Source: Bacillota bacterium (GTDB lineage Bacteria; Bacillota; Clostridia; Clostridiales; Caloramatoraceae). From it: a DNA stretch of 64,000 bases. The stretch is from NCBI GenBank assembly GCA_023415335.1, contig JAEZLD010000048.1, forward strand, positions 1 through 64,000, written 5' to 3'. A program made the position numbers and the translations under genes. This document shows, piece after piece, positions 1-64,000 of the stretch (positions within the stretch are counted from its first letter, which is position 1; every line of letters starts with the position of its first letter). The notes beneath the pieces are model-generated. The model was not told the DNA's origin. It did not search any database and saw nothing but the letters and a program-made list of their open reading frames with translations.

Positions 1-127
1 TAATAATCACTATGCCCTGTGATTTAAATAAATTGGGCGTGCTCAGCTTTAACTTATAAATACAATCAAAGGACGTGGTAAAAATGGCTCGTAACAGAGA
101 AAAAAACATCAATCATTAATTCATCAG

Positions 128-1029
128 GTGGAAATGAAATTAAAGTCAAGAATGGCAATCGGTCATTCAAAATATGATGACCAGAAGTCGGAACGTGCAC
201 TATTGAAAGAAAAGCGGAAAAAGGATTCGAAAGCAATGCTAAGTTATCAAGAACGTATTTCCATCCATAAGATTTATACTTGGAGTACCTTTCAGGATTA
301 TCAGAAACATGCCTGTTACTTTGTTAAATGGTGTAAGGAACGTTATGGATGCAGGATACTTTCCGAGTGCAGGCAGTATGTAGATGAATGGCTTAAGGAA
401 AGGGCTGTGCTGGCTCCTCATTCTCAGAAGCTGGAAGCATGTTCACTAGCGAAGGTTTTTGACTGTACGACAGAGGATTTTATTAAAACAGCAGTACGAC
501 ATAGGTCTGGTATTACAAGAAGTCGGAAAGCTGCAAAACGTGATAAGAATTTCTCTGAATCAAAGAATAAGGAATTCATAGAATTCTGTAAAGCCACTGG
601 ATTACGTAAAAAAGAATTGAAATGTTTAAGGGGTACACAATTAGTCTTTAAGAACGGAATTTATTACATAGCTGCTACCAGTGGTGCCAAAGGTGGCAGA
701 CACCGTGAATCCCCTATCATTTCAAATGTTGATGCAATTGTAAATCGAATGAAGGAAGCCGGAATCTGTTTACACAATCCAATGGTCAAAGAATGACCAG
801 CAGAAGCTTCAATTATTGGCTAAAGAAGTATTGCAGGGATGCCGGCGTAACTTTCAAGAGTAGTCACTGTATTCGCAGAACATTTGCCAGTAGACTGTTT
901 GCTGCAGGGATGCCATTAGATGAAATCAGTGTTTATCTAGGTCATCAGGATATCGAAACAACCAAAGGATACATCTACAATTACCATGAAATCGAACAAA
1001 ACCGTTCCTACATGAACAAAGCCTTATAA
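128..1029 (+). pseudogene. Tyrosine recombinase/phage-type integrase, frameshifted near 793 (ORFs 128-796 and 793-1029)
   Basis: The N-part carries box I 'ATGLRKKEL'. The C-part carries 'HCIRRTFA' (HxxR) and 'LGHQDIETTKGYIY' (catalytic Tyr). The two ORFs sit in different frames and overlap by 4 nt. Confidence 0.7.
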
Positions 1030-1176
1030 CCAGTTGAGCACGTAAAAGGATGTTGCACACATCTGCACACATGATTATGGGCAAGAAAAAAGAGAAAACA
1101 CAGATAATATCTAGGTTTTCTCCTCTAATTAATTAAGCACGAGACGGGATACATTCCACTCCCCCAGCCATTATTT

Positions 1177-2280
1177 TTACGCTTTCCTATTTCCCATAAG
1201 GCTCATCAGCTGGGAAAGAAGGTCTCCATTACCGCTTAGGTTAATACTCCCCACATTCTCACAGATGCGCTCCACATACTCAAGCTCCTTCAGCTTGTAT
1301 AGTGTCTGGTTCTCCTCCATAAGCCTGGCTGTGTTCAGCAGTGATCTTGTGGAAGCAACCTCCTCACGGCGGGTAATGACGTTTGCCTGTGCCCGCTTTT
1401 CAGCCACAAGCACGGTGTTCATAATGTCACGGATTTCACCGGGAAGGATAATATCCTTTACGCCGGCATCCATAATCTCCACAAACAACGCCTTTTCCTT
1501 CTCCTTCAGGCAGTCAAAAACGTATTTTGACATTTCATCCTTGTTTGAGAGAATATCATCAAGCTTATATTTGCCCACATAATCCCGCAGTGCAAGCTGG
1601 GCCGCAACGTGCATCTGCTCGGCATAGTCATCAATCTCTGTCAGTATCCTTACATAATCGGTTATGCGGTAATTGCAGACAAAATTGATTCTAAGGGATA
1701 CCTTATCCTGGGTCATAATCTCCTGTCCCGTAATATCCATCTGAGTCAGTCTTGTATCAACAAAGCTTACGTCCACCCGGATATTGTTTTTCCAAAAGTA
1801 GTACGTACCTGCATCAAGAATGCGAACCAGCCTCTGGTTGAAATACAGACGTGCCTTCTGGTACTCTGCCACCTGGACCTTTGTATAAAGCATGGAAGGC
1901 AGCTTTTCAAATATGTATTCTGGAACGTCTTCGGATACCTCTGGAGAGGATATATCTACAATTTTATATTCATGCTTATCAATAACAGACCAGAATGCAT
2001 ATTTTCCGTGTCTGAGGGCACCGGCAAACTTTCCGTTTATAAAATGCAGAGCAAGCTCCTGGTCCCCAGCCTCAACCACGGAGGTTGCCTGATGAATGCT
2101 GTTGTCTGAAAGCAGGGTGTCCAAAGCGCACCTGCCTGATGTCAAAGGATGATCCATCTGTACTATTTCAATTTCCCTGTCTCCAAAGAGACGGTATTTT
2201 CCTGCCCCAAGCAACTTAACAAATTTACCGTTCTTGAACAAAAAACCCTTCTGATTTTCATTAATGATTACCTTTTTCAT
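1177..2280 (-). CDS. SPFH/band-7 (stomatin/prohibitin-like) domain protein with an N-terminal extension
   Basis: The C-terminal half has a typical SPFH core and coiled-coil tail ('...VLVAEKRAQANVITRREEVASTRSLLNTARLMEENQ...'). It is a 367-aa ORF with coherent codon usage. Confidence 0.7.
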   Translation of the reverse strand: MKKVIINENQKGFLFKNGKFVKLLGAGKYRLFGDREIEIVQMDHPLTSGRCALDTLLSDNSIHQATSVVEAGDQELALHFINGKFAGALRHGKYAFWSVIDKHEYKIVDISSPEVSEDVPEYIFEKLPSMLYTKVQVAEYQKARLYFNQRLVRILDAGTYYFWKNNIRVDVSFVDTRLTQMDITGQEIMTQDKVSLRINFVCNYRITDYVRILTEIDDYAEQMHVAAQLALRDYVGKYKLDDILSNKDEMSKYVFDCLKEKEKALFVEIMDAGVKDIILPGEIRDIMNTVLVAEKRAQANVITRREEVASTRSLLNTARLMEENQTLYKLKELEYVERICENVGSINLSGNGDLLSQLMSLMGNRKA

Positions 2281-2579
2281 ATTCTAAAACCTCCTGGGGT
2301 TAATAATCGATTTACAGCTATCCCTATTCATAAGGCGGCTGAAGCCTTGAGCATATGGATCAAAGGGCGGGAAGCAGATCTGGCCTTCATCTCCTCTATG
2401 CGGTATCCGGTCCCGGACAAAGCCTTATGCCCAGTGCTCCGGGTCCGTCACGCATCCAAAGGATGCATGACGGGTCCCATTGCCAGATAGCTGTATTCTG
2501 TTTGCTTACTTACATCTTTTTAGATGCAGTTTCTCGCCGTTTTTACGGCGCTTACCATACCACTGGCCACACGCTTTAA

Positions 2580-2640
2580 GACGTAGGGTAGGATTCGAAC
2601 CTACCATATAAGGGGAGCTCATCCCCGTCGTTTACACGAC
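2580..2640 (-). other. tRNA-Tyr(GTA) 3'-half remnant (anticodon loop to 3' end), an att-like scar
   Basis: The minus strand reads gtcgTGTAAAcgac-GGGGAtgagcTCCCC (long variable arm) - GGTAGGTTCGAATCCTACC (T-arm) - CTACGTC (acceptor 3' strand). No matching 5' acceptor or D-arm lies upstream, so it is a fragment and not a gene. Confidence 0.5.
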
Positions 2641-2768
2641 TGCCACGTGCAAGTGACACTTGGCATGCACTTTGGGATTCCCTGGTGCACCGCAGTGAAA
2701 GCTTATCAGACACCCGCTTAAGTGACCTTGCAAGTATAGAATACAAAAAAACATTCCTCTTATCACGG

Positions 2769-2801
2769 AAAAAAAGCTGCGAACTCATCACAGCTCACAG
2801 C
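2769..2801 (-). terminator. Rho-independent terminator of the WYL-pair operon (stop codon sits in the loop)
   Basis: The minus strand reads GCTGTGAGC-tgtgatga-GTTCGCAGC followed by TTTTTTT. Confidence 0.5.
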
Positions 2802-3699
2802 TTTTCTGCATTTTCAAACGTTCCTTTATCAGCTTCACAAAGTATTCCGGGCCTGCCACCTTGATGAAGGGGCCAAAGGATAGCACCCGTATAACCATTT
2901 CCGTTTCGTCGTCCCTGTTGTACCTTATCGTCATCCTATAGTGCTTATCATCAATCCGCTCAGCCTCTTTTTTAAAATGGGCAAAATGGAGCATTACACG
3001 TTCCAGGGCATTCCTCTCATCCACCAGCTCAAGGATTAAGCTTCTCATTTTTATGGGGTTAGGATTTTTATGTGGGGTGAAGCTTTTTCCCGAATACGGC
3101 TTACATGAAATAATCCTTCCAAGGTTAATTGTCTTTCCGTACCTGCAGCCAGACGTAAAAAGCCGGAACTTATCATCCTTTTCCGAATACTCCAGGTATT
3201 CAGGAAAAGCATTTAAATATGTCTGATTCCCCTTACGGTTTAATACGCTAATGCTGAGGGCATAATGATGCTCAATTGCATGGAGAATCAGCCTGAAGTT
3301 TTGGATATAATCCTCATCTGAAAAATCATCTCCATCAGCGTACTTGTCAAATATATAAATGTCCTCCGGAGTAAATAATGGCTCAACGTCGTCAGCATTT
3401 GGTAGCTCCTCGTTGAACAGCCTTATTCTTGGGTCCTGTGCTATTGCCTTTATCCACCTTTTCTGCAATGTGGTAAGTGGCATGTTTGGAGCATGCCTGA
3501 GCAGTGCACATCCATCCGGTTTTATCAGCTGCCATTTCCCTTCCTTCAGCGCAGGCTCAATAGCAAGAATACTCTCATGGAATGCATATTCTTCTATTAT
3601 CCCCCTCATCTCATTTGTCGTAAGGGGATGCTCCGCTGCCACCTTAAGGATTTTTAAAACTGTATTATAATAGGCTCCGTAGATTTCGCTGAAAATCAC
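2788..3699 (-). CDS. WYL-like domain protein (second gene of a pair)
   Basis: It carries a WYL-type motif 'KFRLFTSGCRYGKTINLGRII'. It overlaps the upstream WYL gene by 4 nt. Confidence 0.55.
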   Translation of the reverse strand: MIFSEIYGAYYNTVLKILKVAAEHPLTTNEMRGIIEEYAFHESILAIEPALKEGKWQLIKPDGCALLRHAPNMPLTTLQKRWIKAIAQDPRIRLFNEELPNADDVEPLFTPEDIYIFDKYADGDDFSDEDYIQNFRLILHAIEHHYALSISVLNRKGNQTYLNAFPEYLEYSEKDDKFRLFTSGCRYGKTINLGRIISCKPYSGKSFTPHKNPNPIKMRSLILELVDERNALERVMLHFAHFKKEAERIDDKHYRMTIRYNRDDETEMVIRVLSFGPFIKVAGPEYFVKLIKERLKMQKSCEL

Positions 3700-4937
3700 T
3701 TTTCACCGCCTCCATCCAGGCCATACAGGCGATACATGTCTTCAATATCTTCCTTAAACTGCCTCTCTAATACCTTATTGGAAAAATTAATATAGATTAT
3801 GCGGCATATGAATGTCCTGATCCAAGGTATCAGCTCGCTGGTGTCGTATACATCTGCAGTAAACCGGCTGGTGCAGCTGTCAAGCCTTTCAACACATCCG
3901 CAGCGCTTTTCCCTCTCAAGCCTTCGGTGGATATGCCCCTCGCCTTCACCATACCTTACTGTAAATTCAACGTGCTCCATTCTTGATGAGCTTCCCTGGG
4001 TGCTGACTCCCCACATATGCTTCTGCATGCTGTCAAGCATACTGCGCAGCTCATCAAAGCGCACACAGGGCTCTCCCTTCCTAACCGATAAGATATTATC
4101 CAGACGGAAGGATGTGATTCTTCTATATTCAGGACAATAGGCCATAAGGTACTGTCGTCCACTCTGCACGCTTATCAGTATCCTTAAAGGAATGGCATTA
4201 ACCTCTGACGTCCGTTCCTTATTCCTATTCAAAACAGTGAGCGAAGCATCCCTCTTCTGATGCATTACATCAAACAGGGAGCAGAGAATCCCGCTGTCAA
4301 GTGAATCGGTTATGTAATGATGCTTAAAAGCAAAGCTGTCCTCATGTGCTTCAAGCCTGTCCAGCAGAAAGGAGCCAATTACTCCGCAGGGTGCAGCCTC
4401 CGAGAAAAAATCAAGGGTACTTTCGCAGTGAAGCTCACTCATTTCTGCCCGTCTGTAGAGTACTATCTTTCCTTGCTTTTCACTGCAGACCAGCCCCTCA
4501 GATACGTATTCCTTCAGCTTTTTTCTTATTGTGGATTCATCAAAGGTCTTAGGCTCCTGAAACACAGAAAGATACTCGTCAATTTTTTCTGTAATTTCAT
4601 TCAGCGAATACACTTCCTCAGGTGAGGATAAAATATCAAACAATATAAAGTGCAGCGTTATATCTCCATCTGTAAAGCTCTTTGCCTTCCATGCCTTGTA
4701 AAGTGGATTATGGCAGGAAACACGGCTGTCAATTGCAATGAAAATGTTCTTTCCCTCTGGCGTCTGCCGGAAGCCCATATAATCCCCAAGCCAGCTTTCA
4801 ATACGCCGGCGTTCATCGTCATAAGACCTGGAACTCTTTCTATCAAACTCATCCCTGCTTTTAAAGCCGTAGACATAGAACTCACGCATATAGTCCCGTA
4901 TATGTTCAAAATTCTTGATCAGTTCCTTGTATGCCAT
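3696..4937 (-). CDS. HTH + WYL domain transcriptional-regulator-like protein
   Basis: It has a clear WYL signature 'GRQYLMAYCPEYRRITSFRLDNILSV' (YL...R.FRLDRI). It is translationally coupled to the downstream paralogue-like gene. Confidence 0.65.
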   Translation of the reverse strand: MAYKELIKNFEHIRDYMREFYVYGFKSRDEFDRKSSRSYDDERRRIESWLGDYMGFRQTPEGKNIFIAIDSRVSCHNPLYKAWKAKSFTDGDITLHFILFDILSSPEEVYSLNEITEKIDEYLSVFQEPKTFDESTIRKKLKEYVSEGLVCSEKQGKIVLYRRAEMSELHCESTLDFFSEAAPCGVIGSFLLDRLEAHEDSFAFKHHYITDSLDSGILCSLFDVMHQKRDASLTVLNRNKERTSEVNAIPLRILISVQSGRQYLMAYCPEYRRITSFRLDNILSVRKGEPCVRFDELRSMLDSMQKHMWGVSTQGSSSRMEHVEFTVRYGEGEGHIHRRLEREKRCGCVERLDSCTSRFTADVYDTSELIPWIRTFICRIIYINFSNKVLERQFKEDIEDMYRLYGLDGGGEK

Positions 4938-5147
4938 GACCCCACTTCCTTGTATAAGCTTAATTGTTTTTTATAAACAGAGCTTCATATTTGCAGATTA
5001 TCTATTGCTTTAAAGTTATGTTTCCTTTTGCATTTATTAGTGTGAATTACTGCCTTATAATTATTATAGTAATAGCATGTTTGTTGTGCAAGAAGAGCCT
5101 GTATCCCATAGTCCTCTTTCTTTTCTTCTGCAATTTAGTATTTCCGG

Positions 5148-5843
5148 CTAATTCCAGGGCTTCACTCCATTCAGCCATCCCATGTCCATCCAGTACTCCT
5201 TTTCTGCTGGAGAAGCCCCCCAGTCAGCCTTCTGCATTCCTCCGAAAAGCCAGAATAGAAATCGTGTCTTAAGTCCTGCATGCACCTTTTTATTTTTGGA
5301 AAGCCTGTCTGCTATCTTGTTAATATCCTTTTCTATCTTGTTTTTTTTCTTTTCAGGAACCATTCTCCAGTTCATTGCATTAACGGCAATGCCGTACCTT
5401 GACACCTGAGGAATGCCCCAGTTCTTAAGATTGCTTACCACCAATTTTGCTGCCTTACCCGCACCAGCCCCAGCTGTAGTAGATATTACTATGGCTCTCT
5501 TTTTAAACATTTCCTTGTACGGCTTGTGTGTCATCCAGTTTGTAAAGAACAAATCCAGAAATGCTTTCATTGATGCTGATGGCATCATGCAGTAATTGGG
5601 GGTTGTAAAAACGAGAAGATCCGCTTCAAGCATGGAATTGATAATTATTTCTTTATCACTCCAGAAAGGACAATTTTCACGCTGTTCCAGACATGCATAG
5701 CATCCCAGGCAAAAATGGTTCAAATCCCTGGGAAGGAAGAATTCACGGACCTGTTTTTCTCCCTGTATTTTCTCAACCAGAGCATTGCCAATATGCCAGG
5801 TGCTTCCTTTGTGGTTTTGCCCGTTTATAATAGTAATCTTCAT
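5148..5843 (-). CDS. Flavodoxin-like / NAD(P)H-dependent FMN reductase family protein (iron-sulfur flavoprotein-like)
   Basis: 'MKITIINGQNHKGSTWHIG' shows a flavodoxin-like nucleotide-binding fold, followed by a Cys pair 'CLGCYAC'. Confidence 0.65.
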   Translation of the reverse strand: MKITIINGQNHKGSTWHIGNALVEKIQGEKQVREFFLPRDLNHFCLGCYACLEQRENCPFWSDKEIIINSMLEADLLVFTTPNYCMMPSASMKAFLDLFFTNWMTHKPYKEMFKKRAIVISTTAGAGAGKAAKLVVSNLKNWGIPQVSRYGIAVNAMNWRMVPEKKKNKIEKDINKIADRLSKNKKVHAGLKTRFLFWLFGGMQKADWGASPAEKEYWMDMGWLNGVKPWN

Positions 5844-5933
5844 CTCTGCCCCTCCTATAAATTTATAATCCTCTCTCTGTCATGTAGCCCACTTACTTAA
5901 CTTACCAAAAGAAATCCTTTAGGTAATTGTTCT

Positions 5934-6305
5934 TCATTGGGTAATCTCCAGATTACCTTCAGCTTCAGCCACCTTCCGGATGAATCCAAACAAAAGCAGG
6001 AGCGACAGCACCATGCATATGGCTTCTTCTGCCGGCTGGGCATGGATAAGACCATAATAGCCCCAAATTCGGTTAAAAATCAGCAGGAATGGAATATAGA
6101 GAACCAGCTGCCTCACAGCGGTGATTGTAAATGCATACATTGCCTTTCCTATGGCATCGAAGGTATTTCTCGCAATGGAGACCGTCCCAACAAAAGGGAG
6201 CATCAGCATAAATGCACGGAGTGTTTTAGCTCCTATTGAGATAACCTCCTCTGACTCTGAGAAGATACCTATAAGGCCAGGGGCAAATACGCCTGATATA
6301 CCCAT
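5934..6305 (-). pseudogene. C-terminal fragment of a MATE-family efflux transporter (truncated)
   Basis: Only 123 aa are present, covering the last 3-4 TM helices of a MATE-like protein. The fragment is overlapped by the flavodoxin ORF upstream and has no N-terminal part. Confidence 0.5.
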
Positions 6306-6625
6306 AATAGCAGTTTCTCTGCACCCTTGGCCTTAGCTATCTGCTCCATTGCATTAGTATAGACTCTTTGTTTCATGCCACAAGTATAGATAAAGAATAC
6401 CCTTTTTCCTTCAGGAAGGTTTGCTTCGGCAAACTTCAATATGCATTCCTGCATTTTCCCAAAATAAATTCCAGAAGCAAATCCGATCAAGTCATATCCA
6501 GACAGCTTGGCTTCTTTTACTGCAGTGACATCAATCAAATCAACATCATATGCCTCTTTTATGGCATGAAGAACCTTCTTCGTGTTGCCGTGATGCCTTG
6601 AATAGTAGACAATAGCTGTTTTCAT
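6269..6625 (-). CDS. Flavodoxin family protein
   Basis: It has a 'MKTAIVYYSRHHGNTKKV' flavodoxin N-terminus. An AGGAGG RBS lies 8 nt upstream. Confidence 0.6.
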   Translation of the reverse strand: MKTAIVYYSRHHGNTKKVLHAIKEAYDVDLIDVTAVKEAKLSGYDLIGFASGIYFGKMQECILKFAEANLPEGKRVFFIYTCGMKQRVYTNAMEQIAKAKGAEKLLLWVYQAYLPLAL

Positions 6626-6647
6626 ACTTACCTCCTAAAATCAGAAT

Positions 6648-6818
6648 TTAATGCTCTCTCTTTTCTCTCCGTTCAGCTCTCCTCTCCTCCTTCTGATCTT
6701 TTCTTTCACACGAAGTTAAAGGCTTTCTTAAGGATGTATGATGATGCTCTCTGCAGGCTTCACAATCCCCGTGCCTTTCACATTTAACCCTTTTGCATGG
6801 ACAATCTGTATTAATCAT
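6648..6818 (-). CDS. Small (56 aa) Cys/His-rich protein (CPCx4CxRHGDCxxCxxHHH) that the ORF track missed
   Basis: The manual translation is MINTDCPCKRVKCERHGDCEACREHHHTSLRKPLTSCERKDQKEERRAERREKREH. An AAGGTG RBS lies 8 nt upstream. The gene sits directly upstream of the flavodoxin gene. Confidence 0.45.
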   Translation of the reverse strand: MINTDCPCKRVKCERHGDCEACREHHHTSLRKPLTSCERKDQKEERRAERREKREH

Positions 6819-7357
6819 ATTTTACACCTTCAAGTTTTATATATCATTCATTATTATTTTTTAGAACCCCCTACCTTATAGACACGGCATTCATTACTAT
6901 AAATTTTACAGTTTTCATCTACTGCAGCCTTTTCCAGATAGATAACACCTTCGGTATTATCTTTGGAAGCCTCAGCGCCGTATACAACAGCAGCTTCCTT
7001 CTCATCCTCACCGAAAACCTTCAGAACGGTTTCCTTATTTCCTACACACTTAGTAACTAAATTTCCTCTGTGTCATGATTACACACTCCTATAAAAATAT
7101 TCCTACAAGAGCGTATGAAAAAACACACCCATGGCTGCGACAGGTGTGCTGAAATCCTTCATGCTCACCCATCGTTCAAGCCTTAGCACCTTAATCCTTG
7201 GTCAGGTTGCTGTGTGGTCAAGGAGCCTGTCTCTCGCACACTCTTTATAGGTTATTGTAGTATAGTCTTTTTAACTGTTTAAGTCTATATATGGAATTAG
7301 TATTTTTGCGTGCAATAAAGGTCAAGTATACTGCTAGCTGCTGTAACATTTTCATAA

Positions 7358-8917
7358 TCAGTATTTTCTCCTTGCTATATATTTATAAAAGGCATTTTCA
7401 TCAATATCGTAACTGTAGTAATTATATTTATAGTCATCTGGTATACCTTCTGCATATCTACTGGCATATGCCTCCAAAGACACCGCCTTGGACTTATCAT
7501 CTAATTTCAATATATCATCCCCTATGATAGAATCTGAGAATTCCCTCAGTGGATGAATAAGTCCTATTAAAACAGCTCCAATCAGACATATAGTGCAAAG
7601 CTTATATACAGCATTCTTCTTATGAAAGTCAATTGCAGATGCCTTATTCAGATAATCCAGAATCATTACAAGCATTATAAACAGACACGGTATACTGCAT
7701 CTCATGACAAAATCATTATATAAGCCCATATTAAAGAATGGTAATGCGACAAGCTCCACTACTGATATATAAAACAGAGGATTTCTCCTGTTTTGGATAA
7801 ACAAGCACACGGCATAAATTAATACCATTGTAAAAACAAATATAATGTACTTCCACCCATTCCCACCAGAATAATTGATTACAGAAAATTCCAAGGAATC
7901 TGACTTCTCACCGGTGATATTTCCATAAAAATATAAGAGAAGAACTGTTCCGAGAGTAGCGGTTAATGTAATGTTAGGCAGACTAAAGATCTGTTTTATC
8001 CATTTTTTTATATTCTTCTCCTTTAATAACATGTATACCGCCATTGTAAAGGCTGCTGGAAGTATCCCCACAAATGAAAACGTTCCAAACAAAATAGCTG
8101 GGAGCATCAGAGCCACATAATCTTCTATTTTTTCTTTATTCTCAATAAAAAGCAGGACAATAATCCAGATAGCTATCACCTGTGGGAACACCCACCTAAG
8201 CATCGTGTAGTTGCTTGAATATTGCAGACGGATTTCATTTTGATATATGAGCCAATGATATGAAGCTGCGCTGGGTTCTTCCAACGGGTACACAAGCTCT
8301 AAAAGCTTCTGTCCCAGCAAAAGTGGTCCACTAAAAAAACATAACAAAAATACAGTTAACTGCTGCATCCTGGTTGTTCTCACCTTGAGAATTTTTATGA
8401 GGTTTAGAAACACCAGTACAAGTCCTATTTCAGCCCAGACATAATTCACAATTTCAGCCATTCTATATGAGTGAAATATTTTACCAAAAGCAGCAGGCAC
8501 TAAATATTGAGCTATATAGTAGGTAAGCATGGAGTGCTCCTCTATACCCTCCCAAAGACCATTCACATAATATACAGGCCAGGCTTTATTTATAAGATCA
8601 GATAATACTGCATTGTGCTTAAACCAATCACTGGACTGGGATACAAACCTGCCCCATCCTGCATAATATCCTGTCATTAGAAGAAATAAAATAGCTATAA
8701 TCATTATCCAAGGACTTATTCTAAATTCTTGTGTTTTAGAGCCATTTTGCATATTATAATCCTTCAAAATACATCTAATCCCATATGTGGCAGCCAAGAT
8801 ACAAATTACTGCAATGGGTAGCTTTGTCCAGCCCAAAAGAAAAATAATAATCGGTATATAGATATAAGCCATAGAAACATAGAACAAGTTCTTATTTGTT
8901 ACAATCCATTCCCTCAT
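7358..8917 (-). CDS. Polytopic integral membrane protein of unknown function (>=10 TM helices; possibly glycosyltransferase/polymerase-like)
   Basis: The 519-aa ORF is very hydrophobic throughout. I recognise no catalytic motif. Confidence 0.55.
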   Translation of the reverse strand: MREWIVTNKNLFYVSMAYIYIPIIIFLLGWTKLPIAVICILAATYGIRCILKDYNMQNGSKTQEFRISPWIMIIAILFLLMTGYYAGWGRFVSQSSDWFKHNAVLSDLINKAWPVYYVNGLWEGIEEHSMLTYYIAQYLVPAAFGKIFHSYRMAEIVNYVWAEIGLVLVFLNLIKILKVRTTRMQQLTVFLLCFFSGPLLLGQKLLELVYPLEEPSAASYHWLIYQNEIRLQYSSNYTMLRWVFPQVIAIWIIVLLFIENKEKIEDYVALMLPAILFGTFSFVGILPAAFTMAVYMLLKEKNIKKWIKQIFSLPNITLTATLGTVLLLYFYGNITGEKSDSLEFSVINYSGGNGWKYIIFVFTMVLIYAVCLFIQNRRNPLFYISVVELVALPFFNMGLYNDFVMRCSIPCLFIMLVMILDYLNKASAIDFHKKNAVYKLCTICLIGAVLIGLIHPLREFSDSIIGDDILKLDDKSKAVSLEAYASRYAEGIPDDYKYNYYSYDIDENAFYKYIARRKY

Positions 8918-9099
8918 TCAACATTTCCTCCTCATCCATAACGTGTAATTCTATAAAATATCCATCCACACTGAGAAGGATATTTTATTCAACTTATCCA
9001 AATTATAAATTACAAGTTTTACCAGTATTGTATCGTCAATAGTTCTAAAAGTCAATTTATAGGTTATAAACTACGCTTCGCGAACCAACGCAGCGCTAT

Positions 9100-9640
9100 A
9101 TCCGCAAACTGAATCTGGACAACCCTCATCCCCTTCTTCTTCTTATTCTTGCCGCCATTATCTGCACCCTGTATTGGTTCTTCGGTATAGAGAGGCTGCT
9201 TTATTGGTGGAACGGGAGCAAACAGAAGCATAGCCAAGGCTCAGGGTATTAATACTAATTTTAATATTTTTTAGGACTTATGCTTTCCAATGGTCTGGTT
9301 GCTTTGGCAGGTGCACTGCTCAGCCAGTATCAGGGCCCCGTGGATGCCAACATGGGAAGGGGAGCTATTGTAATCGGCCTTGCTGCTGTAACTATAGGCG
9401 AGGTAATATTCGGAAAGGTATTTAAAAATTATGCACTTAAGCTTTCCGGAGTGGTATTATGATCCATTATTTACCATATCGTATTGCAGATTATACTGTA
9501 GCTTGGTCTGAACACCAATGATTTGAAGCTGTTTGCAGCCGTTGCAGTGGCAATTACCCTTACCGTTCCCCACCTTATGGATATGTTCAATTCCATCAGC
9601 GGAAGCACAGCGGCTAACAACAAGCTGTTGCTTGGATGAT
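9100..9640 (+). pseudogene. Remnant of an ABC-transporter permease (BMP/ribose-type), broken across several frames
   Basis: Permease-like segments appear in three frames: 'LLLILAAIICTLYWFFGI', 'LSNGLVALAGALLSQYQGPVDANMGRGAIVIGLAAVTIGEVIFGKVF' and 'LFAAVAVAITLTVPHLMDMF...KLLLG*'. Confidence 0.5.
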
Positions 9641-9655
9641 TTTCTGTTAATATTA

Positions 9656-9686
9656 CAGCCTTCTATGAAAAAACATAGAAGGCTGT
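9656..9686. terminator. 12-bp-stem hairpin terminator (copy 1 of a duplicated 35-nt element)
   Basis: cagccttctatg-aaaaaa-catagaaggctg followed by TTTATTTATT. It lies downstream of deoB (-) and of the permease remnant (+). Confidence 0.6.
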
Positions 9687-9707
9687 TTATTTATTGTATC
9701 ACGTTGG

Positions 9708-10898
9708 TTAAACTAGAAGCTGTAATATTGATTTCCCCAGGGTTCCTTCTGGCATTTGAACGCCAAAGTTATCTGCTATGGTGGCCCCCACAACGGCGAA
9801 CGTATCTGCTTCAGGAAGCAGTCCGTTTCCCTTCATGTTTTTCCCATAAGCAATAAATGGTACCTTTTCCCTGGTATGATCTGTACCCGTGTAGGTTGGG
9901 TCATTCCCATGGTCTGCAGTTATAATAAGAAGATCTTCCTCTCCCATGGTGTTCATGAGGTCTCCAAGCTTCAAATCAAATTTTTCAATTTCCTCTGCAT
10001 ATCCTTGTGGATTTCTGCGATGTCCCCATAAGGCATCAAAATCCACCAGATTTACAAAGCATAGGCCGTGAAAAGCTTTTTTTGCTGTATCAATTGTCTG
10101 CTCCATTCCATGGATAGAGCTCTTTGATTTATAGCTTTCCGTGATTCCCTCTCCCACAAAAATATCATTAATCTTTCCAATTGAAATCACATCATATCCT
10201 GCATCTTTAAGAGCGTTCAGTGCAGTCCTTCCATATGGTTTCAGTGCATAATCATGCCGGTTACTGGTACGCTTAAATTCACCCTTCTTCTTTCCCACAT
10301 ATGGTCTCGCAATTACGCGTCCTACCTTCCATTCATCCTTCATGGTGATCTCCCTGGCAATTTCGCAGCACCGATAAAGTTCGTCCAGTCCAAAGGTATC
10401 TTCATTTCCACATATCTGTAATACAGAATCAGCAGATGTATAAACTATCATATGCCCGGTAGCAATTTCTTCTTCTGCTAGTTCCTCCAGTATCTCAGTT
10501 CCACTGGCACTTTTATTACCAATAACCTTGTGCCCGGTGCGTTTCTCCAGTTCACTGATAAGCTCTGGCGGGAAGCCTGTATCTGTAAAGCTTTTAAATG
10601 GTTTTGTAACGTGAAGCCCCATCATTTCCCAGTGGCCGGTCATTGTGTCCTTCCCATTGCTGGCCTCTTTCATGGCTCCATAATAACCAATGGGTGCAGC
10701 TTCGGCTTCAACATGTTTAAGTGGAATAATATTGGCTATGCCCAGCTTTTTCAGATTTGGTATTTTAAAGGAATCTACCGCCTCTGAAATGTGCCCCAGT
10801 GTGTTCACTCCTATGTCACCGAATTCTTCGGAATCCGGCATTGCTCCCACACCCAAAGAATCCATAACTATAACAAATATACGATGATATTTTTCCAT
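9708..10898 (-). CDS. deoB: Phosphopentomutase
   Basis: It has a full-length DeoB signature: metal-binding '[11 protein letters not shown]', '...TADHGNDPT...'. Confidence 0.9.
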
Positions 10899-10943
10899 AT
10901 CGTTTTCTCCTTTCTCATTATATTCTGATTCTATGTTTTGCTT

Positions 10944-11609
10944 TTAATACCCAGCTGCACTTATTCCCTTTACCAGCTTAATTATGCGACTTGTACCAAG
11001 GCGATTGGCCCCCAATTCAAGAAATCTCACAGCATCATCCATAGTAGATATACCACCTGCTGCTTTGATTTTAACATCAGGTCCAATATACCTTTTAAAC
11101 AGCTCTATATCTTCAAAGGTTGCTCCTGCTTTAGAAAATCCGGTGGAGGTCTTGATATAATCTGCACCTGACATAGTCACTGCCTTGCACAAAGCAATTT
11201 TCTCATCATCTGTCAGCAGACATGTTTCAATAATAACCTTGAGCACCTTGCTGCCGCAGGCAGCCTTAAGCGTGCAGATTTCGTTCTCTATCAGGTCAAA
11301 TCGTCCCTGTTTAGCCCACCCAATATTGATAACCATATCAATTTCATCTGCCCCGTTCTCCAATGCATCCTTAGCTTCAAACTCCTTTACAGCAGTTGTG
11401 CTGTATCCGTTAGGAAAGCCGATAACTGTGCAAACGGCTATTTTATCCTTAACATATTCCTTTGCCTGCTTAACATAGCTTGGTGGAATACATACAGATG
11501 CAGTCCCGTATTCAACAGCATCATCACAAATTTTCTGAATTTCCTCCCAGGTAGCAGTCTGTGTTAAAAGTGTATGGTCTACATGCTTTAAAATATCTTT
11601 TGTCTCCAT
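10944..11609 (-). CDS. deoC: Deoxyribose-phosphate aldolase
   Basis: It has a DeoC TIM-barrel with 'DMVINIGW' and the Schiff-base Lys region 'LKVIIET'. Confidence 0.9.
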
Positions 11610-11667
11610 TTTTCTATCTCCTTATAAGTTTTATTATTTTATATTATTACTAAGGCTTCCAATAAAT

Positions 11668-12471
11668 TTATAATATATCCTCTTTGCTTAAAATACTATG
11701 TGCATCAAGAATTCTTGTTGGAGAATATCCTGTATATTTTTTAAACACCCTGATAAAATACTTGTAATCAGAAAAACCAACCATATCCGCAACCTCGTAA
11801 ATTTTATATTTTTCCATCTTCATGAATTCTATTGCTTTCTGCATCCTATACCGATTTAAATAATCATTAAATGTATATCCTGTTGATTCCTTAAATTTAT
11901 TATTCAAATAGGTACAGGACATTCCACATTCAGCACTGATGTCGGTAAGAGCAATTCGTTTATTATAATCTTTACATACACATTCCAGCATCTGGTTAAC
12001 ATACCGGTTTCCAGTTGCAGTTTTCATTGTTTGATCAATGATCCCCATTTTATGCTTTTCAACATTTAGAATTCTTTGCTCGTCCTGCAGCTTGGAAATT
12101 CTTACTCTTTTATCAATGATCTTCCGAATGGCACTATACAGCTCATTATAGTTCACTGGTTTTAACAAGTATTCGGTTATTCCAAGGCTAATACCTTTTC
12201 TTGCATACTCAAACTCATTATATCCAGATACAATAATAGCATTATATTTAAATTCTTCAATGCTTTTTTCCAGCATCTGCAGCCCATCCATCTCCGGCAT
12301 ATTGACATCAGCAATTACAATATCAGGATGGTCATTTCGAATTCGTTCCAATCCCTCTATGCCATTTCTTGCTTCTCCGATAACTACACAGTTTACATTT
12401 GCCCAGTCAGCAGTAAACATCAGTCCTTTTCGAATAATATCCTCATCTTCAACCAATAGCACTCGATACAT
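11668..12471 (-). CDS. Two-component response regulator, receiver + AraC-type HTH (YesN-like)
   Basis: It has an N-terminal receiver with 'VIADVNMP' (phospho-Asp) and C-terminal AraC HTH helices. Confidence 0.85.
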   Translation of the reverse strand: MYRVLLVEDEDIIRKGLMFTADWANVNCVVIGEARNGIEGLERIRNDHPDIVIADVNMPEMDGLQMLEKSIEEFKYNAIIVSGYNEFEYARKGISLGITEYLLKPVNYNELYSAIRKIIDKRVRISKLQDEQRILNVEKHKMGIIDQTMKTATGNRYVNQMLECVCKDYNKRIALTDISAECGMSCTYLNNKFKESTGYTFNDYLNRYRMQKAIEFMKMEKYKIYEVADMVGFSDYKYFIRVFKKYTGYSPTRILDAHSILSKEDIL

Positions 12472-12473
12472 AA

Positions 12474-14180
12474 CTACATCTCCATATCAATAGGCATTGT
12501 AATACATACAGTTGTTCCTTTTCCTAGCATACTATCTATTCTCAAGCCATATTCCTGTCCATAAATCAACCTGACAACACGGTGGGAATTATACATTCCT
12601 ATATGCTCCCGCTGCTCATCTTCTTGTTCTAAGCTTTCCTGCAGCTCCCTCAACCTGGCAGTTTCAATTCCACCTCCATTGTCACGAACAATTAATTCTA
12701 AATTTCCCTCTTTTTCTCTGGCTTCGATCCATACTGTGATGGAGTCTACATTTTTCAGGCCATGTCCAAGAGAGTTTTCTACTACAGGCTGTAGTACCAG
12801 CTTAGGTATTTTAATGTCCATCAGCTCTGATGGAATTGAAATATGATATTTCAAACGGTTATTATACCTAATCTTCTGAAGAAGTAAATAGTCGCTAATA
12901 TACTGAATGTCCGTTTCCAATGGCACTAATTCATTTCCATAATTAATACTATATCTCATTAAGCTGGCAAATGCTACTACCATTTCTGATGCCTGCTTTG
13001 CATCAATTTGGATTTCATAGCGCAGTGTTTCAAGCACATTATATATGAAATGGGGGTTAAACTGTTCTTCCAGCTGTTTAATTTCCATGATTCTTTTTCT
13101 CTCAACCAATTCACTGTTAGCCTTAAGTAATTCCTCTCTTTGCATAATGACATTTCGATAGGCGGTATGGAGCTCTTTGAATTCACTAAAGGCTGTTTTT
13201 TGGAGCTCATAGTCCATATTCCCGTTACCGATTTCTTCAATAGACTTTCTAAGCTCTTCCACTGCCTTAAGGTTTCGGTCGGTGATTTTCTTATTCAGTG
13301 GAAAAAGTAAAGTAACCATCAGCAGCCCTAGTATTACAAAAAACCACAGCCCTACTTTTATGATGTTGGTTTGGTATTCCGTGGATATTAATGTATATAG
13401 CATCAGTGAACTATTTTCCAGCGATGACACGGACACATGATAGTCCTTTCCGTCAATCGTTGTAATGCCACTTCCCGTAGAAACAATAGCCCTGTTTGTG
13501 GGGTATTTGTCTAAAGGATCCATATATTTACGTCCTAACGAAAAAAAGAGATTGCCGTATCGGTCTGTAATCATAATATCATCTAGCTGATAGTCCTTAA
13601 GGATCTGGTAGATTCCCTCATCATACGCGTCAAAAAAAAGATATCCTATCAATTTACCTTGAGAAGTAACCCCTCTTCCCAGCAGAATATCACCTGCTTG
13701 TCGGCATTGGTAGTATAATCCACTTGGAACAATAAATATTTCAGAGGTATTAGTCTGAATTTTTCTTGTAAGATTCTCAAATATATCACTTCCCAAGAAA
13801 ATAGTCTGGTTACTGTCATACAGATTGGAACAAACCATCCGATTTTCTAAATTCACCAGACAAAATGCACAGCGAATCTTTTGTGAATTTGAATAATCGT
13901 AAAGTATACGGTTTGCTTCGGTAAAATGATTATTTGTATAATCAGACAGTACCATTCTTATTGGCTCTTCCTCTGATATTCTATAAATTCCATCCATGTA
14001 GGAATGCATTTGTTCATTAAGAATTGCTGATATTTTCTTGTTACTACTCCTATTTTTCCCCACACTGAACCACAATATATTACAGACATAAAATAAAGCC
14101 ATAAGAACAAATAAGGCAGAAACTATGGACAGCGTATATCGAAAAAGTGACTTCCGCACGTAGTCTTTATAATGATTCAT
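12474..14180 (-). CDS. Sensor histidine kinase (YesM-like; 2 TM, HAMP, His_kinase, HATPase_c)
   Basis: It has an H-box 'FNPHFIYNVLETL' and an ATPase 'RDNGGGIE'. It sits 2 nt from the RR gene. Confidence 0.85.
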   Translation of the reverse strand: MNHYKDYVRKSLFRYTLSIVSALFVLMALFYVCNILWFSVGKNRSSNKKISAILNEQMHSYMDGIYRISEEEPIRMVLSDYTNNHFTEANRILYDYSNSQKIRCAFCLVNLENRMVCSNLYDSNQTIFLGSDIFENLTRKIQTNTSEIFIVPSGLYYQCRQAGDILLGRGVTSQGKLIGYLFFDAYDEGIYQILKDYQLDDIMITDRYGNLFFSLGRKYMDPLDKYPTNRAIVSTGSGITTIDGKDYHVSVSSLENSSLMLYTLISTEYQTNIIKVGLWFFVILGLLMVTLLFPLNKKITDRNLKAVEELRKSIEEIGNGNMDYELQKTAFSEFKELHTAYRNVIMQREELLKANSELVERKRIMEIKQLEEQFNPHFIYNVLETLRYEIQIDAKQASEMVVAFASLMRYSINYGNELVPLETDIQYISDYLLLQKIRYNNRLKYHISIPSELMDIKIPKLVLQPVVENSLGHGLKNVDSITVWIEAREKEGNLELIVRDNGGGIETARLRELQESLEQEDEQREHIGMYNSHRVVRLIYGQEYGLRIDSMLGKGTTVCITMPIDMEM

Positions 14181-14250
14181 TTTACCATGCCCTCCTTTTT
14201 ACATAAAAGCAGTATACCACAATTTTAGTAGCATACTGCCTTTTTTTCAA

Positions 14251-15930
14251 CTATACACTGATATCATCATTTCCTGTTACCCTAAAGAACAAAAGAAGTG
14301 ATAATACACTGGTACAGGTCAGGATAGTAGAATATGCGGCTGCATTCCCGAAGTTACTTCTGATAACCTCTGCATAAATAGCAACTGTCAAGGTCTGGGT
14401 TTTGCTTGTATAAAGAATAATCGAAGAGCTCAACTCACTGATTAAGGTAATCCAGCTCATGATTGCTCCAGACAGTACACCGGACATCATCATAGGAACA
14501 GTTACTTTAAGGAATGATTTAACCTCAGTGCATCCTAAGCTGATTGCCGCTTCCTCCATGCTTGGACTAATCTGTCCGATGATAGCTGTACTTGAACGGA
14601 TTGTGTAAGGCATTCGTCTTATGCTAAGAGATATTATGATAATGATTACCGTACCGCTAAGCAGTAACGGCTTAGTATTAAATGCATACAAGAAAGAAAT
14701 ACCAAGTACAGAACCCGGGATAATGTACGGGAACATTGTCAATGTATCTAAAACAGATGTCAGCATGTTTTTCTTTCTAACAGTCAGATAGGAAATCAAA
14801 ATTCCAAGGATAATTACAATTACAATTGCACAAAGACCAAACAAATAGGTATTTGATATAGCAACATTATTATTTTTAGATAATAGTGTATTTTTATAAT
14901 TATTTAATGAAAATCCACCTGTGTAAACGGACCCACCCTGTGTTTCAAGGAAAGAGGTAATTATAACCGTTACCTGAGGCAGAATCGCAACTAATGCCAC
15001 CAAATAAACAAATATATGTGCAAAGAATCCCTTTACTCCACTAACCTTCTGTGCCTCCATAGGCTTTAAAGCATTCATGGAATAAGTGAATTTATTACCA
15101 ACATACTTTTGTATGAAAAACATTAACAATGTAATTCCAATAATAATAACACAAAGGGAAGCCGCAAAATGATCATTAGTGCTTACCTCTCCCATAAACT
15201 GGTTGTATACCAACACAGGAAAAGTCTTAAAGCCTTCACCTATCAGCATTGGAGTACCGAAATCCGAAAAGACTCTCATGAATACTAACAAAGAGCTTGC
15301 CAGCATAGTCGGCATTACTAAAGGAATAATAATATGTACAATTCTCTGAACTGCTGTACATCCAAGGCTCTCCGCTGCCTCGTTTAATGAGTTATCAAGA
15401 TTCTTCAATGCACCTGATATATACATATATACTAGCGGGAACGATTGTAATGAGAATACAAGTACTATACCGGCGAACCCATAAATCCCCCCCAATTTAA
15501 TACCAAAAAAATTGTTTAAAAATTTTGTAATAAAACCATTTCGTCCAAGCAGCTGAATCCAAGCATAAGCTCCAATAAACGGAGGAGACAAGTAAGACAT
15601 AACAATTAATATATTCAGATATTTGCTGCCAACAATTTTAAATCGTCTAAGCACATATGCCATAATGAGCCCAAGAAAAGCTGCTACTATAGTTGATACA
15701 ATGGTTACCTTAAAGCTATTAACCAAGGTGCTCCAATAAAACTTCTTAGTAAAGAATTTGGCAAAATATTGAAAGCTTATTGAGCCATCTTCCATTAGAA
15801 TACTTTTATAAAGAATCAATCCCAAAGGATACACCACAAAAATCAAAAACAAACCGAGGATAACAATTGTCATCGCCACCCAGATATTTAGCTTTTTTTC
15901 TCCTGTACGCCGCATAATCGTTACCTCCAA
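14251..15930 (-). CDS. ABC transporter permease, fused double BPD-transmembrane domains (FbpB/ThiP-type)
   Basis: It has 12 predicted TMs and two EAA-like loops. Confidence 0.8.
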   Translation of the reverse strand: MEVTIMRRTGEKKLNIWVAMTIVILGLFLIFVVYPLGLILYKSILMEDGSISFQYFAKFFTKKFYWSTLVNSFKVTIVSTIVAAFLGLIMAYVLRRFKIVGSKYLNILIVMSYLSPPFIGAYAWIQLLGRNGFITKFLNNFFGIKLGGIYGFAGIVLVFSLQSFPLVYMYISGALKNLDNSLNEAAESLGCTAVQRIVHIIIPLVMPTMLASSLLVFMRVFSDFGTPMLIGEGFKTFPVLVYNQFMGEVSTNDHFAASLCVIIIGITLLMFFIQKYVGNKFTYSMNALKPMEAQKVSGVKGFFAHIFVYLVALVAILPQVTVIITSFLETQGGSVYTGGFSLNNYKNTLLSKNNNVAISNTYLFGLCAIVIVIILGILISYLTVRKKNMLTSVLDTLTMFPYIIPGSVLGISFLYAFNTKPLLLSGTVIIIIISLSIRRMPYTIRSSTAIIGQISPSMEEAAISLGCTEVKSFLKVTVPMMMSGVLSGAIMSWITLISELSSSIILYTSKTQTLTVAIYAEVIRSNFGNAAAYSTILTCTSVLSLLLFFRVTGNDDISV

Positions 15931-17012
15931 TTAATCAGGTTTTTAGTTCCCTCACTGTTGTACACATTAATCTTCTGCGTTTCTACTGCAAGCTTGATTG
16001 GAGTTCCATCAGGAATAATATTTTGGACACCAGAGTTCTGAATAATCTCCATCTCTGTTCCATTCTGAATTTCAACGAAATAGTGAGTGGTAATTCCAAG
16101 GAATACACTGCTCTTTACAACAGCTGGAATTCCATCTTCATTCTCGTTCCTGATTATGAATTCTTCCGGTCTAACAGAAATCTTAACCTTCATTCCGTCT
16201 TCGCATTGCTCTGATAAATTGTTCATCTGGAAACAATAATCGTTAACCTTCACAAATTTATTATTTTCTTTTCCTACAATAATTGCATCCATTACGTTAG
16301 AAAGACCAATGAAAGTGGATACAAAAATATTTTCAGGACGCTGATATATATTTTTTGGAGTATCAATCTGCTGAATTACGCCTCCATTCATAACTGCAAT
16401 ACGGTCAGATACAGCAAGTGCCTCTTCCTGGTCATGTGTTACATATACAGTTGTAATTCCAATCTGTTGTTGAATTCTCTTGATTGCATTTCTCATTTCA
16501 ACACGAAGTTTAGCATCCAGGTTTGAAAGAGGCTCGTCCATAAGAAGGACCTCAGGATGAATAATTATCGCTCTGGCAAGAGCTACACGCTGCTGCTGCC
16601 CGCCAGATAGCTTAGCTGGCATACGATTCTTCAGGTTGTCAATCTTAACTATCTTAAGTATCTCGTCTACCTTAGCTTCAACCTGTTCCTTTGGAACCTT
16701 TCTGTTCTTAAGGCCAAATGCCACGTTATCTCTTACGGACATATGAGGAAATACTGCATAGTTCTGAAATACCATACCCATATTACGCTTATTGGTAGGT
16801 ATGTTGTTAATTACCTTGCCATCAACCTTTATTTCCCCGCCTTCAATGGAGTTGAATCCGATAATCATACGAAGGAGCGTTGTTTTTCCACAGCCCGATG
16901 GTCCTAACAATGTAAAAAATTCTCCAGGCTTAACATCAACAGATAGTCCATTGATAATAGTATCTTTTCCAAATTTCTTTACAACTTTTTCAATATTTAT
17001 TGCTACACCCAT
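15921..17012 (-). CDS. ABC transporter ATP-binding protein (PotA/FbpC-type with a C-terminal TOBE domain)
   Basis: It has Walker A 'GPSGCGKTT', signature 'LSGGQQQRVALARA' and Walker B 'LLMDEP'. Confidence 0.9.
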   Translation of the reverse strand: MGVAINIEKVVKKFGKDTIINGLSVDVKPGEFFTLLGPSGCGKTTLLRMIIGFNSIEGGEIKVDGKVINNIPTNKRNMGMVFQNYAVFPHMSVRDNVAFGLKNRKVPKEQVEAKVDEILKIVKIDNLKNRMPAKLSGGQQQRVALARAIIIHPEVLLMDEPLSNLDAKLRVEMRNAIKRIQQQIGITTVYVTHDQEEALAVSDRIAVMNGGVIQQIDTPKNIYQRPENIFVSTFIGLSNVMDAIIVGKENNKFVKVNDYCFQMNNLSEQCEDGMKVKISVRPEEFIIRNENEDGIPAVVKSSVFLGITTHYFVEIQNGTEMEIIQNSGVQNIIPDGTPIKLAVETQKINVYNSEGTKNLINWR

Positions 17013-17120
17013 TGTGCGCCTCCTACTAATTCTAAAATAGAAAGGTAAAAAAAGACCATCTGTACATCAACTAATCAACTGCTCAATTAATATATTGATG
17101 GACAGATGGCCTTTAATTAA

Positions 17121-18188
17121 TTAATCCATAGAAGATTCCATATGCTTAGTATATAGATCAGTAATTGCCGTCTTGTTATCAGAAACCCATCCTTCATCAT
17201 AGTTATCGAATAACTTTATCTCGCTCTGAGGAGTCATATAATCTGCCAGCTTTACGCCTGCACGAAGTGGACGTACAGTCAGATTTGACCCAACGGCACT
17301 CTGAATCTTCTCAGACAGCATATAGTCAACAAATTTCTTTGCATTTTCGGGGTGCTTGCAGCCAGCTAATATCTGAACAGACTCTCCAGGGAAAATTGCT
17401 CCTTCTTTAGGGAATACTACCTTTACATGGGCGCCTTGCTTAACATAGTTAGCTGCTGGATCTTCCCAAGTAAGCCCTACAGCATACTCTCCTTCTGCAA
17501 CGCCTTTATAAACCTGGCTTGAACTGTTGCACATTTTACCATCAAGGTTCTTTATAAATTTATCAACAAAGCTCCATGCCTCATCAGATAGAGGATCATT
17601 TCCAGTTCCCATTCCATAAAGCATAGCTATCAGAGACTGAAAAGCAGAGCTAGAGTTTACAGGATCGCCAAATGCTATTTTACCTTTTAATTCAGGATTG
17701 AGAAGATCTTCAAATCCTTCAAGCTTTATATCACCAATCAAATCTGTATTTACAATCAAAACAGTTGGGTCAGCAAATGCAGGAGTAAAATATCCAGTAG
17801 TATTACGGAAAGCTTCCATCATGTTTGTATCTTCCTTAGATACATACTGGGCAAAAAGGTCTTTTGATGACTCCAGCATAGTACGGTCAGCAACCCAGAA
17901 GATATCACCTAATGGATTTGCCTTCTCGGATTCTGCTCTTTTTAGCAGTTCTCCAGTACCAGCAGTAACAACTTCCACCTTAATTCCAGTATCCTTCTCA
18001 AACTCTGGAATAACTGCATTGTTTAACGATTCGCTACGAGAGGTGTAAACAACAAGAACTTGCTCTTCTTTTGAATCGGCTTTGTCATTTGTAGTAGTTT
18101 TCTTACTTCCACAAGCGGCCATACTTATTACCATAGCTACAGCTAGTGATGCTGCGATTAATTTTTTCAATCCTTTCACTTTACCCAT
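17121..18188 (-). CDS. ABC transporter substrate-binding lipoprotein (family-1 SBP, iron(III)/polyamine/thiamine type)
   Basis: It has a lipobox 'MAACGS' and is SBP_bac_1-like. Confidence 0.8.
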   Translation of the reverse strand: MGKVKGLKKLIAASLAVAMVISMAACGSKKTTTNDKADSKEEQVLVVYTSRSESLNNAVIPEFEKDTGIKVEVVTAGTGELLKRAESEKANPLGDIFWVADRTMLESSKDLFAQYVSKEDTNMMEAFRNTTGYFTPAFADPTVLIVNTDLIGDIKLEGFEDLLNPELKGKIAFGDPVNSSSAFQSLIAMLYGMGTGNDPLSDEAWSFVDKFIKNLDGKMCNSSSQVYKGVAEGEYAVGLTWEDPAANYVKQGAHVKVVFPKEGAIFPGESVQILAGCKHPENAKKFVDYMLSEKIQSAVGSNLTVRPLRAGVKLADYMTPQSEIKLFDNYDEGWVSDNKTAITDLYTKHMESSMD

Positions 18189-18404
18189 CCTCCGAAATCA
18201 TTTTAGATAAATTGTTGCAACCATTATCTTTGAGAAAATTCTAACATTTATTTTTTTTTATGTATATCCGAAAAAAAATAAAAAAGGTGGAAAATACAAA
18301 AATTTTGTCTTTTTCTGTTGTATCTGTTCACTAGCGTGTAGTATCTTCTCATTATAGATGCAGGCAGGGTTATCATGGATGTGTCCGGAGGCGAGAAATG
18401 CTAA

Positions 18405-18434
18405 CAGCCTTCTATGAAAAAACATAGAAGGCTG
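18405..18434. terminator. Hairpin terminator, copy 2 of the duplicated 35-nt element
   Basis: It carries the same cagccttctatgaaaaaacatagaaggctg + TTTTAT as the copy at 9656-9686 (35/36 nt identical). Confidence 0.55.
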
Positions 18435-18580
18435 TTTTATAATTATTAAAGGTTCACCTAATCAGTATATTAAATTTGCCTACTAAATCAGAAGCCTCCG
18501 CTGATGCTCCTTCAAAAGACATCAGGTCAAGCTACTTGTTAATGAGTCAGGAGAAACATTACAGTAAAGAACAGGTCACC

Positions 18581-19608
18581 TTATTCCAAGCTGCAAACCG
18601 CTTCCCGAAGCATTCCCGCATATTCCGCCTTCACATGCTGGGGACCTTTAATCTTTACCTTTCCACCAAAACCAAACACCCAACTATAAAAGATGTGACT
18701 TACTGCAATATCTACAACGGCTCTAAATGAGTTCATGTCGTTTGCGTATGTAGTAACATCCTCGCCAAGCCGGTCAATAATGGAATCCATAACACTGTTG
18801 TCGCATATCAATTCAACTTCTTCATGCTCGCTGTTAAACATTAGGAATGTTATATAATGTATTCCTCAATATCAAATCCCTCTGGGGCAGGAGTTCCGTC
18901 TTCTTTCAAGATAACCGGACACTTAGCAATTAGGTCTACTCTAAAGCACCCAAGACGCTGTTTATTTTCGTAAACACCAATCATATAATAACAAGCACCA
19001 TTCCACACAAGATGAAGGGGCGTAATTGTGTACGGCTCACCATTGTGTTTCAATTTTTTCTCTTTTCATACATTGTATTGAAAATACTGTAAGGAGATTT
19101 TCTTGTTCGCGTTGATTGCATCGTTAATGGCATCAACAATAATGTAGATTCTTTCATTTCCAACCTTAATGCGGCCTTCACAGCTTACATTCCTTTTAAG
19201 ACTAGCAGCAGCATAAGATCCAGCCATAGAACTAAGTTTCTCAGCCAGTTCTTTGCTTTTGCTTGAATTTATGAATTTTGACGATTCAACAGCGTCAATC
19301 AATAATTTTAACTCTGGAATATCAAATTTTCGTCCAAATAGATTGTATCTATTCTGCGTAGATTTAACCTCTTCGATTTCAAACCCCAACTGCCTGAGCA
19401 GTTCAATCTCAGCTTTGATTGTTTGACGATGTGATCTGATTCCATATTTCTCCCCTAAAATTCGAATCAGCTGAGCAGTTGTAAGAAAATGCTCTTCGTC
19501 TATTTGCTCACATAAAATTTTTGCCAAGTACAACGGCCTTAATTTTGCGTTGTTATCCATTTGCCCACCTTCAATACAGATAAACATTTTACAGGTTGTA
19601 TCTGACAC
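18581..19608 (-). pseudogene. HTH-WYL-WCX transcriptional regulator (BrxR/CapW/PafBC-like), disrupted by an in-frame TGA and a frameshift
   Basis: It is split into three ORFs. The first is the HTH part 19608-19066. The second is the WYL part 19053-18850, with 'ITPLHLVWNGACYYMIGVYENKQRLGCFRVDLI'. The third is the WCX-like C-terminus 18841-18581, with 'FGFGGKVKIKGPQHVKAEY'. ORF1 and ORF2 are in the same frame across a TGA. ORF2 and ORF3 are in different frames. Confidence 0.65.
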
Positions 19609-19828
19609 ACGGGGAGTATCTTATGTTTGTAAAACCAGCGGCTTCAAACTCTCAAACTATATCTAAATAGTTTTCTCCAGTAAGTCCCCAAGAGGATGCT
19701 GGAATTTAAGCCTCTCCAGTATGATTGTTCGTGTTTCCGCAGCCAACTAAAGAAAATAGCAAAGCCAATGCCAAACACAAAGATATAACCCTTCTCACTT
19801 TGCCCACCTCATAGAATCAACGCAGATA

Positions 19829-20890
19829 TTATGCGTTGATTAATTCAGAGAAATCTCTGCAATTTTGAACATTTGAGACCTGAATTTCCACATTCAATCC
19901 CCCAGAGGATCGCAAAAACACCTGCCCATATAAGCATATTGGAAGCTGTCTGTTGTTGCTGTAACGGCGATCTGGCGTTCCGTTCTTATTAACAAACTGC
20001 CATGTATGTCCTACAACTTGAGCATCCTTCGGAACTCCTTCACTTTCAACAAATCTAACTTCAGAAGTTTGGACTCTAAAATCACTATAATCAATCATTC
20101 CCACTTTGCTTCCGCGTACAATGAAGACTTTATCAGGAAGAATAATCAACATTTCCTTCTTCAGTTTGATCTGTACAGTATCAATATTTGTATTGATGTA
20201 GAAGGGACGCCCTTTTTCGATTTGGCAAGGAATACGATTTAGGCTTCTCCCTGCACCAGCATGTAATTTCGTGTTCGAATTAAACTGCTCAGAAGTAATC
20301 TGCCACTCTTTTTTTCCTTCAGCCAGTAATTGCCATGCGCCAATTCTTCTGTCATGCTCATCTTTTGCTTCTGCATCAAAGGAATATTCCAATTCAACAC
20401 GGCCCGACTTGTGAGCCATGACCTTTAGAACAATACCAAGAACCAAAAGCAAGAAAAACACCGGCTGCGCAAATCCTAATAGAGAAAGCCAGATCAGCGC
20501 CGTACTCCATTTATTGAGTTTAATTGTTTTTTCTATAGTTTGAGAAATATTACCAGTCTCTGCAGCCTTAAATTGCTCAATACTTGCGCTTTCGATCGGA
20601 ATTTCTGCCTCATAATTGCTTGAAGGGTTGTAGTTTCCGGGATTGTAATTATTTCCTGAAGAGTTACCGTATCCTTGTGATCCGCCTCTTCTCCTTGAAT
20701 TTCGCTTTCCGGATTCATCAACATAAGATATTCCTGTTCCCGGAATAGAATATGTTCTTCTTGTTTTTCCGCTTGCTGTTTTTGTAATACGGTATCCTTT
20801 GGTACCCCAACTATATCCAATACCTGATTTGCTGAGATTGATCCTAAATCCCCCTCCAAGATTTATACTTTTTCTATATCTAAAGCCCAT
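19829..20890 (-). CDS. DUF4236-type N-terminal domain + single TM + C-terminal domain of unknown function
   Basis: The N-terminus 'MGFRYRKSINLGGGFRINLSKSGIGYSWGTKGYRI' matches the DUF4236 pattern. It is followed by a Gly/Asn/Tyr-rich linker and a hydrophobic helix 'LIWLSLLGFAQPVFFLLLVLGIVL'. Confidence 0.6.
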   Translation of the reverse strand: MGFRYRKSINLGGGFRINLSKSGIGYSWGTKGYRITKTASGKTRRTYSIPGTGISYVDESGKRNSRRRGGSQGYGNSSGNNYNPGNYNPSSNYEAEIPIESASIEQFKAAETGNISQTIEKTIKLNKWSTALIWLSLLGFAQPVFFLLLVLGIVLKVMAHKSGRVELEYSFDAEAKDEHDRRIGAWQLLAEGKKEWQITSEQFNSNTKLHAGAGRSLNRIPCQIEKGRPFYINTNIDTVQIKLKKEMLIILPDKVFIVRGSKVGMIDYSDFRVQTSEVRFVESEGVPKDAQVVGHTWQFVNKNGTPDRRYSNNRQLPICLYGQVFLRSSGGLNVEIQVSNVQNCRDFSELINA

Positions 20891-21625
20891 TCAAATAACC
20901 TCCTCAACTTCAATAAACACTACGCTAAGATCATCGTTTGAACCGTTTTTTAGGGCTTCTTCTATTATCTTATTGCACTTTTCTGTTGCTGCCATGTTTT
21001 GGATTAATGTGGCTTCCAGAAAATCAAGAGAAACATACTCATGAACACCATCTGAGGTGAGCAGATATTTTTTCCCTTTTGTAATAGATGAAACAGAGAT
21101 CTTTGCGGCGTAGTTTTCATTACCTCCACCTAAGCAACTAGTAATCTCATTCTTGTTACATAGTTCAGCTTCCTCATATCGTTGCATGCTACAAAGGTAG
21201 TTATAAACCGTATGATCCGATGTCAGCTGTTTTAAGTAATCGCCTTGCAACACATAAGCCCTGGTATTTCCCACATGAATAAGTTGATATTTCGTTTTGA
21301 AAAACAGGATCCCTGTTAGCGTCGTAGCCATATCCGAAAACTTGGGCTCCTGCTTTGCCTTTTCTAAAAGTGCAGTATTAATATCTAGGATCTCCGAACG
21401 AATATCAATACTCATGTCTATTGCAAGATCCCTTAAGGCATTTACAACAAAGTTTGATGCAACGGCACCACCGGCATTACCCCCAACACCGTCTGCAACA
21501 CAAACGATTCCACTTTGAACAGTGTCCAAAACCTGGCAACTATCCACAACAACATCTTTCCCAACAAGAACCGCGTCTTCGCTGGCTAATTTGTTTTTCC
21601 CAGCCTTTGTAACTACGCAGATCAT
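20891..21625 (-). CDS. PP2C-family Ser/Thr protein phosphatase
   Basis: It has the motifs 'VADGVGGNAGG', 'TSDGV' and 'NGSNDDLSVV'. Confidence 0.85.
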   Translation of the reverse strand: MICVVTKAGKNKLASEDAVLVGKDVVVDSCQVLDTVQSGIVCVADGVGGNAGGAVASNFVVNALRDLAIDMSIDIRSEILDINTALLEKAKQEPKFSDMATTLTGILFFKTKYQLIHVGNTRAYVLQGDYLKQLTSDHTVYNYLCSMQRYEEAELCNKNEITSCLGGGNENYAAKISVSSITKGKKYLLTSDGVHEYVSLDFLEATLIQNMAATEKCNKIIEEALKNGSNDDLSVVFIEVEEVI

Positions 21626-23517
21626 TAAATCGCCTCTTTAGTGCAGGTTAAAGCATACGGCATATTTTCAGCATCTATATCTTCAATCCTGATTCTGGCA
21701 TCGCCTTTCACGCCATGGTCAAACATATATCTTGCCAAAGGATTGATGAGTAAGCTTTCAACAAAGTTTCCGATTCCTCGACCACCGTTTGCAAGATTGC
21801 CCAACGCCTTTTCTTCCAAAATCTTCATAGCCTTTTCCGACAAAGTCAGCTCAATGTGTTTCTCTGTAACCAGGTTCCTAATAAGCTTATTAACCTGTGC
21901 CTCAAGGATAATCTTTGCTACAGGAGGACGAATGAAGTCAAAGACCACAATGTTTTCACCAATTCTATTCAGAATCTCAGGGCGTCCCAGCTCAAGTTTG
22001 AAATAATCCTCAATAGCCTGTCTTACGCGAGTTTGGACTTCTGAATATTCCATCTCCGCTGTAACATTGGGTTCTCTTACGCCAAGATTATTTCTTGTGT
22101 AAATTCCAAGGTTGCTAGTGAAGATTATGATACATTCAGAAAAATAAACCGTATTACCCTGGCCGTCCGTCATTCTACCATCTTCCAAGATTTGCAGGAA
22201 TTTATCGAAGATAGACGGATGTGCCTTCTCAATTTCATCAAACAGGAGGATAGAGAAAGGATTTTCCTTAACTGCGTTTGTTAGCTGGCCTCCTGCTTCA
22301 TATCCAACATATCCTGGAGGCGCTCCCAGCAATTTTTGGTCGCTGTGACTCTGGCTGTATTCACTCATATCAAATCGAATACAGCAGCTCTCGTCTCCAA
22401 ACAGTTTCTCGGCCAGCGTCTTTGCGGTTTCCGTTTTACCAGTACCAGTCGGTCCTGCAAAGAAAAGAATTCCCTTGGGCTTGGCGTGGGAAGAGCTCTG
22501 TAATCCAGCCATGCCGGTAACAGCTCGTTTTACAACATCCAGTGTTTTTATGATAGCAAAATCCTGACCTTTTACGCGCTTTTGGAAATCTGCGTGAGCT
22601 GTCTTTAATTCATTCTCATCAAGGGCATCCCAAGGATTCTCTTTAATTCCATAACGGTATAAATCAATTACCGATGCCATCTGTCTAATTCTGGTCTTTT
22701 CATTTTTACAAAGTCTTCTTAGCCCATTGATCTCAGTAAAGCTAAACCCTTCAGTAAGGCCTACAAATTTATCTTGAATCTTATCAAGTTCTTCCGGATG
22801 TTCTTGATAATAAGGAAAATCTTCATCATATACATCTGCAGCGAAAAAGCTCATGAAATTTTCTCCTTTAATGAGCCGTTCGCGTTCTTCTTTGGAAGGG
22901 GTTCCAAGGCTTATGGTCTTCACATTGGGATTATCCAAATAGAACCAAGCAGGAATATCGTTGACCTTATTAACGATCATTACAACAATATTTTTTAATG
23001 TCCCGTTTTCTGTACGGACATCCTTTCCTTCCATAGAAGATAGGATTAAGTTTGTGAAACTATCTACTTCAGATTGTTCTATTCCATCGGGAGTCGTAAT
23101 GTATCTTGAAGCAAGATTCATAACAATTGCAGTAGACTGTTTATTTTGATTTACAGCAGTTCTAATTATAGAAGTTGCTGAATTACTCTTTCCCTTAAAA
23201 TCACATCTTATGTATTTACCTTCAAGTTTTGCGTTTGCAATCTCAGCAAAAGACTCAACATGACCTTCCTCACAAGAATTATAAAATCCCTGCATGCTGT
23301 CAAAAAAGACAATCGATTGATATCCAAGGTCCTTAAAATAATAGTGCAGGTACTCAGGCAAGCGCAAAATGCTGCCTTTAGAAATGCTTCCCTCTGTAGG
23401 GTATTGATACACATCGAGAACATTGCCTTCGAGAATAATCAAGGGTTTGATTCTGCTAAAAATACCCAGTTCTCTGTGCCATTTTGGAATATATTCTTCC
23501 ATTTTCCTGCCTCCCAC
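21625..23517 (-). CDS. AAA+ ATPase with a ClpA/ClpB D2-like C-terminal module and a divergent ~330-aa N-terminal region
   Basis: It has Walker A 'GPTGTGKTETAKTLA', 'LLFDEIEKAH' and the sensor region 'IIIFTSNLG'. The N-terminal half is unrecognised. Confidence 0.8.
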   Translation of the reverse strand: MGGRKMEEYIPKWHRELGIFSRIKPLIILEGNVLDVYQYPTEGSISKGSILRLPEYLHYYFKDLGYQSIVFFDSMQGFYNSCEEGHVESFAEIANAKLEGKYIRCDFKGKSNSATSIIRTAVNQNKQSTAIVMNLASRYITTPDGIEQSEVDSFTNLILSSMEGKDVRTENGTLKNIVVMIVNKVNDIPAWFYLDNPNVKTISLGTPSKEERERLIKGENFMSFFAADVYDEDFPYYQEHPEELDKIQDKFVGLTEGFSFTEINGLRRLCKNEKTRIRQMASVIDLYRYGIKENPWDALDENELKTAHADFQKRVKGQDFAIIKTLDVVKRAVTGMAGLQSSSHAKPKGILFFAGPTGTGKTETAKTLAEKLFGDESCCIRFDMSEYSQSHSDQKLLGAPPGYVGYEAGGQLTNAVKENPFSILLFDEIEKAHPSIFDKFLQILEDGRMTDGQGNTVYFSECIIIFTSNLGIYTRNNLGVREPNVTAEMEYSEVQTRVRQAIEDYFKLELGRPEILNRIGENIVVFDFIRPPVAKIILEAQVNKLIRNLVTEKHIELTLSEKAMKILEEKALGNLANGGRGIGNFVESLLINPLARYMFDHGVKGDARIRIEDIDAENMPYALTCTKEAI

Positions 23518-23593
23518 TCTTTGTTCTACACGCTATTGATTACTGTTGATTTTTTCTTGAAATATAGTATAACCTTAATCTGGGCAATTCATT

Positions 23594-24175
23594 TTACCCA
23601 CGATATGGGGTAAAGCCTGGCTTATGTATCCCCACAGAAACAATACCGTCTGTCGTCGTAAAATTTTGAATTCTGTTCCCATTTTCCCGTAAATACCAAT
23701 CATACAATCCGCGGTATTTCTCTTTTAAGATGTGAATCCTTTGATTGGTAGATCCACGCAAAACCAGACCAGCATTCTTTTCTTCAATATATGGTCCATC
23801 AACAAGAACTGCAATATAAGGCAGAATATCATTTGCTAGTGAGTTTGTTGCTGTGAATTCCTCGCGGGTATATCCAGTATAGACTAAAATGTCCTCAGAA
23901 ATATCATGAAGTTTCTTTAATAAATCAAGCAATTCTGATGCTTGATCCAGTGGTTCACCGCCAGAAATAGTAAATCCATCAATTGTATGGTCTGTAGCGA
24001 GTCTCTTAATCAGTTCTAAAAGCCTATCAACTGATATCTCATATTCTTCTTTCTGATTCCACAACTCCGGATTACTACAACCTTTGCAGGCGCGTTTACA
24101 ACCACAGAGCCATATACCAACTCTATTACCAGGACCCAAAACTTTTACGGGATACAATATTCTTGCTACATTCAT
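23594..24175 (-). CDS. Anaerobic ribonucleotide reductase-activating protein (NrdG)-like radical-SAM activase, orphan
   Basis: The match to NrdG runs along its whole length: 'KVLGPGNRVGIWLCGCKRACKGCSNPELW' (CxxxCxxC), 'ISGGEPL', 'VYTGYT', 'VLVDGPYIEEKNAGLVLRGSTNQRI'. No glycyl-radical enzyme is nearby. Confidence 0.85.
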   Translation of the reverse strand: MNVARILYPVKVLGPGNRVGIWLCGCKRACKGCSNPELWNQKEEYEISVDRLLELIKRLATDHTIDGFTISGGEPLDQASELLDLLKKLHDISEDILVYTGYTREEFTATNSLANDILPYIAVLVDGPYIEEKNAGLVLRGSTNQRIHILKEKYRGLYDWYLRENGNRIQNFTTTDGIVSVGIHKPGFTPYRG

Positions 24176-24783
24176 CTGTCCACCTTGAAAGTCAAATAAG
24201 CAGCAAGTTCTTGTCTCTCGCCATTAATCACTTTGCCACCAAGGCCAATCTCATCGCCTTCTTGCAATGCGGTCGGTACATCATTGTCAATGGGCTTATC
24301 GTTTACAAATGTTCTGTTTGTGGCACTCAGGTTTTCAATAAAAACCTTTCCAGCAACTATCGTCAATTTTGCGTGCTGACGACTAACATATGAACGCTGT
24401 TTCAAATAGTCCTTCAATTCGGCTTCCCGGCCTATAATCACAACTGGCGTATCAAAAGATTGAGAAAAATCACCACTAATTGAATCTAAAGAATATGAAA
24501 ACTTCTTCTCTTCATGTTTCGTAGGCCGAATATCTGAAATATCCTCTCCACATGTTTTACATTTTCGAGCTTGTGGAGGATTAATCGCACCACATTCACA
24601 AACTCTCGCCAAAGTTCCTTGCGATGCTGGTGGTTCTGTGGGAAGTTCCTTTTGAGCCTCTTCAAGAGCAGCATCCACAATACGAACTCCTGTTAGATCA
24701 CATTCACACTTTCGACACTCTAGCAAAACAGGCAGGTTGTTCTCACCACAGGAAGGGCAAACTTTATATTTCTCCAAAGCCAT
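24172..24783 (-). CDS. Double zinc-ribbon + FHA domain protein
   Basis: It has CPSCG...CRKCEC and CECG...CKTC ribbons. The C-terminal FHA region shows 'VIIGREAE...SRQHAKLTIVAGKVFIENLSATNRTFVND'. Confidence 0.8.
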   Translation of the reverse strand: MALEKYKVCPSCGENNLPVLLECRKCECDLTGVRIVDAALEEAQKELPTEPPASQGTLARVCECGAINPPQARKCKTCGEDISDIRPTKHEEKKFSYSLDSISGDFSQSFDTPVVIIGREAELKDYLKQRSYVSRQHAKLTIVAGKVFIENLSATNRTFVNDKPIDNDVPTALQEGDEIGLGGKVINGERQELAAYLTFKVDR

Positions 24784-26150
24784 TACTCATTCTCCCTTCG
24801 CATTGTTTTTGTGGCAGAACGCTTTTTCCTTCTTCTCGTTGCCATTTCAGTAATTTGTTTACTACTGTGAATTTGATAATCGTTTACATTAATGATTGCT
24901 GCATATTCTGCAGCAGGAGGCGACATTTCAATACGCGTTCCCACAATGACGCCCTTTTCCTTTAGTCTTCTTTCAATCTCTGCAAACTCACCGCAAAAGG
25001 TTTCCATATCTTCCGTTAATTCTCCCACCTCTTCTTCATTGGGGAGCCGGTCTTCATGAGCTATGCCACCAAGTTCCATTGCTATTTGACCATCCGAAGA
25101 AAAGGTGACATTGACGGCAGTACCTTCATCAAAAGAATACAATTCATTTCTAAATTTCTTTCCGCTTTTCTTCTTTACTTCGCGGGAACCCAACAGTTCA
25201 TATCCCATTTCGGAAAGAACCTCTTCCACACAATCACTGATATATTCCTGTTCGCGCTGTTTGACCGCTAACAACTCTATCCTTTCAACTTCTTTTTCTA
25301 TTGTTTCAATCTCTGCAGATCTAAACAAATCAACATTGGACTGGACTCCGGTCAATTGACAAAGCACCTCATATCTATCAAGGAGATCTTTACGCAACTT
25401 TTCTTCTTCTTTTTTCTGCTCCTTGATAAGAGAACTTTTCGCTTCGAGAGCTCTAATAGTTAAACTAGAGAAGGTATGTAGATAATCTATGGACACAATA
25501 CGCCCAAGCGAATTCATTGCCTCCCCAATCTCTTCTTTCAAAGAATTAGGACATTCTTTATCAAGAAACATTGCCTTCAACTTTGCTTCCAGCTCAGTTC
25601 GCTCCGTCTCCAAAGCATCCACTTCAACTGGAGCGCTGAAGTCCAAATAAACATATGCTGCAAGGTCCTCCGCTATACTATCTTGTGCCGTATTTTCAAG
25701 TTTTTCCACAACAACAGTAGCTTGCTGGATTGGTTTCTCTATCTCTTTTTGTAGAGCTTCAACATTCTGCTTAATCTTCCTGATCGCAGCAAGCTGTTGT
25801 TTTTTCTCAGCAAGAGCTTCCTCGCTAATTTGATATTTTTCACTCAAATGAGGTCGATGAGATTGAAGATCCATAAGCAATTCGGTTGACTCCTTCTCTA
25901 TGACACCCAGCATTTCTTGCAAGGACGCCACACAGTTACCATCAACCTCACAGCGCTCATTCAAAAGTTTTAGCCGTGTGAGCAACTCCTCGATAGTTCC
26001 TCTACATCCTAATATGTATGAAACACCTAACTCAATTTGATTAGCACACGATATGCTTTGCTGTTCACAGCGCATTTGTCCGTTGACATTAGCCCGTGCC
26101 CAGCCAGATAATTCATAAACAGATATTTTAGGACCACTCATCCAAATCAC
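24783..26150 (-). CDS. Coiled-coil protein of unknown function
   Basis: It has long heptad-rich E/K/L segments and is translationally coupled on both sides. Confidence 0.55.
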   Translation of the reverse strand: MIWMSGPKISVYELSGWARANVNGQMRCEQQSISCANQIELGVSYILGCRGTIEELLTRLKLLNERCEVDGNCVASLQEMLGVIEKESTELLMDLQSHRPHLSEKYQISEEALAEKKQQLAAIRKIKQNVEALQKEIEKPIQQATVVVEKLENTAQDSIAEDLAAYVYLDFSAPVEVDALETERTELEAKLKAMFLDKECPNSLKEEIGEAMNSLGRIVSIDYLHTFSSLTIRALEAKSSLIKEQKKEEEKLRKDLLDRYEVLCQLTGVQSNVDLFRSAEIETIEKEVERIELLAVKQREQEYISDCVEEVLSEMGYELLGSREVKKKSGKKFRNELYSFDEGTAVNVTFSSDGQIAMELGGIAHEDRLPNEEEVGELTEDMETFCGEFAEIERRLKEKGVIVGTRIEMSPPAAEYAAIINVNDYQIHSSKQITEMATRRRKKRSATKTMRRENE

Positions 26151-26160
26151 CTCAACTCAA

Positions 26161-27852
26161 CTATTCATTCATCAACATTCGCCACTTATCAATTTCTTTC
26201 TTCTTGCCAATCGCAATTAGCCATGTCTCAAGCTGCACATCTAAATTGCCATCATAATCAACAAGTCTATGACATAAGGTCTCAAATTTATCGAAAGACA
26301 AATCCAAACACTCTCTCATGTATCCTGCCAGTTCGCCAACTGTACGGAACTGCTGGTTATCCAGCAGCAATAATTTTTGTCCTGACAAGGTATATGCCAT
26401 ATAATAATAGGTGCGAAGCAAATCCGAATGTTTGCCTTTCTCTAATACATAAGAATCTTCAATGGCTGCCGTAGCCTTTTTAAGAGCTTCATTCTTTGGA
26501 GACACCTGCATTACATACTGAGTTAAAAGTTTTTCATTCAAAACGCTTTCATAATACTTGTACTGAGATTTATCGTGTTTCCAAAGCTTTTCGAGAACAT
26601 CTCGGCCAAATGCGGGAAGACTTTCATACACTTCACCCTTCCAATAGAAGCCCTTCAATTTCGGGTTCAAGCGATACAGCAGTTTCCAAAAAATAATATC
26701 ATCTTTTCCATTAGAGCGGCTGGCTTCCTCTTCAGCTTCCATGCATTTTTTCGCTGCCTCTTGATCAAAAACTCGAAAATGTGCTGATAAAAGGCCTCGG
26801 AAAAGATGTTTCTTTCCTTCGTTCCAGTTCTTTGCCAGAGACGCAGCAAGCCCTTCTATGCTGGTTATTTCTTCGTTTAGGAAATGGTAAATAGGCATAT
26901 TTCCTTTGCCTACATTTCCAATTCCTTCACCAGGGATGATAAGGCTTTCACCGTTGATCCACTTTACAACCTCTTCGTATGTCCAGCGGCGATTTGGATT
27001 GTTTTTGTTTTTGCGATAACTGATATCATAATATGTCAATGCAGAAATAAAATCTTGCAAAAGCACGGGCATGCTTTCCGGAAACGGTATTCTTTGAACG
27101 GATACATATTGTTCAATCTCTTCCGGTTGCATATTTGCATATGGAGTATATCCACAAAAAAGCTCAAACAGCGTTATGCCAAAAGAGTAATAGTCAGATC
27201 CCTCATAAAAAATATTCTTAAAAGTCTCTGGTGCTGAATACTCAGGTGTCATGCCTGTTTTCGTCACAAGAAGAGTATGTTTATCATCAACAGCGGAACT
27301 GATTCCAAAATCGATAATGGACACAGTTTTACCATCATCATTTAACATAATATTAGATGGTTTAAGATCTTTGTGAATAATTCCTGCCTGATGGATCGCA
27401 TGTAGCCCCTCATTAATGTTGGGAATAATACTTTCAACCAATTCCTCATAGTTAAATGTTTTTCCTTGCAAACTTCCATTTTTGTAGTAAGGAATAATTT
27501 CTACAGGAAAACCATTATGTTTTGCTGTTTCATGAAGCTTTGCAACATAAGGTGAATTGATGCTCAGTAACGCCTTAATCACATCTTCCTTGATTGCGAA
27601 TTTCCTCTTGTAAATCTTCGCAATATACTTTTTCCCATCATTCGAGCAAATATACAAATCAGCTTCTCCAGAGGCAACCTCCAATCGTTCTTCAATTGTA
27701 TACTTGTCGCAAATTATTGTTCCGCGATCAATCAAATCCTCTTGTCTACTGATAGAGTCGATTTGATTGCCATACTGCTGGACGAGCTCTGAATTAATCG
27801 CAGTCGGTGCTGATTCTATGATATTAGGATTAATTACTGTACGATTATCCAC
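26161..27852 (-). CDS. Hanks-type Ser/Thr protein kinase with a ~270-aa C-terminal domain of unknown function
   Basis: It has 'YIAKIYK' (beta3 Lys), 'HKDLKPSNIML', 'DFGIS' and 'TPEYSAPE'. Confidence 0.85.
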   Translation of the reverse strand: MDNRTVINPNIIESAPTAINSELVQQYGNQIDSISRQEDLIDRGTIICDKYTIEERLEVASGEADLYICSNDGKKYIAKIYKRKFAIKEDVIKALLSINSPYVAKLHETAKHNGFPVEIIPYYKNGSLQGKTFNYEELVESIIPNINEGLHAIHQAGIIHKDLKPSNIMLNDDGKTVSIIDFGISSAVDDKHTLLVTKTGMTPEYSAPETFKNIFYEGSDYYSFGITLFELFCGYTPYANMQPEEIEQYVSVQRIPFPESMPVLLQDFISALTYYDISYRKNKNNPNRRWTYEEVVKWINGESLIIPGEGIGNVGKGNMPIYHFLNEEITSIEGLAASLAKNWNEGKKHLFRGLLSAHFRVFDQEAAKKCMEAEEEASRSNGKDDIIFWKLLYRLNPKLKGFYWKGEVYESLPAFGRDVLEKLWKHDKSQYKYYESVLNEKLLTQYVMQVSPKNEALKKATAAIEDSYVLEKGKHSDLLRTYYYMAYTLSGQKLLLLDNQQFRTVGELAGYMRECLDLSFDKFETLCHRLVDYDGNLDVQLETWLIAIGKKKEIDKWRMLMNE

Positions 27853-27854
27853 CT

Positions 27855-30800
27855 TTAAACACCTCCAACCACAGTAACCTTATCGTCGATTACATTAATT
27901 TTCTCATTTGCAATCAGTTTTTCAAGAGCTCTTGCCATTGCTACATTGATTTTCTCACCGCGTCTTGAATATCCAATTGCCCTTGTTGTTTCTTCAATGA
28001 GTGCTTTTGTGCTAAGTCCAAATGTGTTAGAAGCAACAGCTATCATAGCAAGCCCCAATTCATCTGTAGAAATAAGGTTAATCGCTCTTTGATTGTATCC
28101 ATCCTCAGGAATACGCACTTTGAGATTATCAAAACCTTTAAGGGTGACAAAATCATCTTTAATCTCCAGCCGTTGTCTGCCCGCTGTGGTATTCATTGCC
28201 ATATCAACCATGCGACGCACCAGACTCGTTACCTTTTGATTACCAAAAGCACCCGCCATTCTCTGGTACAACAAATCCTTATGTATCGGCTGCTCAATAC
28301 CGACAATATAAACTATCCTTGTTAATACTTCGGTCATATTGTCGTATGTGTTTGGCATTGGTGCATCCCACCAATTGGCCTCCACATAGCGTTCAAATCC
28401 ATACGGATTATCCTCGTCGCAATTAATGCCACCACGGTTTTGTGTACCTTTATAAGATTCCTCCGTAACTTCTTCAACCATACTAGACAAATCTTCTTGC
28501 AATAATTTCTTCTGCTCAGGTTCTTCAATTTTAACAGCAGTATGTTCGGATGCATCCTGTATAAACGAGAGGAGTTTAGCTCCTTCCACCTCGGGATTAA
28601 TATACCACTCTGCAGACCATACTCTGTACATATTCCAACCCATGGAATTCAGCACAGATCTTCTCAGATGATCTCTATCTCGTGCTGTATGAGCAGAAAC
28701 ATAAGAGTAACCATCACACTCAATACCTGCAATATATTTGTCTTCATCGTTACGATCCACAACGGCAATATCAATACGATAACCAGAACAACCAACATAC
28801 TTTTTGATAGTATATCCATTCTTTTCTACAAATTCCCCAACCATATCGACAAAGCGATCCTGCCCTTGTACATTTCTAGACGAGGCTAACGCAACTGCGC
28901 CATTCATAGCAAACTCAATGTACGAGCGTAACATTCTGATGCCTTCTGATTCTGTTCTGGAAAGATCAATATCGGAAGGAAGAATAGAACTAATAAGCTT
29001 TATGTTTCGCTTTGCTCTAGTAATCGCAACATTTAGTCTTCGCTCACCGCCTTGGTGTCCAAGAGGGCCAAATCGCATGTGCATCGGGCGCCCAGATTCC
29101 TTTTGATCCTTTGTTTGCGCATAACAAATACTAAAGAAAATCGTGTCGCGTTCATCGCCCTGAACATTTTCCAGATTCTTTACAAAGAACTCTTCTTCAT
29201 TACCTTCCTTGAAGAAGAATTCATATTCCGGATTTTGCTCTCTAAACCGCTGCACTTCCAAAGAAATCTGTTGCTGTTGCTTTTCGCTGAAGGCAATGAT
29301 TCCCAGGGATCTGTCCGGATGCTTATCAATATGCTTCTTGATTAATTCAACACACCGCTTAGCCTCTGCAACATTACAGTTTCTACCGCCGCCTTCATAA
29401 TATCCATCTTCAACATATTCGAACTCAACACCACAATCCTCTTCGTGTTCCACGCTACTTGGGAAAGTGACCAATTCATTCTTGTATATCTCTTGATTAG
29501 AAAAGGCAATGAGATGCTCGTGCTTGCTTCTATAATGCCAAAGCAATGTACGATTTGGCAGCACACTTGCGGTTTCTTCCAGAATAGAATCGTAAACAAT
29601 ATCTTCGTATTCATCATCAGAATCAAAAGCGTCGGAATCATTGCTTGTACTCGTAGCAAAGAAATTTGTAGGAGGCAACTGTTTTGTATCACCAGCAATG
29701 ATAACCTGCTTTCCTCTGAAAATAGCACCAATTGCATCTTGTGGGAATATCTGTGAAGCCTCATCAAAAATAACCATATCAAATTGGTAGGAGTCTGCTT
29801 CAAGGAAATAAGCCACAGACAAAGGGGACATCATCAAACATGGTTTTAATGTCAGCAACAAATTGGGAATTGATCTAAAGAGCATTCTCAAAGGCATAAT
29901 GCGACGCTTTTTTCCCATTTCTCTTTGAAGCACCTGCAACTCATCTTTTGCTGTTGTGACTCTGTTGGTATCAGGAAATCTGCTAATTATTTTCTCGCGG
30001 ATTCTCATCTGTGCAACAGATAGCTGCTTAGTATCCAATTCCACAAAGCGTTCCAGCTTCGCCTCTTGAGTTCTTCTACGGAAACTTTGGACAGCCGGAG
30101 ATTTATCCATTGCCATAGTAATCCAGAGTTTATAAAACTGTTTTTCAAAACAAGCCTTAATTTCACTTGCCGGAACTACACCTTCGGAAATCAAATCAAC
30201 ATATTTCTTTAGTCCTGCATTAACACACTCAGCAGTTGTTTCTCGATAATCAATCCACTGGTCCAAAGAATTGACATTGCTTCGGCAAGCAGAAACTTTC
30301 TCATTGATTCTTGCAATTTCACTTTGTTGCAAGGAAGCTCCATATTCAAACAACGAAGCAAAGTAGCTAATAGGCTCTTCTACTGGAGCAAGAAGAAGTC
30401 TTATATCTGTAGTTGCAGCTTCCAGATTGTTTCTTTCCGCTTCACTATTACAGTATGTACGGATAAATCCGGGCGCAGCAATGCTGAAGCTGTTGTTTTC
30501 AAACAAAGAATTCACAGCTTCAATATCATCAATTAGTTCTGCCCACTTAGTGTCAATTCCAGCATAGCGCTCTCCAAACAAAAACACTAAGCTGTCTTCA
30601 TTTTGTGCCAGTGACAGTCTATAGTTTCTTGCACTATTAGCCGTATTAATGTTTTCAACAAGCTCTGCCATTGCATCTTCGCAGGTGGCAAATCTCCGTA
30701 TATATTCAACGGAAGAATTCAGTCCATTAGTATGCTTGCTCAAGAACAGAATCCTCTGTAGTATTTCGTCATTCGTAGTTGCAAAAACAGGATCCTTAAA

Positions 30801-33800
30801 GTCTGAGGAAATATTATTGAGTTTAACAGAAAGTGAATCTAGCCTTTCCTCTAAAAGTACACTTACAGCAGATGCAATCTGTTCTAATTGGTCAGAATGA
30901 ACATCCTTATTGCTTAAGATATTAATAAGAACTTCGGGCACTCCAGTTTCTCCAAAGCAATTCTTCAACTTTCGGACCATATCAAAGGCATCTAACAAGC
31001 TTTGCCACGGGGTATCCACATCATCATAACGTGAACCCAAAACCACATCAAAACGATGCTTATTTTCTTCAAACCATAGCTGTTCTGCTTTGAATGCCTT
31101 GATTTGCTGTAGCAGGGAAATAATCATTGCATCATTGATTTTTCCACCGATTGTTCTGCAAACAGCTCGAATAGTTTTAATGTCCTCTTTGTATGCTGCT
31201 TTGAATATCTTAAAGAAATTCACATACTCTGTTTTGAAACGCAACAGCATTCCGTCAACATCGATTTTGAAGACATCTTCTTCCCATTGATCCAAAATAG
31301 CTTTTTTGATACCCAGGTATGTTTGTGCATGGGACTGTCCTTGGGTAATCAATTTTTTAGCCTCGGCTGCTATCTCGTCATTAAACCATTCACGCTTAAC
31401 GGTATTTGTGTTAAGCACAGCCCTGGCAACAGCTCCTGTCTCTTTGATTGCATTGAAGTTTTCACCAAAATTGATACCTAACATAGATTTTATACATACA
31501 TAAGCGTTATACACTTCATTCCATTCTTGTTCAAGTGAATTTGCGTATACTTTAAGCTGGCTAATGCCTCCAATAATGTCTGCTTCGGAAGACTTTTTAT
31601 AGTTACCGCACTTTCTGATGTTGTCTAGTGATTCTCGGACAGAATCTATCCAAGCCTGTAAATCTTCATCCAAAATACTCTCCACAAACAAAGCTTTCAC
31701 TTTGTCAAGGCATGCCAAATACTGCTGCTGTTTTTCTTTTTCTTCTACAGCAACAGTGCGAAGTTTATGACGCCGCTGGACCTGTGCCCATTCCTCAGGG
31801 AACAACGGAGCGACAACAAACATTTCCAAAAACTCCGCCATCTTTTTGGCCCCACTAAGGGTACGTTCTCCAGACAGGCCGAGACGGGCATGAATTTCAT
31901 GTAGAGTGTCATTAAGCTTTGCAAGCTGGTCTTCGAGCAAGTGGGTTTTTTGTATAAAACTGTTTTTTAAGCTTTGACTTGCTTGGGTAATTGTTGTTCC
32001 GTTCCACGGATGTTCTTCTAGCTTCATTCCCAGCGCTAAAAGAGCTTTTTCCATATTTGCAACACAATACATCATGGCATTATATTGGGAAGAAGTCACA
32101 GAATGAATATCGTCAATTTCAAACTGGATTTCCGGAACAGAATCCAAAATAGAATATTTACCAAAGGCGGTATATAAGCTTTCTCCCAATGGTTCAATTT
32201 CACTGTGGAGCTCTTCTGCATATGCATTAAGATGTTTGCGATCATGGAAAAGTTCATCCAGCTCTATAACAACAGAATCCTTAACTCTCTGGTGCGGAAG
32301 TTTTAGGTTGGCTCCAATGTTTTCCAGAATATCTTTTTTGTTTGCTTTGTGGCTATGGAGAGCTAAGCAGAAATCCTCCAGTTGCACTTCAGTTAATCTC
32401 TTCAAAACAACTTGAAGGGCGGCGGCCTTTTCAGAAACAAACAAGATTTTCTTTCCATCAGCCAATCCTTCGGCAATAATATTAGTAATTGTCTGACTCT
32501 TGCCTGTACCAGGAGGGCCTTGCATAACGAAGCTAACCCCCATCTTAGATAGTAAAATTGCTTCTTGCTGACTTGAGTCTGCGTTAACCACTTGATACCA
32601 ATCGCGGGGTGAAACATCATCAAAGGCAAAATTCTGATATGATGCAGGAATTTGATTTGCTGAAGATACATCTCCCGCGATAGCCCTCAAAGTAGGACTA
32701 CTCATCATTCGGGCACGGTGATTGTTGAGATCATGGTACATGCTGATCTTCAAAAAGGACAACAAACCCATGCTCACTTCACGGATAATTTTCCATCCTC
32801 GCTTGTCAACAATCTCTTCAATCTGCTGCAAATATTGCTGGATTGATGACTCATCCTTCAACTCAAATGTAGGCAAATCTAAACCATACTGCTCGTTGAA
32901 CAAATAGTCCAGCGTAGGATTTACCTCAATTTCGTCATCATACCGACTCAGTGTGTACGGAGAGTGTATGGATTCTAATCCAAGTGTTACCGGCATCATC
33001 AGTAATGGAGATTTGAGCCATGGAGAAGAATCCTTGCTATTTTCTTTCCACTCGACAAAACCAAATGATATGTACAAAATGTTTGTACCTTGTTCATCCT
33101 TGGCTAACTTAGCTTTATTTCTTATATTGCGTAGTGTTCTTTGCCTTTCGACAATAGAGCCTTCCGTTTTAATGTCTCCAACATGAACAGGGAGAGGATA
33201 AGACAATGTTTCCAGCAACGAAAGAACAGAAAATGTTCTTAAATCCGAATCCTTATCAATCGGTCTTTGGAATGTAAGTTCCTCTTCACCAATAGCCAAT
33301 CTGTTAAACAGTTCAGAAAAACCCGGTTCAATAATCCGCAAAGTGGAAAGTTTTGTCTCTCGATAATTAATCATTCGATTGCGCTTACCAAGATCCAATA
33401 GCTGATGCTTCCAAAAATCAATTCGTTTATCTAATGTTTCCAGATCATCTGCTCTAACATGGATACCATCCATTGCATCAGGAAGTTTTTTTCCATCAAA
33501 AGCATTTTCAACATGCTCAACACTTGCTTCTCCCCTCTGAGTTGACTCCACCGTTGACGTTATTGTTTCAACTGGAGAATCATTTCTTACCACTCGTCCC
33601 TCTGGAGCAAAGTTTTCTGTTTTGCCTGCTTCGACAGCAGCCTGCTGCGTCTGAGTAGTAGACGCAGGAACTGGAGTAGATTCAACAGCTCGAACCGGAA
33701 CCTGGTTTTGTTGTGCTCTCACTTCGTTTATCCTCTTTGCACTCAAATAATTCTCTTTGGCAGCATCGTTGTAAGATGCTGGGTTGGATGAATACCGGCT

Positions 33801-34013
33801 GAACGCTGATACCCATTGTGTATTCCCCAAAGTAGAGCAACGCGTAAAAGCGTTGTTGCAAACAGGACAAGTATGAGGTTTTGCCAAATTTATATAACTG
33901 TTATTAGAAAATCCATTAGCAATAATTTGTCTACTTATTCTTGCACAAATAGGGCAAATGACCGTAGGAACTCTTGAACCGTTTGAACAATTTAAGATGA
34001 TTAAATCCACCAT
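27855..34013 (-). CDS. Giant (2052 aa) zinc-ribbon + DUF4011 + SF1 (Upf1/DNA2-like) helicase + DUF3320 + DUF559/Vsr-like PD-(D/E)xK nuclease protein (Hhe-like)
   Basis: It has Walker A 'VMQGPPGTGKSQTITNII' and motif II 'VIFDEASQ...GDTKQLPP'. The C-terminal nuclease region shows 'YRIDIAVVDRNDEDKYIAGIECDGYSYVSAHTARDRDH'. The N-terminus carries CPIC...CPVC ribbons. Confidence 0.85.
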   Translation of the reverse strand: MVDLIILNCSNGSRVPTVICPICARISRQIIANGFSNNSYINLAKPHTCPVCNNAFTRCSTLGNTQWVSAFSRYSSNPASYNDAAKENYLSAKRINEVRAQQNQVPVRAVESTPVPASTTQTQQAAVEAGKTENFAPEGRVVRNDSPVETITSTVESTQRGEASVEHVENAFDGKKLPDAMDGIHVRADDLETLDKRIDFWKHQLLDLGKRNRMINYRETKLSTLRIIEPGFSELFNRLAIGEEELTFQRPIDKDSDLRTFSVLSLLETLSYPLPVHVGDIKTEGSIVERQRTLRNIRNKAKLAKDEQGTNILYISFGFVEWKENSKDSSPWLKSPLLMMPVTLGLESIHSPYTLSRYDDEIEVNPTLDYLFNEQYGLDLPTFELKDESSIQQYLQQIEEIVDKRGWKIIREVSMGLLSFLKISMYHDLNNHRARMMSSPTLRAIAGDVSSANQIPASYQNFAFDDVSPRDWYQVVNADSSQQEAILLSKMGVSFVMQGPPGTGKSQTITNIIAEGLADGKKILFVSEKAAALQVVLKRLTEVQLEDFCLALHSHKANKKDILENIGANLKLPHQRVKDSVVIELDELFHDRKHLNAYAEELHSEIEPLGESLYTAFGKYSILDSVPEIQFEIDDIHSVTSSQYNAMMYCVANMEKALLALGMKLEEHPWNGTTITQASQSLKNSFIQKTHLLEDQLAKLNDTLHEIHARLGLSGERTLSGAKKMAEFLEMFVVAPLFPEEWAQVQRRHKLRTVAVEEKEKQQQYLACLDKVKALFVESILDEDLQAWIDSVRESLDNIRKCGNYKKSSEADIIGGISQLKVYANSLEQEWNEVYNAYVCIKSMLGINFGENFNAIKETGAVARAVLNTNTVKREWFNDEIAAEAKKLITQGQSHAQTYLGIKKAILDQWEEDVFKIDVDGMLLRFKTEYVNFFKIFKAAYKEDIKTIRAVCRTIGGKINDAMIISLLQQIKAFKAEQLWFEENKHRFDVVLGSRYDDVDTPWQSLLDAFDMVRKLKNCFGETGVPEVLINILSNKDVHSDQLEQIASAVSVLLEERLDSLSVKLNNISSDFKDPVFATTNDEILQRILFLSKHTNGLNSSVEYIRRFATCEDAMAELVENINTANSARNYRLSLAQNEDSLVFLFGERYAGIDTKWAELIDDIEAVNSLFENNSFSIAAPGFIRTYCNSEAERNNLEAATTDIRLLLAPVEEPISYFASLFEYGASLQQSEIARINEKVSACRSNVNSLDQWIDYRETTAECVNAGLKKYVDLISEGVVPASEIKACFEKQFYKLWITMAMDKSPAVQSFRRRTQEAKLERFVELDTKQLSVAQMRIREKIISRFPDTNRVTTAKDELQVLQREMGKKRRIMPLRMLFRSIPNLLLTLKPCLMMSPLSVAYFLEADSYQFDMVIFDEASQIFPQDAIGAIFRGKQVIIAGDTKQLPPTNFFATSTSNDSDAFDSDDEYEDIVYDSILEETASVLPNRTLLWHYRSKHEHLIAFSNQEIYKNELVTFPSSVEHEEDCGVEFEYVEDGYYEGGGRNCNVAEAKRCVELIKKHIDKHPDRSLGIIAFSEKQQQQISLEVQRFREQNPEYEFFFKEGNEEEFFVKNLENVQGDERDTIFFSICYAQTKDQKESGRPMHMRFGPLGHQGGERRLNVAITRAKRNIKLISSILPSDIDLSRTESEGIRMLRSYIEFAMNGAVALASSRNVQGQDRFVDMVGEFVEKNGYTIKKYVGCSGYRIDIAVVDRNDEDKYIAGIECDGYSYVSAHTARDRDHLRRSVLNSMGWNMYRVWSAEWYINPEVEGAKLLSFIQDASEHTAVKIEEPEQKKLLQEDLSSMVEEVTEESYKGTQNRGGINCDEDNPYGFERYVEANWWDAPMPNTYDNMTEVLTRIVYIVGIEQPIHKDLLYQRMAGAFGNQKVTSLVRRMVDMAMNTTAGRQRLEIKDDFVTLKGFDNLKVRIPEDGYNQRAINLISTDELGLAMIAVASNTFGLSTKALIEETTRAIGYSRRGEKINVAMARALEKLIANEKINVIDDKVTVVGGV

Positions 34014-34070
34014 ATTAATACCTCATCACCTCTAAAAAAATGGTTCTTATTGTTGTAATCAATCAGAAAA

Positions 34071-34277
34071 CTAATCGTTCTCTATGACTTCCATCAAGTC
34101 TCCTAGGTCACAATGAAAAATCTTACAAAGGCGAAGCATGACTTCCATTGAAACGACGCGGTCTTGATTAAGTTTTGTCATAGTATATTGCGAAAGTTCA
34201 GCCGCCTTCGCAAGTTCACTTTTTTTCATTTTGTTAGTTATCATAATAGTCCACAGTTTATCATATCTAACTATCAT
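34071..34277 (-). CDS. XRE-family HTH transcriptional regulator (68 aa; internal Met start preferred)
   Basis: 'MITNKMKKSELAKAAELSQYTMTKLNQDRVVSMEVMLRLCKIF' is a Cro/CI-type HTH. An AGGAGG lies upstream of the ATG at 34277. Confidence 0.7.
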   Translation of the reverse strand: MIVRYDKLWTIMITNKMKKSELAKAAELSQYTMTKLNQDRVVSMEVMLRLCKIFHCDLGDLMEVIEND

Positions 34278-34332
34278 GCTCTTCCTCCTATATGTAAAAT
34301 TTAATCTACTTTCAGCTAGATACAAAAATACA

Positions 34333-34347
34333 TGATATAGTATATCA
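34333..34347. promoter_or_regulatory. Perfect palindrome TGATATA-G-TATATCA in the XRE promoter region (candidate operator)
   Basis: It is a 7-bp inverted repeat ~55 nt upstream of the XRE start. Confidence 0.35.
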
Positions 34348-34623
34348 CAGTTCTCGTAAAGCTTCAATGTATTTTATCGAACTAACAAGAATTACACTAG
34401 AATGTGTCGATTTAAATCATCACCTAAAGTGAAAACATCCCACACCAGGCCGCGAAAACCCAGTGCGGGGTGCAAGGTCTTAATATGCCGGGATACCGTA
34501 TCCCAGGATCTCATAATGTCCGACCCCATAGCTGCGCTGTGCACAGGAATCGCCGGAGTCGCCCTCAGCGGTGTAAACTCAACAGTTATCGATAGTTTTA
34601 GCTTCAGTACAAAATAAAAATAG

Positions 34624-34662
34624 GCAAAAAAATAGAACCCCATGAGTTCTCGACTCATAGGG
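34624..34662 (-). terminator. Rho-independent terminator downstream of lysS
   Basis: The minus strand reads CCCTATGAGT-cgaga-ACTCATGGGG followed by TTCTATTTTTTT. Confidence 0.5.
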
Positions 34663-34833
34663 CTCTCACTGCATTTAGTTTTCATTTAGTGCAAGCGATT
34701 GCGATTTGCATGTTTTTGTCGTGAATACCGGCGACAAAATGGAGAGGTTTGGAGAAAAAATTGGATAGTCACCACACCATATCGCAAAATCAATCGCAAT
34801 AAACCGTTATAAGGGGACCTGCAGGGACTTAAT

Positions 34834-36360
34834 TTAGTCCAAAGGCTTCATGGTAGGGAACAGCAATACGTCCCTTATGGAATAGGAATCTGTAAGGAAC
34901 ATCACAAGTCTGTCTATACCTATTCCCAGACCTCCGGTAGGAGGCATTCCTATCTCCAGGGAGTTTACGAAATCATCATCCATTGCATATGCTTCGTCGT
35001 CTCCCAGCTCCTTTTCATTAGCCTGCTGCTGGAATCTTTCCAGCTGGTCTATTGGGTCGTTAAGCTCTGAATAGGCATTACCCAGTTCCCTTGCAAACAC
35101 AAAGGCCTCAAACCTTTCGGTAAGCTCTGGGTGACCCTTTTTCTTCTTTGTAAGAGGCGAAACCTCTATTGGATAATCTAAAATAAAGGTTGGTTGTATC
35201 AGGTGCTCCTCAGCGTATGCCTCAAAGGCTGCATTTAATAGATCTCCCTTGGAGCAGTCTCCAAGCTTCTTCTTCAGCTCATCTAATACCTTTGGAAGCT
35301 GCTTTTTAACAACCTCTCTTGCTTCATCATCTGTCTTTATCTCGTTAAAGTCCACACCTGCATACTGCTTTACTGCATCATGCATGGTAAGCCTTCGCCA
35401 AGGCGGCTTAAAGTCAATCTCAGTACCCTGGTAGGTTATCTTGGTAGTTCCATTAACCTCTGTGCAGCAATATGCACACATGTTTTCCATAAGCTCCATC
35501 ATTCCATTATAGTCTGTATATGCCTCATATAGCTCTATCATGGTAAACTCAGGGTTATGCCTTATATCTATTCCTTCATTTCTGAAGTCCTTACCTATTT
35601 CATAAACCCTTTCAAAGCCTCCAACTATAAGCCTCTTCAGGTAAAGCTCGGTGGCTATCCTTAGGTGTAGGTCTATATCCAAGGCATTGCTGTGGGTCAT
35701 AAAGGGCCTTGCAGCAGCTCCACTGGCAATAGTGGAAAGTATTGGTGTCTCAACCTCTATATAATTTCTGTCGTCCAGGAACTTTCTTATAGCCTTTATT
35801 ATCTGGGTTCTCTTATAGAAGGTATCCCTTACCTCAGGATTCACTATAAGATCCACATATCTCTGCCTGTACCTTAAATCAGGGTCCTTAAGTCCATGCC
35901 ACTTCTCCGGAAGAGGCTTTAAGGATTTGGTAAGCAAAACAAAGTCCTTAACATGTATGGATATTTCCCCAGTCTTTGTCTTAAATACCATGCCTTCAAC
36001 ACCGATAATATCTCCCAGATCCAACGTTTTAAAAAACTTAAGCTTTTCCTCACCTACATCATCAATTTTAATATACATCTGAAGCTTTCCATATCTGTCA
36101 TGTATATCACTGAAGCCGGCCTTTCCATGAACCCTCTTGGACATAAGCCTTCCAGCAACCCTTACATCCTTACCCTCAAGCTCCTCATAGTTATCCTTTA
36201 CATCCTTTGAGGTGTGGGTTCTATCATACTTAACTATCTCAAATGGGTCCTGGTCTTTATTCTTCAACTCATCCAGCTTCTGCCTTCTCTGCATTATAAG
36301 CTCATTGTATTCATTCTCGAGCTTTTCTATTTCCACCTGATTTAATTCATCATTTGCCAT
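34834..36360 (-). CDS. lysS: Lysine--tRNA ligase (class II)
   Basis: It is full-length LysRS with an OB anticodon-binding domain and class II motifs ('FRNEGID', '[10 protein letters not shown]'). Confidence 0.95.
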
Positions 36361-36396
36361 ATTGTACCCCCGGTTATTTATTTGCCTTTATGGTCT

Positions 36397-36900
36397 CTAC
36401 TTTCTCTTGATTTCAAGAACCTTAAACTTTCTTATTCCTTCTGGAACCTGTATTTCAACAATTTCTCCAACCTTGTGTCCTAAAAGTCCTCTTCCTATTG
36501 GTGACTCATTGGATATTTTCATCTGGATGGGGTCAGCCTCAGCAGAGCCAACTATAGTAATCTCCATCTCATCATCGTACTCTATCTCATTAACCCTTGT
36601 AGTTGCTCCTACGGAAATAACATCCGTCTTAACATCATCCTCATCAATAATCTTCGCATTTTTAAGCATATTTTCAAGGGTTGCAATTCTTCCCTCAACA
36701 AATGCCTGCTCGTTTTTCGCCTCATCGTATTCTGAGTTCTCACTAAGATCTCCAAATGAAAGAGCAGTCTTTATCTTCTGGGTGACTTCCTTTCTCCTGA
36801 CTGTTTTAAGCTGTTCAAGCTCATCCTCAATCTTTTTTAATCCCTCATATGTAAGTATGACCTGCTTGCTGTTTTCGCTCATTTTACGAATCCCCTCCAT
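36397..36900 (-). CDS. greA: Transcription elongation factor GreA
   Basis: It has the N-terminal coiled coil '[17 protein letters not shown]' and a C-terminal FKBP-like domain. Confidence 0.95.
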
Positions 36901-37131
36901 TATTTTTTCGCAATTCCCTGATGTTACACAACAGAGATCATGGCGCTAGGCTTATTATAAGCTTGCTTTCTCAAGCATTTTTAATTATTTAACATATACA
37001 TAACTAATATAATATAAGCACTATAAAGGTTTCTTTACAGTGCTCTAAGCCTCCGATTCATTAGATGATATTATAAAGCACTACCAGTTTAATGTCAACA
37101 ATTTTATTGCTTGTATTATATATACTATGTA

Positions 37132-37914
37132 CTACCTTTTCAAAACAACCTTACCTTGCTGCATAATTGCATCAACAAAGAAGCCTTCTCTCTCTGCCAT
37201 ATTCCATATTCTATCCTTTCCAATGCATGACAGATATCCTTGTACAGCTTCCTCCCGCAGGCCCCCCATGTCTTTATAGGCAATACCTACATCATCAAAC
37301 CACCGGCCTGATTGCTTAGGCTTTGGAAACCTCATAAGAAGTGTTGGCCGGTCCTTAGTTAAAAGCTGTGTATAGTCATCATTGTCAGCTGCAAGTATCA
37401 CCGCATCAGCCCTTTCTGAGGCTTTTATAGGGTCCTCTACTACGGCTGCCGAAATTCCATACTCTATCATGGCCTTCTCCGCAATATCCATAAGCCTCCC
37501 TTTGTTTTCCTTGGTAACAAGAAGTATTCTTCTGGCTATAGGGCATAACAGTTTAAATGCACACATACCTTCGTAGGTAGCTCCATCTCCTATTACCACC
37601 TCGCCCAGCCTCAGGTCACAACCTAAGCTTACGCTGTAGTAATCCAGTGCCCTAATCAGCAAAGAATAGTAGCACAGTTTGGAATAGTTTATATTATAAT
37701 CCCTCGAAACTACTATCTTAGAAATTCTGCCTGCCATTTTCTTTGCCTGACGGAGTTTTAAAGCTTCATTTTCTTCAGATACATTTATCCAGGTATAGTC
37801 TATATCTTCAATACTATCCTTTATTGTTTCAGGTGGCAAAATATACCTTAGAAAGCTGCTTTTTCTTTTCCCCTCTGTGTATTTTTCCTTGGAGATAACG
37901 GCAAAGCCCTGCAT
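37132..37914 (-). CDS. Hypothetical protein (260 aa)
   Basis: It is an ORF between greA and dusB with no motif I recognise. Confidence 0.45.
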   Translation of the reverse strand: MQGFAVISKEKYTEGKRKSSFLRYILPPETIKDSIEDIDYTWINVSEENEALKLRQAKKMAGRISKIVVSRDYNINYSKLCYYSLLIRALDYYSVSLGCDLRLGEVVIGDGATYEGMCAFKLLCPIARRILLVTKENKGRLMDIAEKAMIEYGISAAVVEDPIKASERADAVILAADNDDYTQLLTKDRPTLLMRFPKPKQSGRWFDDVGIAYKDMGGLREEAVQGYLSCIGKDRIWNMAEREGFFVDAIMQQGKVVLKR

Positions 37915-37959
37915 GTTGTTCTTCCTGTCATTGCTATATAATAGAATATATGACGTAGT

Positions 37960-38928
37960 TTAATCATTATTCGTAGCTTTGTAATTCAACAGAAGCTTTC
38001 TTATCTGCTCCTCGTCCTCCAGTTTATTTATCTCTTGTCTCAGCTGTGCTGCCCCTTTCATTCCCTTTAGGTACCATCCCAGCTGTTTCCTCATTTCAAA
38101 CATTCCTTTATGACCCTTATTGCTACATACCATATCAAAATGCCTTAGTGCCATATCTATCCTCTCAGAAACAGATGGCTCGGGAATCAGCTCACCAGTG
38201 GTTAAATATGTGCAAACTCTTTTGAATATCCAAGGGTTCCCAAGGGCTCCTCTGCCAATCATTATTGCATCGCAGCCTGTTTCATCAAAAAGAGCCTTTG
38301 CCTCTAATGGTCCTGTCACATCTCCATTTCCAATAACAGGTATGGATACGGCTTTCTTCACCTTAGCAATTATATCCCAGTCAGCCCTGCCCTCATACAT
38401 CTGAGCCCTTGTCCTTCCGTGCACAGCAACTGCAGAGGCTCCAGAGTCTTCTATCATTCTGGCGAACTCTACTGCATTAACAGACTCCTCATCCCAGCCC
38501 TTTCTTATTTTAACGGTAACCGGCACCCTGGAGTTCTTTACCACGCTGCTTATCACCTGGCTTGCTAGCTTAGGATTTTTCATAAGTGCCGATCCATCAC
38601 AGTTCTTTATTACCTTCGGGGCAGGGCATCCCATGTTTATATCCACAATAGCGACCTTAGGATCAAGACTTACCTGGGCAGCAGTTTTTCCCATGACCTC
38701 AGGGTCCGAGCCGAATATCTGAAGGGCAGCAGGAGCTTCTCTTTCGTCTATGTCCATAAGTTTTTCTGTTTTCTGACTTGAATAATATAATCCTTTGGAG
38801 CTTACCATTTCAGTATACACCAGCCCGCAACCCATCTCTTTGCATAAAACCCTGAAGGTCTTGTCTGTAACACCCGCCATAGGGGCAAGAAAAATATTGT
38901 TTGATGGTATGTATTTACCTATTTTCAT
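37960..38928 (-). CDS. dusB: tRNA-dihydrouridine synthase
   Basis: It has 'LAPMAGVTD', 'DINMGCPAPKV' and 'HGRTRAQMY'. Confidence 0.9.
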   Translation of the reverse strand: MKIGKYIPSNNIFLAPMAGVTDKTFRVLCKEMGCGLVYTEMVSSKGLYYSSQKTEKLMDIDEREAPAALQIFGSDPEVMGKTAAQVSLDPKVAIVDINMGCPAPKVIKNCDGSALMKNPKLASQVISSVVKNSRVPVTVKIRKGWDEESVNAVEFARMIEDSGASAVAVHGRTRAQMYEGRADWDIIAKVKKAVSIPVIGNGDVTGPLEAKALFDETGCDAIMIGRGALGNPWIFKRVCTYLTTGELIPEPSVSERIDMALRHFDMVCSNKGHKGMFEMRKQLGWYLKGMKGAAQLRQEINKLEDEEQIRKLLLNYKATNND

Positions 38929-38936
38929 GCTATCAC

Positions 38937-39713
38937 CTATCTGTTCTTTTCATAAAGTATTCTTAGTCCCTCTAATGTAAGGAAAGGATGAACCTCATTT
39001 ATAGTAGTGCTTTCTGATGCTATCATCTTTGCCATACCTCCAGTTGCAACCACATAAGGCTCCTTTTCTCCTAAGCCCTTCATTTCCTCCTTCATTCTTC
39101 CTACAATATAGTCTACCTGTCCTATATATCCATACACAATTCCAGCCTGCATACTCTGTATTGTATTTTTGCAGATTACATTTTGGGGCTTAACTATATC
39201 AATCCTTGGGAGCTTGGCAGCCTTTGCAAACAGTGATTCGGCGGCAATTTTTACACCAGGGACTATGGCCCCACCGTAATAGTCTCCATTTTCACCAACT
39301 GCACAGAAGGTTGTGGCCGTTCCCATATCTATTATAACCAATGGGCGCTTATAAATTTCTATTGCAGCTACAGCATTCACAATCCTGTCTGCTCCCACCT
39401 CTCTGGGGTTATCATATTTAATATTAATTCCAGTTTTAACCCCAGGGCCGACTACAATAGGCATAAGCTTAAAGTATTTCCTTATACCATGTTCAAGAGA
39501 ATACATTATGTTAGGCACTACGGAGGAAACTATTACTGCCTCCACCTTCTTATAGTCAAGCTCAGACCTTTGGAACAGCTCCAATATAAGTATTCCAAAC
39601 TCATCTGCAGTCCTGCTTTCACCTGTTGAAAGCCTCCAGTCCGCCATAAGCTTTTTCCCCTCATAAACTCCCGCTACAATATTTGTGTTTCCCACATCGA
39701 AAACTAAAAGCAT
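38937..39713 (-). CDS. coaX: Type III pantothenate kinase
   Basis: '[16 protein letters not shown]' and the ASKHA fold. Confidence 0.9.
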
Positions 39714-39862
39714 TTTATCACTCCCATTACCTTTCTTCTATATGAATCTTCCATCCCTATATCATTAAAGTCTTCAGACCATAAACTGTTTCCCAGCTTT
39801 AATGCCCGCTTTGATGCAGGCATTTTAATAATAACATATATTATATTCATAATATATCAGAT

Positions 39863-40861
39863 TTAAACCTGTGGTATTTTATAAAGTCCCCTTACGGAAA
39901 CATCTCCACTGATTACTCTTGTGGTTTCTCCGCTATCAAGCCTTACAATAAGTGCCCCCTGGTCATCCATATTCAGTGCCACCCCTTCCCATACGCTGTC
40001 AGCGGCCATAAGCCTTACTCTTTTTCCAATCAGAACCGAGTATTTCTCTAACATTGGAACCATGGGCTTAAGTCCTTCCTTCTTGTATAATTCATAGCTT
40101 TTCTCAAAGCAGTTAAGTATAGAAGCCATTATCCTTTTTCTACTTAAGGCTTCTCCCTTATGAATCCTAAGGGATGTAGCAATATCACAAAGCTCCTGTG
40201 GAAAGGATAGCTGGTTTATGTTCATCCCCATTCCCACCACAATATAGTTAATTCTATCCAGCTCTGCATTCATCTCCGTCAGTATTCCGCAGAGCTTCTT
40301 ATTATCAAGTACAATATCGTTTGGCCATTTTATACCCGTCCTTATACCTGTTTCCTTCTCTAAGCCCTGTACAATTGATAGTGCCAGCACTGGTGTTATT
40401 GAAAAAGCACTTTCAGGGCTTACAGGGGGCTTAAGAAGTATTGATGCGGCAATGCTGTTGCCTTTGGTAGTTGCCCAGCTTCTGCCCTTCCTTCCCCTTC
40501 CTGACTGCTGCTCCTCAGCTATTATTATCAGCCCTTCCTCAGCACCCTTGGCTGCTTCCTTTTTAACCTGGTCATTGGTTGAGCCGGTGGTATCTAAATA
40601 TATAATCCTTCTTCCAATATATCGGGTTTCAAGATACTGCCCTACCTCTACCTCTGACATCACATCGGGGGATGATACAATCCTATAGCCATTCCGTGTT
40701 CTAGCCTCTATTTTATAGCCCTCGCTCTCCAGCTGCTTTATTATCTTCCAAACCGCTGCCCTGGATACTCTAAGGCTGCGGCTTAGCTCTTCACCCGAGA
40801 CATATCCACCGCCTTCCAGCAGTTTTTTTAGTATTTCATCCTTCAATTGCACCACCACCAA
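39863..40861 (-). CDS. birA: Bifunctional biotin operon repressor / biotin-[acetyl-CoA-carboxylase] ligase
   Basis: It has an N-terminal HTH 'VSGEELSRSLRVSRAAVWKIIKQL', the BPL catalytic 'GRGRKGRSW' and a C-terminal SH3-like domain. Confidence 0.9.
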   Translation of the reverse strand: MVVVQLKDEILKKLLEGGGYVSGEELSRSLRVSRAAVWKIIKQLESEGYKIEARTRNGYRIVSSPDVMSEVEVGQYLETRYIGRRIIYLDTTGSTNDQVKKEAAKGAEEGLIIIAEEQQSGRGRKGRSWATTKGNSIAASILLKPPVSPESAFSITPVLALSIVQGLEKETGIRTGIKWPNDIVLDNKKLCGILTEMNAELDRINYIVVGMGMNINQLSFPQELCDIATSLRIHKGEALSRKRIMASILNCFEKSYELYKKEGLKPMVPMLEKYSVLIGKRVRLMAADSVWEGVALNMDDQGALIVRLDSGETTRVISGDVSVRGLYKIPQV

Positions 40862-40941
40862 AACATTTTCCTATAAGACTCCCTGATCTGCAGCCTGGCT
40901 ATTACCCAGGAAATGTGCTGCAAATAAGTAGTTCGAAGCAT

Positions 40942-41415
40942 TTATTTTCTTCCAGTCCTGCATTCAATATACCTTTGTATTGCAGCGGCATTGGGCTTAA
41001 ATATCTCTGAAGGAAGACTGTCTATTGAAAAAAAACCCAGCTGCTTTACCTCATCATTATCACATCTAAGGGTTCCCTTATACCTTCTGCATATATATAC
41101 CATGTCAATGTTAGATACCTGGTCCCCATTAGGATAAACATGATGCATCTCAGGACCTGAAAATACCCCCAAAAACTCCAGTTCTTCAGCTATTAGTCCG
41201 GTTTCCTCATAAAGCTCCCTTTTAGCTGCATCCTCTACCCTCTCGTCAAGCTCCACAGAACCTCCTGCATAAGCCCAGCTTGGCTCATCTGTTCTTAGCT
41301 GAAGCAGTATTTCCCCTTCTGCATTTTCTACTATTATACTGGCTCCACACTGCAGTATAGGCCTTGTGCCAACCAGCTTCCTCATGTCCATAATATAACC
41401 TGACATTATAAGCAC
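40942..41415 (-). CDS. NUDIX hydrolase
   Basis: It has the Nudix box 'GGSVELDERVEDAAKRELYEETG'. Confidence 0.8.
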   Translation of the reverse strand: MLIMSGYIMDMRKLVGTRPILQCGASIIVENAEGEILLQLRTDEPSWAYAGGSVELDERVEDAAKRELYEETGLIAEELEFLGVFSGPEMHHVYPNGDQVSNIDMVYICRRYKGTLRCDNDEVKQLGFFSIDSLPSEIFKPNAAAIQRYIECRTGRK

Positions 41416-41933
41416 CTCTCATACAATCTGAAACGATCCAGTCCATAACTGCTGTACCCAAGGTCTGCTGTTCCTGCATATGAAAAGCCAAGCTTCTCAT
41501 AAAGCTTAATTGCTGGACTGTTCTTTTCGTACACATCCAGCCTTAATGCCTTCATGCCATCTCTTCTGCCCTGTTCTATGGAAAACTGCATAAGACCCTC
41601 TCCAATTCCCTTTTTTAAATAATAAGGCTCTACTGCCAGTGTATGTATAACATAGATTTTACAATAATCCTCGTTTGAAGTCCAATTAACAGAACCATAT
41701 CCATTCTCAGGCTCATGATTTAATATTATAGAGCCTGCAATTTTCCCATGGTCCAATGCCACATACAGGCTGTCCTCTGATATACCTTTAAGTGCATCCT
41801 CACGTATAGGATATATCCCCTTTTTCCATCCAGGATAGTTCACCGTAGCTGCCAGATAATCATTAAGACTGTCATAGAGCTGCGTTATTTCTTCAATATG
41901 GCCTATACCTGCCTTTTCTATTTTAATATTCAT
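41406..41933 (-). CDS. GNAT family N-acetyltransferase
   Basis: It has the acetyl-CoA binding 'YLKKGIGEGLM'. Confidence 0.75.
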   Translation of the reverse strand: MNIKIEKAGIGHIEEITQLYDSLNDYLAATVNYPGWKKGIYPIREDALKGISEDSLYVALDHGKIAGSIILNHEPENGYGSVNWTSNEDYCKIYVIHTLAVEPYYLKKGIGEGLMQFSIEQGRRDGMKALRLDVYEKNSPAIKLYEKLGFSYAGTADLGYSSYGLDRFRLYERCL

Positions 41934-42083
41934 AAGCTTTCCTCCCGCCTATGCACAAGTATTGCTGGAGCACATTTTCTATATTATAGTAAAACCCTCC
42001 CACATGCAATGGTAGATTCACTAATCCGCTGCACTGTTTTATTCTTAAAAAGGACGGTTTTCCTAAGAAAACCGCCCCTATAG

Positions 42084-43922
42084 CTATGCTATACTTACCT
42101 CGTTAAATACTGCTTCAAACTCATCTGCATCAAGCTTCTCTTTTTCAAGAAGTGCCTCTGCAACCTTATGGAGCTTATCCATATGATCCTTCAGCATGTT
42201 TTCAGCTGCTTGATATCCTTCGCTTATGATTCTCTTTATTTCCTTGTCTATTTGAGCAGCAACCTCTTCACTGCAGTTCCTTGACTTGGTGAAATCCCTT
42301 CCAAGGAACACTTCGTCGTGTCCTGAGCCAAACTCTACAGGTCCTATAAGGTCGCTCATGCCATATTGGGTAACCATCTTCCTGGCCAGCCCTGTGGCTC
42401 TTTCAATATCGTTGCTGGCACCTGTACTTATATCGTCCAGTACAAGCTTTTCTGCAACCCTGCCTCCAAGCATGATTGCAATAAGCTCCTCAAGCTCCCT
42501 CTTTGTAGCATAGCTCTTATCCTCCTTGGGAAGGGATGCAGTATATCCTCCTGCCATACCCCTTGGAACTATGCTTACCTCGTGTACAGGATCTGCCAAT
42601 GGGAACAGCCTTCTTACCACTGCATGGCCTGCCTCATGGTAGGCTGTAAGCTTTCTATCATGCTCTGTCTGAACCCTGCTCTTTTTCTCTGGTCCCATCA
42701 TTACCCTGGAAATGGATTCCTGAAGCTCAGACATTCCTATAAGCCTCTTGCCTCTTCTTACAGAAAGAAGGGCAGCCTCATTCATAAGATTCTCAAGGTC
42801 TGCTCCAGTAAAACCAGGAGTGCCCTTAGCAAGCACATTAAGATTAACATCAGGCTCGAGAGGTTTATTTCTAGAATGTATTTTAAGTATTTCCTCTCTG
42901 CCCTTAACATCAGGTGCATTTACTACAATCTGTCTGTCAAATCTGCCAGGTCTTAAGAGTGCATGGTCAAGTATATCAGGCCTATTGGTTGCCGCTATTA
43001 CTATGGTACCCTCATTTACTCCGAAGCCGTCCATCTCGACGAGCAGCTGATTTAATGTCTGCTCCCTCTCATCATGGCCACCACCAAGTCCTGCACCTCT
43101 CTGTCTTCCAACTGCATCTATTTCATCTATGAATATAATGCAAGGTGAATTCTTCTTTGCTGTTTCAAACAAATCTCTTACTCTTGATGCACCAACGCCT
43201 ACAAACATCTCTACAAAGTCCGAGCCGCTGATACTGAAGAATGGAACTCCTGCTTCTCCAGCAACTGCCTTGGCAAGAAGTGTCTTACCGGTTCCTGGAG
43301 GGCCTACCAGAAGTATTCCCTTTGGTATCCTTGCACCAAGCTCAATATACTTCCTTGGCTGCTTTAGGAAGTCAACCACCTCAGCAAGCTCCGTCTTTTC
43401 CTCATCTGCTCCTGCAACATCGTTAAAGGTGACCTTTCTTTTGTCATTGGATGCCAGTCTTGCACGACTCTTTCCAAAGTTCATTACACCCTTTCCGCTG
43501 CTACTTGATTGGGATTGCTGTATAAATATAAACCATACGGCACCAAGCATTACAAACATCAATATGTTTGGAAGCATCGACACCCACACAGGAAGTGTCT
43601 CAGGCGGCACATAGGAATGCTGTACCTTGCTCTCCTCCGGCTTATCGGAGTTATACTCATTAACAATATCAATGAATTTTTCAATGCTTCCTACGTTGGA
43701 GATAAACTCTGTACCGTCTTTAAGCTTACCGCTGGCACTGTAATCTCCTTCACTAATTTCTATTTTCTCAACATCCCCAGCTTCTAGCTTTGTAAGAAGT
43801 TCAGTAAGGGTAAATTTTTCAGGTTTCTGGGAATTACCATTGAACAATGAAATTGCCACAACAAAGGCTATTATAACTATAAGCCATATACTAGCATTTT
43901 TAAGGAATGATTTCTTCATCAT
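42084..43922 (-). CDS. ftsH: ATP-dependent zinc metalloprotease FtsH
   Basis: It has two TMs, AAA 'GPPGTGKT', SRH 'ATNRPDILD' and the zinc site 'HEAGHA'. Confidence 0.95.
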
Positions 43923-43981
43923 AACCCCCCTTTCTTATCTACATGTTATAATATTTTACCACACAATATTTGCGTTCTCAA

Positions 43982-44533
43982 TCAGTTAGTTTTATCGTTT
44001 TTGTAAACTTCCTCCTTTAATATTCCTATATATGGAAGGCTCCTGTACCATTCTGCATAATCAAGTCCATAGCCTACTACGAACTCATCAGGTATGTTAA
44101 AGCCTATATAATCAGCCTTTATATCAGCTTTTCTTCTATCTGGTTTGTCAAGCAGCGAACATATTTTAATAGACTTTGGTCCTCTTGACTGAAGATAGCC
44201 CATAAGGTACTTAAGAGTTGTTCCAGTATCTATTATATCCTCAATTATTAGTATGTTTTTATCCTTAATATCTGCATCAAGATCCTTTAATATCCTTACA
44301 ACCCCTGTAGACTTGGTTGATGCACCATAGCTTGAAACAGCCATGAAATCTATCTGTATGTCTATGCTCATGGCTTTCATTAGATCAGCCATAAAAGCGA
44401 TGGAACCCTTAAGTATTCCAATAAACATTACTTTTTCATCCTTATAATCCTCGGATATCTGGTCTGCCAGCTCCTTTACCCTCTTTTGGATAGTTTCGTC
44501 GTCTAAAAGTATCTTTTTAATTGAATCATTCAT
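43982..44533 (-). CDS. hpt: Hypoxanthine phosphoribosyltransferase
   Basis: It has the PRPP motif 'ILIIEDIIDTGTT'. Confidence 0.9.
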   Translation of the reverse strand: MNDSIKKILLDDETIQKRVKELADQISEDYKDEKVMFIGILKGSIAFMADLMKAMSIDIQIDFMAVSSYGASTKSTGVVRILKDLDADIKDKNILIIEDIIDTGTTLKYLMGYLQSRGPKSIKICSLLDKPDRRKADIKADYIGFNIPDEFVVGYGLDYAEWYRSLPYIGILKEEVYKNDKTN

Positions 44534-45899
44534 TCTTGTACCTCTCCAATCTTATTTCAATGATGTTTTCTGTTGCTTCGTCAATTTTATAGTTCCTTGT
44601 GTCACGCATCCCAACAAGCCATAATACCTCGCTGCCTGCTGCAATAATTAAAGCCTCCTGTCTCTTGTCAGATGGCACCTTTTTATCTATAAAATAATCC
44701 TTAAGCTTCTTTGTCCCTTTCATGCCATTAGGGCATATGTAATCCCCGTTTCTCCTGTTCCTTATTACTAAGCCATTTCCTATTTTATCATAATCAAAAT
44801 ATTTGATAAACCTATCATTACAAAAATGTCCATCATTTTTTTTGAGAAGTCTGGTAGAAACCATTGCATCAGCCTCCGCCACATGCACACTCCCCTCATT
44901 TGGAAGCTCATATTCAAAATCCTTTGTCTTCCCCTTCTTTAATATTTGGAAGCTGTCATATTGGATTCGGCATATTATTTCATTGGGAAGGCTTATATAC
45001 TTACCAGTCCTCCCTTTTGATATTATGTCAATACAATCCTCTATATGCTTGCTTTCTATGTTATTAAGGCCTCCCTTGACCTTTTCAATAGCCAGTCTGA
45101 TAATCCTCCTTTTAATGGACACATGCAGCAGGTTGAATTCACTTAAAGAAAGGCCATCCTTTCTTTTCAGCTTCTCCATTTCAATAAGTGCCCTGGAATT
45201 AAGATAATCATCGTCCTGCCTTGCCAGGTCTGAGGCCTTTGATATGCACTCTATTATGTTTGGATTGAAATTTTCCTTTATGTATGGAATAAACTCAAGC
45301 CTGAGCTTATTTCTGGCATATATATCTTTATTATTAGTACTGTCATGCATTGGGTTAAGTCCCTGTGCACTGCAATAGTCCTCTATCTCCTCTCTGGTGC
45401 AGTATAAAAGTGGTCTTATGTAGCACTCCGCCCTTACAGGTTTTATACCACCTAAACCGCTTATTCCAGAGCCCCTGAGAAAATGCATTATGACAGTTTC
45501 AGCCTGGTCATTCATATTATGGGCAATAGCGATTCTCTTTGCCCCAACCTTTTTTGCAATCTCTTCGAATAGCCTGTATCTCTGATATCTTCCCGCTTCC
45601 TCCTCAGACATCTGATGCTCCCTGGCATAAGCTGGTACATCAACGCTTCTTGATATGAACGGCACCCCTAGCTGGTTTGAAAATTTCCTGGCAAACTGCT
45701 CATCTCTATCTGCCTCCTCCCCCCTGATCATATGGTTCAGATGGACAGCATAAAGCTTAATATCATACAGCTGCCTTAGGCTGGACAAAATATGAAGCAT
45801 ACACACTGAATCGGGTCCCCCCGACAGTCCTACAATTATTGCATCCCCGCAGTTTATCATTTTATTGGTCTCAATAGTGTATATGACCTTTTCCCTCAT
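44526..45899 (-). CDS. tilS: tRNA(Ile)-lysidine synthetase
   Basis: It has the PP-loop 'GLSGGPDS'. Gene order tilS-hpt-ftsH is conserved. Confidence 0.9.
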   Translation of the reverse strand: MREKVIYTIETNKMINCGDAIIVGLSGGPDSVCMLHILSSLRQLYDIKLYAVHLNHMIRGEEADRDEQFARKFSNQLGVPFISRSVDVPAYAREHQMSEEEAGRYQRYRLFEEIAKKVGAKRIAIAHNMNDQAETVIMHFLRGSGISGLGGIKPVRAECYIRPLLYCTREEIEDYCSAQGLNPMHDSTNNKDIYARNKLRLEFIPYIKENFNPNIIECISKASDLARQDDDYLNSRALIEMEKLKRKDGLSLSEFNLLHVSIKRRIIRLAIEKVKGGLNNIESKHIEDCIDIISKGRTGKYISLPNEIICRIQYDSFQILKKGKTKDFEYELPNEGSVHVAEADAMVSTRLLKKNDGHFCNDRFIKYFDYDKIGNGLVIRNRRNGDYICPNGMKGTKKLKDYFIDKKVPSDKRQEALIIAAGSEVLWLVGMRDTRNYKIDEATENIIEIRLERYKNE

Positions 45900-45989
45900 G
45901 TTTAATCACTCTTTTTTTCATATTAAATTCTATCCCTACTTTTACACATATATACACTATATCAAATAATATTAAAAAGTAAAAGCATT

Positions 45990-46020
45990 AATATAAATTA
46001 GAGGCCCTTGAAAAGGGCCC
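45990..46020 (-). terminator. Hairpin terminator downstream of spoIIE
   Basis: GGCCCTT-gaa-AAGGGCC is flanked by A/T runs. Confidence 0.45.
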
Positions 46021-46033
46021 CCAATCCACACCA

Positions 46034-48430
46034 TCAATCATGCTGCTTCCATATCTTAGACACAAGCACCGTCATGTCGTCCTTTGCCTCCCCTTTATAA
46101 TTGTCCTCCGCCATTTTGAGAAGGCTGTCTGCAATATCCCTTGGATTTCCACTTTCCATGGAGCGTATGGTCTTCTCTAACCATTCTTCGTTCTCCAAGC
46201 CCATGGAATCCTCTATCCCATCAGTGACCATAATAATAATGTCTCCATCCTCCAGCTCTACTATTTCACTTTCAATCTCAATATCCTCCAGTATTCCTAC
46301 AGGAAGTGAAGAGGATCTAAGTATACGAACACTGTCTCCTGATTTAATAAAGGTTGCTGCAGAGCCTATTTTAACAAATTCACCCACACCATTGTATAGG
46401 TCTATAATTCCAAGGTCAATTGTGGCATAGCTTTCTTCACAGGACCTGAGTATTAGAACTGAATTGATTGCCTTAATAGCCGAGGTTCTCTCATAGCCTG
46501 CCGCCATAAGCTTTTCAAGAAGCGATATGGTAACACTGCTTTCCATAGCTGCTGCGCTGCCACTTCCCATACCATCACTTATTGCCAGCATATATCTTCC
46601 CCTGCTTATATTCCCATGGAAGCAGGTATCCCCGCAAACCTTCTCCAGCGGCTTTTGTGCCATAGCAGAGACTATGTTGTAGCATTCAGCCTCTACAAGC
46701 TTAAACTGACACAAAGAGCAGTCACTGTTAAGCCTGCATTTAACACTATCCTTTGTCATTCTGATACCAAGCACCTTGGATATAACCGTGGTATATTCCC
46801 TTGAGCAGGACTGCTTCCCCATACATGGTGTTCTATAAATAGAAACCTCATGCTTCCCATTATTATCCCTTACTGCTATTACATCATCAAACTCCAGGCC
46901 CATATTATCTAAGGCCACTCCTATACTCTCCTCCAGGTCGTTTTTAAACTCAAAAGAGGTTCCTACATCACTAGCCATGGAGTTTACCATATTTGATATA
47001 CTTTCAAGCTGCTGTCCAACAATTCTCTTGGAATTGAATATTTTTCTTCTCCATTTACTATTAAGCTTAAATATTTCAAATACCATATTCACCTGACGTG
47101 CAAGCTCATTTGCTCTTATGCACTTTCTCTGCAGCTCTTCTGGCATATCCTTTAGACTTATCCTGCCCTTTTTCTCTGCCAGCTCCATCATTGTCTTAAA
47201 CGAATCATAGGTCTTGTAGAACTCTCTTTTCCAGCAAAGATTTCTGCCCTCACATACTGCACACACCTTATCAGCAACGCTCTCCACCAATCCATCCACC
47301 TCTGACTTTCTGAATATGTCTTTATCCGAAGTTTCATTTAATGCCTCGGAGAGGTCTGTAAGGGTGGCTGCAATCTCACGCATCCTGCCCCCCATCATCT
47401 CACGGACTCTCTGGGAATACAGCTTTTGAAGCTCCAGCCCTCTTTCCTCCGCATCCATCATTTGAGCTGCCTTTTCATAAAAGCCTTTTCTTACCATAAG
47501 AAATACAACAGCTCCTATAGCTGCCTCTATTACGTCCTCTGCATATATAACTCCTTTTCCATTAAGTCCAATTAGAAATATATATACAGCTAAAAAAGCT
47601 AAGGATGAAAGAGCTTTATTTTTCCCTCTGAAGGTTCCTGCTGAAAGCCCTGAAGCTCCATAAATACCTATGTATGTCATTGCTGCCCCTCCGGTCAGGC
47701 TTAATGCCATACCCAGGAGCAGTCCTGTAAAGGCCCCTGAAGATGCGCCTTCTACATAACCTATAAACATTGTAATAAACACTGTCAATATTCTTCTTAT
47801 GTTTACCCCACCATAGCCTATATCCCAAAGCCCTCCCATAAGCATCACAGCCATGAAGCCCACACAAGCCCATTCCTCTCTTGATAGCAGTTTTCTTTTT
47901 GTTATGCGGAAGCACAAGGGAATACCATAGGAAAAAACATATCCAAAGCCTGCTGAGAGGGCGGCCTCAACACCTGCCAGGAATATACTATAGCCAGTGC
48001 TGTAGTCATTCATTACTATGAGGTTAAAAGAAATAAATGAAATAAAGCTTACTAAAAAGCCTACTATAAGCACAGCTGCATTCTTTTCCTCCAGCCTTAA
48101 TGAATAAAATATGCCCGCAAGCAGCATTACCACGCATGCATGACATACCCCTTCTGCAAAGCTGGCACTACACATATATCCTGATGCTATAGCCGCTGCC
48201 GAGATAGCTGCATAGCTTCTGCCAAGAGCTATGTATACTGCTATGAAAAATCCTATACCAAAGGGACTTAGTCCTCCAATTATTACTGTTCTTCCCATCA
48301 AGAAGGCACAAGCATATATAAAAAGTGCCTCCCTGGAGAAAACCATAGCATGCCATTTCCTCCTTGCCATTTTTGTTTCCTGTCCTGTTTGTTTATATAT
48401 CCTGAGCTGCTGCCCATACATAAAAAACAC
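46034..48430 (-). CDS. spoIIE: Stage II sporulation protein E (10-TM + PP2C phosphatase)
   Basis: It has an N-terminal polytopic domain and the C-terminal PP2C 'ISDGMGSGSAAAMESS...MVTDGIED'. Confidence 0.9.
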   Translation of the reverse strand: MFFMYGQQLRIYKQTGQETKMARRKWHAMVFSREALFIYACAFLMGRTVIIGGLSPFGIGFFIAVYIALGRSYAAISAAAIASGYMCSASFAEGVCHACVVMLLAGIFYSLRLEEKNAAVLIVGFLVSFISFISFNLIVMNDYSTGYSIFLAGVEAALSAGFGYVFSYGIPLCFRITKRKLLSREEWACVGFMAVMLMGGLWDIGYGGVNIRRILTVFITMFIGYVEGASSGAFTGLLLGMALSLTGGAAMTYIGIYGASGLSAGTFRGKNKALSSLAFLAVYIFLIGLNGKGVIYAEDVIEAAIGAVVFLMVRKGFYEKAAQMMDAEERGLELQKLYSQRVREMMGGRMREIAATLTDLSEALNETSDKDIFRKSEVDGLVESVADKVCAVCEGRNLCWKREFYKTYDSFKTMMELAEKKGRISLKDMPEELQRKCIRANELARQVNMVFEIFKLNSKWRRKIFNSKRIVGQQLESISNMVNSMASDVGTSFEFKNDLEESIGVALDNMGLEFDDVIAVRDNNGKHEVSIYRTPCMGKQSCSREYTTVISKVLGIRMTKDSVKCRLNSDCSLCQFKLVEAECYNIVSAMAQKPLEKVCGDTCFHGNISRGRYMLAISDGMGSGSAAAMESSVTISLLEKLMAAGYERTSAIKAINSVLILRSCEESYATIDLGIIDLYNGVGEFVKIGSAATFIKSGDSVRILRSSSLPVGILEDIEIESEIVELEDGDIIIMVTDGIEDSMGLENEEWLEKTIRSMESGNPRDIADSLLKMAEDNYKGEAKDDMTVLVSKIWKQHD

Positions 48431-48651
48431 CTCACATCCGTTGACGTGAGGTTATTATATCAAATCAATCCGTATTTATTTGTCACAATGTAAATAAGAG
48501 TTATGTTAACTCTATGACAATAACAAGTGGTTTACATTACGTTAAAATAAACTTCGACTTCTATTCCGTATTTCTAATTAAGAAAGGATAACATTCATAG
48601 CTAATAATAGGGAACGTTTTTATAATCCTTACTAAATCTCCGCATATAATA

Positions 48652-49164
48652 TTATTTCATGTACTCCTTTGAAAGCTCTGCATAATGTGAAGCATTCCAC
48701 TTGATTCCTTCTATATTCTCTTGGGAAAGGGCTCTGATAACCTTACCAGGTACTCCCAACACCAGAGAATTATCAGGAATCACCTGGTTTTCAGTTACGA
48801 CGGCACCTGCACCAATTATGCAGTTATTACCTACCTTTACTCCATTCATTATTATGGCACCCATGCCCACCATAACGCTATTACCTATGCTACATCCATG
48901 GACAATTGCATTATGACCAATGGTTACTCCCTCCCCTATAGTCAGATTAAAGCCCTTATCCCCATGAAGGGTAGCATTGTCCTGAATATTGCTTCTGCTT
49001 CCTATGGTAATATCACACGTATCACCACGTACAACTGCCCCAAACCATACAGAACAGTCTCCACTAAGCTTTACATTTCCTATAATTGTTGAATTGTCAG
49101 CTACAAAGCAGCTGGTATGTATGGAGGGGGTGATGTTTTTAAAGGATTTTATCATATATATCAA
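48652..49164 (-). CDS. Gamma-carbonic-anhydrase-like / hexapeptide-repeat (LbH) family protein
   Basis: It has left-handed beta-helix repeats and 'VIGNVKLSGDCSVWFGAVVRGD'. Confidence 0.8.
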   Translation of the reverse strand: MIYMIKSFKNITPSIHTSCFVADNSTIIGNVKLSGDCSVWFGAVVRGDTCDITIGSRSNIQDNATLHGDKGFNLTIGEGVTIGHNAIVHGCSIGNSVMVGMGAIIMNGVKVGNNCIIGAGAVVTENQVIPDNSLVLGVPGKVIRALSQENIEGIKWNASHYAELSKEYMK

Positions 49165-49192
49165 CTCCTAAATAGAATTATATGTTCTATTA

Positions 49193-49543
49193 TTAATTAT
49201 TTTTTATGGTTTTAACTGATGCAATCAACATTCGGCGTATAGAGCCACACATTTGCAATAGCTGCTTTTTCTTTTCTTCATCAATATATCCCGTATCTGA
49301 CAGGAGTTCTATCCAATATTCAGTTTCATAGCACTCCTTTAAGGAAATTTCCAACTTTGAGATAAAGTCCTGTTTTCCCTGTGCATAGTTTGCCTCATGA
49401 ATATTTGCTCCAATACTAGTTCCAGAACGAAGTAGTTGATTGCATAATGGTGATGGTGCATGTATAGATTGTAAACCCTTAATTAGAAATACAATTTCTT
49501 TTGCTAGTTCCTTGGATTTTTCTTTTAAAATCCCCTCAGACAT
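49193..49543 (-). CDS. Four-helix-bundle protein (23S rRNA intervening-sequence protein family)
   Basis: It has 'SIGANIHEA' (ANIAEG-like). The preferred start is MSEGILK, with AAAGGTGG 7 nt upstream. Confidence 0.7.
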   Translation of the reverse strand: MSEGILKEKSKELAKEIVFLIKGLQSIHAPSPLCNQLLRSGTSIGANIHEANYAQGKQDFISKLEISLKECYETEYWIELLSDTGYIDEEKKKQLLQMCGSIRRMLIASVKTIKNN

Positions 49544-49597
49544 AAAGCTACCACCTTTCATGAACATATTATATCACATAAAATGGAAGGTGTTTTT

Positions 49598-50060
49598 ATG
49601 TCCTGCGAACGGCCAATATAGTTGAAAAAAAGCACTTGCTACTATCTCCCTATAAGTATTAGTAATAAGTTATATTCCGTCCTGCGGACGGAGTGATATT
49701 CTGGCCTTTAGCCATAGTGATATTGAGTTCTTCGAACTCAGTGATATTATATTCGCCTTTTTACTCTGGGCGCAGCCTAATATCACTGCGTAGCAACATC
49801 ACTGGCGAAGCCAATATATCTCGCCAACGGCGAATATAGTTGAAAAAATAGCACTTGCTACTATCTCCCTATAAGTATTAGTAATAAGTTATATTCCGTC
49901 CTGCGGACGGAGTGATATTCTGGCCTTTAGCCATTGTGATATTGAGCTCTTCGAGCTCAGTGATATTATATTCGCCTTTTTACTCTAGGCGCAGCCTAAT
50001 ATCACTGCGTAGCAATATCGCTGGCGAAGCCAATATATCTCGCCAATGGCGAATATAGTT
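49598..50060. repeat. Tandem direct repeat, ~218-bp unit x2 plus a partial third copy
   Basis: Unit starts fall at 49615, 49833 and 50052. Copies are ~96% identical. Each unit holds 5 GTGATATT/AATATCAC motifs and small palindromes. Confidence 0.75.
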
Positions 50061-50061
50061 G

Positions 50062-50098
50062 AAAAAAAAGCACTTGCTTGCGCAAGTGCTTTTTTTTC
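50062..50098. terminator. Bidirectional terminator (A8-GCACTTGC-ttgc-GCAAGTGC-T9) at the 3' end of the tRNA operon
   Basis: It is a perfect 8-bp stem flanked by A and T runs. The partial third repeat copy runs into it. Confidence 0.7.
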
Positions 50099-50101
50099 TG
50101 G

Positions 50102-50175
50102 TGGCGGCGGGGAGATTCGAACTCTCGACACTCCGGGTATGAACCGAATGCTCTGGCCAACTGAGCTACGCCGCC
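50102..50175 (-). tRNA. tRNA-Met (CAT), elongator-like
   Basis: The minus strand reads GGCGGCGTAGCTCAGTTGGCCAGAGCATTCGGTTCATACCCGGAG...CCGCCGCCA. It has one A.C mismatch in the T-stem. Confidence 0.75.
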
Positions 50176-50178
50176 ATA

Positions 50179-50254
<76 letters not shown>

Positions 50255-50266
50255 ATATTATTAAAT

Positions 50267-50356
50267 TGGTGCCGGAGACCGGGATCGAACCGGTACGGAC
50301 CTTTAGGGTCCGCAGGATTTTAAGTCCTGTGCGTCTGCCAGTTCCGCCACTCCGGC
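50267..50356 (-). tRNA. tRNA-Leu (TAA), type II
   Basis: GCCGGAGTGGCGGAACTGGCAGACGC...GGACTTAAAATCC, with a long variable arm. The 3' end is CCA. Confidence 0.85.
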
Positions 50357-50527
50357 ATCATTGACTAGCGACATTATTTATTATATAATGCTTTTTCAAA
50401 TACGTCAACATGATTTTTGAACATATTTTCAGGGATAATATGGTATTAATATCATATACCCTCCCCCTTAGCAAATATAAAATATAAAAAGGTACTTTAC
50501 CTAATGGCAAAATACCTGTAAATAGCT

Positions 50528-50935
50528 TTAATATCTTCTAGAATAACCCCCACTTCTTTTATTGTCCTGATTCTTCTTGATATCCTGTATTCTTTCATCG
50601 CTGTCCTTTAGGAACTTGGCCAATCTTTCTTCAAATGATAGGCTGGCCACCTTTTTCCTGTCGCTGTCCCTATCAAAGTCCACAGGCCTGGAGGTCTTTT
50701 TAACGGGATTAGCCTGTCTTATTGATAAGCTTACCTTTCCATCTGCATCAATGCCTATAACCTTTACTTTTACCTTATCATGCTCCTTAAGATGGTTTCT
50801 GATATCCTTTACATAGCTGTCGGATACCTCTGAAATATGAACCAGTCCTGTCCTACCTGACACCTCAACAAATGCACCAAAGTTGGTTATATTCACCACA
50901 GTGCCATCTAATATGCTACCTACCTGAAGGGTCAT
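50528..50935 (-). CDS. yabR: S1 RNA-binding domain protein YabR
   Basis: It has an S1 domain 'GSILDGTVVNITNFGAFVEV...GLVHISEV'. Confidence 0.85.
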   Translation of the reverse strand: MTLQVGSILDGTVVNITNFGAFVEVSGRTGLVHISEVSDSYVKDIRNHLKEHDKVKVKVIGIDADGKVSLSIRQANPVKKTSRPVDFDRDSDRKKVASLSFEERLAKFLKDSDERIQDIKKNQDNKRSGGYSRRY

Positions 50936-51016
50936 ACTAAAAAACTTCCTCCTTAATTGTATTAATGATATTATTATACATTAATGTTAAATGGCAGTCA
51001 ATTTATTGAAATTACG

Positions 51017-51295
51017 TTAATTATTATTTTTATCCTTATCAATAAACAGTATTTCTCCTGGTTTAACAAGCCCAAGCTTCTCCCTTGCTACCTTTTCAAT
51101 ATATCCATCATTTTGGGTATCCTCCAGCCGGGAAGTAAGATCGGCATTCTTCTCCTGGAGCTGGGTCAGCTGCGCTTCATATTGGTGATGCTTGTCATTC
51201 AGTCCTGCTATTGTTATTTGCTGCCTTATTAATATTGATCCAAAGAAAGCTAGTATCACACCCCAGAATATAAGCTTTTTCCATTTAATCTTCAT
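51017..51295 (-). CDS. divIC: Septum formation initiator DivIC/FtsB
   Basis: It is a single TM + coiled coil 'QLTQLQEKNADLTSRLEDTQND...VAREKLGLVKPGEI'. Confidence 0.8.
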   Translation of the reverse strand: MKIKWKKLIFWGVILAFFGSILIRQQITIAGLNDKHHQYEAQLTQLQEKNADLTSRLEDTQNDGYIEKVAREKLGLVKPGEILFIDKDKNNN

Positions 51296-51313
51296 AAAAC
51301 CTACTCCTTAGTG

Positions 51314-51859
51314 TTATTTTTCTTGGCTGATATTTTTTTTTGTATTAATTTTATTATTCTTTATGGCTTTGGTTTTTCCTGCTTTTTGATTACTTTTTTT
51401 TGATGCCTTTATCTGCTTCTTGACCTTATACTTCTGGTCCTCCTTGTGGATAAGAGCTGAAATCAGGCTTTTGATAAATCCAATCATGTATAATATAGCC
51501 TTTATTGGGAATATGAGCACCATCCATAAAATTCTTATAGCCTTGGCCATATAATATATAAACCATCTCATACCCTTTAGTATAGCCCTGCTTAAGACCT
51601 TAAAGTAAAGAAGCCCCCCCAGTCCCATTCCTATAATTGTATAATATCTAAAATCCCCGTTATTGGTGTATAAAAAGAATATAAATATTATTATTGCGCA
51701 AAGAATCCAGAACAGCATGTCCGATATAGCCGCAAGTAATCCCCTGGTACGACACCAGTATCTTATGCTGCGGTATCCATCAACCATGAGACCGGCTATG
51801 ACCCCTCCTGCTACTGCGCATAAAAAATAATATATCTGTATGCTTGAAGGTATAATCAT
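51314..51859 (-). CDS. yabQ: Spore cortex biosynthesis membrane protein YabQ
   Basis: It is a multi-TM small protein with a K-rich tail. Its position between yabP and divIC is conserved. Confidence 0.6.
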   Translation of the reverse strand: MIIPSSIQIYYFLCAVAGGVIAGLMVDGYRSIRYWCRTRGLLAAISDMLFWILCAIIIFIFFLYTNNGDFRYYTIIGMGLGGLLYFKVLSRAILKGMRWFIYYMAKAIRILWMVLIFPIKAILYMIGFIKSLISALIHKEDQKYKVKKQIKASKKSNQKAGKTKAIKNNKINTKKNISQEK

Positions 51860-51880
51860 AATGTCCCCCGTATAGACAGA

Positions 51881-52168
51881 TTACTTAAACAGCTTCTTGA
51901 GCAGCTTTTCCTTACTTGCACTATCCTTATCATTGTAAAATATAGAATAAACATATCCTTCTATGGACATTTCTCCATTATCCACATTAAGCTTGTTCAC
52001 CTTCATAGACTTGCCCTTAATGCTTAAACCACCCATGGATGTCTGCAGCACCACATTTTCTTCGTTAAAGGTTACCACCTTGATTACGCCTGTTAAATCC
52101 AGGCTTTCCCTGTTATTTATATAAAGGGAGTGGTTCTGCTGAAACTTTGTTCCCTTTGAATTTTCCAT
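51881..52168 (-). CDS. yabP: Sporulation protein YabP
   Basis: It has the YabP fold 'LTGVIKVVTFNEENVVLQTSMGGLSIKG'. Confidence 0.85.
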   Translation of the reverse strand: MENSKGTKFQQNHSLYINNRESLDLTGVIKVVTFNEENVVLQTSMGGLSIKGKSMKVNKLNVDNGEMSIEGYVYSIFYNDKDSASKEKLLKKLFK

Positions 52169-52284
52169 ACTATCCCTCCCATCATATTTATTTTTATGAT
52201 TCGGGAAGGCTTATTATTACTTTTTTATAGCAGCCTTTAATAAGGTAAAAGCCTGTAGGATTTTTATAGTCCCACAGGCTTTCA

Positions 52285-52542
52285 TTAATCAATCTCCTTG
52301 CCACTTAGAATCCTATACAATCCTGCAGCGCTGTCCTTGGTTACCCTTTCGGCTATGCTGAGTATTTCGGCTTTGACACTACCAGAGGCATAGTTTATTT
52401 CAATAATGTCTCCTACCTTTACCTCAGAACCAGGCTTGGCGGGTCTGTTATTCAACATTACTCGGCCAGAATCACAAACCTCCTTGGCTACGGTCCTTCT
52501 CTTTATAATCCTGGATACCTTAAGGTATTTATCTAGTCTCAT
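52285..52542 (-). CDS. yabO: RNA-binding S4 domain protein (YabO/Hsp15-like)
   Basis: 'MRLDKYLKVSRIIKRRTVAKEVCDSGRVMLNN'. Confidence 0.85.
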   Translation of the reverse strand: MRLDKYLKVSRIIKRRTVAKEVCDSGRVMLNNRPAKPGSEVKVGDIIEINYASGSVKAEILSIAERVTKDSAAGLYRILSGKEID

Positions 52543-52606
52543 TCCTTCACCCCCGGAGCAATGAATTTAATGGAAAAAATCAGGTCTAAGACCTGATTTT
52601 CTTCGG

Positions 52607-52882
52607 TTACTTATTTACTGATTCCTTAAGTTCCTTACCAGCCTTAAATGCAGGTACCTTTGATGCAGGAATAGCTATTTCTTCAAGAGTTCTTGGGTTT
52701 CTGCCCTTTCTTTCTGCTCTTTCCTTTACTTCAAAAGTTCCAAAGCCTACTAGCTGAACCTTTTCTCCGCTTGTGAGCGCACCCTCTACGCTATCGATGA
52801 AAGCCTTGAGAGCCTTCTCTGCGTCCTTCTTAGTAAGACCGCTCTTTTCTGCCATTGCTGTTATAAGTTCTGCTTTGTTCAC
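52607..52882 (-). CDS. hup: DNA-binding protein HU
   Basis: It has the canonical HU sequence '[38 protein letters not shown]'. Confidence 0.95.
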
Positions 52883-52983
52883 AATGATTCCCTCCTTTGT
52901 TATTCTACATGGTAGATTACTATAGTGTATTCTTCACAAATCCCAAAAATCCTTCTTTATCGAAGCATTTTTTAGCAAAATAA

Positions 52984-54426
52984 TTAAGAAAGTTTAGATT
53001 TGGCAACATTCCACAGCAAATCCATCTCATCTAGTGCCATTTCGTTAAGCTTTCTTCCCTGTGAGGTGCACTCCTTTTCCATATATCCAAACCTGGAAAT
53101 AAACTTATCACAGGTTCTGGACAAAGCAAGCTCCGGATTAACATTCAGATACCTGCAGGCATTAACAACAGAGAATAGTAAATCTCCCAGTTCTTCTGTT
53201 ATATTGCCATTATTTTGTGTTTTATATACTTCTAAAAATTCATTTAGCTCTTCATGTATCTTATCTATAGCACCATCAACGTTGTCCCATTCGAAACCTA
53301 CCTTTGCAGCCTTTTCCTGTATCTTATAGCTTCTCATAAGCGAAGGCATAACCCTTGGTATGGCCTGAAGGTTTTCAGTAACTGACGACATGTGCTTTTC
53401 CTCCAGCTTTATCTCCTCCCATCGGTCCAGTACTTCCTCTGAAGTATCCATATTTTCATCTCCGAAAACATGGGGATGGCGGTTTATCATCTTGTCAATT
53501 ACACCCTGTGTCACATCATTTATATCAAATTCACCAAATTCCCTTGCTATCTGGCTATGAAATACAACTTGAAGCAGCACGTCTCCAAGCTCTTCACAGA
53601 GCGCATCCATATCCCTATTCTCAATTGCATCCACTACCTCATAACTTTCCTCAATAAGGTAGCGCTTAAGAGTCTCATGATTCTGTTCCTTATCCCAGGG
53701 GCATCCATTTTCTCCTCTAAGCCTTTCCATGACCCTTAGGAGTCCCTGAAACCCTCTCTGTTTATCCTCCTTAACTGGGGGTATGTAAAGGCTGGTAAGG
53801 TAGTCAACCCATTCTACCCTGTCTATTTCATATAAAGGCATATGCTCTGCCTTCTCAATATCGGGAACACCTGCAGCCCTTATTAGTACAACCTCCTGGT
53901 CGTCGCTGTAGGTTTCCATAAGCTGAAGCTTTATGTCGGATGCAACCATCCTGCTGTATACCTGGGTTACAATGTTTCCGGTATTTATATCAGGCCTTTG
54001 TGATGAAAGCTGAAGACCATCTATTATTTTCAATCCCTCTATAGGGTCAACCTGCAGAAGGTTTACAACTGCATCTATGAAGCTGAGTGCTGGATGTATA
54101 CGCACCTTTACTCCGGCCTTCTTTGCCTGCTTAAGAATCAGCTGTACTGATTTTTCAGCAATAAGTGGATGGCCTGGCACTGCATATACTACGTTTTCCT
54201 GAGCTACAATCCTTTCCGCTATTGTTTCATAAACCTGGTCAAAGCTATCCCCCTCATCATACACCAGGTCAAAGGTGCTGAAGGTAATGCCCAGCTCTTT
54301 TAAGTAGTCCACATTGGGATGTTTGCATGTCCTTAAATATACATTATCTGCACTTTTCATTATATTTATACAGCTCAGGGTAATATCCTCCCTGGCTCCT
54401 GGTCCTAAGCCCACAATATCTATCAT
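52984..54426 (-). CDS. mazG: Tetrapyrrole-methylase-like + MazG nucleoside triphosphate pyrophosphohydrolase (YabN)
   Basis: It has the N-terminal TP_methylase 'IVGLGPGA' and C-terminal MazG 'EESYEVVDAIE...EELGDLLF' repeats. Confidence 0.9.
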   Translation of the reverse strand: MIDIVGLGPGAREDITLSCINIMKSADNVYLRTCKHPNVDYLKELGITFSTFDLVYDEGDSFDQVYETIAERIVAQENVVYAVPGHPLIAEKSVQLILKQAKKAGVKVRIHPALSFIDAVVNLLQVDPIEGLKIIDGLQLSSQRPDINTGNIVTQVYSRMVASDIKLQLMETYSDDQEVVLIRAAGVPDIEKAEHMPLYEIDRVEWVDYLTSLYIPPVKEDKQRGFQGLLRVMERLRGENGCPWDKEQNHETLKRYLIEESYEVVDAIENRDMDALCEELGDVLLQVVFHSQIAREFGEFDINDVTQGVIDKMINRHPHVFGDENMDTSEEVLDRWEEIKLEEKHMSSVTENLQAIPRVMPSLMRSYKIQEKAAKVGFEWDNVDGAIDKIHEELNEFLEVYKTQNNGNITEELGDLLFSVVNACRYLNVNPELALSRTCDKFISRFGYMEKECTSQGRKLNEMALDEMDLLWNVAKSKLS

Positions 54427-54446
54427 ATGTATCCTCCCAAGCTTTG

Positions 54447-55988
54447 TTAAAGTCCTCGTCTCACGATTCCGGTCAGTTCATCCTTTGTCAGGGTTCTTGT
54501 GGCTAAAAGCATTACAATATATATAAACCCTCCAATTAGAATGGCTAGAACAGTTGCAATATTACCGCTTCCAGACAAGCTTTGTATCCTCGTGAATACG
54601 AATATCACTGATATAATCATCATTGCCGAGGATATAGCCGGCCCCGCAAAGGTTTTATTAAACGGAAGCCTTACTCTCGTATATTTTACCACAAATATAA
54701 AATCAAGCAAAGCTACTACTACATATGAAAACAGGGTGCTATATGCTGCTGCCTTTATGTTTAGTGACTGAACGGGTACAAAGGCCATGCTTATAATAAT
54801 CTTTACTATGCACCCCAAGCACATAGTAGCCACAGGAAGTATGGTTTTACCTATTCCATTGAGTATACTGGTACATACCTGTGCAATGATTATAAACACT
54901 GCTGCCACGGACAGTATCTGAAGCAACCTCCAGCCATCCCCTGTTCCTTGGAATATAAGCATCAGTATAGGCCTTGAAAGGGCATACAGCCCCGCACAGC
55001 AGGGAAGTGCTATCACCATTCCAAACTTAAATATGACGTGTATAGTCTTATGAAGGCTTTTAAGGCTTCTTATGGCATTCATCTCTGATATAGCAGGAAC
55101 AGTGCTTTGTGCCAGCGCCATAGAAAGAGTAAGCGGTACATTTATAAGCACATGGGCCTTGCCTGTAAGCTGTCCATATAGCCTTGTAGCCATCTGGTAG
55201 CTATAGCCAGAGGACATTAAAAGCCCAGGCACCTGTATGGAATCTATCAACGCCATTACAGAGCCTATAGCCTGGCCTATAGATATAGGTATAGCCATTC
55301 GGAGCATTTCACAAAATAAATACATAGAGTTTCTGGTTTTCTCTTCATATATACATTCTATCCTGTTCCTACTATATTTGACCATCATCCAAAGCAGTGC
55401 TATAAAGGCACCTGCTGCAGCTCCAAAGGAGGCTCCACCTGCTGCCACATCTATTCCCTTAGGTAGAAGCAGATATGCTAGTCCAACACCAATACATATT
55501 CTAATGATCTGCTCCATCACCTGGGATGCTGCAGGAGGCTCCATTATCTGAAGGCCTTGGAAATATCCACGGTATACAGAAAGAAGGCATGTAAATGCTG
55601 GAGCAAGAGATATGCCCATTAGAGAGTATGCAGCTTCATTGCTCCATTTAAAGGTGTGTATTATTGTTTGGGAAAAAATGATTAGGGAAGCACTTGAAAT
55701 CACCCCAAATATGGCCATAGCCAAAATGGAGGTTCTAAATATTTTTACTGCTTCCTTTTTTCTGTTCAATGCTATGCGCTCGGATATCATCTTAGATAAT
55801 GCAACAGGTATTCCTGCTGCAAGAGCAAGGAGAAAGGTATATAAAGGATATGTAAGCTGGTAAAGGCCTATACCCTCCTCCCCGACCATGTTTATAAGCG
55901 GTATTCTGAAAAAGAAACCAAGAAACTTGGCAACAATACCAGCCGCTGCTAAAATAAGAGTTCCCCTTATTAGGCTTTTCTTATACAT
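54447..55988 (-). CDS. spoVB: MOP-superfamily flippase, stage V sporulation protein B-like (YabM/SpoVB)
   Basis: It has 14 TMs and belongs to the polysaccharide biosynthesis (Wzx/MurJ-like) family. The position next to spoVT is conserved. Confidence 0.75.
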   Translation of the reverse strand: MYKKSLIRGTLILAAAGIVAKFLGFFFRIPLINMVGEEGIGLYQLTYPLYTFLLALAAGIPVALSKMISERIALNRKKEAVKIFRTSILAMAIFGVISSASLIIFSQTIIHTFKWSNEAAYSLMGISLAPAFTCLLSVYRGYFQGLQIMEPPAASQVMEQIIRICIGVGLAYLLLPKGIDVAAGGASFGAAAGAFIALLWMMVKYSRNRIECIYEEKTRNSMYLFCEMLRMAIPISIGQAIGSVMALIDSIQVPGLLMSSGYSYQMATRLYGQLTGKAHVLINVPLTLSMALAQSTVPAISEMNAIRSLKSLHKTIHVIFKFGMVIALPCCAGLYALSRPILMLIFQGTGDGWRLLQILSVAAVFIIIAQVCTSILNGIGKTILPVATMCLGCIVKIIISMAFVPVQSLNIKAAAYSTLFSYVVVALLDFIFVVKYTRVRLPFNKTFAGPAISSAMMIISVIFVFTRIQSLSGSGNIATVLAILIGGFIYIVMLLATRTLTKDELTGIVRRGL

Positions 55989-56088
55989 ATAACTTCTCCT
56001 GTCAAAGCAGTATTCCTATTCACTCTTTATATAAGAATATTAACGTTCGAAGAGTTATATGACTTTTCAGCAACCTATTAAAATTCCA

Positions 56089-56646
56089 TTATTGTTCCAT
56101 CTGCTTTCCAAGAAATACAGCAGCTGTCTCTGCAAGCTTTCTTTCAAGCTCTCCCATAGAAATGTTAGGCTCCTTAGACATTATAATAACTGCTCCTACT
56201 GCATCTCCTTCTGCAACAATTGGAGAGATAATCTGTGAGGAATAAACTGACGAGTCTTCCTCGTCACCAGAGATTACGAATCCCTTGCCTCCATCCTTAT
56301 TGTTGTGAAGTATAGTTTTTCTGTCTAAAAGAAGCTTTTCTATATCCTCGCTAACTCTCTTTTCAAGATATTCCTTTTTTGGTGCTCCGGCAGTGGCAAT
56401 TACCGTATCCTTATCACAGATAAGAACTGATCTGCCTATTGACTGCTGAAGAGCTTCTGCATATTCCTTTGCAAAATCACTCAGCTCACCAATTGGAGAA
56501 TATTTCTTAAGTATTACTCCACCTTCGCGGTCAGTAAATATCTCAAGAGGGTCTCCTTCCCTTATTCGCAGAGTCCTTCTTATTTCCTTTGGTATTACAA
56601 CTCTTCCCAGGTCGTCAATTCTTCTGACAATTCCAGTTGCTTTCAT
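56089..56646 (-). CDS. spoVT: Stage V sporulation protein T (AbrB-N + GAF)
   Basis: 'MKATGIVRRIDDLGRVVIPKEIRRTLRIREGDPLEIF' is a swapped-hairpin AbrB domain. The ORF extends 12 codons upstream of the likely start. Confidence 0.9.
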   Translation of the reverse strand: MKATGIVRRIDDLGRVVIPKEIRRTLRIREGDPLEIFTDREGGVILKKYSPIGELSDFAKEYAEALQQSIGRSVLICDKDTVIATAGAPKKEYLEKRVSEDIEKLLLDRKTILHNNKDGGKGFVISGDEEDSSVYSSQIISPIVAEGDAVGAVIIMSKEPNISMGELERKLAETAAVFLGKQMEQ

Positions 56647-56849
56647 ACTTTTTCCTCCTGTTACTAGCAATATACCATACATTGGTCTTAATTATAATTT
56701 CTACAAAAAAACAAAAATTATACTCAAAAATATTTTATACTGCAATATATGGTTTATATTTCATGAATTATATAGGAGTTTCTATAAAGACCAACATCAG
56801 TAAAAAGATGGCTGATATGCAGTTATCCTGCATATCAGCCATAATTAAT

Positions 56850-57038
56850 CTACAACGTTTCCTTTACACTTTTAATTTGTATCTTCTTTCTCTTAAACAT
56901 GCATGCGCTGCACATATCCTCTGACATTGAAGGCCTGTTTCTATACCCACAGTTTTGACAAGCATCTTCAGCATACCTCATGGGACTCCGTTCAATATCC
57001 CTCTCCCAGATGTCATGCCCATTGAAGCGGTCCTTCAT
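56850..57038 (-). CDS. Small (62 aa) zinc-ribbon-like protein
   Basis: It has 'CQNCGYRN...CSACMF'. A GGAGG RBS lies 8 nt upstream. Confidence 0.45.
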   Translation of the reverse strand: MKDRFNGHDIWERDIERSPMRYAEDACQNCGYRNRPSMSEDMCSACMFKRKKIQIKSVKETL

Positions 57039-57275
57039 TTTAAAACCTCCAAATCTTAATACATATATTGTGTATATTTATACATTTATTATACATTTTT
57101 ATGTATTGTTAATCAAGAGGTGGCTCCTAACTTTTATATTAGTTTATTACATATCCATAAAAATTATTAAATTTATATAAAGTAAAAGCAGTCTTTACAG
57201 TTACAATACAAGAAAAGCCTGACCATTGCTGATCAGGCTTTTCAACATATTCTATTCTCTTTTCTCTCTTCACTC

Positions 57276-58226
57276 TTATCTTGTTATTGTTGTCCCTGTC
57301 TTTCCCTTCAGCGCCTCGCGGGCCTTCTCCAGAGACGTTACAATGGCTTTCCTGCCTTCTCTGGACTCTGCAAACATGACTGCTGCCTTTACCTTAGGAA
57401 GCATGGAGCCAGGTGCAAAGTGCCCTTCCTCCATATATGTGTAAGCCTCCTGACAGGTCATATTAGCTATGTTCCTCTGGTCAGGCTTGTTGAAGTTTAT
57501 GGCTATCTGCTCTACTGCAGTAAGTATTACCAGCTCGTCTGCCTCTAAAAGCTCTGCAATCTTCTCAGATGCCAGATCCTTATCAATAACTGCAGGTACA
57601 CCTTCAAGTCTTCCATCCTCTTTCTGTATAACAGGCACTCCGCCGCCGCCTACGGTTATGACAACATGTCCTGCTTCAACAAGAGTCCTGACGATGGGTT
57701 CCTCAACAACTGTAATGGGCATTGGAGAAGCAACAACCCTTCTCCACCCACGTCCTGCATCTTCCTTCATTACATAGCCCTTTTCATCCCTAAGCCTTAC
57801 TGCCTGCTCCTCTGTAAAGAAGGAGCCTACAGGCTTGGTTGGATTTTTAAAGCCAGGGTCCTCCTTGTCCACCACTACCTGGGTTACAATAGCAGCAATG
57901 CTTTTGTTTATACCCCTGCCTCTCATCTCCTGGCTTATAGCCTGCTGAAGGTGATATCCTATATAGCCCTGGCTCATGGCGCCACACTCAGGGAATGGCA
58001 TTACAGGCTTTGATGGGTCTATGGAATTTGAGGCCTCATATGTAGCCACTATCTGTCCTACCTGTGGGCCATTTCCGTGTGCTACTATTACCTCGTGTCC
58101 GTCTTCTATCAGGTCTACTATTGCCTTAGCTGTCTCGTGGCATGTCTCAAGCTGTGCTTCAGCAGAAACATTTTTAGGATTGGCCTGGAGGGCATTGCCT
58201 CCTAGTGCAACAACTATTCTTGACAT
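57276..58226 (-). CDS. arcC: Carbamate kinase
   Basis: 'RIVVALGGNAL', 'GGGGVPV'. Confidence 0.9.
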   Translation of the reverse strand: MSRIVVALGGNALQANPKNVSAEAQLETCHETAKAIVDLIEDGHEVIVAHGNGPQVGQIVATYEASNSIDPSKPVMPFPECGAMSQGYIGYHLQQAISQEMRGRGINKSIAAIVTQVVVDKEDPGFKNPTKPVGSFFTEEQAVRLRDEKGYVMKEDAGRGWRRVVASPMPITVVEEPIVRTLVEAGHVVITVGGGGVPVIQKEDGRLEGVPAVIDKDLASEKIAELLEADELVILTAVEQIAINFNKPDQRNIANMTCQEAYTYMEEGHFAPGSMLPKVKAAVMFAESREGRKAIVTSLEKAREALKGKTGTTITR

Positions 58227-58255
58227 AATAGCTTCTCCTCTCTGGTAAATGCAGC

Positions 58256-59245
58256 CTAGTATAATGTTGCAACCATAACCGCCTTTATGGTATGCATCCT
58301 GTTTTCTGCCTCATCAAATACTATTGAAGCATTGCTTCTGAATACCTCATCGGTTACCTCGCGTATATCAAGTCCTCTTGCATCGGCATCCTTGGCAACC
58401 TTTGTTTCAAGGTCATGGAAGGATGGCAGGCAGTGCATGAACTTAACCTCTGGGTTTCCAGTGGCTTTCATCATGTCCATTGTTACCCTGTATGGTGTAA
58501 GCAGTCTTACCCTCTCAGGCATCTGGTCCTCTTCTCCCATGGACGCCCAGATGTCAGTATATATTACGTCTGCTCCCTTTATGGAATCTATATTGTCTGA
58601 TACCTCTATTACTGCTCCTGTTTCTGCTGCGACCTTCTTAACTACTGCAAGTTTATCCTCTGCGGGATGCAGCTCCTTTGGTCCGTATGCTACAAAGTGC
58701 ATCCCCATCTTTGCACAGCCATACATCCATGCATAGCTCATGTTGTTCCTTGTATCTCCCACGAAGACAACCTTTACCTTGTTTAATGGCTTTGCTATAT
58801 GCTCCTCAATTGTAAGAAGATCTGCAAGTATCTGGGTTGGATGGTCAATATCGGTTAACCCGTTCCATACAGGAACTCCTGCATGCTTTGCCAGGTCCTC
58901 AACAACCTCTTGGCTGTAGCCTCTATACTCAATCCCGTCAAAGAACCTTCCGAGAACCTTTGCAGTGTCCTCAAGGGATTCCTTCTTGCTCATCTGTGAG
59001 CTGTTGGAGTCTAGGAATGTAACGTGTGCTCCCTCATCTAATGCAGCCACCTCAAAGGCACACCTTGTTCTTGTGGAGGTCTTCTCAAATAATAGAACAA
59101 CATTCTTTCCCTTAAGAACCTCGTTATGTATTCCTGCCCTCTTCTTTGCCTTTAGGTCATGAGCTAAATCCAGCATATACCTTATCTCTGCTGGGGTAAA
59201 ATCCATAAGTGTAAGAAAACTTCTTCCCTTTAAATTAACTGGCAT
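58256..59245 (-). CDS. arcB: Ornithine carbamoyltransferase (catabolic, arc-operon context)
   Basis: It has 'STRTRCAFE' (carbamoyl-P binding) and 'HCLP'. Confidence 0.9.
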
Positions 59246-59287
59246 AATATTTACCTCCTGTTTAATATAATATATTTAAATAAATTA

Positions 59288-60511
59288 TTATAACCTTTCC
59301 CTGTTCAGTGGCATGCTCATACATCTTGGGCCGCCTCTTCCCCTCGAAAGCTCAGAGCTTTTAATGGGAAGTACCTTTATACCGCTTTTATCAAGTATGC
59401 CATTAGTTACATAATTCCTGTCATAGGTTATTACAGTTCCCGGAGCAATTGCAAGGGTATTGGACCCATCGTTCCACTGCTCACGCCCTGCAATAATCCT
59501 GTCTCCTCCGCCACATTCAATAAGCTGTACTGCCGGAAGCCTAAGAGCCTTTTTTAGTGCTTCCTGAAGACTTGTGTTTTCATTTTTTATATCCAGGCTT
59601 CCATTTGTGCCTCTTGTAATTTCAAACACCTGAAGCGCTGGGGATATGCCCGGATGTATAGTAAACTTATCAAAATCCACCATTGTAAACACAGTATCAA
59701 GATGCATGTAAGCCCTGCACTTAGGTATATCGAATACGAGTATTCTTTCAAACTCCTCCTGCTCCTTAAAGAGACTTCTGGCAAAGCTTTCTATTCCCAA
59801 TGCACCTGTTCTCTCGCTGCAGCCTATGGCAATAGTGCTATTTGACAACACCAGTTGGTCTCCTCCTTCAATAGAGAAAAGGTTATCCCTGCTATACCAC
59901 AGTGGAATATCCTGCCGGGCAAAAAGTGGGTTATATTTATGTATGTATTTTATAAATAAGGTTTCTCTTCTCCTGGCCTCAGTATGCATCCTGTTAATGG
60001 ATATGCCATGTCCCATAGCAGCTGCAGGGTCCCTTGTAAAATAAAGGTTAGGCATTGGGTCCAGATAGAATTCGTAGTCGTCCCCTATAAGCTCAGACAG
60101 GCTAAGCTTACCCTTTATGCTTATGTCTTCCTTCCTTACTCCAGCCATTACAGTATAAATAAGCTCCAGCGGAGCCATTTTCATTAAATATTCCTTTAAT
60201 GCGTCAGACACATTTCGCGATACTATTCCACTTTCCTTAAGGAACTCTTCAACAAAGCTCTCTTTGACTTTGTCATTATGTATAGCATCTGCTGCTAACT
60301 CCTCTAAGTATAATACCTCTACTCCATTTTGCCTAAATAGCTGTGCGAAGGCATCATGTTCCTCTTGAGCAACCTTTATGTATGGAATATCATCAAAAAG
60401 AAGCTTTCCTAAATACTCCGGGACTAGGTTTTCAACTTCCTTACCCGGCCTGTGAAGCATAACCTTTTTAAGAGCACCAATTTCTGATGTTATGTCAATA
60501 GTTAAACCCAT
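59288..60511 (-). CDS. arcA: Arginine deiminase
   Basis: 'SEIGALKKVMLHRPGKEVENL' is the ADI N-terminus, and there is a C-terminal Cys nucleophile region. The internal Met start is preferred over the 21-codon upstream extension. Confidence 0.9.
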   Translation of the reverse strand: MGLTIDITSEIGALKKVMLHRPGKEVENLVPEYLGKLLFDDIPYIKVAQEEHDAFAQLFRQNGVEVLYLEELAADAIHNDKVKESFVEEFLKESGIVSRNVSDALKEYLMKMAPLELIYTVMAGVRKEDISIKGKLSLSELIGDDYEFYLDPMPNLYFTRDPAAAMGHGISINRMHTEARRRETLFIKYIHKYNPLFARQDIPLWYSRDNLFSIEGGDQLVLSNSTIAIGCSERTGALGIESFARSLFKEQEEFERILVFDIPKCRAYMHLDTVFTMVDFDKFTIHPGISPALQVFEITRGTNGSLDIKNENTSLQEALKKALRLPAVQLIECGGGDRIIAGREQWNDGSNTLAIAPGTVITYDRNYVTNGILDKSGIKVLPIKSSELSRGRGGPRCMSMPLNRERL

Positions 60512-60923
60512 ATGCCCTGCTCCCTTCAAATTATATGTTTTATTTCCAGCACATTCATTATACAACCATTGCATAATGCTTTACAAGAGCATTGCTGGTG
60601 ATTTTCAAATGTAAATGCTGTGTCAATTATTCACTTCATTTTTATACTTCACCAATTCATTGAATATTATTTCACATGTCAAAAATAATTTTAGGTTAAA
60701 TCAGCATTTCTACTCTAAAAAAGAATATCTCATCCTTAATGTTATGTATATTTATAACACAGTCCTTCCCAGTCCTTATTGTTACATTTTTGTAATAACC
60801 ATCATCCCACAAGAATAATCTGAAGGCTTCTAAATAACTGCTTTGGTTTCTTATTACACTTCATCAGTAACTTCATGAGACTGCTCACTTCAGGGATATG
60901 AAATAAGTTTTATATTATACAAT

Positions 60924-60951
60924 AAAAAGAGGTGCTAAGCACCTCTTTTTC
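60924..60951. terminator. Bidirectional hairpin terminator downstream of prsA
   Basis: AAAAA-GAGGTGC-taa-GCACCTC-TTTTT. Confidence 0.6.
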
Positions 60952-60953
60952 TA

Positions 60954-61952
60954 CTATATCCTGTCAGAATAGGTCTTTACATTAGCTACCTTCTTCCAAG
61001 CATCGTAGTTGTTGTTAAACTCATTGTCCTTTTTCTCAGAAAGAAGCTTCTCTTTTATTGAATCCTTAACATCATCAAACGCCTTCACAGGAAATTCAGT
61101 TTTGCTGTTGCACTTTATAATATGATAGCCATAGGTTGTTTTTACAGGCTCGCTTATCTCTCCCTCTTTCAACTTTATGGCAGCATCTGTAAATTCCTGA
61201 ACTAGTCCTGAATTAACGTAGTTCACGTCTCCTAAGGAACCACCATTCTGTGCAGTCTGGGTATCAGTGCTTACAGCCTTTGCCACATCCTCAAAGCTTT
61301 CTCCTTTTTCCACCCGCTCTTTAGCAGCCTTGGCTTCTGCTTCAGTTGCAACAAGTATATGTGAAAGATTCATAGTATTATCCTTTTCAGTAAACTCATA
61401 TGGGTTCTCATCATAATATTTCTTCACATCGTCATCTGTAACAGATATGTCCTTGGTTATTTTATCATAAACCCTCTGGTATACTACGTCATACTCGAAA
61501 AGGTCCAGGAAATCATCCTTTGTTATGTTATACTTCTCAAGGGCACCATTAAATCCATCCTTATTGCTTAAGGAATCTATAAACTCATCCAGCTTTTTCT
61601 GTGCTTCCTGTGTAATTGTATCCGTATCATCCATAAGTCCAAATTCCTTGGCCTTATCCTCAATCACCTGCCTATATACCATCTGGTCTAAAACACCTGA
61701 CCGTATATATGATAAATAACTTGCTCCTGACTCACCTTCAAAGAAATCATATCCATAATAGCTTCCGAGGTAAACCTTCTGTATGGCAAGCTGTCTATTA
61801 TATTCTCCCTTTGTAAGCTTTTTCCCGTTTGCCTTTGCAACTACTGTCTTGTTTTCTCCCTTTTCTGTCTTGGTAATAAGCTTGCAGCTCGTTAAGCTAA
61901 ATATCATTACAAGAGCGATTAAAACGGCCGCCATTCTGCTTAGCTTTTTCAC
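60954..61952 (-). CDS. prsA: Foldase lipoprotein PrsA (PpiC-type peptidyl-prolyl isomerase)
   Basis: It has a lipobox 'LTSCK' and a parvulin domain 'LSHILVATEAEA...'. Confidence 0.85.
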   Translation of the reverse strand: MKKLSRMAAVLIALVMIFSLTSCKLITKTEKGENKTVVAKANGKKLTKGEYNRQLAIQKVYLGSYYGYDFFEGESGASYLSYIRSGVLDQMVYRQVIEDKAKEFGLMDDTDTITQEAQKKLDEFIDSLSNKDGFNGALEKYNITKDDFLDLFEYDVVYQRVYDKITKDISVTDDDVKKYYDENPYEFTEKDNTMNLSHILVATEAEAKAAKERVEKGESFEDVAKAVSTDTQTAQNGGSLGDVNYVNSGLVQEFTDAAIKLKEGEISEPVKTTYGYHIIKCNSKTEFPVKAFDDVKDSIKEKLLSEKKDNEFNNNYDAWKKVANVKTYSDRI

Positions 61953-61998
61953 GTAAATCCCTTCCTCTCTTGATTGACCTAAGGATTATTATAATCTA

Positions 61999-64000
61999 TT
62001 ATATACCGTTATGCAAACCTTCTATTTTCTCAAATATAAATTTTAACTGTCCTATTACATCCCCACTACTGAACTTGGAGGACGGTCTTATCCTTATCTG
62101 AGGCTGAGCAGGGTTGGTATAGCTCATAATATTATAACCAAGCTGACTGTTCATATGCTTAATAACCTCAAAATCAAAGTACCTAGCATTGCCCAGTGTA
62201 AGCATTACATCCTTTCCAGACTGCTTTATGGAGGTTACCCCCATCCTGTTAGCCAATGCCTTTATATAAGAGATGTTTATAAGGTTCTCCAATGGCCTTG
62301 GCATATCACCAAACCTGTCAGTAGCCTCCTCCTCTATATCCATCTTTTCATCCATTGAGGATATGGAGGCAATTCTCTTATATAGCTCTATCTTCATGGT
62401 TTCATTTTCTATATAGCTCTCAGGTATATAGGCATTTACCTGAAGGTCTATGGAGGTTTCTACAAGCTGATCCTTTGTGTCTCCCTTTATTTCCTTTACA
62501 GCCTCCTCCAGCAGCCTGCAGTACATGTCATAGCCTACTGCAGCCATATGGCCATGCTGCTGTGTTCCCAAGAGGTTTCCAGCTCCTCTTATCTCCAGGT
62601 CCCTCATGGCAATCTTAAACCCGGAGCCAAACTCGGTAAAGTCCTTAATTGCCTTGAGCCTTTTTTCTGCCGTTTCAGAAAGAATTTTATCCTTTCTGTA
62701 GGTAAAATAGGCGTAAGCTAACCTGCTGGAGCGGCCAACCCTTCCTCTTAGCTGGTAGAGCTGGGATAAGCCCATCCTGTCAGCATCATATACAATAAGT
62801 GTATTTACGTTAGGAATGTCTATTCCAGTTTCAATTATGGTTGTACATAAAAGCACATCCCCTTCACCAGATATAAAATCCAGTATGGTAGCTTCCAGCT
62901 TTCTCTCGTCCATCTGCCCATGGGCCACAACTATCCTTGCATCAGGCACCAGCCTTGAGAGTGCTGTCTGCATCTCAAGTATGGTCTCCACCCTGTTGTA
63001 TACAAAAAACACCTGTCCACCTCTGGACATCTCCCTGGTTATAGAATCCCTTATCATGCCTTCATTATATTCCATAACATAGGTCTGTACAGGATATCTC
63101 TCCTCAGGAGGAGTTTCTATAAGGCTCATGTCCCTTACCCCTGTAAGGGACATATGAAGGGTTCTTGGAATAGGGGTAGCAGTTAAGGTAAGCACATCTA
63201 TGTTCTTTTTAATATCTTTTATTTTTTCCTTATGGGTAACACCAAATCTCTGCTCCTCATCTATAATAAGCAGCCCTAGATTCTTATATCTTATATCCTT
63301 CTGTAGCAGCCTATGGGTTCCTATTATAATATCCACATTGCCTGCAGCCACATCCAGCATGGTCTTCTTCTGGTCTTGAGGCTTCCTGAATCTGCTTATC
63401 ATATCCACCCTTACGGCAAACTCTGAGAATCTCTGCTTGAAGTTGTTATAGTGCTGTTCAGCCAGTATGGTGGTAGGCACAAGTATGGCTACCTGCTTGC
63501 CATCCATTACCGCCTTAAAGGCTGCTCTCATAGCTACCTCAGTTTTTCCATAGCCTACATCTCCACACAGCAGCCTATCCATGGGTTTTTCGCTTTCCAT
63601 GTCCTTTTTTATATCCTGTATTGAGGACAGCTGATCAGGAGTTTCATCATACGGGAACTCCTCCTCAAATTGCTTCTGCCAGGAGGTATCCTTTGAAAAG
63701 GCATGCCCCTTAAGAGTGCTTCGTTCTGCATATAAAGCCACCAGGTCCTGAGCCATCTCCCTTAAAGAGTCCTTTACCTTTTTCTTGACCTTGACCCAGT
63801 CATTGCCTCCCAGCTTATACAGCTTTGGAGGATTCTCCCCTCCTCCTATATACTTCTGTACCATATCCAGCTGTTCTACAGGAACGTACAGGTTGTCTGC
63901 TCCCTGGTACTGGAGCATAAGGTAATCCTTCTTGATTCCCTCAATCACAAGCTCCTTAATGCCCTTGAACATTCCTATTCCATGGTTTACGTGTACCACA
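61999..64000 (-). CDS. mfd: Transcription-repair coupling factor Mfd (C-terminal ~666 aa; the 5' part lies beyond the window end)
   Basis: It has the RecG-like helicase motifs 'GDVGYGKTEVA', 'DEEQRFGV' and the TRG motif region. The ORF is open to the window edge. Confidence 0.95.
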   Translation of the reverse strand, partial: VVHVNHGIGMFKGIKELVIEGIKKDYLMLQYQGADNLYVPVEQLDMVQKYIGGGENPPKLYKLGGNDWVKVKKKVKDSLREMAQDLVALYAERSTLKGHAFSKDTSWQKQFEEEFPYDETPDQLSSIQDIKKDMESEKPMDRLLCGDVGYGKTEVAMRAAFKAVMDGKQVAILVPTTILAEQHYNNFKQRFSEFAVRVDMISRFRKPQDQKKTMLDVAAGNVDIIIGTHRLLQKDIRYKNLGLLIIDEEQRFGVTHKEKIKDIKKNIDVLTLTATPIPRTLHMSLTGVRDMSLIETPPEERYPVQTYVMEYNEGMIRDSITREMSRGGQVFFVYNRVETILEMQTALSRLVPDARIVVAHGQMDERKLEATILDFISGEGDVLLCTTIIETGIDIPNVNTLIVYDADRMGLSQLYQLRGRVGRSSRLAYAYFTYRKDKILSETAEKRLKAIKDFTEFGSGFKIAMRDLEIRGAGNLLGTQQHGHMAAVGYDMYCRLLEEAVKEIKGDTKDQLVETSIDLQVNAYIPESYIENETMKIELYKRIASISSMDEKMDIEEEATDRFGDMPRPLENLINISYIKALANRMGVTSIKQSGKDVMLTLGNARYFDFEVIKHMNSQLGYNIMSYTNPAQPQIRIRPSSKFSSGDVIGQLKFIFEKIEGLHNGI

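Follow-up and report, generated by a model that had tools for sequence, protein, structure and literature searches.

In Clostridia, a conserved cassette that moves horizontally begins with a gene for a 2052-aa helicase-nuclease; we found it in a 64,000-nucleotide stretch of DNA from a Bacillota bacterium of the Caloramatoraceae (contig JAEZLD010000048.1; hereafter the window). We put at roughly 60 % the joint reading that the gene product is a catalytically competent DNA helicase-nuclease, as predicted from its intact motifs, and that the cassette guards the cell against phages or plasmids. Activity of the helicase-nuclease is most likely gated by phospho-signalling. The operon consists of eight genes in the order helicase-nuclease, Ser/Thr kinase, coiled-coil protein, zinc-ribbon-FHA protein, NrdG-like radical SAM enzyme, AAA+ protein, PP2C phosphatase and DUF4236 protein, and consecutive genes overlap or are separated by intergenic gaps of 0-76 nt (Table 1). 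The operon occurs widely among Clostridia of the gut and rumen, and no current defence catalogue recognises it as a system.

Table 1. Features of the helicase-nuclease gene and its operon (positions in the window)
Feature	Position	Strand	Basis or remark
Helicase-nuclease, 2052 aa	27855..34013	-	Assigned by profile to the Hhe/ProA/PDC-S37 superfamily
N-terminal module, aa 1-102: Cys4 zinc ribbon, then two helices	33708..34013	-	
Disordered Thr/Ser/Pro-rich linker, aa 105-183	33465..33701	-	AlphaFold2 pLDDT ~32
DUF4011 domain, aa 204-369	32907..33404	-	Pfam PF13195, E 2e-32
Walker A GPPGTGKS, aa 499-506	32496..32519	-	Invariant in homologues
Helical insertion of ~850 aa, aa 545-1400	29814..32381	-	Between helicase motifs I/Ia and II
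Motif II DEASQ, aa 1417-1421	29751..29765	-	Invariant in homologues
AAA_12, second RecA-like domain, aa 1486-1675	28989..29558	-	Pfam E 1e-17
MTES_1575 Vsr-fold REase-like domain, aa 1721-1818	28560..28853	-	Pfam E 7e-30
Weak DUF3320 match (winged-helix region), aa 1899-1933	28215..28319	-	Pfam, sub-threshold
HTH_26 (Cro/C1-type, XRE-like) regulator, ~68 aa	34071..34277	-	Pfam E 1e-17
Ser/Thr protein kinase, 563 aa	26161..27852	-	Pkinase E 8e-31
Coiled-coil protein with small C-terminal alpha/beta domain, 452 aa	24783..26141	-	AlphaFold2 mean pLDDT 83
Protein with two zinc ribbons and FHA (phospho-threonine-binding), 203 aa	24172..24783	-	FHA E 5e-14
NrdG-like radical SAM enzyme, 193 aa	23594..24175	-	Fer4_12 E 9e-32
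AAA+ protein, 625 aa	21625..23502	-	AAA_2 E 7e-49
PP2C-type Ser/Thr phosphatase, 244 aa	20891..21625	-	PP2C_2 E 3e-10
DUF4236 protein, 353 aa	19829..20890	-	DUF4236 E 7e-22

The single reading frame given for the helicase-nuclease in a preliminary description of this DNA was found to be uninterrupted, and a good ribosome-binding site, GAGGTGATGAGG, lies directly 5' of its ATG. From the N- to the C-terminus, the protein is composed of a zinc ribbon, a disordered linker, DUF4011, a split Upf1-like SF1 helicase, the MTES_1575 nuclease and a weak DUF3320 match. DUF4011 precedes the helicase core, and many of its columns are invariant in homologue alignments; fold searches with the N-terminal region including DUF4011 returned no solved-structure relative. 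The Walker A part of the helicase (aa 480-544) is matched by AAA_19, AAA_30 and AAA_11 in Pfam, and the C-terminal part of AAA_11 is placed at aa 1407-1449. The AAA_11 and AAA_12 matches, each about 1e-17, bear out the Upf1-type SF1 core proposed earlier. Among PDB sequences, the nearest solved relatives of the Walker A region are IGHMBP2 (2e-11) and Sen1, and the Walker A, motif II and two RecA-like domains of the Upf1/IGHMBP2/Sen1 type are all present; the match to TIGR00376 (3e-24) is far under the cut-off of that model. Pfam gave no domain match within the helical insertion, and the NCBIfam Hhe profile spans it in a single stretch (aa 291-1847).

Both helicase motifs, GPPGTGKS and DEASQ, are unchanged across 15-27 aligned homologues and were found in 120 of the 120 closest database homologues. 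They are intact, and competence, as first suggested, is predicted on that ground. In the nuclease domain, which is defined as a Vsr-fold REase (PMC3710099), residues D1748, E1765-C-D1767-G, R1780-D1781, R1784 and W1793 are invariant among the aligned homologues, so that the E-C-D-G...D motif is also intact (E1765, D1767 and D1781). Because the catalytic residues of the nuclease are invariant, cleavage is under selection. Domain searches thus recovered DUF4011 and a Vsr-type nuclease with unsubstituted catalytic residues, but three details of the preliminary description have to be adjusted. The nuclease had been called Vsr/DUF559, and DUF559 itself stays under threshold in this region (E 0.021; 15.1 bits, cut-off 20.6). 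It had been placed at the C-terminus, and about 230 residues come after it. The DUF3320-like region said to flank the helicase together with DUF4011 falls inside this tail and scores only 21.2 bits against the 25-bit Pfam cut-off. DUF3320 overlaps two wHTH domains (PMC3710099) and is recorded for several homologues of the helicase-nuclease.

The N-terminus was also described differently at first. Two ribbons had been claimed; only one CxxC...CxxC set was found (C20/C23 and C49/C52), and therefore the protein has one zinc ribbon, the two-ribbon protein being the FHA protein of the operon. The ribbon is modelled with a pLDDT of about 90 over aa 1-100 (AlphaFold2) and, far from being atypical, is the norm within the clade, as the pattern CxxC-x(15-40)-CxxC occurs in 106 of the 120 closest homologues. 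In 104 homologues the following linker contains 8.6 % Thr (4.9 % in the remaining protein) and 8.3 % Pro (3.0 %), an enrichment equally expected of any disordered linker. The linker is a candidate phospho-acceptor region.

Profile comparisons assign the protein to the Hhe/ProA/PDC-S37 superfamily, and by score it is closest to ProA and PDC-S37. The PADLOC PDC-S37 match (E = 0) reaches 1400.6 bits in three stretches, a score that no curated cut-off accompanies; the best stretch aligns aa 1113-2046 with profile positions 639-1544 of 1550. When compared with NCBIfam NF058533.1 (anti-phage protein ProA), the protein scored 1303.4 bits and did not reach the equivalog cut-off of 1500, with a best stretch that covers profile positions 996-1903 only, short of the whole profile. 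With both families, the C-terminal helicase half, the nuclease and the tail align throughout their length (aa 1113/1114 to 2017/2046, against the last ~900 profile positions). A literature search found no paper describing ProA or PDC-S37, which are compared here by profile only. The catalogue entry for PDC-S37 is a single-gene candidate; the gene in the window, by contrast, heads a conserved eight-gene operon.

In the case of Hhe, the curated equivalog identity was rejected. The score against NCBIfam NF042953.1 was 881.6 bits, below the 2000-bit equivalog cut-off, and thus the helicase-nuclease is no Hhe equivalog; PADLOC Hhe (PDLC02194) gave 562 bits compared with the PDC-S37 value above. The earlier label Hhe-like can be kept for the domain architecture, since DUF4011, the split SF1 helicase with its large insert and the Vsr-type nuclease follow in the same order and the catalytic motifs are intact, but not for membership of the curated family, given the higher scores on ProA and PDC-S37. 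Hhe was reportedly introduced by Gao et al. 2020 as a single-gene DUF4011-helicase-Vsr defence system. It consists of one helicase-nuclease gene, and its triggers are T7 DNA-metabolism genes (10.1101/2024.10.10.617714). The window protein differs from Hhe in its added N-terminal zinc ribbon and disordered linker, and in being encoded in a conserved, translationally coupled operon rather than by a stand-alone gene.

The coupling is seen at the junction of the first two operon genes, where the kinase gene begins 2 nt past the helicase stop codon and its ribosome-binding site lies within the 3' end of the helicase gene; across loci this junction is either a 2-nt gap or an 8-nt overlap. The kinase has a kinase domain (approximately aa 69-280) with K79, HKD162, N167, DFG and APE invariant in 74 homologues, and a C-terminal domain (aa ~295-563). 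The coiled-coil protein had no match in Pfam, PADLOC or NCBIfam and a fold search with it was without result, although its family comprises 713 representatives (50 %-identity clusters). The FHA motifs GR, SRxH and NxT do not vary among 80 homologues. The radical SAM enzyme carries CxxxCxxC at C26/C30/C33, two of the three cysteines being invariant and the third kept in 82 of 83 homologues, and scores 118.3 against the NrdG model TIGR02491 (cut-off 126.1). The AAA+ protein joins an N-terminal domain specific to the system (aa 1 to ~298; mean identity 80 %) to a single ClpB-NBD2-type ring domain, to which the ClpB NBD2 match in the PDB is limited (aa 299-618); no change in Walker A/B or the GYVG pore loop was seen among 88 homologues. 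The PP2C protein matches the Stp1 family below its cut-off (135.6 bits), and in 58 homologues DGVGG and the D-G of xSDG are invariant and DD is present in 57, the exception being gapped. In the 353-aa protein, DUF4236 at the N-terminus is followed by a hydrophobic (membrane) segment and a C-terminal domain that is conserved. Its gene usually closes the cassette and is present in most complete loci, but absent from several otherwise complete ones. Upstream, the HTH_26 gene starts with an ATG at 34277 preceded by an AGGAGG ribosome-binding site, and a relative with 75 % helicase identity has a 68-aa HTH at the equivalent position; the HTH_26 protein is a local regulator confined to a few related loci. 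The operon link to a kinase signalling module, noted in the preliminary description, is deeply conserved, but that name understates the conserved unit, which beyond the kinase holds the FHA, PP2C, ClpB-type AAA+, NrdG-like radical SAM, coiled-coil and DUF4236 proteins.

When loci were compared, the gene order was identical in relatives whose helicases share 75 %, 53 % and 49 % identity and whose flanks are unrelated. A full kinase gene was located directly downstream of the helicase in 22 of 28 evaluable species genomes; the remaining genomes had the kinase C-terminal domain only (three) or none (three, Actinomycetota). Where 9 kb or more of downstream sequence was available (21 loci), 6-7 of the 7 module genes were present in 13. 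Among metagenome loci collected via the AAA+ N-domain, the helicase was found upstream in 36 of 41 evaluable loci. Some loci have optional LRR or TPR-like genes inside the cassette. Two loci retain helicase and kinase alone, a finding that counts against the eight-gene defence reading.

An autonomous, single-gene Hhe/ProA-like defence gene, beside which the kinase-FHA-PP2C-AAA+-radical SAM genes would travel as a separate system, is an improbable explanation of these loci. Hhe and PDC-S37 are both catalogued as single-gene systems, four loci have the kinase-to-PP2C module without a helicase or recognisable effector, and distant Actinomycetota helicases (36-38 % identity) are without the module. 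Against this, order and orientation are fixed from 75 % down to ~40 % helicase identity across many flanks, with the translationally coupled junction. In addition, in three loci of clades without the remaining module, the kinase C-terminal domain is encoded as a stand-alone protein directly after the DUF4011 helicase, which points to a physical partner and not to a chance neighbour.

The reverse arrangement, in which immunity centres on the phospho-signalling module and the helicase-nuclease senses DNA without being the killing effector, also seems unlikely. Here, the helicase on phage DNA would activate the kinase and lead to growth arrest (abortive infection) by toxic phosphorylation, by the AAA+ protein unfolding targets of the host or phage, or through the DUF4236 membrane protein. 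The module can indeed stand alone and is more conserved than the helicase: in the same loci, identities are 42-55 % for the helicase, 55-74 % for the kinase and 67-88 % for the AAA+ protein. The LRR or TPR-like genes resemble additional sensors, the DUF4236 protein has its membrane segment, and KKP shows that a kinase whose toxicity is unleashed by a phage replication protein can serve as effector (PMC11341870). However, the invariant nuclease residues speak for selected cleavage, no recognised toxin domain is present in the cassette, and the DUF4236 gene is dispensed with in several otherwise complete loci.

Because helicase-less loci exist, the module might also be a non-defence one. The least probable reading is a non-immune cassette for the DNA-damage or replication-stress response, or for developmental signalling of the PrkC/PrpC Ser/Thr type in spore-forming Clostridia, with the helicase-nuclease acting in repair: the window cassette is flanked by housekeeping genes, namely lysS and an ABC transporter, lies within the conserved mfd...spoIIE-tilS-ftsH-coaX-dus-greA-lysS region and has neither an integrase nor another defence gene close by, some loci adjoin SRAP, Y-family polymerase and LexA genes, helicase-less modules adjoin a DD-carboxypeptidase, and viral contigs gave no match. 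However, flanks vary between genomes, in Aristaeella lactis the system shares a 44-kb element with an integrase and a WYL regulator, 3 of 18 loci adjoin a complete type I restriction-modification system, every one of the closest profile matches is to a defence family, and the helicase evolves faster than its partners.

Three known systems share components with the cassette. In Mokosh type I (10.1101/2022.05.11.491447), as in the window, a single locus unites a Ser/Thr kinase with an Upf1-like helicase and a nuclease. The PADLOC MkoA model PDLC03920 matches two proteins of the window, the helicase (3e-27) and the kinase (4e-23), with matches confined to the generic kinase and Walker A regions. 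In Mokosh, MkoA is kinase plus helicase and MkoB a PLD nuclease, whereas the window kinase is a separate gene and the Vsr-fold nuclease is fused to the helicase; no PLD domain was found in the helicase-nuclease or the operon genes by Pfam and PADLOC, and DUF4011, FHA, PP2C, AAA+ and radical SAM are outside Mokosh. KKP (PMC11341870), a kinase/phosphatase defence that a phage replication protein sets off, resembles the cassette in its pair of Ser/Thr kinase and PP2C-type phosphatase as an anti-phage switch, a comparison made by the shared kinase fold alone, and differs in belonging to Pf prophages of Pseudomonas and in having no helicase-nuclease, FHA, AAA+ or radical SAM protein. The threonine-phosphorylation pathway of type VI secretion comprises the PpkA kinase, the PP2C PppA, Fha1 and the AAA+ ClpV. 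The cassette parallels it, by analogy only, in its Hanks-type kinase, PP2C, FHA reader and ClpB-family AAA+, and its FHA and AAA+ proteins have sub-threshold matches to the TagH and TssH/ClpV models. However, the cassette hosts are Bacillota, the window AAA+ combines one NBD2 ring with an N-domain specific to the system, and no type VI secretion genes were found in the window or the related loci inspected.

Under the preferred reading of a gated helicase-nuclease defence, the Upf1-like SF1 motor would load, together with DUF4011 and the winged-helix tail, onto foreign DNA or onto replication or recombination intermediates, after which the Vsr-fold nuclease would cut. The co-translated kinase may be tethered to the helicase via its C-terminal domain, a domain that in sister clades partners the helicase as a separate protein. 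The kinase would then report helicase engagement, or license the helicase, by phosphorylating Thr-rich disordered segments, and the zinc-ribbon-FHA protein would read the phospho-threonines. The single-ring ClpB-NBD2-type AAA+ could remodel a bound factor or strip it off, with the coiled-coil protein as a putative scaffold, and PP2C would reset the switch. The conserved NrdG-like radical SAM and DUF4236 membrane proteins stand outside this scheme. The cassette would thus represent a giant helicase-nuclease, related to single-gene anti-phage proteins, that here occurs together with phosphorylation signalling, an unfoldase and a radical SAM enzyme.

The gene of the 2052-aa helicase-nuclease, a single unbroken ORF, heads a cassette of eight genes. 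From 34277 down to 19829 every gene is on the minus strand, and consecutive genes either overlap or are 0-76 nt apart. The helicase ATG is preceded directly by a GAGGTGATGAGG ribosome-binding site, and the kinase GTG lies 2 nt past the helicase stop codon, with GGAGGTG within the helicase 3' end; the helicase-kinase junction is translationally coupled. The preliminary description had linked the helicase to a kinase module in one operon, and this junction and the gene order kept in relatives agree with that claim.

Features of the cassette, of its surroundings and of related loci. Positions are nucleotides of the window unless residues (aa) or a related locus in another genome or metagenome (L-number) are named.
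Feature	Position	Strand	Match or remark
HTH_26 regulator	34071-34277	-	Pfam
Helicase-nuclease	27855-34013	-	
DUF4011	helicase aa 204-369		Pfam, E 2e-32
SF1 helicase, Walker A part	helicase aa 480-544		Pfam AAA_19, AAA_30, AAA_11
Stretch between AAA_11 halves	~850 helicase residues		no domain in Pfam
Remainder of AAA_11	helicase aa 1407-1449		Pfam
AAA_12	helicase aa 1486-1675		Pfam
MTES_1575 nuclease	helicase aa 1721-1818		Pfam, E 7e-30
DUF3320, sub-threshold	helicase aa 1899-1933		Pfam, 21.2 vs 25 bits
Ser/Thr kinase	26161-27852	-	Pkinase, 8e-31
Kinase C-terminal domain, counterpart of stand-alone partner	26161-26970	-	kinase residues ~295-563
452-aa protein	24783-26141	-	without family
Two zinc ribbons and FHA	24172-24783	-	
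NrdG-like radical SAM enzyme	23594-24175	-	TIGR02491, 118 vs 126 bits
AAA+ protein	21625-23502	-	aa 299-618 match ClpB NBD2; first ~298 residues unmatched
PP2C phosphatase	20891-21625	-	
DUF4236 protein with hydrophobic segment	19829-20890	-	
WYL-domain protein, 303 aa	2788-3699	-	overlapping tandem, PafB/PafC-like pair arrangement
WYL-domain protein, 413 aa	3696-4937	-	second of the pair
ORF, 519 aa	7358-8917	-	no Pfam or PADLOC match
ORF, 260 aa	37132-37914	-	no Pfam or PADLOC match
ORF, 180 aa	19066-19608	-	no Pfam or PADLOC match
Stand-alone partner	L024 6718-7515		
Stand-alone partner	L019 14282-15205		
Stand-alone partner	L043 9588-10610		
BspA-type LRR_5 insert	L086 8898-10004		between radical SAM and AAA+ genes
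TPR-like insert, 394 aa	L003 20742-21926		between radical SAM and AAA+ genes
ORF insert, 107 aa	L001 10900-11223		between radical SAM and AAA+ genes

The association of the helicase with the kinase and its module (the seven cassette genes downstream of the helicase) is conserved. The same gene order between unrelated flanks was observed in L001 (75 % identity), Pelotomaculum schinkii L002 (53 %) and L003 and L004 (49 %). When one genome per species was scanned, 44 loci were found, almost all in Clostridia of gut, rumen or termite metagenomes, in addition to Desulfosporosinus and Blautia isolates. A downstream census covered the 28 loci in which the 3' end of the helicase gene and 2.5 kb or more beyond it are available. 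A full kinase follows the helicase in 22 of them and a shorter partner in three; the three loci without a partner are all Actinomycetota (helicase identity 36-38 %). Where 9 kb or more of downstream sequence is available (21 loci), 13 loci have six or seven of the seven module genes. Using the system-specific AAA+ N-domain as the one probe, 422 metagenome loci were found, and the helicase precedes the kinase in 36/41 metagenome loci with enough upstream DNA. The coiled-coil (452-aa) protein family has 713 representatives (50 % identity clusters) of one size class throughout. The clade is thus substantial, and most of its hosts are Clostridia of the human gut and the rumen. As the same AAA+ probe found no relatives in viral contigs, a phage origin is not supported. 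Among proteins of the same loci, the helicase shows the lowest conservation, with 42-55 % identity; the kinase reaches 55-74 % and the AAA+ protein 67-88 %.

In the window the cassette lies between lysS (with its terminator) and an ABC-transporter/two-component locus, and the wider region is the conserved mfd...spoIIE-tilS-ftsH-coaX-dus-greA-lysS of a spore-forming Firmicute. The sequence of the window was obtained from metagenome assemblies. Rfam gave zero matches over 18000-36500, and the GC-rich intergenic stretch 34425-34600 folded no better than shuffles (z = -1.2). Two ORFs were not taken into the cassette. The 97-aa ORF at 34392-34685 (minus strand), located between the HTH gene and lysS, belongs to no family and is overlapped by two strong hairpins of terminator type after lysS (34634-34666 and 34439-34469), so that it is probably no gene; the 180-aa ORF, also without family, was excluded as its adjacency to the cassette is not conserved.

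Pfam bore out the architecture proposed for the helicase-nuclease in the preliminary description, namely DUF4011, an SF1 helicase and a Vsr-type nuclease. The paper defining both families (PMC3710099) describes MTES_1575 as a restriction-endonuclease domain of Vsr fold and notes an overlap of DUF3320 with two winged-helix domains. The DUF559 and DUF3320 regions named earlier were matched as well, but weakly (DUF559 at an E-value of 0.021 only; DUF3320 below its threshold). GPPGTGKS and DEASQ, described as catalytically competent, were invariant in alignments of 15 and 27 homologues, and both were present in all 120 closest database homologues. The nuclease motif, described as intact, was invariant in the same two alignments (D1748, E1765-C-D1767-G and R1780-D1781). 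The nuclease does not form the C-terminus as had been stated, since ~230 residues follow it. Solved relatives were limited, by sequence, to IGHMBP2 and Sen1, both matching in the Walker A region, and the motor was therefore placed in the Upf1-like SF1B group.

Two N-terminal ribbons, atypical of the family, had been described. There is one CxxC...CxxC set (C20, C23, C49, C52), and it is normal in this clade, being carried by 106 of the 120 homologues. When aa 1-480 were modeled with AlphaFold2, the N-terminus came out as a confident module of this single ribbon and two helices (aa 1-102, pLDDT ~90), followed by a disordered linker (aa 105-183, pLDDT ~32) and a DUF4011 fold of moderate confidence. 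The linker contains 8.6 % Thr against 4.9 % elsewhere, a bias common to any disordered linker. Extra folded inserts were seen within it in some homologues (P0034, P0007, P0015, P0060 and P0092), either a SWIM-like CxC...CxH zinc finger or a ~90-aa domain with 'VTFPG...Y.YISDDL', which makes the linker an insertion hotspot. A requirement of the ribbon for pairing with the kinase module was considered and rejected, since helicases without a ribbon (e.g. that of L008) have the module as well. The earlier observation was largely right and its interpretation right in outline, and the operon is more interesting than the N-terminal zinc ribbon.

Because of its profile scores, the helicase-nuclease is assigned to the Hhe/ProA/PDC-S37 superfamily, nearest to ProA/PDC-S37. 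It scored 1400.6 bits with PADLOC PDC-S37 and 562 bits with PADLOC Hhe (no curated cut-off given for either), 1303.4 bits with the NCBIfam anti-phage protein ProA (cut-off 1500) and 881.6 bits with NCBIfam Hhe (cut-off 2000). By these scores it is an equivalog of neither curated family, ProA nor Hhe, and the likeness to Hhe proposed earlier holds at the superfamily level, but not as the nearest family. The gene alone is a new subfamily-level member of a known superfamily, and its relatives carry only the RefSeq name 'DUF4011 domain-containing protein'. The other seven genes have generic RefSeq annotation and matched no curated model of such a system in PADLOC 2.0 or NCBIfam 20. Neither PADLOC 2.0 nor NCBIfam 20 nor the naming in RefSeq captures the eight-gene cassette or the partner family of the kinase C-terminal domain, and neither of the two was found in the open literature searched. 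The DUF4011, DUF3320, MTES_1575 and DUF4236 literature yielded nothing describing the operon, and an eLife 2020 conflict-systems paper contains the keywords but describes other systems. No describing paper for ProA or PDC-S37 was found in the full-text literature, and the source of the NCBI name 'ProA' could not be traced.

The partner proteins were checked for motifs in 58-88 distinct homologues each. All of the kinase motifs (K79, H-K-D162, N167, DFG and APE), the FHA phospho-threonine-binding residues (GR, S-R-x-H and N-x-T) and the AAA+ Walker A, Walker B (DEIEKA) and GYVG pore loop were invariant. In PP2C, DGVGG and the D-G of xSDG were invariant and DD was found in 57/58 (one gapped sequence); in the radical SAM enzyme, C26 and C30 were invariant and C33 was found in 82/83. 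Judged by these conserved motifs, the module looks like a working phospho-threonine writer, reader and eraser, joined by a SAM-radical enzyme and an ATPase that threads proteins. The 452-aa protein is predicted to be a coiled coil with a small alpha/beta domain, for which Foldseek returned only spectrin-like or coiled-coil noise. The first 298 residues of the AAA+ protein are the most conserved part of the cassette (mean 80 % identity, 11 loci) and have no Pfam family and no PDB sequence match; they might represent a first AAA+ domain that has degenerated, or else bind substrates. A glycyl-radical partner for the NrdG-like enzyme was sought among the cassette proteins. Only a superficial likeness, 'GCSGY', was seen, and it was rejected as this nuclease strand belongs to the MTES_1575 core.

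In L019, L024 and L043 the gene directly after the helicase encodes a 265-340-aa protein without kinase domain, homologous only to the C-terminal part of the window kinase, and is followed by unrelated housekeeping genes. These stand-alone homologues belong to no Pfam or PADLOC family, and the kinase C-terminal domain has no sequence relative in the PDB. Their position suggests that this domain is an older, stand-alone partner of DUF4011 helicases, which carries a kinase domain in the clade of the window. As the gene directly follows module-less helicases, the family may be a general helicase partner. Other loci are reduced to helicase and kinase (L011, and L013 with the coiled-coil protein in addition). 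In some loci a 242-aa protein follows the kinase. In others the radical SAM gene is separated from the AAA+ gene by an optional gene for an LRR_5 protein, a TPR-like protein or a 107-aa ORF; these optional genes may be specificity or sensor add-ons.

The evidence for the cassette as a defence system is indirect. The best profile matches are defence families, the flanks vary among genomes, and optional LRR or TPR-like genes occur within the cassette. It also occurs on a 44-kb extrachromosomal record of Aristaeella lactis with an integrase and a WYL regulator, and in a PADLOC scan covering 116 flanking ORFs a complete type I restriction-modification system adjoined 3 of 18 loci. A further point is the evolution of the helicase, which is faster than that of its partners. 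Against a defence role are the housekeeping neighbors in this window and the ability of the module to exist without the helicase: in the metagenome loci L105, L109, L110 and L125, kinase, coiled-coil, FHA, radical SAM, AAA+ and PP2C genes occur without a DUF4011 helicase. Inspection of L105, L110 and L125 gave no recognizable effector; in two of them a DD-carboxypeptidase gene adjoins the module.

The most far-reaching reading, given roughly one chance in three, takes the cassette for a single, integrated immune machine of Clostridia from gut and rumen, in which an Hhe-like helicase-nuclease is switched by eukaryote-like Ser/Thr phospho-signaling (kinase, FHA reader and PP2C eraser). In this reading the C-terminal domain of the kinase would be specialized for docking onto the helicase; it would first have stood alone and later have captured a kinase. 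The unfoldase and radical SAM enzyme would act in steps without counterpart in described defence systems, e.g. unfolding an inhibitor as directed by phosphorylation, or modifying a protein or nucleotide by radical chemistry. In the mechanism proposed for the cassette, the helicase-nuclease would, by homology, load on phage-replication-type DNA via its motor, DUF4011 and winged-helix parts, and the Vsr-fold nuclease would then cut. Thr-rich disordered segments would be the targets of the kinase, which is probably tethered via its C-terminal domain. Once phosphorylated, these sites would be bound by the FHA protein; remodeling of the complex would fall to the ClpB-NBD2-type AAA+, and its resetting to PP2C. 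No step in this scheme is assigned to the radical SAM enzyme, the coiled-coil protein or the DUF4236 membrane protein.

Several known systems resemble the cassette in part. Hhe is one helicase-nuclease gene, for which seven DNA-metabolism-class genes of T7 are candidate triggers, suggesting that it responds to activities of phage DNA replication (10.1101/2024.10.10.617714). A Ser/Thr kinase is brought together with an Upf1-like helicase and a nuclease in Mokosh type I (10.1101/2022.05.11.491447), and one PADLOC MkoA model matches both the helicase and the kinase of the window. In KKP, a kinase/phosphatase defence, the trigger is a phage replication protein (PMC11341870). In P. aeruginosa, a large DUF4011 core gene lies beside one small hypothetical gene and one radical SAM gene on the right flank of cDHS1, and this trio sits at the edge of a defence hotspot (PMC10250203); the adjacency is reminiscent of the cassette in gene neighborhood alone. 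The type VI secretion pathway of PpkA, PppA, Fha and ClpV has a four-part logic. The cassette shares this logic, with sub-threshold matches as its only sequence support.

Catalogues list large DUF4011 helicase-nucleases as defences of one gene, while in this whole clade the gene belongs to a conserved eight-gene unit; larger systems may hide behind the single-gene calls of defence finders. If functional, the cassette would be a tractable case of phospho-threonine signaling (writer, reader and eraser) over a bacterial nuclease, and it would show a small radical SAM enzyme and a ClpB-type unfoldase with a single ring in a new setting. The kinase C-terminal-domain family would then give a first handle on the partners needed by DUF4011 helicases.

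Follow-up and report, generated by a model that had tools for sequence, protein, structure and literature searches.

How should we read the tandem repeat that lies directly behind a tRNA operon in the 64,000-nt stretch of Bacillota contig JAEZLD010000048.1 analysed here (the window)? A preliminary description proposed a tandemly duplicated small RNA or an iteron-like array of protein-binding sites, under selection for structure. We therefore delimited the repeat, looked for its relatives in other genomes, and weighed RNA, DNA, mobile-element and protein-binding explanations against the resulting alignment.

A duplicated element behind a tRNA terminator

The operon (tRNA-Leu(taa), tRNA-Met, tRNA-Met; 50099-50356, minus strand; ARAGORN, Rfam tRNA 55-63 bits) has a predicted promoter consisting of TTGACG starting at 50408, a 17-nt spacer and TATAAT ending at 50380 (scan 11/12). 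One base past the end of tRNA-Met begins h0, a perfect 17-bp palindrome, GAAAAAAAAGCACTTGC-ttgc-GCAAGTGCTTTTTTTTC (50061-50098; inverted repeat, 100% complementary). With T8 on either strand, h0 is a predicted bidirectional intrinsic terminator of the operon, which a simple terminator scan missed because its A and T runs pair together. It adjoins the first linker of the element described below, and the identical hairpin sequence stands ahead of an element at another locus (L026).

Tandem Repeats Finder reported a period of 219 with 2.2 copies and 95% matches at 49608-50078, and the units 49625-49843 and 49844-50062 are 96% identical in direct comparison. The tandem repeat of about 96% identity previously placed downstream of the tRNA operon was thus borne out, with its unit corrected from 218 bp to 219. 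As also noticed before, each unit starts on the plus strand with one arm of the operon terminator (an arm lies at 49625-49639 and at 49842-49858, the palindrome in full at 50061-50098); on the minus strand, the sense of the tRNAs, it is the 3' arm that is present, together with the U-tract.

Copy 1 of the element lies beside the terminator (49888-50058, minus strand; Rfam Gut-1 matches, alignment with 28 homologues). Its first half reads CTATATT-h1-GATATATT-h2-GCGATATT-h3-GTGATATT-h4 on the minus strand, followed by the centre GGCGAATAT and then AATATCAC-h5-AATATCAC-h6-AATATCAC-h7-AATATAAC. A junction (49842-49887, minus strand), made up of terminator arm with T-run (49842-49859) and a 28-nt tail (49860-49887), connects it to copy 2 (49669-49839, minus strand), which has the same plan by the same Gut-1 matches and alignment. 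Beyond copy 2 (49597-49668, minus strand) come another tail (49641-49668), another half-terminator (49625-49640) and the stump of a third copy (49597-49624), which is diverged, contains only the first linker, h1 and the second linker, and has 83% identity over 35 nt. The downstream neighbour encodes a 116-aa four-helix-bundle protein of the 23S_rRNA_IVP family (gene 49543-49193, minus strand; 49193-49577 with its promoter; Pfam PF05635, 93.8 bits). The extended -10 of this gene, GTGATATAAT (plus-strand coordinates 49568-49577), is a linker-like octamer. Neighbours in the window comprise yabR, the tRNAs, the IVP gene, a hexapeptide transferase and spoIIE.

The two units differ at 8 positions over 219 nt (A>T, A>T, T>C, A>G, G>A, C>T, A>G and C>T), all of them non-coding. 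All 8 leave the stems unbroken, and 2 compensate each other. The latter form the paired palindrome change that had been reported between copies: in h5, GAGTTCttcGAACTC (49725-49739) is replaced by GAGCTCttcGAGCTC (49944-49958), with sites 49728/49736 corresponding to 49947/49955. This paired change is unique to the window, GAGTTCttcGAACTC being found in every other unit and strain. The reported substitution of CGCCaacGGCG (49822-49832) by CGCCaatGGCG (50041-50051) is also real and affects a loop, and a TCCGTCCtgcGGACGGA hairpin is indeed present in each unit (49676, 49895).

Where five motifs per unit had been counted, we find eight linker positions: four exact copies of GTGATATT (three on the plus strand, one on the minus strand) and four degenerate ones (GTTATATT, AACATCAC/AATATCGC, AATATATC and AATATAG). 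Exact GTGATATT occurs 13 times in the window versus 3.0 +/- 1.6 in shuffles, none of 100 shuffles reaching 13, and the array holds 8 of the 13. Outside the array the word is not enriched (5 in 64 kb versus 3.0 expected), and a Chi-like or uptake word was rejected.

The element contains Gut-1 and is widespread in gut Clostridia

The tandem repeat very probably represents a modular intergenic element, widespread among gut Clostridia, in two full copies with the stump of a third. A pattern of three GTGATATT words was found at more than 120 genome loci, nearly all from gut Clostridia, and the element is present in more than 100 gut Clostridia genomes (Oscillospiraceae, Acutalibacteraceae, Ruminococcus, Christensenellaceae and Lachnospiraceae), always between genes. 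One element spans ~170 nt and, read as on the minus strand of the window, opens with a long hairpin, h0, which in the window is the tRNA terminator. Four short GC-rich hairpins linked by GTGATATT follow, and beyond an AT-rich centre come three longer ones linked by AATATCAC; in the dominant layout, one strand bears four words and the other the next four. An alignment of 205 columns joins the window units with 28 genome copies.

The h0-proximal half is, judged by covariance-model alignment, the Gut-1 motif of Rfam (RF01706). All four window alignments span model positions 1-77 fully (cmscan), at 50061-49994 (minus strand, 33.3 bits) and 49886-49971 (plus strand, 40.5 bits) for copy 1, and at 49842-49775 (minus strand, 33.6 bits) and 49667-49752 (plus strand, 43.1 bits) for copy 2; these scores are under the Rfam gathering threshold of 50 bits, their E-values ranging from 3e-7 to 1e-4 when 541 nt are searched. 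Homologous elements at 15 of 18 related loci score 51-74 bits, above the threshold. Three short hairpins parted by GUGAWAU(U) are found in the window, and the plan that element and motif have in common is three to four short covarying hairpins split by this sequence. The window differs from the model in its degenerate linkers and in having h2 and h3 swapped, and the Rfam model spans half of the element only.

Rfam types Gut-1 as gene; sRNA, and has held it since 2010 as an uncharacterised sRNA candidate, described then from human-gut metagenome sequence only. Weinberg et al. 2010 are silent on its function, inverted second half, loop code and organism, beyond 'human gut only' (PMC2864571). Seed rows with their flanks read terminator - GUUAUAUUCGCC... 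- GCGAAUAUAAUAUCAC..., and seed sequences such as BAAZ01025322 and BAAZ01000095 share this upstream tRNA or terminator and continue downstream into the AAUAUCAC array (PMC2864571 supplement). A literature search for follow-ups of Gut-1 or for the 8-mers found nothing relevant. New here are the named hosts of Gut-1, sporulating Oscillospirales and related Clostridia, and its recognition as half of a larger bipartite inverted element that starts with a terminator-like hairpin.

Stems covary and joints are conserved

Across 30 homologous elements, 95.7% of cells pair versus 78.5% in shuffles, and 128 cells are changed on both sides versus 33.9 expected; slid alignments, used as controls, gave 26-46% pairing. 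The 8-nt words are kept across bacterial families, and the stems drift via compensated changes. At long range, the first linker covaries with the centre (AU 13, UA 9, CG 7). RNA folds of the window unit beat shuffles on both strands (z = -9.2 and -9.6), and folding with DNA parameters gave z = -9.5 and -8.2; the stability of mini-hairpins is unexplained by standard prediction parameters (review PMC13037366). A ladder fold in which GUGAUAUU pairs with AAUAUCAC across the halves appears in minimum-energy folds, but was rejected because variant linkers are uncompensated and the first linker covaries with the centre instead. Taken together, the covariation in 30 elements, the spared stems and the retention of the element by related strains support the earlier view of a structure under selection, not neutral junk.

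Copy number and genomic setting

Among contigs of the same species, L121 carries one copy, whereas L123, L126 and the window carry two. The possibility had been raised that related strains would lack the repeat; they keep the element, in one or two copies. The array is a copy-number polymorphism between ~35-nt direct repeats. Duplication very probably proceeded by unequal recombination or slippage between these repeats, which consist of terminator arm, T-run, first linker and h1 and flank the single-copy allele already; in L121 the same stump as in the window lies after the single copy. At the place of the junction tail, L121, L123 and L126 have a different tail. Tandem duplications of such elements recur (L039, L062), and 20 elements lie within 100 nt of contig ends versus 1.8 expected. 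A metagenome scan for further alleles of the window locus gave no matches.

The upstream ORF is co-directional with the element in 54 cases versus 13, and because the element sits behind h0, canonical transcription should mostly end ahead of it. A cis-regulator of a gene family was rejected on account of the flanking genes, which are unrelated housekeeping genes (iPGM, GroEL, PPDK, PPase, HflX, Dcd, Maf and TrxB); in 8-kb pieces around the elements, no neighbour gene recurs except the IVP gene. This neighbour is Avd-like and raised the idea of a DGR template/variable repeat, which we rejected, the differences not being adenine-specific and a reverse transcriptase being absent among the neighbours. 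A CRISPR-like array was rejected too: the word is just 8 nt, the 'spacers' are palindromic and cas genes are absent among annotated neighbours. A plasmid search gave no element match, and of 109 viral-contig matches in a phage search one or two look genuine, the rest being chance matches, many on giant-virus (GVMAG) contigs; one unannotated 'Bacteriophage sp.' contig from human faeces matches the element. Phage or plasmid origin was rejected, since plasmids gave no match and phages are essentially without the element.

A strand-specific loop code suggests folded DNA

On the AATATCAC strand, triloops read cGNAg in 173 cases versus cTNCg in 3, and tetraloops read cGNNAg in 117 versus cTNNCg in 0. 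The closing pair is C-G in 478 cases versus G-C in 36. Ordinary terminators at the same loci have cGNAg in 0 of 26 triloops. In the window, 5 of 7 hairpins per unit obey the rule (cGNAg / cGNNAg). Of the cGNNAg tetraloops, 83 of 117 are GNRA and 34 are GNYA, outside the RNA GNRA class. The h2 hairpin is GCGAAGC or GCGTAGC, GCGNAGC being near-invariant. GCGNAGC and GCGNNAGC mini-hairpins are described as much stabler as DNA than as RNA, and as requiring the C-G closing pair (PMC13037366; PMC3201870).

G-U pairs make up 1.3% in the elements, hardly biased between strands (47 versus 35), against 3.0% with a 2.3:1 bias in control terminators. As a pointer to the transcribed strand, counts of G-U versus A-C gave no usable bias (47 versus 35), and the wobble argument is weak because the palindromic h0 hairpins are likewise G-U-poor.

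From this pattern we tentatively propose that the element acts as folded single-stranded DNA with a role at gene boundaries, rather than as an RNA gene. A DNA-level array is favoured over an sRNA or a 3'-UTR RNA because of the GNA/GNNA loops, the rare G-U pairs and the inverted halves; the two RNA readings, taken together, are about equally probable. In each half, the strand running 5' to 3' away from the centre carries the hairpins whose loops read C(GNA)G or C(GNNA)G, separated by 7-8-nt AT-rich spacers that a conserved host factor possibly reads. Hairpins might form once the duplex opens, through negative supercoiling behind a promoter, replication or resection. Behind terminators, such an array could serve as a gene-boundary element that absorbs or signals topology or blocks DNA-tracking enzymes, as compared with REP/BIME below.

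Several observations speak against a DNA-level role. For hairpins to extrude from duplex DNA, stems of 3-7 bp are short; Gut-1 was judged to be RNA by the Rfam curators; the window unit beats shuffles when folded as RNA too, on either strand; and about half of the elements carry a promoter-like arrangement of -35 TTGAA, 16-18 nt and TGnTATTNT. Complementarity cannot choose the functional strand, since cGNAg is cUNCg on the opposite strand and GNRA loops are also good RNA loops.

RNA explanations

The proposal of a tandemly duplicated small RNA agrees, through sub-threshold matches, with the Rfam label of Gut-1 as a putative sRNA, and may be right. An RNA gene fits poorly because of the loop code, the near-absence of G-U pairs, the inverted halves and the position behind a terminator. 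Two versions need to be weighed.

In the first, which we consider unlikely, an sRNA gene runs on the strand opposite to that of Rfam: transcription from a promoter in the second half (-35 TTGAAN where h5 begins, extended -10 TGATATTNT in the centre) would run backwards through the Gut-1 half and stop at h0, giving an RNA with AAUAUCAC spacers and GNA/GNRA loops. The window has a promoter-like site at 49942-49969 (plus strand; -35 TTGAGC, 16-nt spacer, TG-extended -10 TATTAT; scan 9/12 with TG) and its twin at 49723-49750 (plus strand). If active, the site would drive the Gut-1 half in reverse toward the terminator at 50098; duplication would then have doubled the gene, and plus-strand RNAs of ~120 nt and ~340 nt ending near 50098 are predicted. 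All 80 relatives compared have the extended -10, 70 have a 16-18-nt spacer and 35 have TTGAAA/G as the -35. The GNRA loops on that strand, its folding score (z = -9.2), the T-runs of the window h0 on both strands and the sRNA type in Rfam all agree with such a gene. However, in 19 of 74 elements only does h0 have A/T runs that might allow termination in that direction, and a good promoter does not co-occur with such an h0 (8/40 versus 11/34; odds ratio 0.52, p = 0.29). What covaries with the first linker falls at -8 of the promoter and would hence be untranscribed, and h6 and h7, upstream of the promoter, covary too, which is unexpected for an untranscribed region. Moreover, the 2-3-bp stem of h2 is marginal as RNA, and the GNYA tetraloops (34/117) count against an RNA loop.

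The second version, an element of RNA 3' ends in the orientation of Rfam, seems to us decidedly unlikely. Read-through transcripts, entering past h0 from the left or past the terminator of a convergent gene from the right, would meet hairpins each followed by A-GUGAUAUU, which could be back-up terminators, pause sites or barriers to 3' exonucleases and so form a direction-independent insulator. The location just past terminators and an orientation that follows the upstream gene are as expected, and at three loci (L018, L088, L097) the element sits between two terminators. Of the linkers, the first is richest in U (GUUNUAUU) and directly adjoins h0 in every element, the inverted halves present RNA polymerase with the same polarity from either side, and the orientation is the one that Rfam chose. 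Against this, loops on that strand take the form C(UNC)G or C(UNNC)G, for which no advantage is known, the bias of 173 versus 3 favouring the other strand; AGUGAUAUU behind a hairpin makes a poor U-tract; real terminators at the same loci have more G-U pairs; and little RNA is expected past a terminator as efficient as the window h0.

Mobile-element and protein-binding explanations

A purely selfish mobile element of miniature size (MITE, REPIN or BOX-like), serving no function for the host, dispersed in the genome and locally amplified, is in our estimate very improbable. The element is dispersed and intergenic with several copies per genome, is enriched at contig ends, and has modules lost, swapped and duplicated (L015, L055, L001, L039, L062); one locus (L033) has two near-identical copies with different flanks. 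Yet copies sharing a genome resemble each other no more than copies of separate genomes do (identity 0.72-0.87, compared with a between-genome mean of 0.74 and 95th percentile of 0.84), and the conservation of the 8-nt words across families, with stems drifting by compensation, is not what such an element predicts. An 11-12-bp inverted repeat, which covaries, brackets the first half, and the first half only. Flanking direct repeats are absent in 55 of 60 elements, the exceptions being tandem arrays and L119, so that target-site duplications are lacking outside tandem arrays and integration with an att-like duplication was rejected. No transposase gene recurs beside the elements.

An iteron-like array of double-stranded protein-binding sites, whether replication origin, partition site or operator array, is extremely improbable: an 8-nt word, eight per unit in two orientations and strongly conserved across taxa, repeats in non-coding DNA as plasmid iterons do, but iterons are direct repeats of ~17-22 bp at fixed spacing by an initiator gene or origin, none of which holds here, as the words are 8-18 nt apart at distances set by hairpin length (14-18 nt at h5, 8-18 nt at h6, 11-18 nt at h7), the stems between them are what covaries, the loop bias is a single-strand property, initiator and partition genes are absent among the neighbours, and the element is not on plasmids. 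The earlier suggestion of such an array does not survive this comparison.

Relation to known systems

If the array acts as folded DNA, the element most plausibly works like the REP/BIME sequences of enterobacteria, with which it shares extragenic palindromes after genes, clustering in alternating orientation and short conserved linkers; a role in topology or at boundaries in the cell is suggested by this analogy. It is extragenic at the 3' side of genes, as REP/BIME are, but many near-identical palindromes per genome are not found. REP stems are near-identical within a genome and differ between species, whereas here the stems vary from copy to copy and conservation across families lies in the linkers.

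BOX elements of pneumococci and intergenic mosaic elements of Neisseria resemble the element as modular intergenic repeats with variable numbers of sub-units and stable predicted folds, prone to gain and loss of modules. BOX modules are conserved over 45-60 nt; in contrast, the element conserves 8-nt joints only, and its modules are freely varying hairpins.

The stable DNA mini-hairpins GCGNAGC/GCGNNAGC, which serve as single-strand signals, have the same code of loop and closing pair as the element (PMC13037366). Such signals include the primase site of phage G4, ssiA/ssiB of RSF1010 and the virion-RNAP promoters of phage N4 (review PMC13037366). Each of them is a lone site in an origin or promoter of a phage or plasmid, whereas the element is a chromosomal array of seven hairpins at many loci. 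In RSF1010 one ssi signal lies on each strand, an arrangement that the halves of the element resemble. A bolder reading, which we regard as doubtful, is that Gut-1, rather than being an RNA gene, is half of a new chromosomal class of non-B DNA, a two-sided array of hyperstable cGNAg mini-hairpins with a conserved 7-8-nt single-strand word, sited at the gene boundaries of gut Clostridia. On that same doubtful reading, a conserved host enzyme would recognise the folded DNA, for instance as a boundary triggered by supercoiling, or as a signal for priming or restart carried by the strand heading 5' to 3' out of the centre.

Implications

Whatever its mode of action, the element changes copy number fast between strains and breaks metagenome assemblies. 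Its strand-specific loop code fits DNA mini-hairpins better than RNA tetraloops, giving a testable alternative to the sRNA label. Were the RNA reading true, the locus predicts the exact strand, ends and lengths of the transcript; were the DNA reading true, these Clostridia would provide a rare bacterial example of a DNA-hairpin signal that is conserved, dispersed and chromosomal.

Structure of the tandem array

The preliminary description had placed a 218-bp tandem repeat, with five repeated words per unit, behind the tRNA operon. Tandem Repeats Finder and direct comparison of the units established the array (49608-50078; 2.2 copies, 95% matches) and corrected its period to 219, with the two full units assigned by a repeat search of the window to 49625-49843 and 49844-50062 (96% identical). 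The repeated words were also recovered, at a different count: each unit has eight linker positions, four of which hold the exact word. The window contains 13 exact copies of GTGATATT, compared with 3.0 +/- 1.6 in shuffles, and eight of the 13 lie in the array.

The units differ at 8 of 219 nt, and none of these differences breaks a stem. Two of them, T>C at 49728/49947 and A>G at 49736/49955, constitute the paired change already reported in the palindrome, which goes from GAGTTCttcGAACTC to GAGCTCttcGAGCTC with its stem kept. One other changes the loop of CGCCaa(c/t)GGCG and two fall within a single linker; a base adjoining a linker, the central spacer and an A-run account for one each. The adjacent tRNA genes (Leu-Met-Met, 50356-50099, minus strand) have a near-consensus promoter (50408-50380, minus strand) and a terminator that is a perfect 17-bp palindrome (50061-50098). 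As had been suggested, the repeat search found one arm of this terminator, together with its T-run, at the start of each unit.

Common plan and assignment to Gut-1

A genome scan for three spaced words (GTGATATT-N8-30-GTGATATT-N8-30-GTGATATT, one genome per species) returned at least 120 loci (L numbers here name single loci or contigs). Among the matches listed, nearly all are gut Clostridia MAGs, the hosts including Oscillospiraceae, Acutalibacteraceae, Ruminococcus, Christensenellaceae and Lachnospiraceae, and the words almost always lie four on one strand and then four on the other, spanning 150-175 nt. A common plan was derived from 80 oriented copies and is read on the canonical strand, which in the window is the minus strand and the tRNA sense. 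It begins with a long hairpin, h0 (in 19 of 74 a palindromic terminator carrying runs of A and T), followed by the first linker, CA-GTTNTATT, and h1 (CGCC-loop-GGCG). Hairpins h2 (GCTTCGC or GCTACGC), h3 and h4 each follow A-GTGATATT, the centre reads AGTT-N5-7-GGCGAATAN, and the second half runs AATATCAC-T-h5, AATATCAC-T-h6, AATATCAC-T-h7, AATATCAC.

A recurrent h0 subtype, ggcGTGATACTc-ttaac-gGAGTATCACgcc, occurs just upstream of the first linker in L011, L038, L088, L097, L104, L105 and L108 and carries a linker-like word inside both stem arms. A one-direction variant without the inverted half (L023 6300-6540 and L071 4300-4530, both Christensenella; L062 1800-2330, Butyrivibrio crossotus) consists of a GGAATATTCC palindrome, AACT and four hairpins joined by AATATCAC.

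The Rfam comparison proposed in the preliminary description was run as an E-value scan of the window, and both units match RF01706 Gut-1, though below its 50-bit threshold. All four matches are to this family (E-values 3e-7 to 1e-4), at 49667-49752 (43.1 bits) and 49886-49971 (40.5 bits) on the plus strand and at 49842-49775 (33.6 bits) and 50061-49994 (33.3 bits) on the minus strand; the scan found no further Gut-1 match elsewhere in the 64 kb. The Gut-1 model comprises three hairpins spaced by GUGAAAU, the word in the window being GUGAUAUU. With their flanks, some of the Gut-1 seed rows are exactly this element, including a tRNA 3' end, the terminator and a downstream AAUAUCAC half (PMC2864571 supplement); Rfam Gut-1 therefore represents the h0-proximal half on the canonical strand. 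Moreover, 15 of 18 related loci match Gut-1 at 51-74 bits, mostly over that half and in that orientation, and in at least one (L009) the second half also matches on the other strand. The window copies have diverged, with three of four first-half linkers degenerate and the order of h2 and h3 swapped in the alignment. Judged by homology, the unit is a member of RF01706 Gut-1 despite its scores under the threshold, and its architecture is that of a Gut-1-family bipartite hairpin array.

A second element class was seen at L040 1690-1830 (minus strand; 74 bits), where the words are ATGAAAT/ATTTCAT, the original Gut-1 consensus, and the two-half plan and loop code are those of the GTGATATT class, of which this genome also holds a copy at 3507-3680.

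Selection on the hairpins

Thirty full elements were aligned and pairing was counted over the seven local hairpins. Paired cells amount to 95.7%, compared with 78.5% in column shuffles, none of 500 shuffles reaching the observed value, and sliding the partners by 1-3 columns lowered pairing to 26-46%. Covariation extends beyond the two pairs in the preliminary description, with 128 cells changed on both sides across these homologues (33.9 expected) and double changes in 18 of 28 pairs; those two pairs are thus a local sign of a pattern that runs through the whole family. The hairpins are under family-wide selection.

RNAalifold itself favours a long-range helix in which the centre pairs with the first linker and the adjoining 5' arm of h1; h1 and this helix are mutually exclusive. 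Its sole variable pair covaries cleanly (AU 13, UA 9, CG 7). Minimum-energy folds of both strands of window 49667-50061 pair GUGAUAUU words with AAUAUCAC words of the opposite half, so that four-way junctions stack into a rod; because linker variants are uncompensated, this rod is probably not the selected fold.

Copy-number polymorphism

We compared the regions upstream of an identical 116-aa neighbour protein in seven contigs. The element recurs in these related strains, the preliminary description having named absence of the repeat there as evidence against its reading. One same-species contig (L121) has one copy, a 29-nt tail and then a stump that the window shares (terminator arm, T-run, first linker and a diverged h1). 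The two copies of the window carry one and the same tail, two further contigs (L123, L126) hold two copies whose tails are of two different kinds, and four contigs end inside the repeat. Direct repeats of ~35 nt (83% identical) flank the single-copy allele, and the occurrence of one, two or more copies is explained by unequal exchange or slippage between them, a copy-number polymorphism by recombination. GAGCTC..GAGCTC is present only in the terminator-proximal copy of the window, all other units in all strains having GAGTTC..GAACTC. The two changes therefore came about on a background that is otherwise almost the same, which agrees either with strong selection or with a templated correction in one step inside a DNA hairpin.

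Whole elements have also been duplicated in tandem, independently, at L039 953-1816 (period 413, 2.1 copies), where the unit starts with the last 34 nt of tRNA-Ala and so resembles an att-site duplication, and at L062 1893-2206 (B. crossotus; period 154, 2.0 copies, 100% identity). Of 111 elements, 20 have a contig end within 100 nt, where 1.8 would be expected. A 23-nt direct repeat flanks terminator plus element in L119, and one of 11 nt is found in L043. Downstream of some elements behind tRNA genes there are tRNA T-arm-like remnants (GGTTCGAA...), which hint at duplication or insertion events taking in tRNA 3' ends.

Genomic context

The window is a chromosomal sporulation neighbourhood, with the order HU, yabO (S4), yabP, yabQ, divIC, yabR (S1), tRNAs, repeat, 23S_rRNA_IVP gene, hexapeptide transferase, spoIIE, tilS. 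The IVP gene (four-helix-bundle, Avd-like; 116 aa; 49193-49577 with its -10, minus strand) lies directly downstream of the array. The extended -10 of this gene, GTGATATAAT, is a linker-like octamer that remains from the truncated third copy of the repeat. A SAM riboswitch (RF00162; 7166-7253, minus strand; 56.6 bits) scores above threshold.

Across the family the flanking genes are unrelated housekeeping genes, and the only recurrent neighbour is the IVP gene directly downstream (L006, L014, L058 and the window). The element and its upstream ORF point the same way in 54 cases versus 13, the element and its downstream ORF in 39 versus 24. Of 142 word clusters, 21 have a tRNA within 400 nt; for the 18 with one within 100 nt, the tRNA is upstream in the canonical sense in all except L089, most often 32-40 nt away. 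The position of the element is chromosomal, intergenic and behind a terminator.

A conserved strong promoter, CTTGCN-N17-TGCTATAAT, lies just past the last linker in L012, L028, L031, L040 and L113. It follows both element classes in Acutalibacteraceae and in L031 (labelled only Clostridia), and in L028 and L113 it precedes a predicted 203-aa protein or its homologue with a hydrophobic N-terminus.

A strand-specific loop code

Hairpins were oriented on the strand whose linkers read AATATCAC. On this strand 173 triloops read C(GNA)G and 3 read C(TNC)G; among tetraloops, C(GNNA)G was counted 117 times (83 GNRA, 34 GNYA) and C(TNNC)G not once. Loops are closed by C-G 478 times and by G-C 36 times, and h2 is GCGAAGC or GCGTAGC in nearly all copies. 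Among ordinary terminators of the same loci, none of 26 triloops was cGNAg. The loop code is thus strand-specific, and it places the hairpins in the sequence class known as 'mini-hairpin DNA'. DNA of the sequences GCGNAGC and GCGNNAGC is extraordinarily stable, nuclease-resistant and poorly bound by SSB, and mini-hairpins are much weaker as RNA, r(GCGAAAGC) melting at 39 degrees C (PMC13037366); their stability needs a C-G closing pair (PMC3201870). The same code is found in DNA mini-hairpin signals at phage and plasmid origins; known sites are the phage G4 primase site, RSF1010 ssiA and the phage N4 promoters (PMC13037366).

We tentatively favour the reading that the functional form is folded single-stranded DNA, which would form a gene-boundary structure comparable to REP/BIME arrays. 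The favoured-loop strand is anti-canonical in the first half and canonical in the second, on both sides the strand running 5' to 3' away from the centre, and an RNA reading therefore requires divergent transcription from the centre. Folding energy does not decide, since relative to shuffles both strands of a window unit form much more stable folds, whether computed as RNA (z = -9.2 and -9.6) or as DNA (z = -9.5 and -8.2). Stem wobble is rare (G-T plus T-G at 47 of 3577 positions, 1.3%, versus 35 A-C plus C-A; wobble in control terminators is 3.0%, at 2.3:1 between the strands), an argument that is weak because palindromic h0 hairpins are equally wobble-poor.

A small RNA made from an internal promoter and ending at h0 is unlikely. 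An anti-canonical promoter-like arrangement does occur, with -35 TTGAAA/G in 35 of 80 elements, a 16-18-nt spacer in 70 and extended -10 TGnTATTNT in all 80 (window sites 49723-49750 and 49942-49969), but it does not co-occur with an h0 terminating that way (8/40 versus 11/34), and the covarying partner of the first linker would sit at -8, ahead of the transcript start. The canonical-strand centre, TA(T/A/G)AAT, has neither a -35 nor a TG extension. It also appears quite unlikely that the element, read in the Rfam orientation, serves at the RNA level to back up termination or to protect 3' ends. Copies within a genome are no more alike than copies between genomes, and these are old, individually maintained loci with no recent burst; searches found no match in plasmids and essentially none in phages. 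A selfish miniature element is improbable, and iteron-like duplex sites are very improbable.

Relation to known elements

REP/BIME or BOX-type intergenic palindrome arrays would be nearest in working mode, but the element lacks near-identical copies and on this count falls outside those families. Iteron arrays, MITEs, CRISPR arrays and DGR repeats were considered, and none fits. The array is a duplicated representative of the known but uncharacterised Gut-1 kind, for which a literature search found no follow-up after the 2010 paper. Judged against that paper and its supplement, and as far as shown here, the bipartite inverted plan, the integral h0 hairpin, the covarying long-range helix, the DNA-type loop code and the host range are new at the family level. 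It is possible, if somewhat doubtful, that the element represents a new class of chromosomal DNA-hairpin signal.
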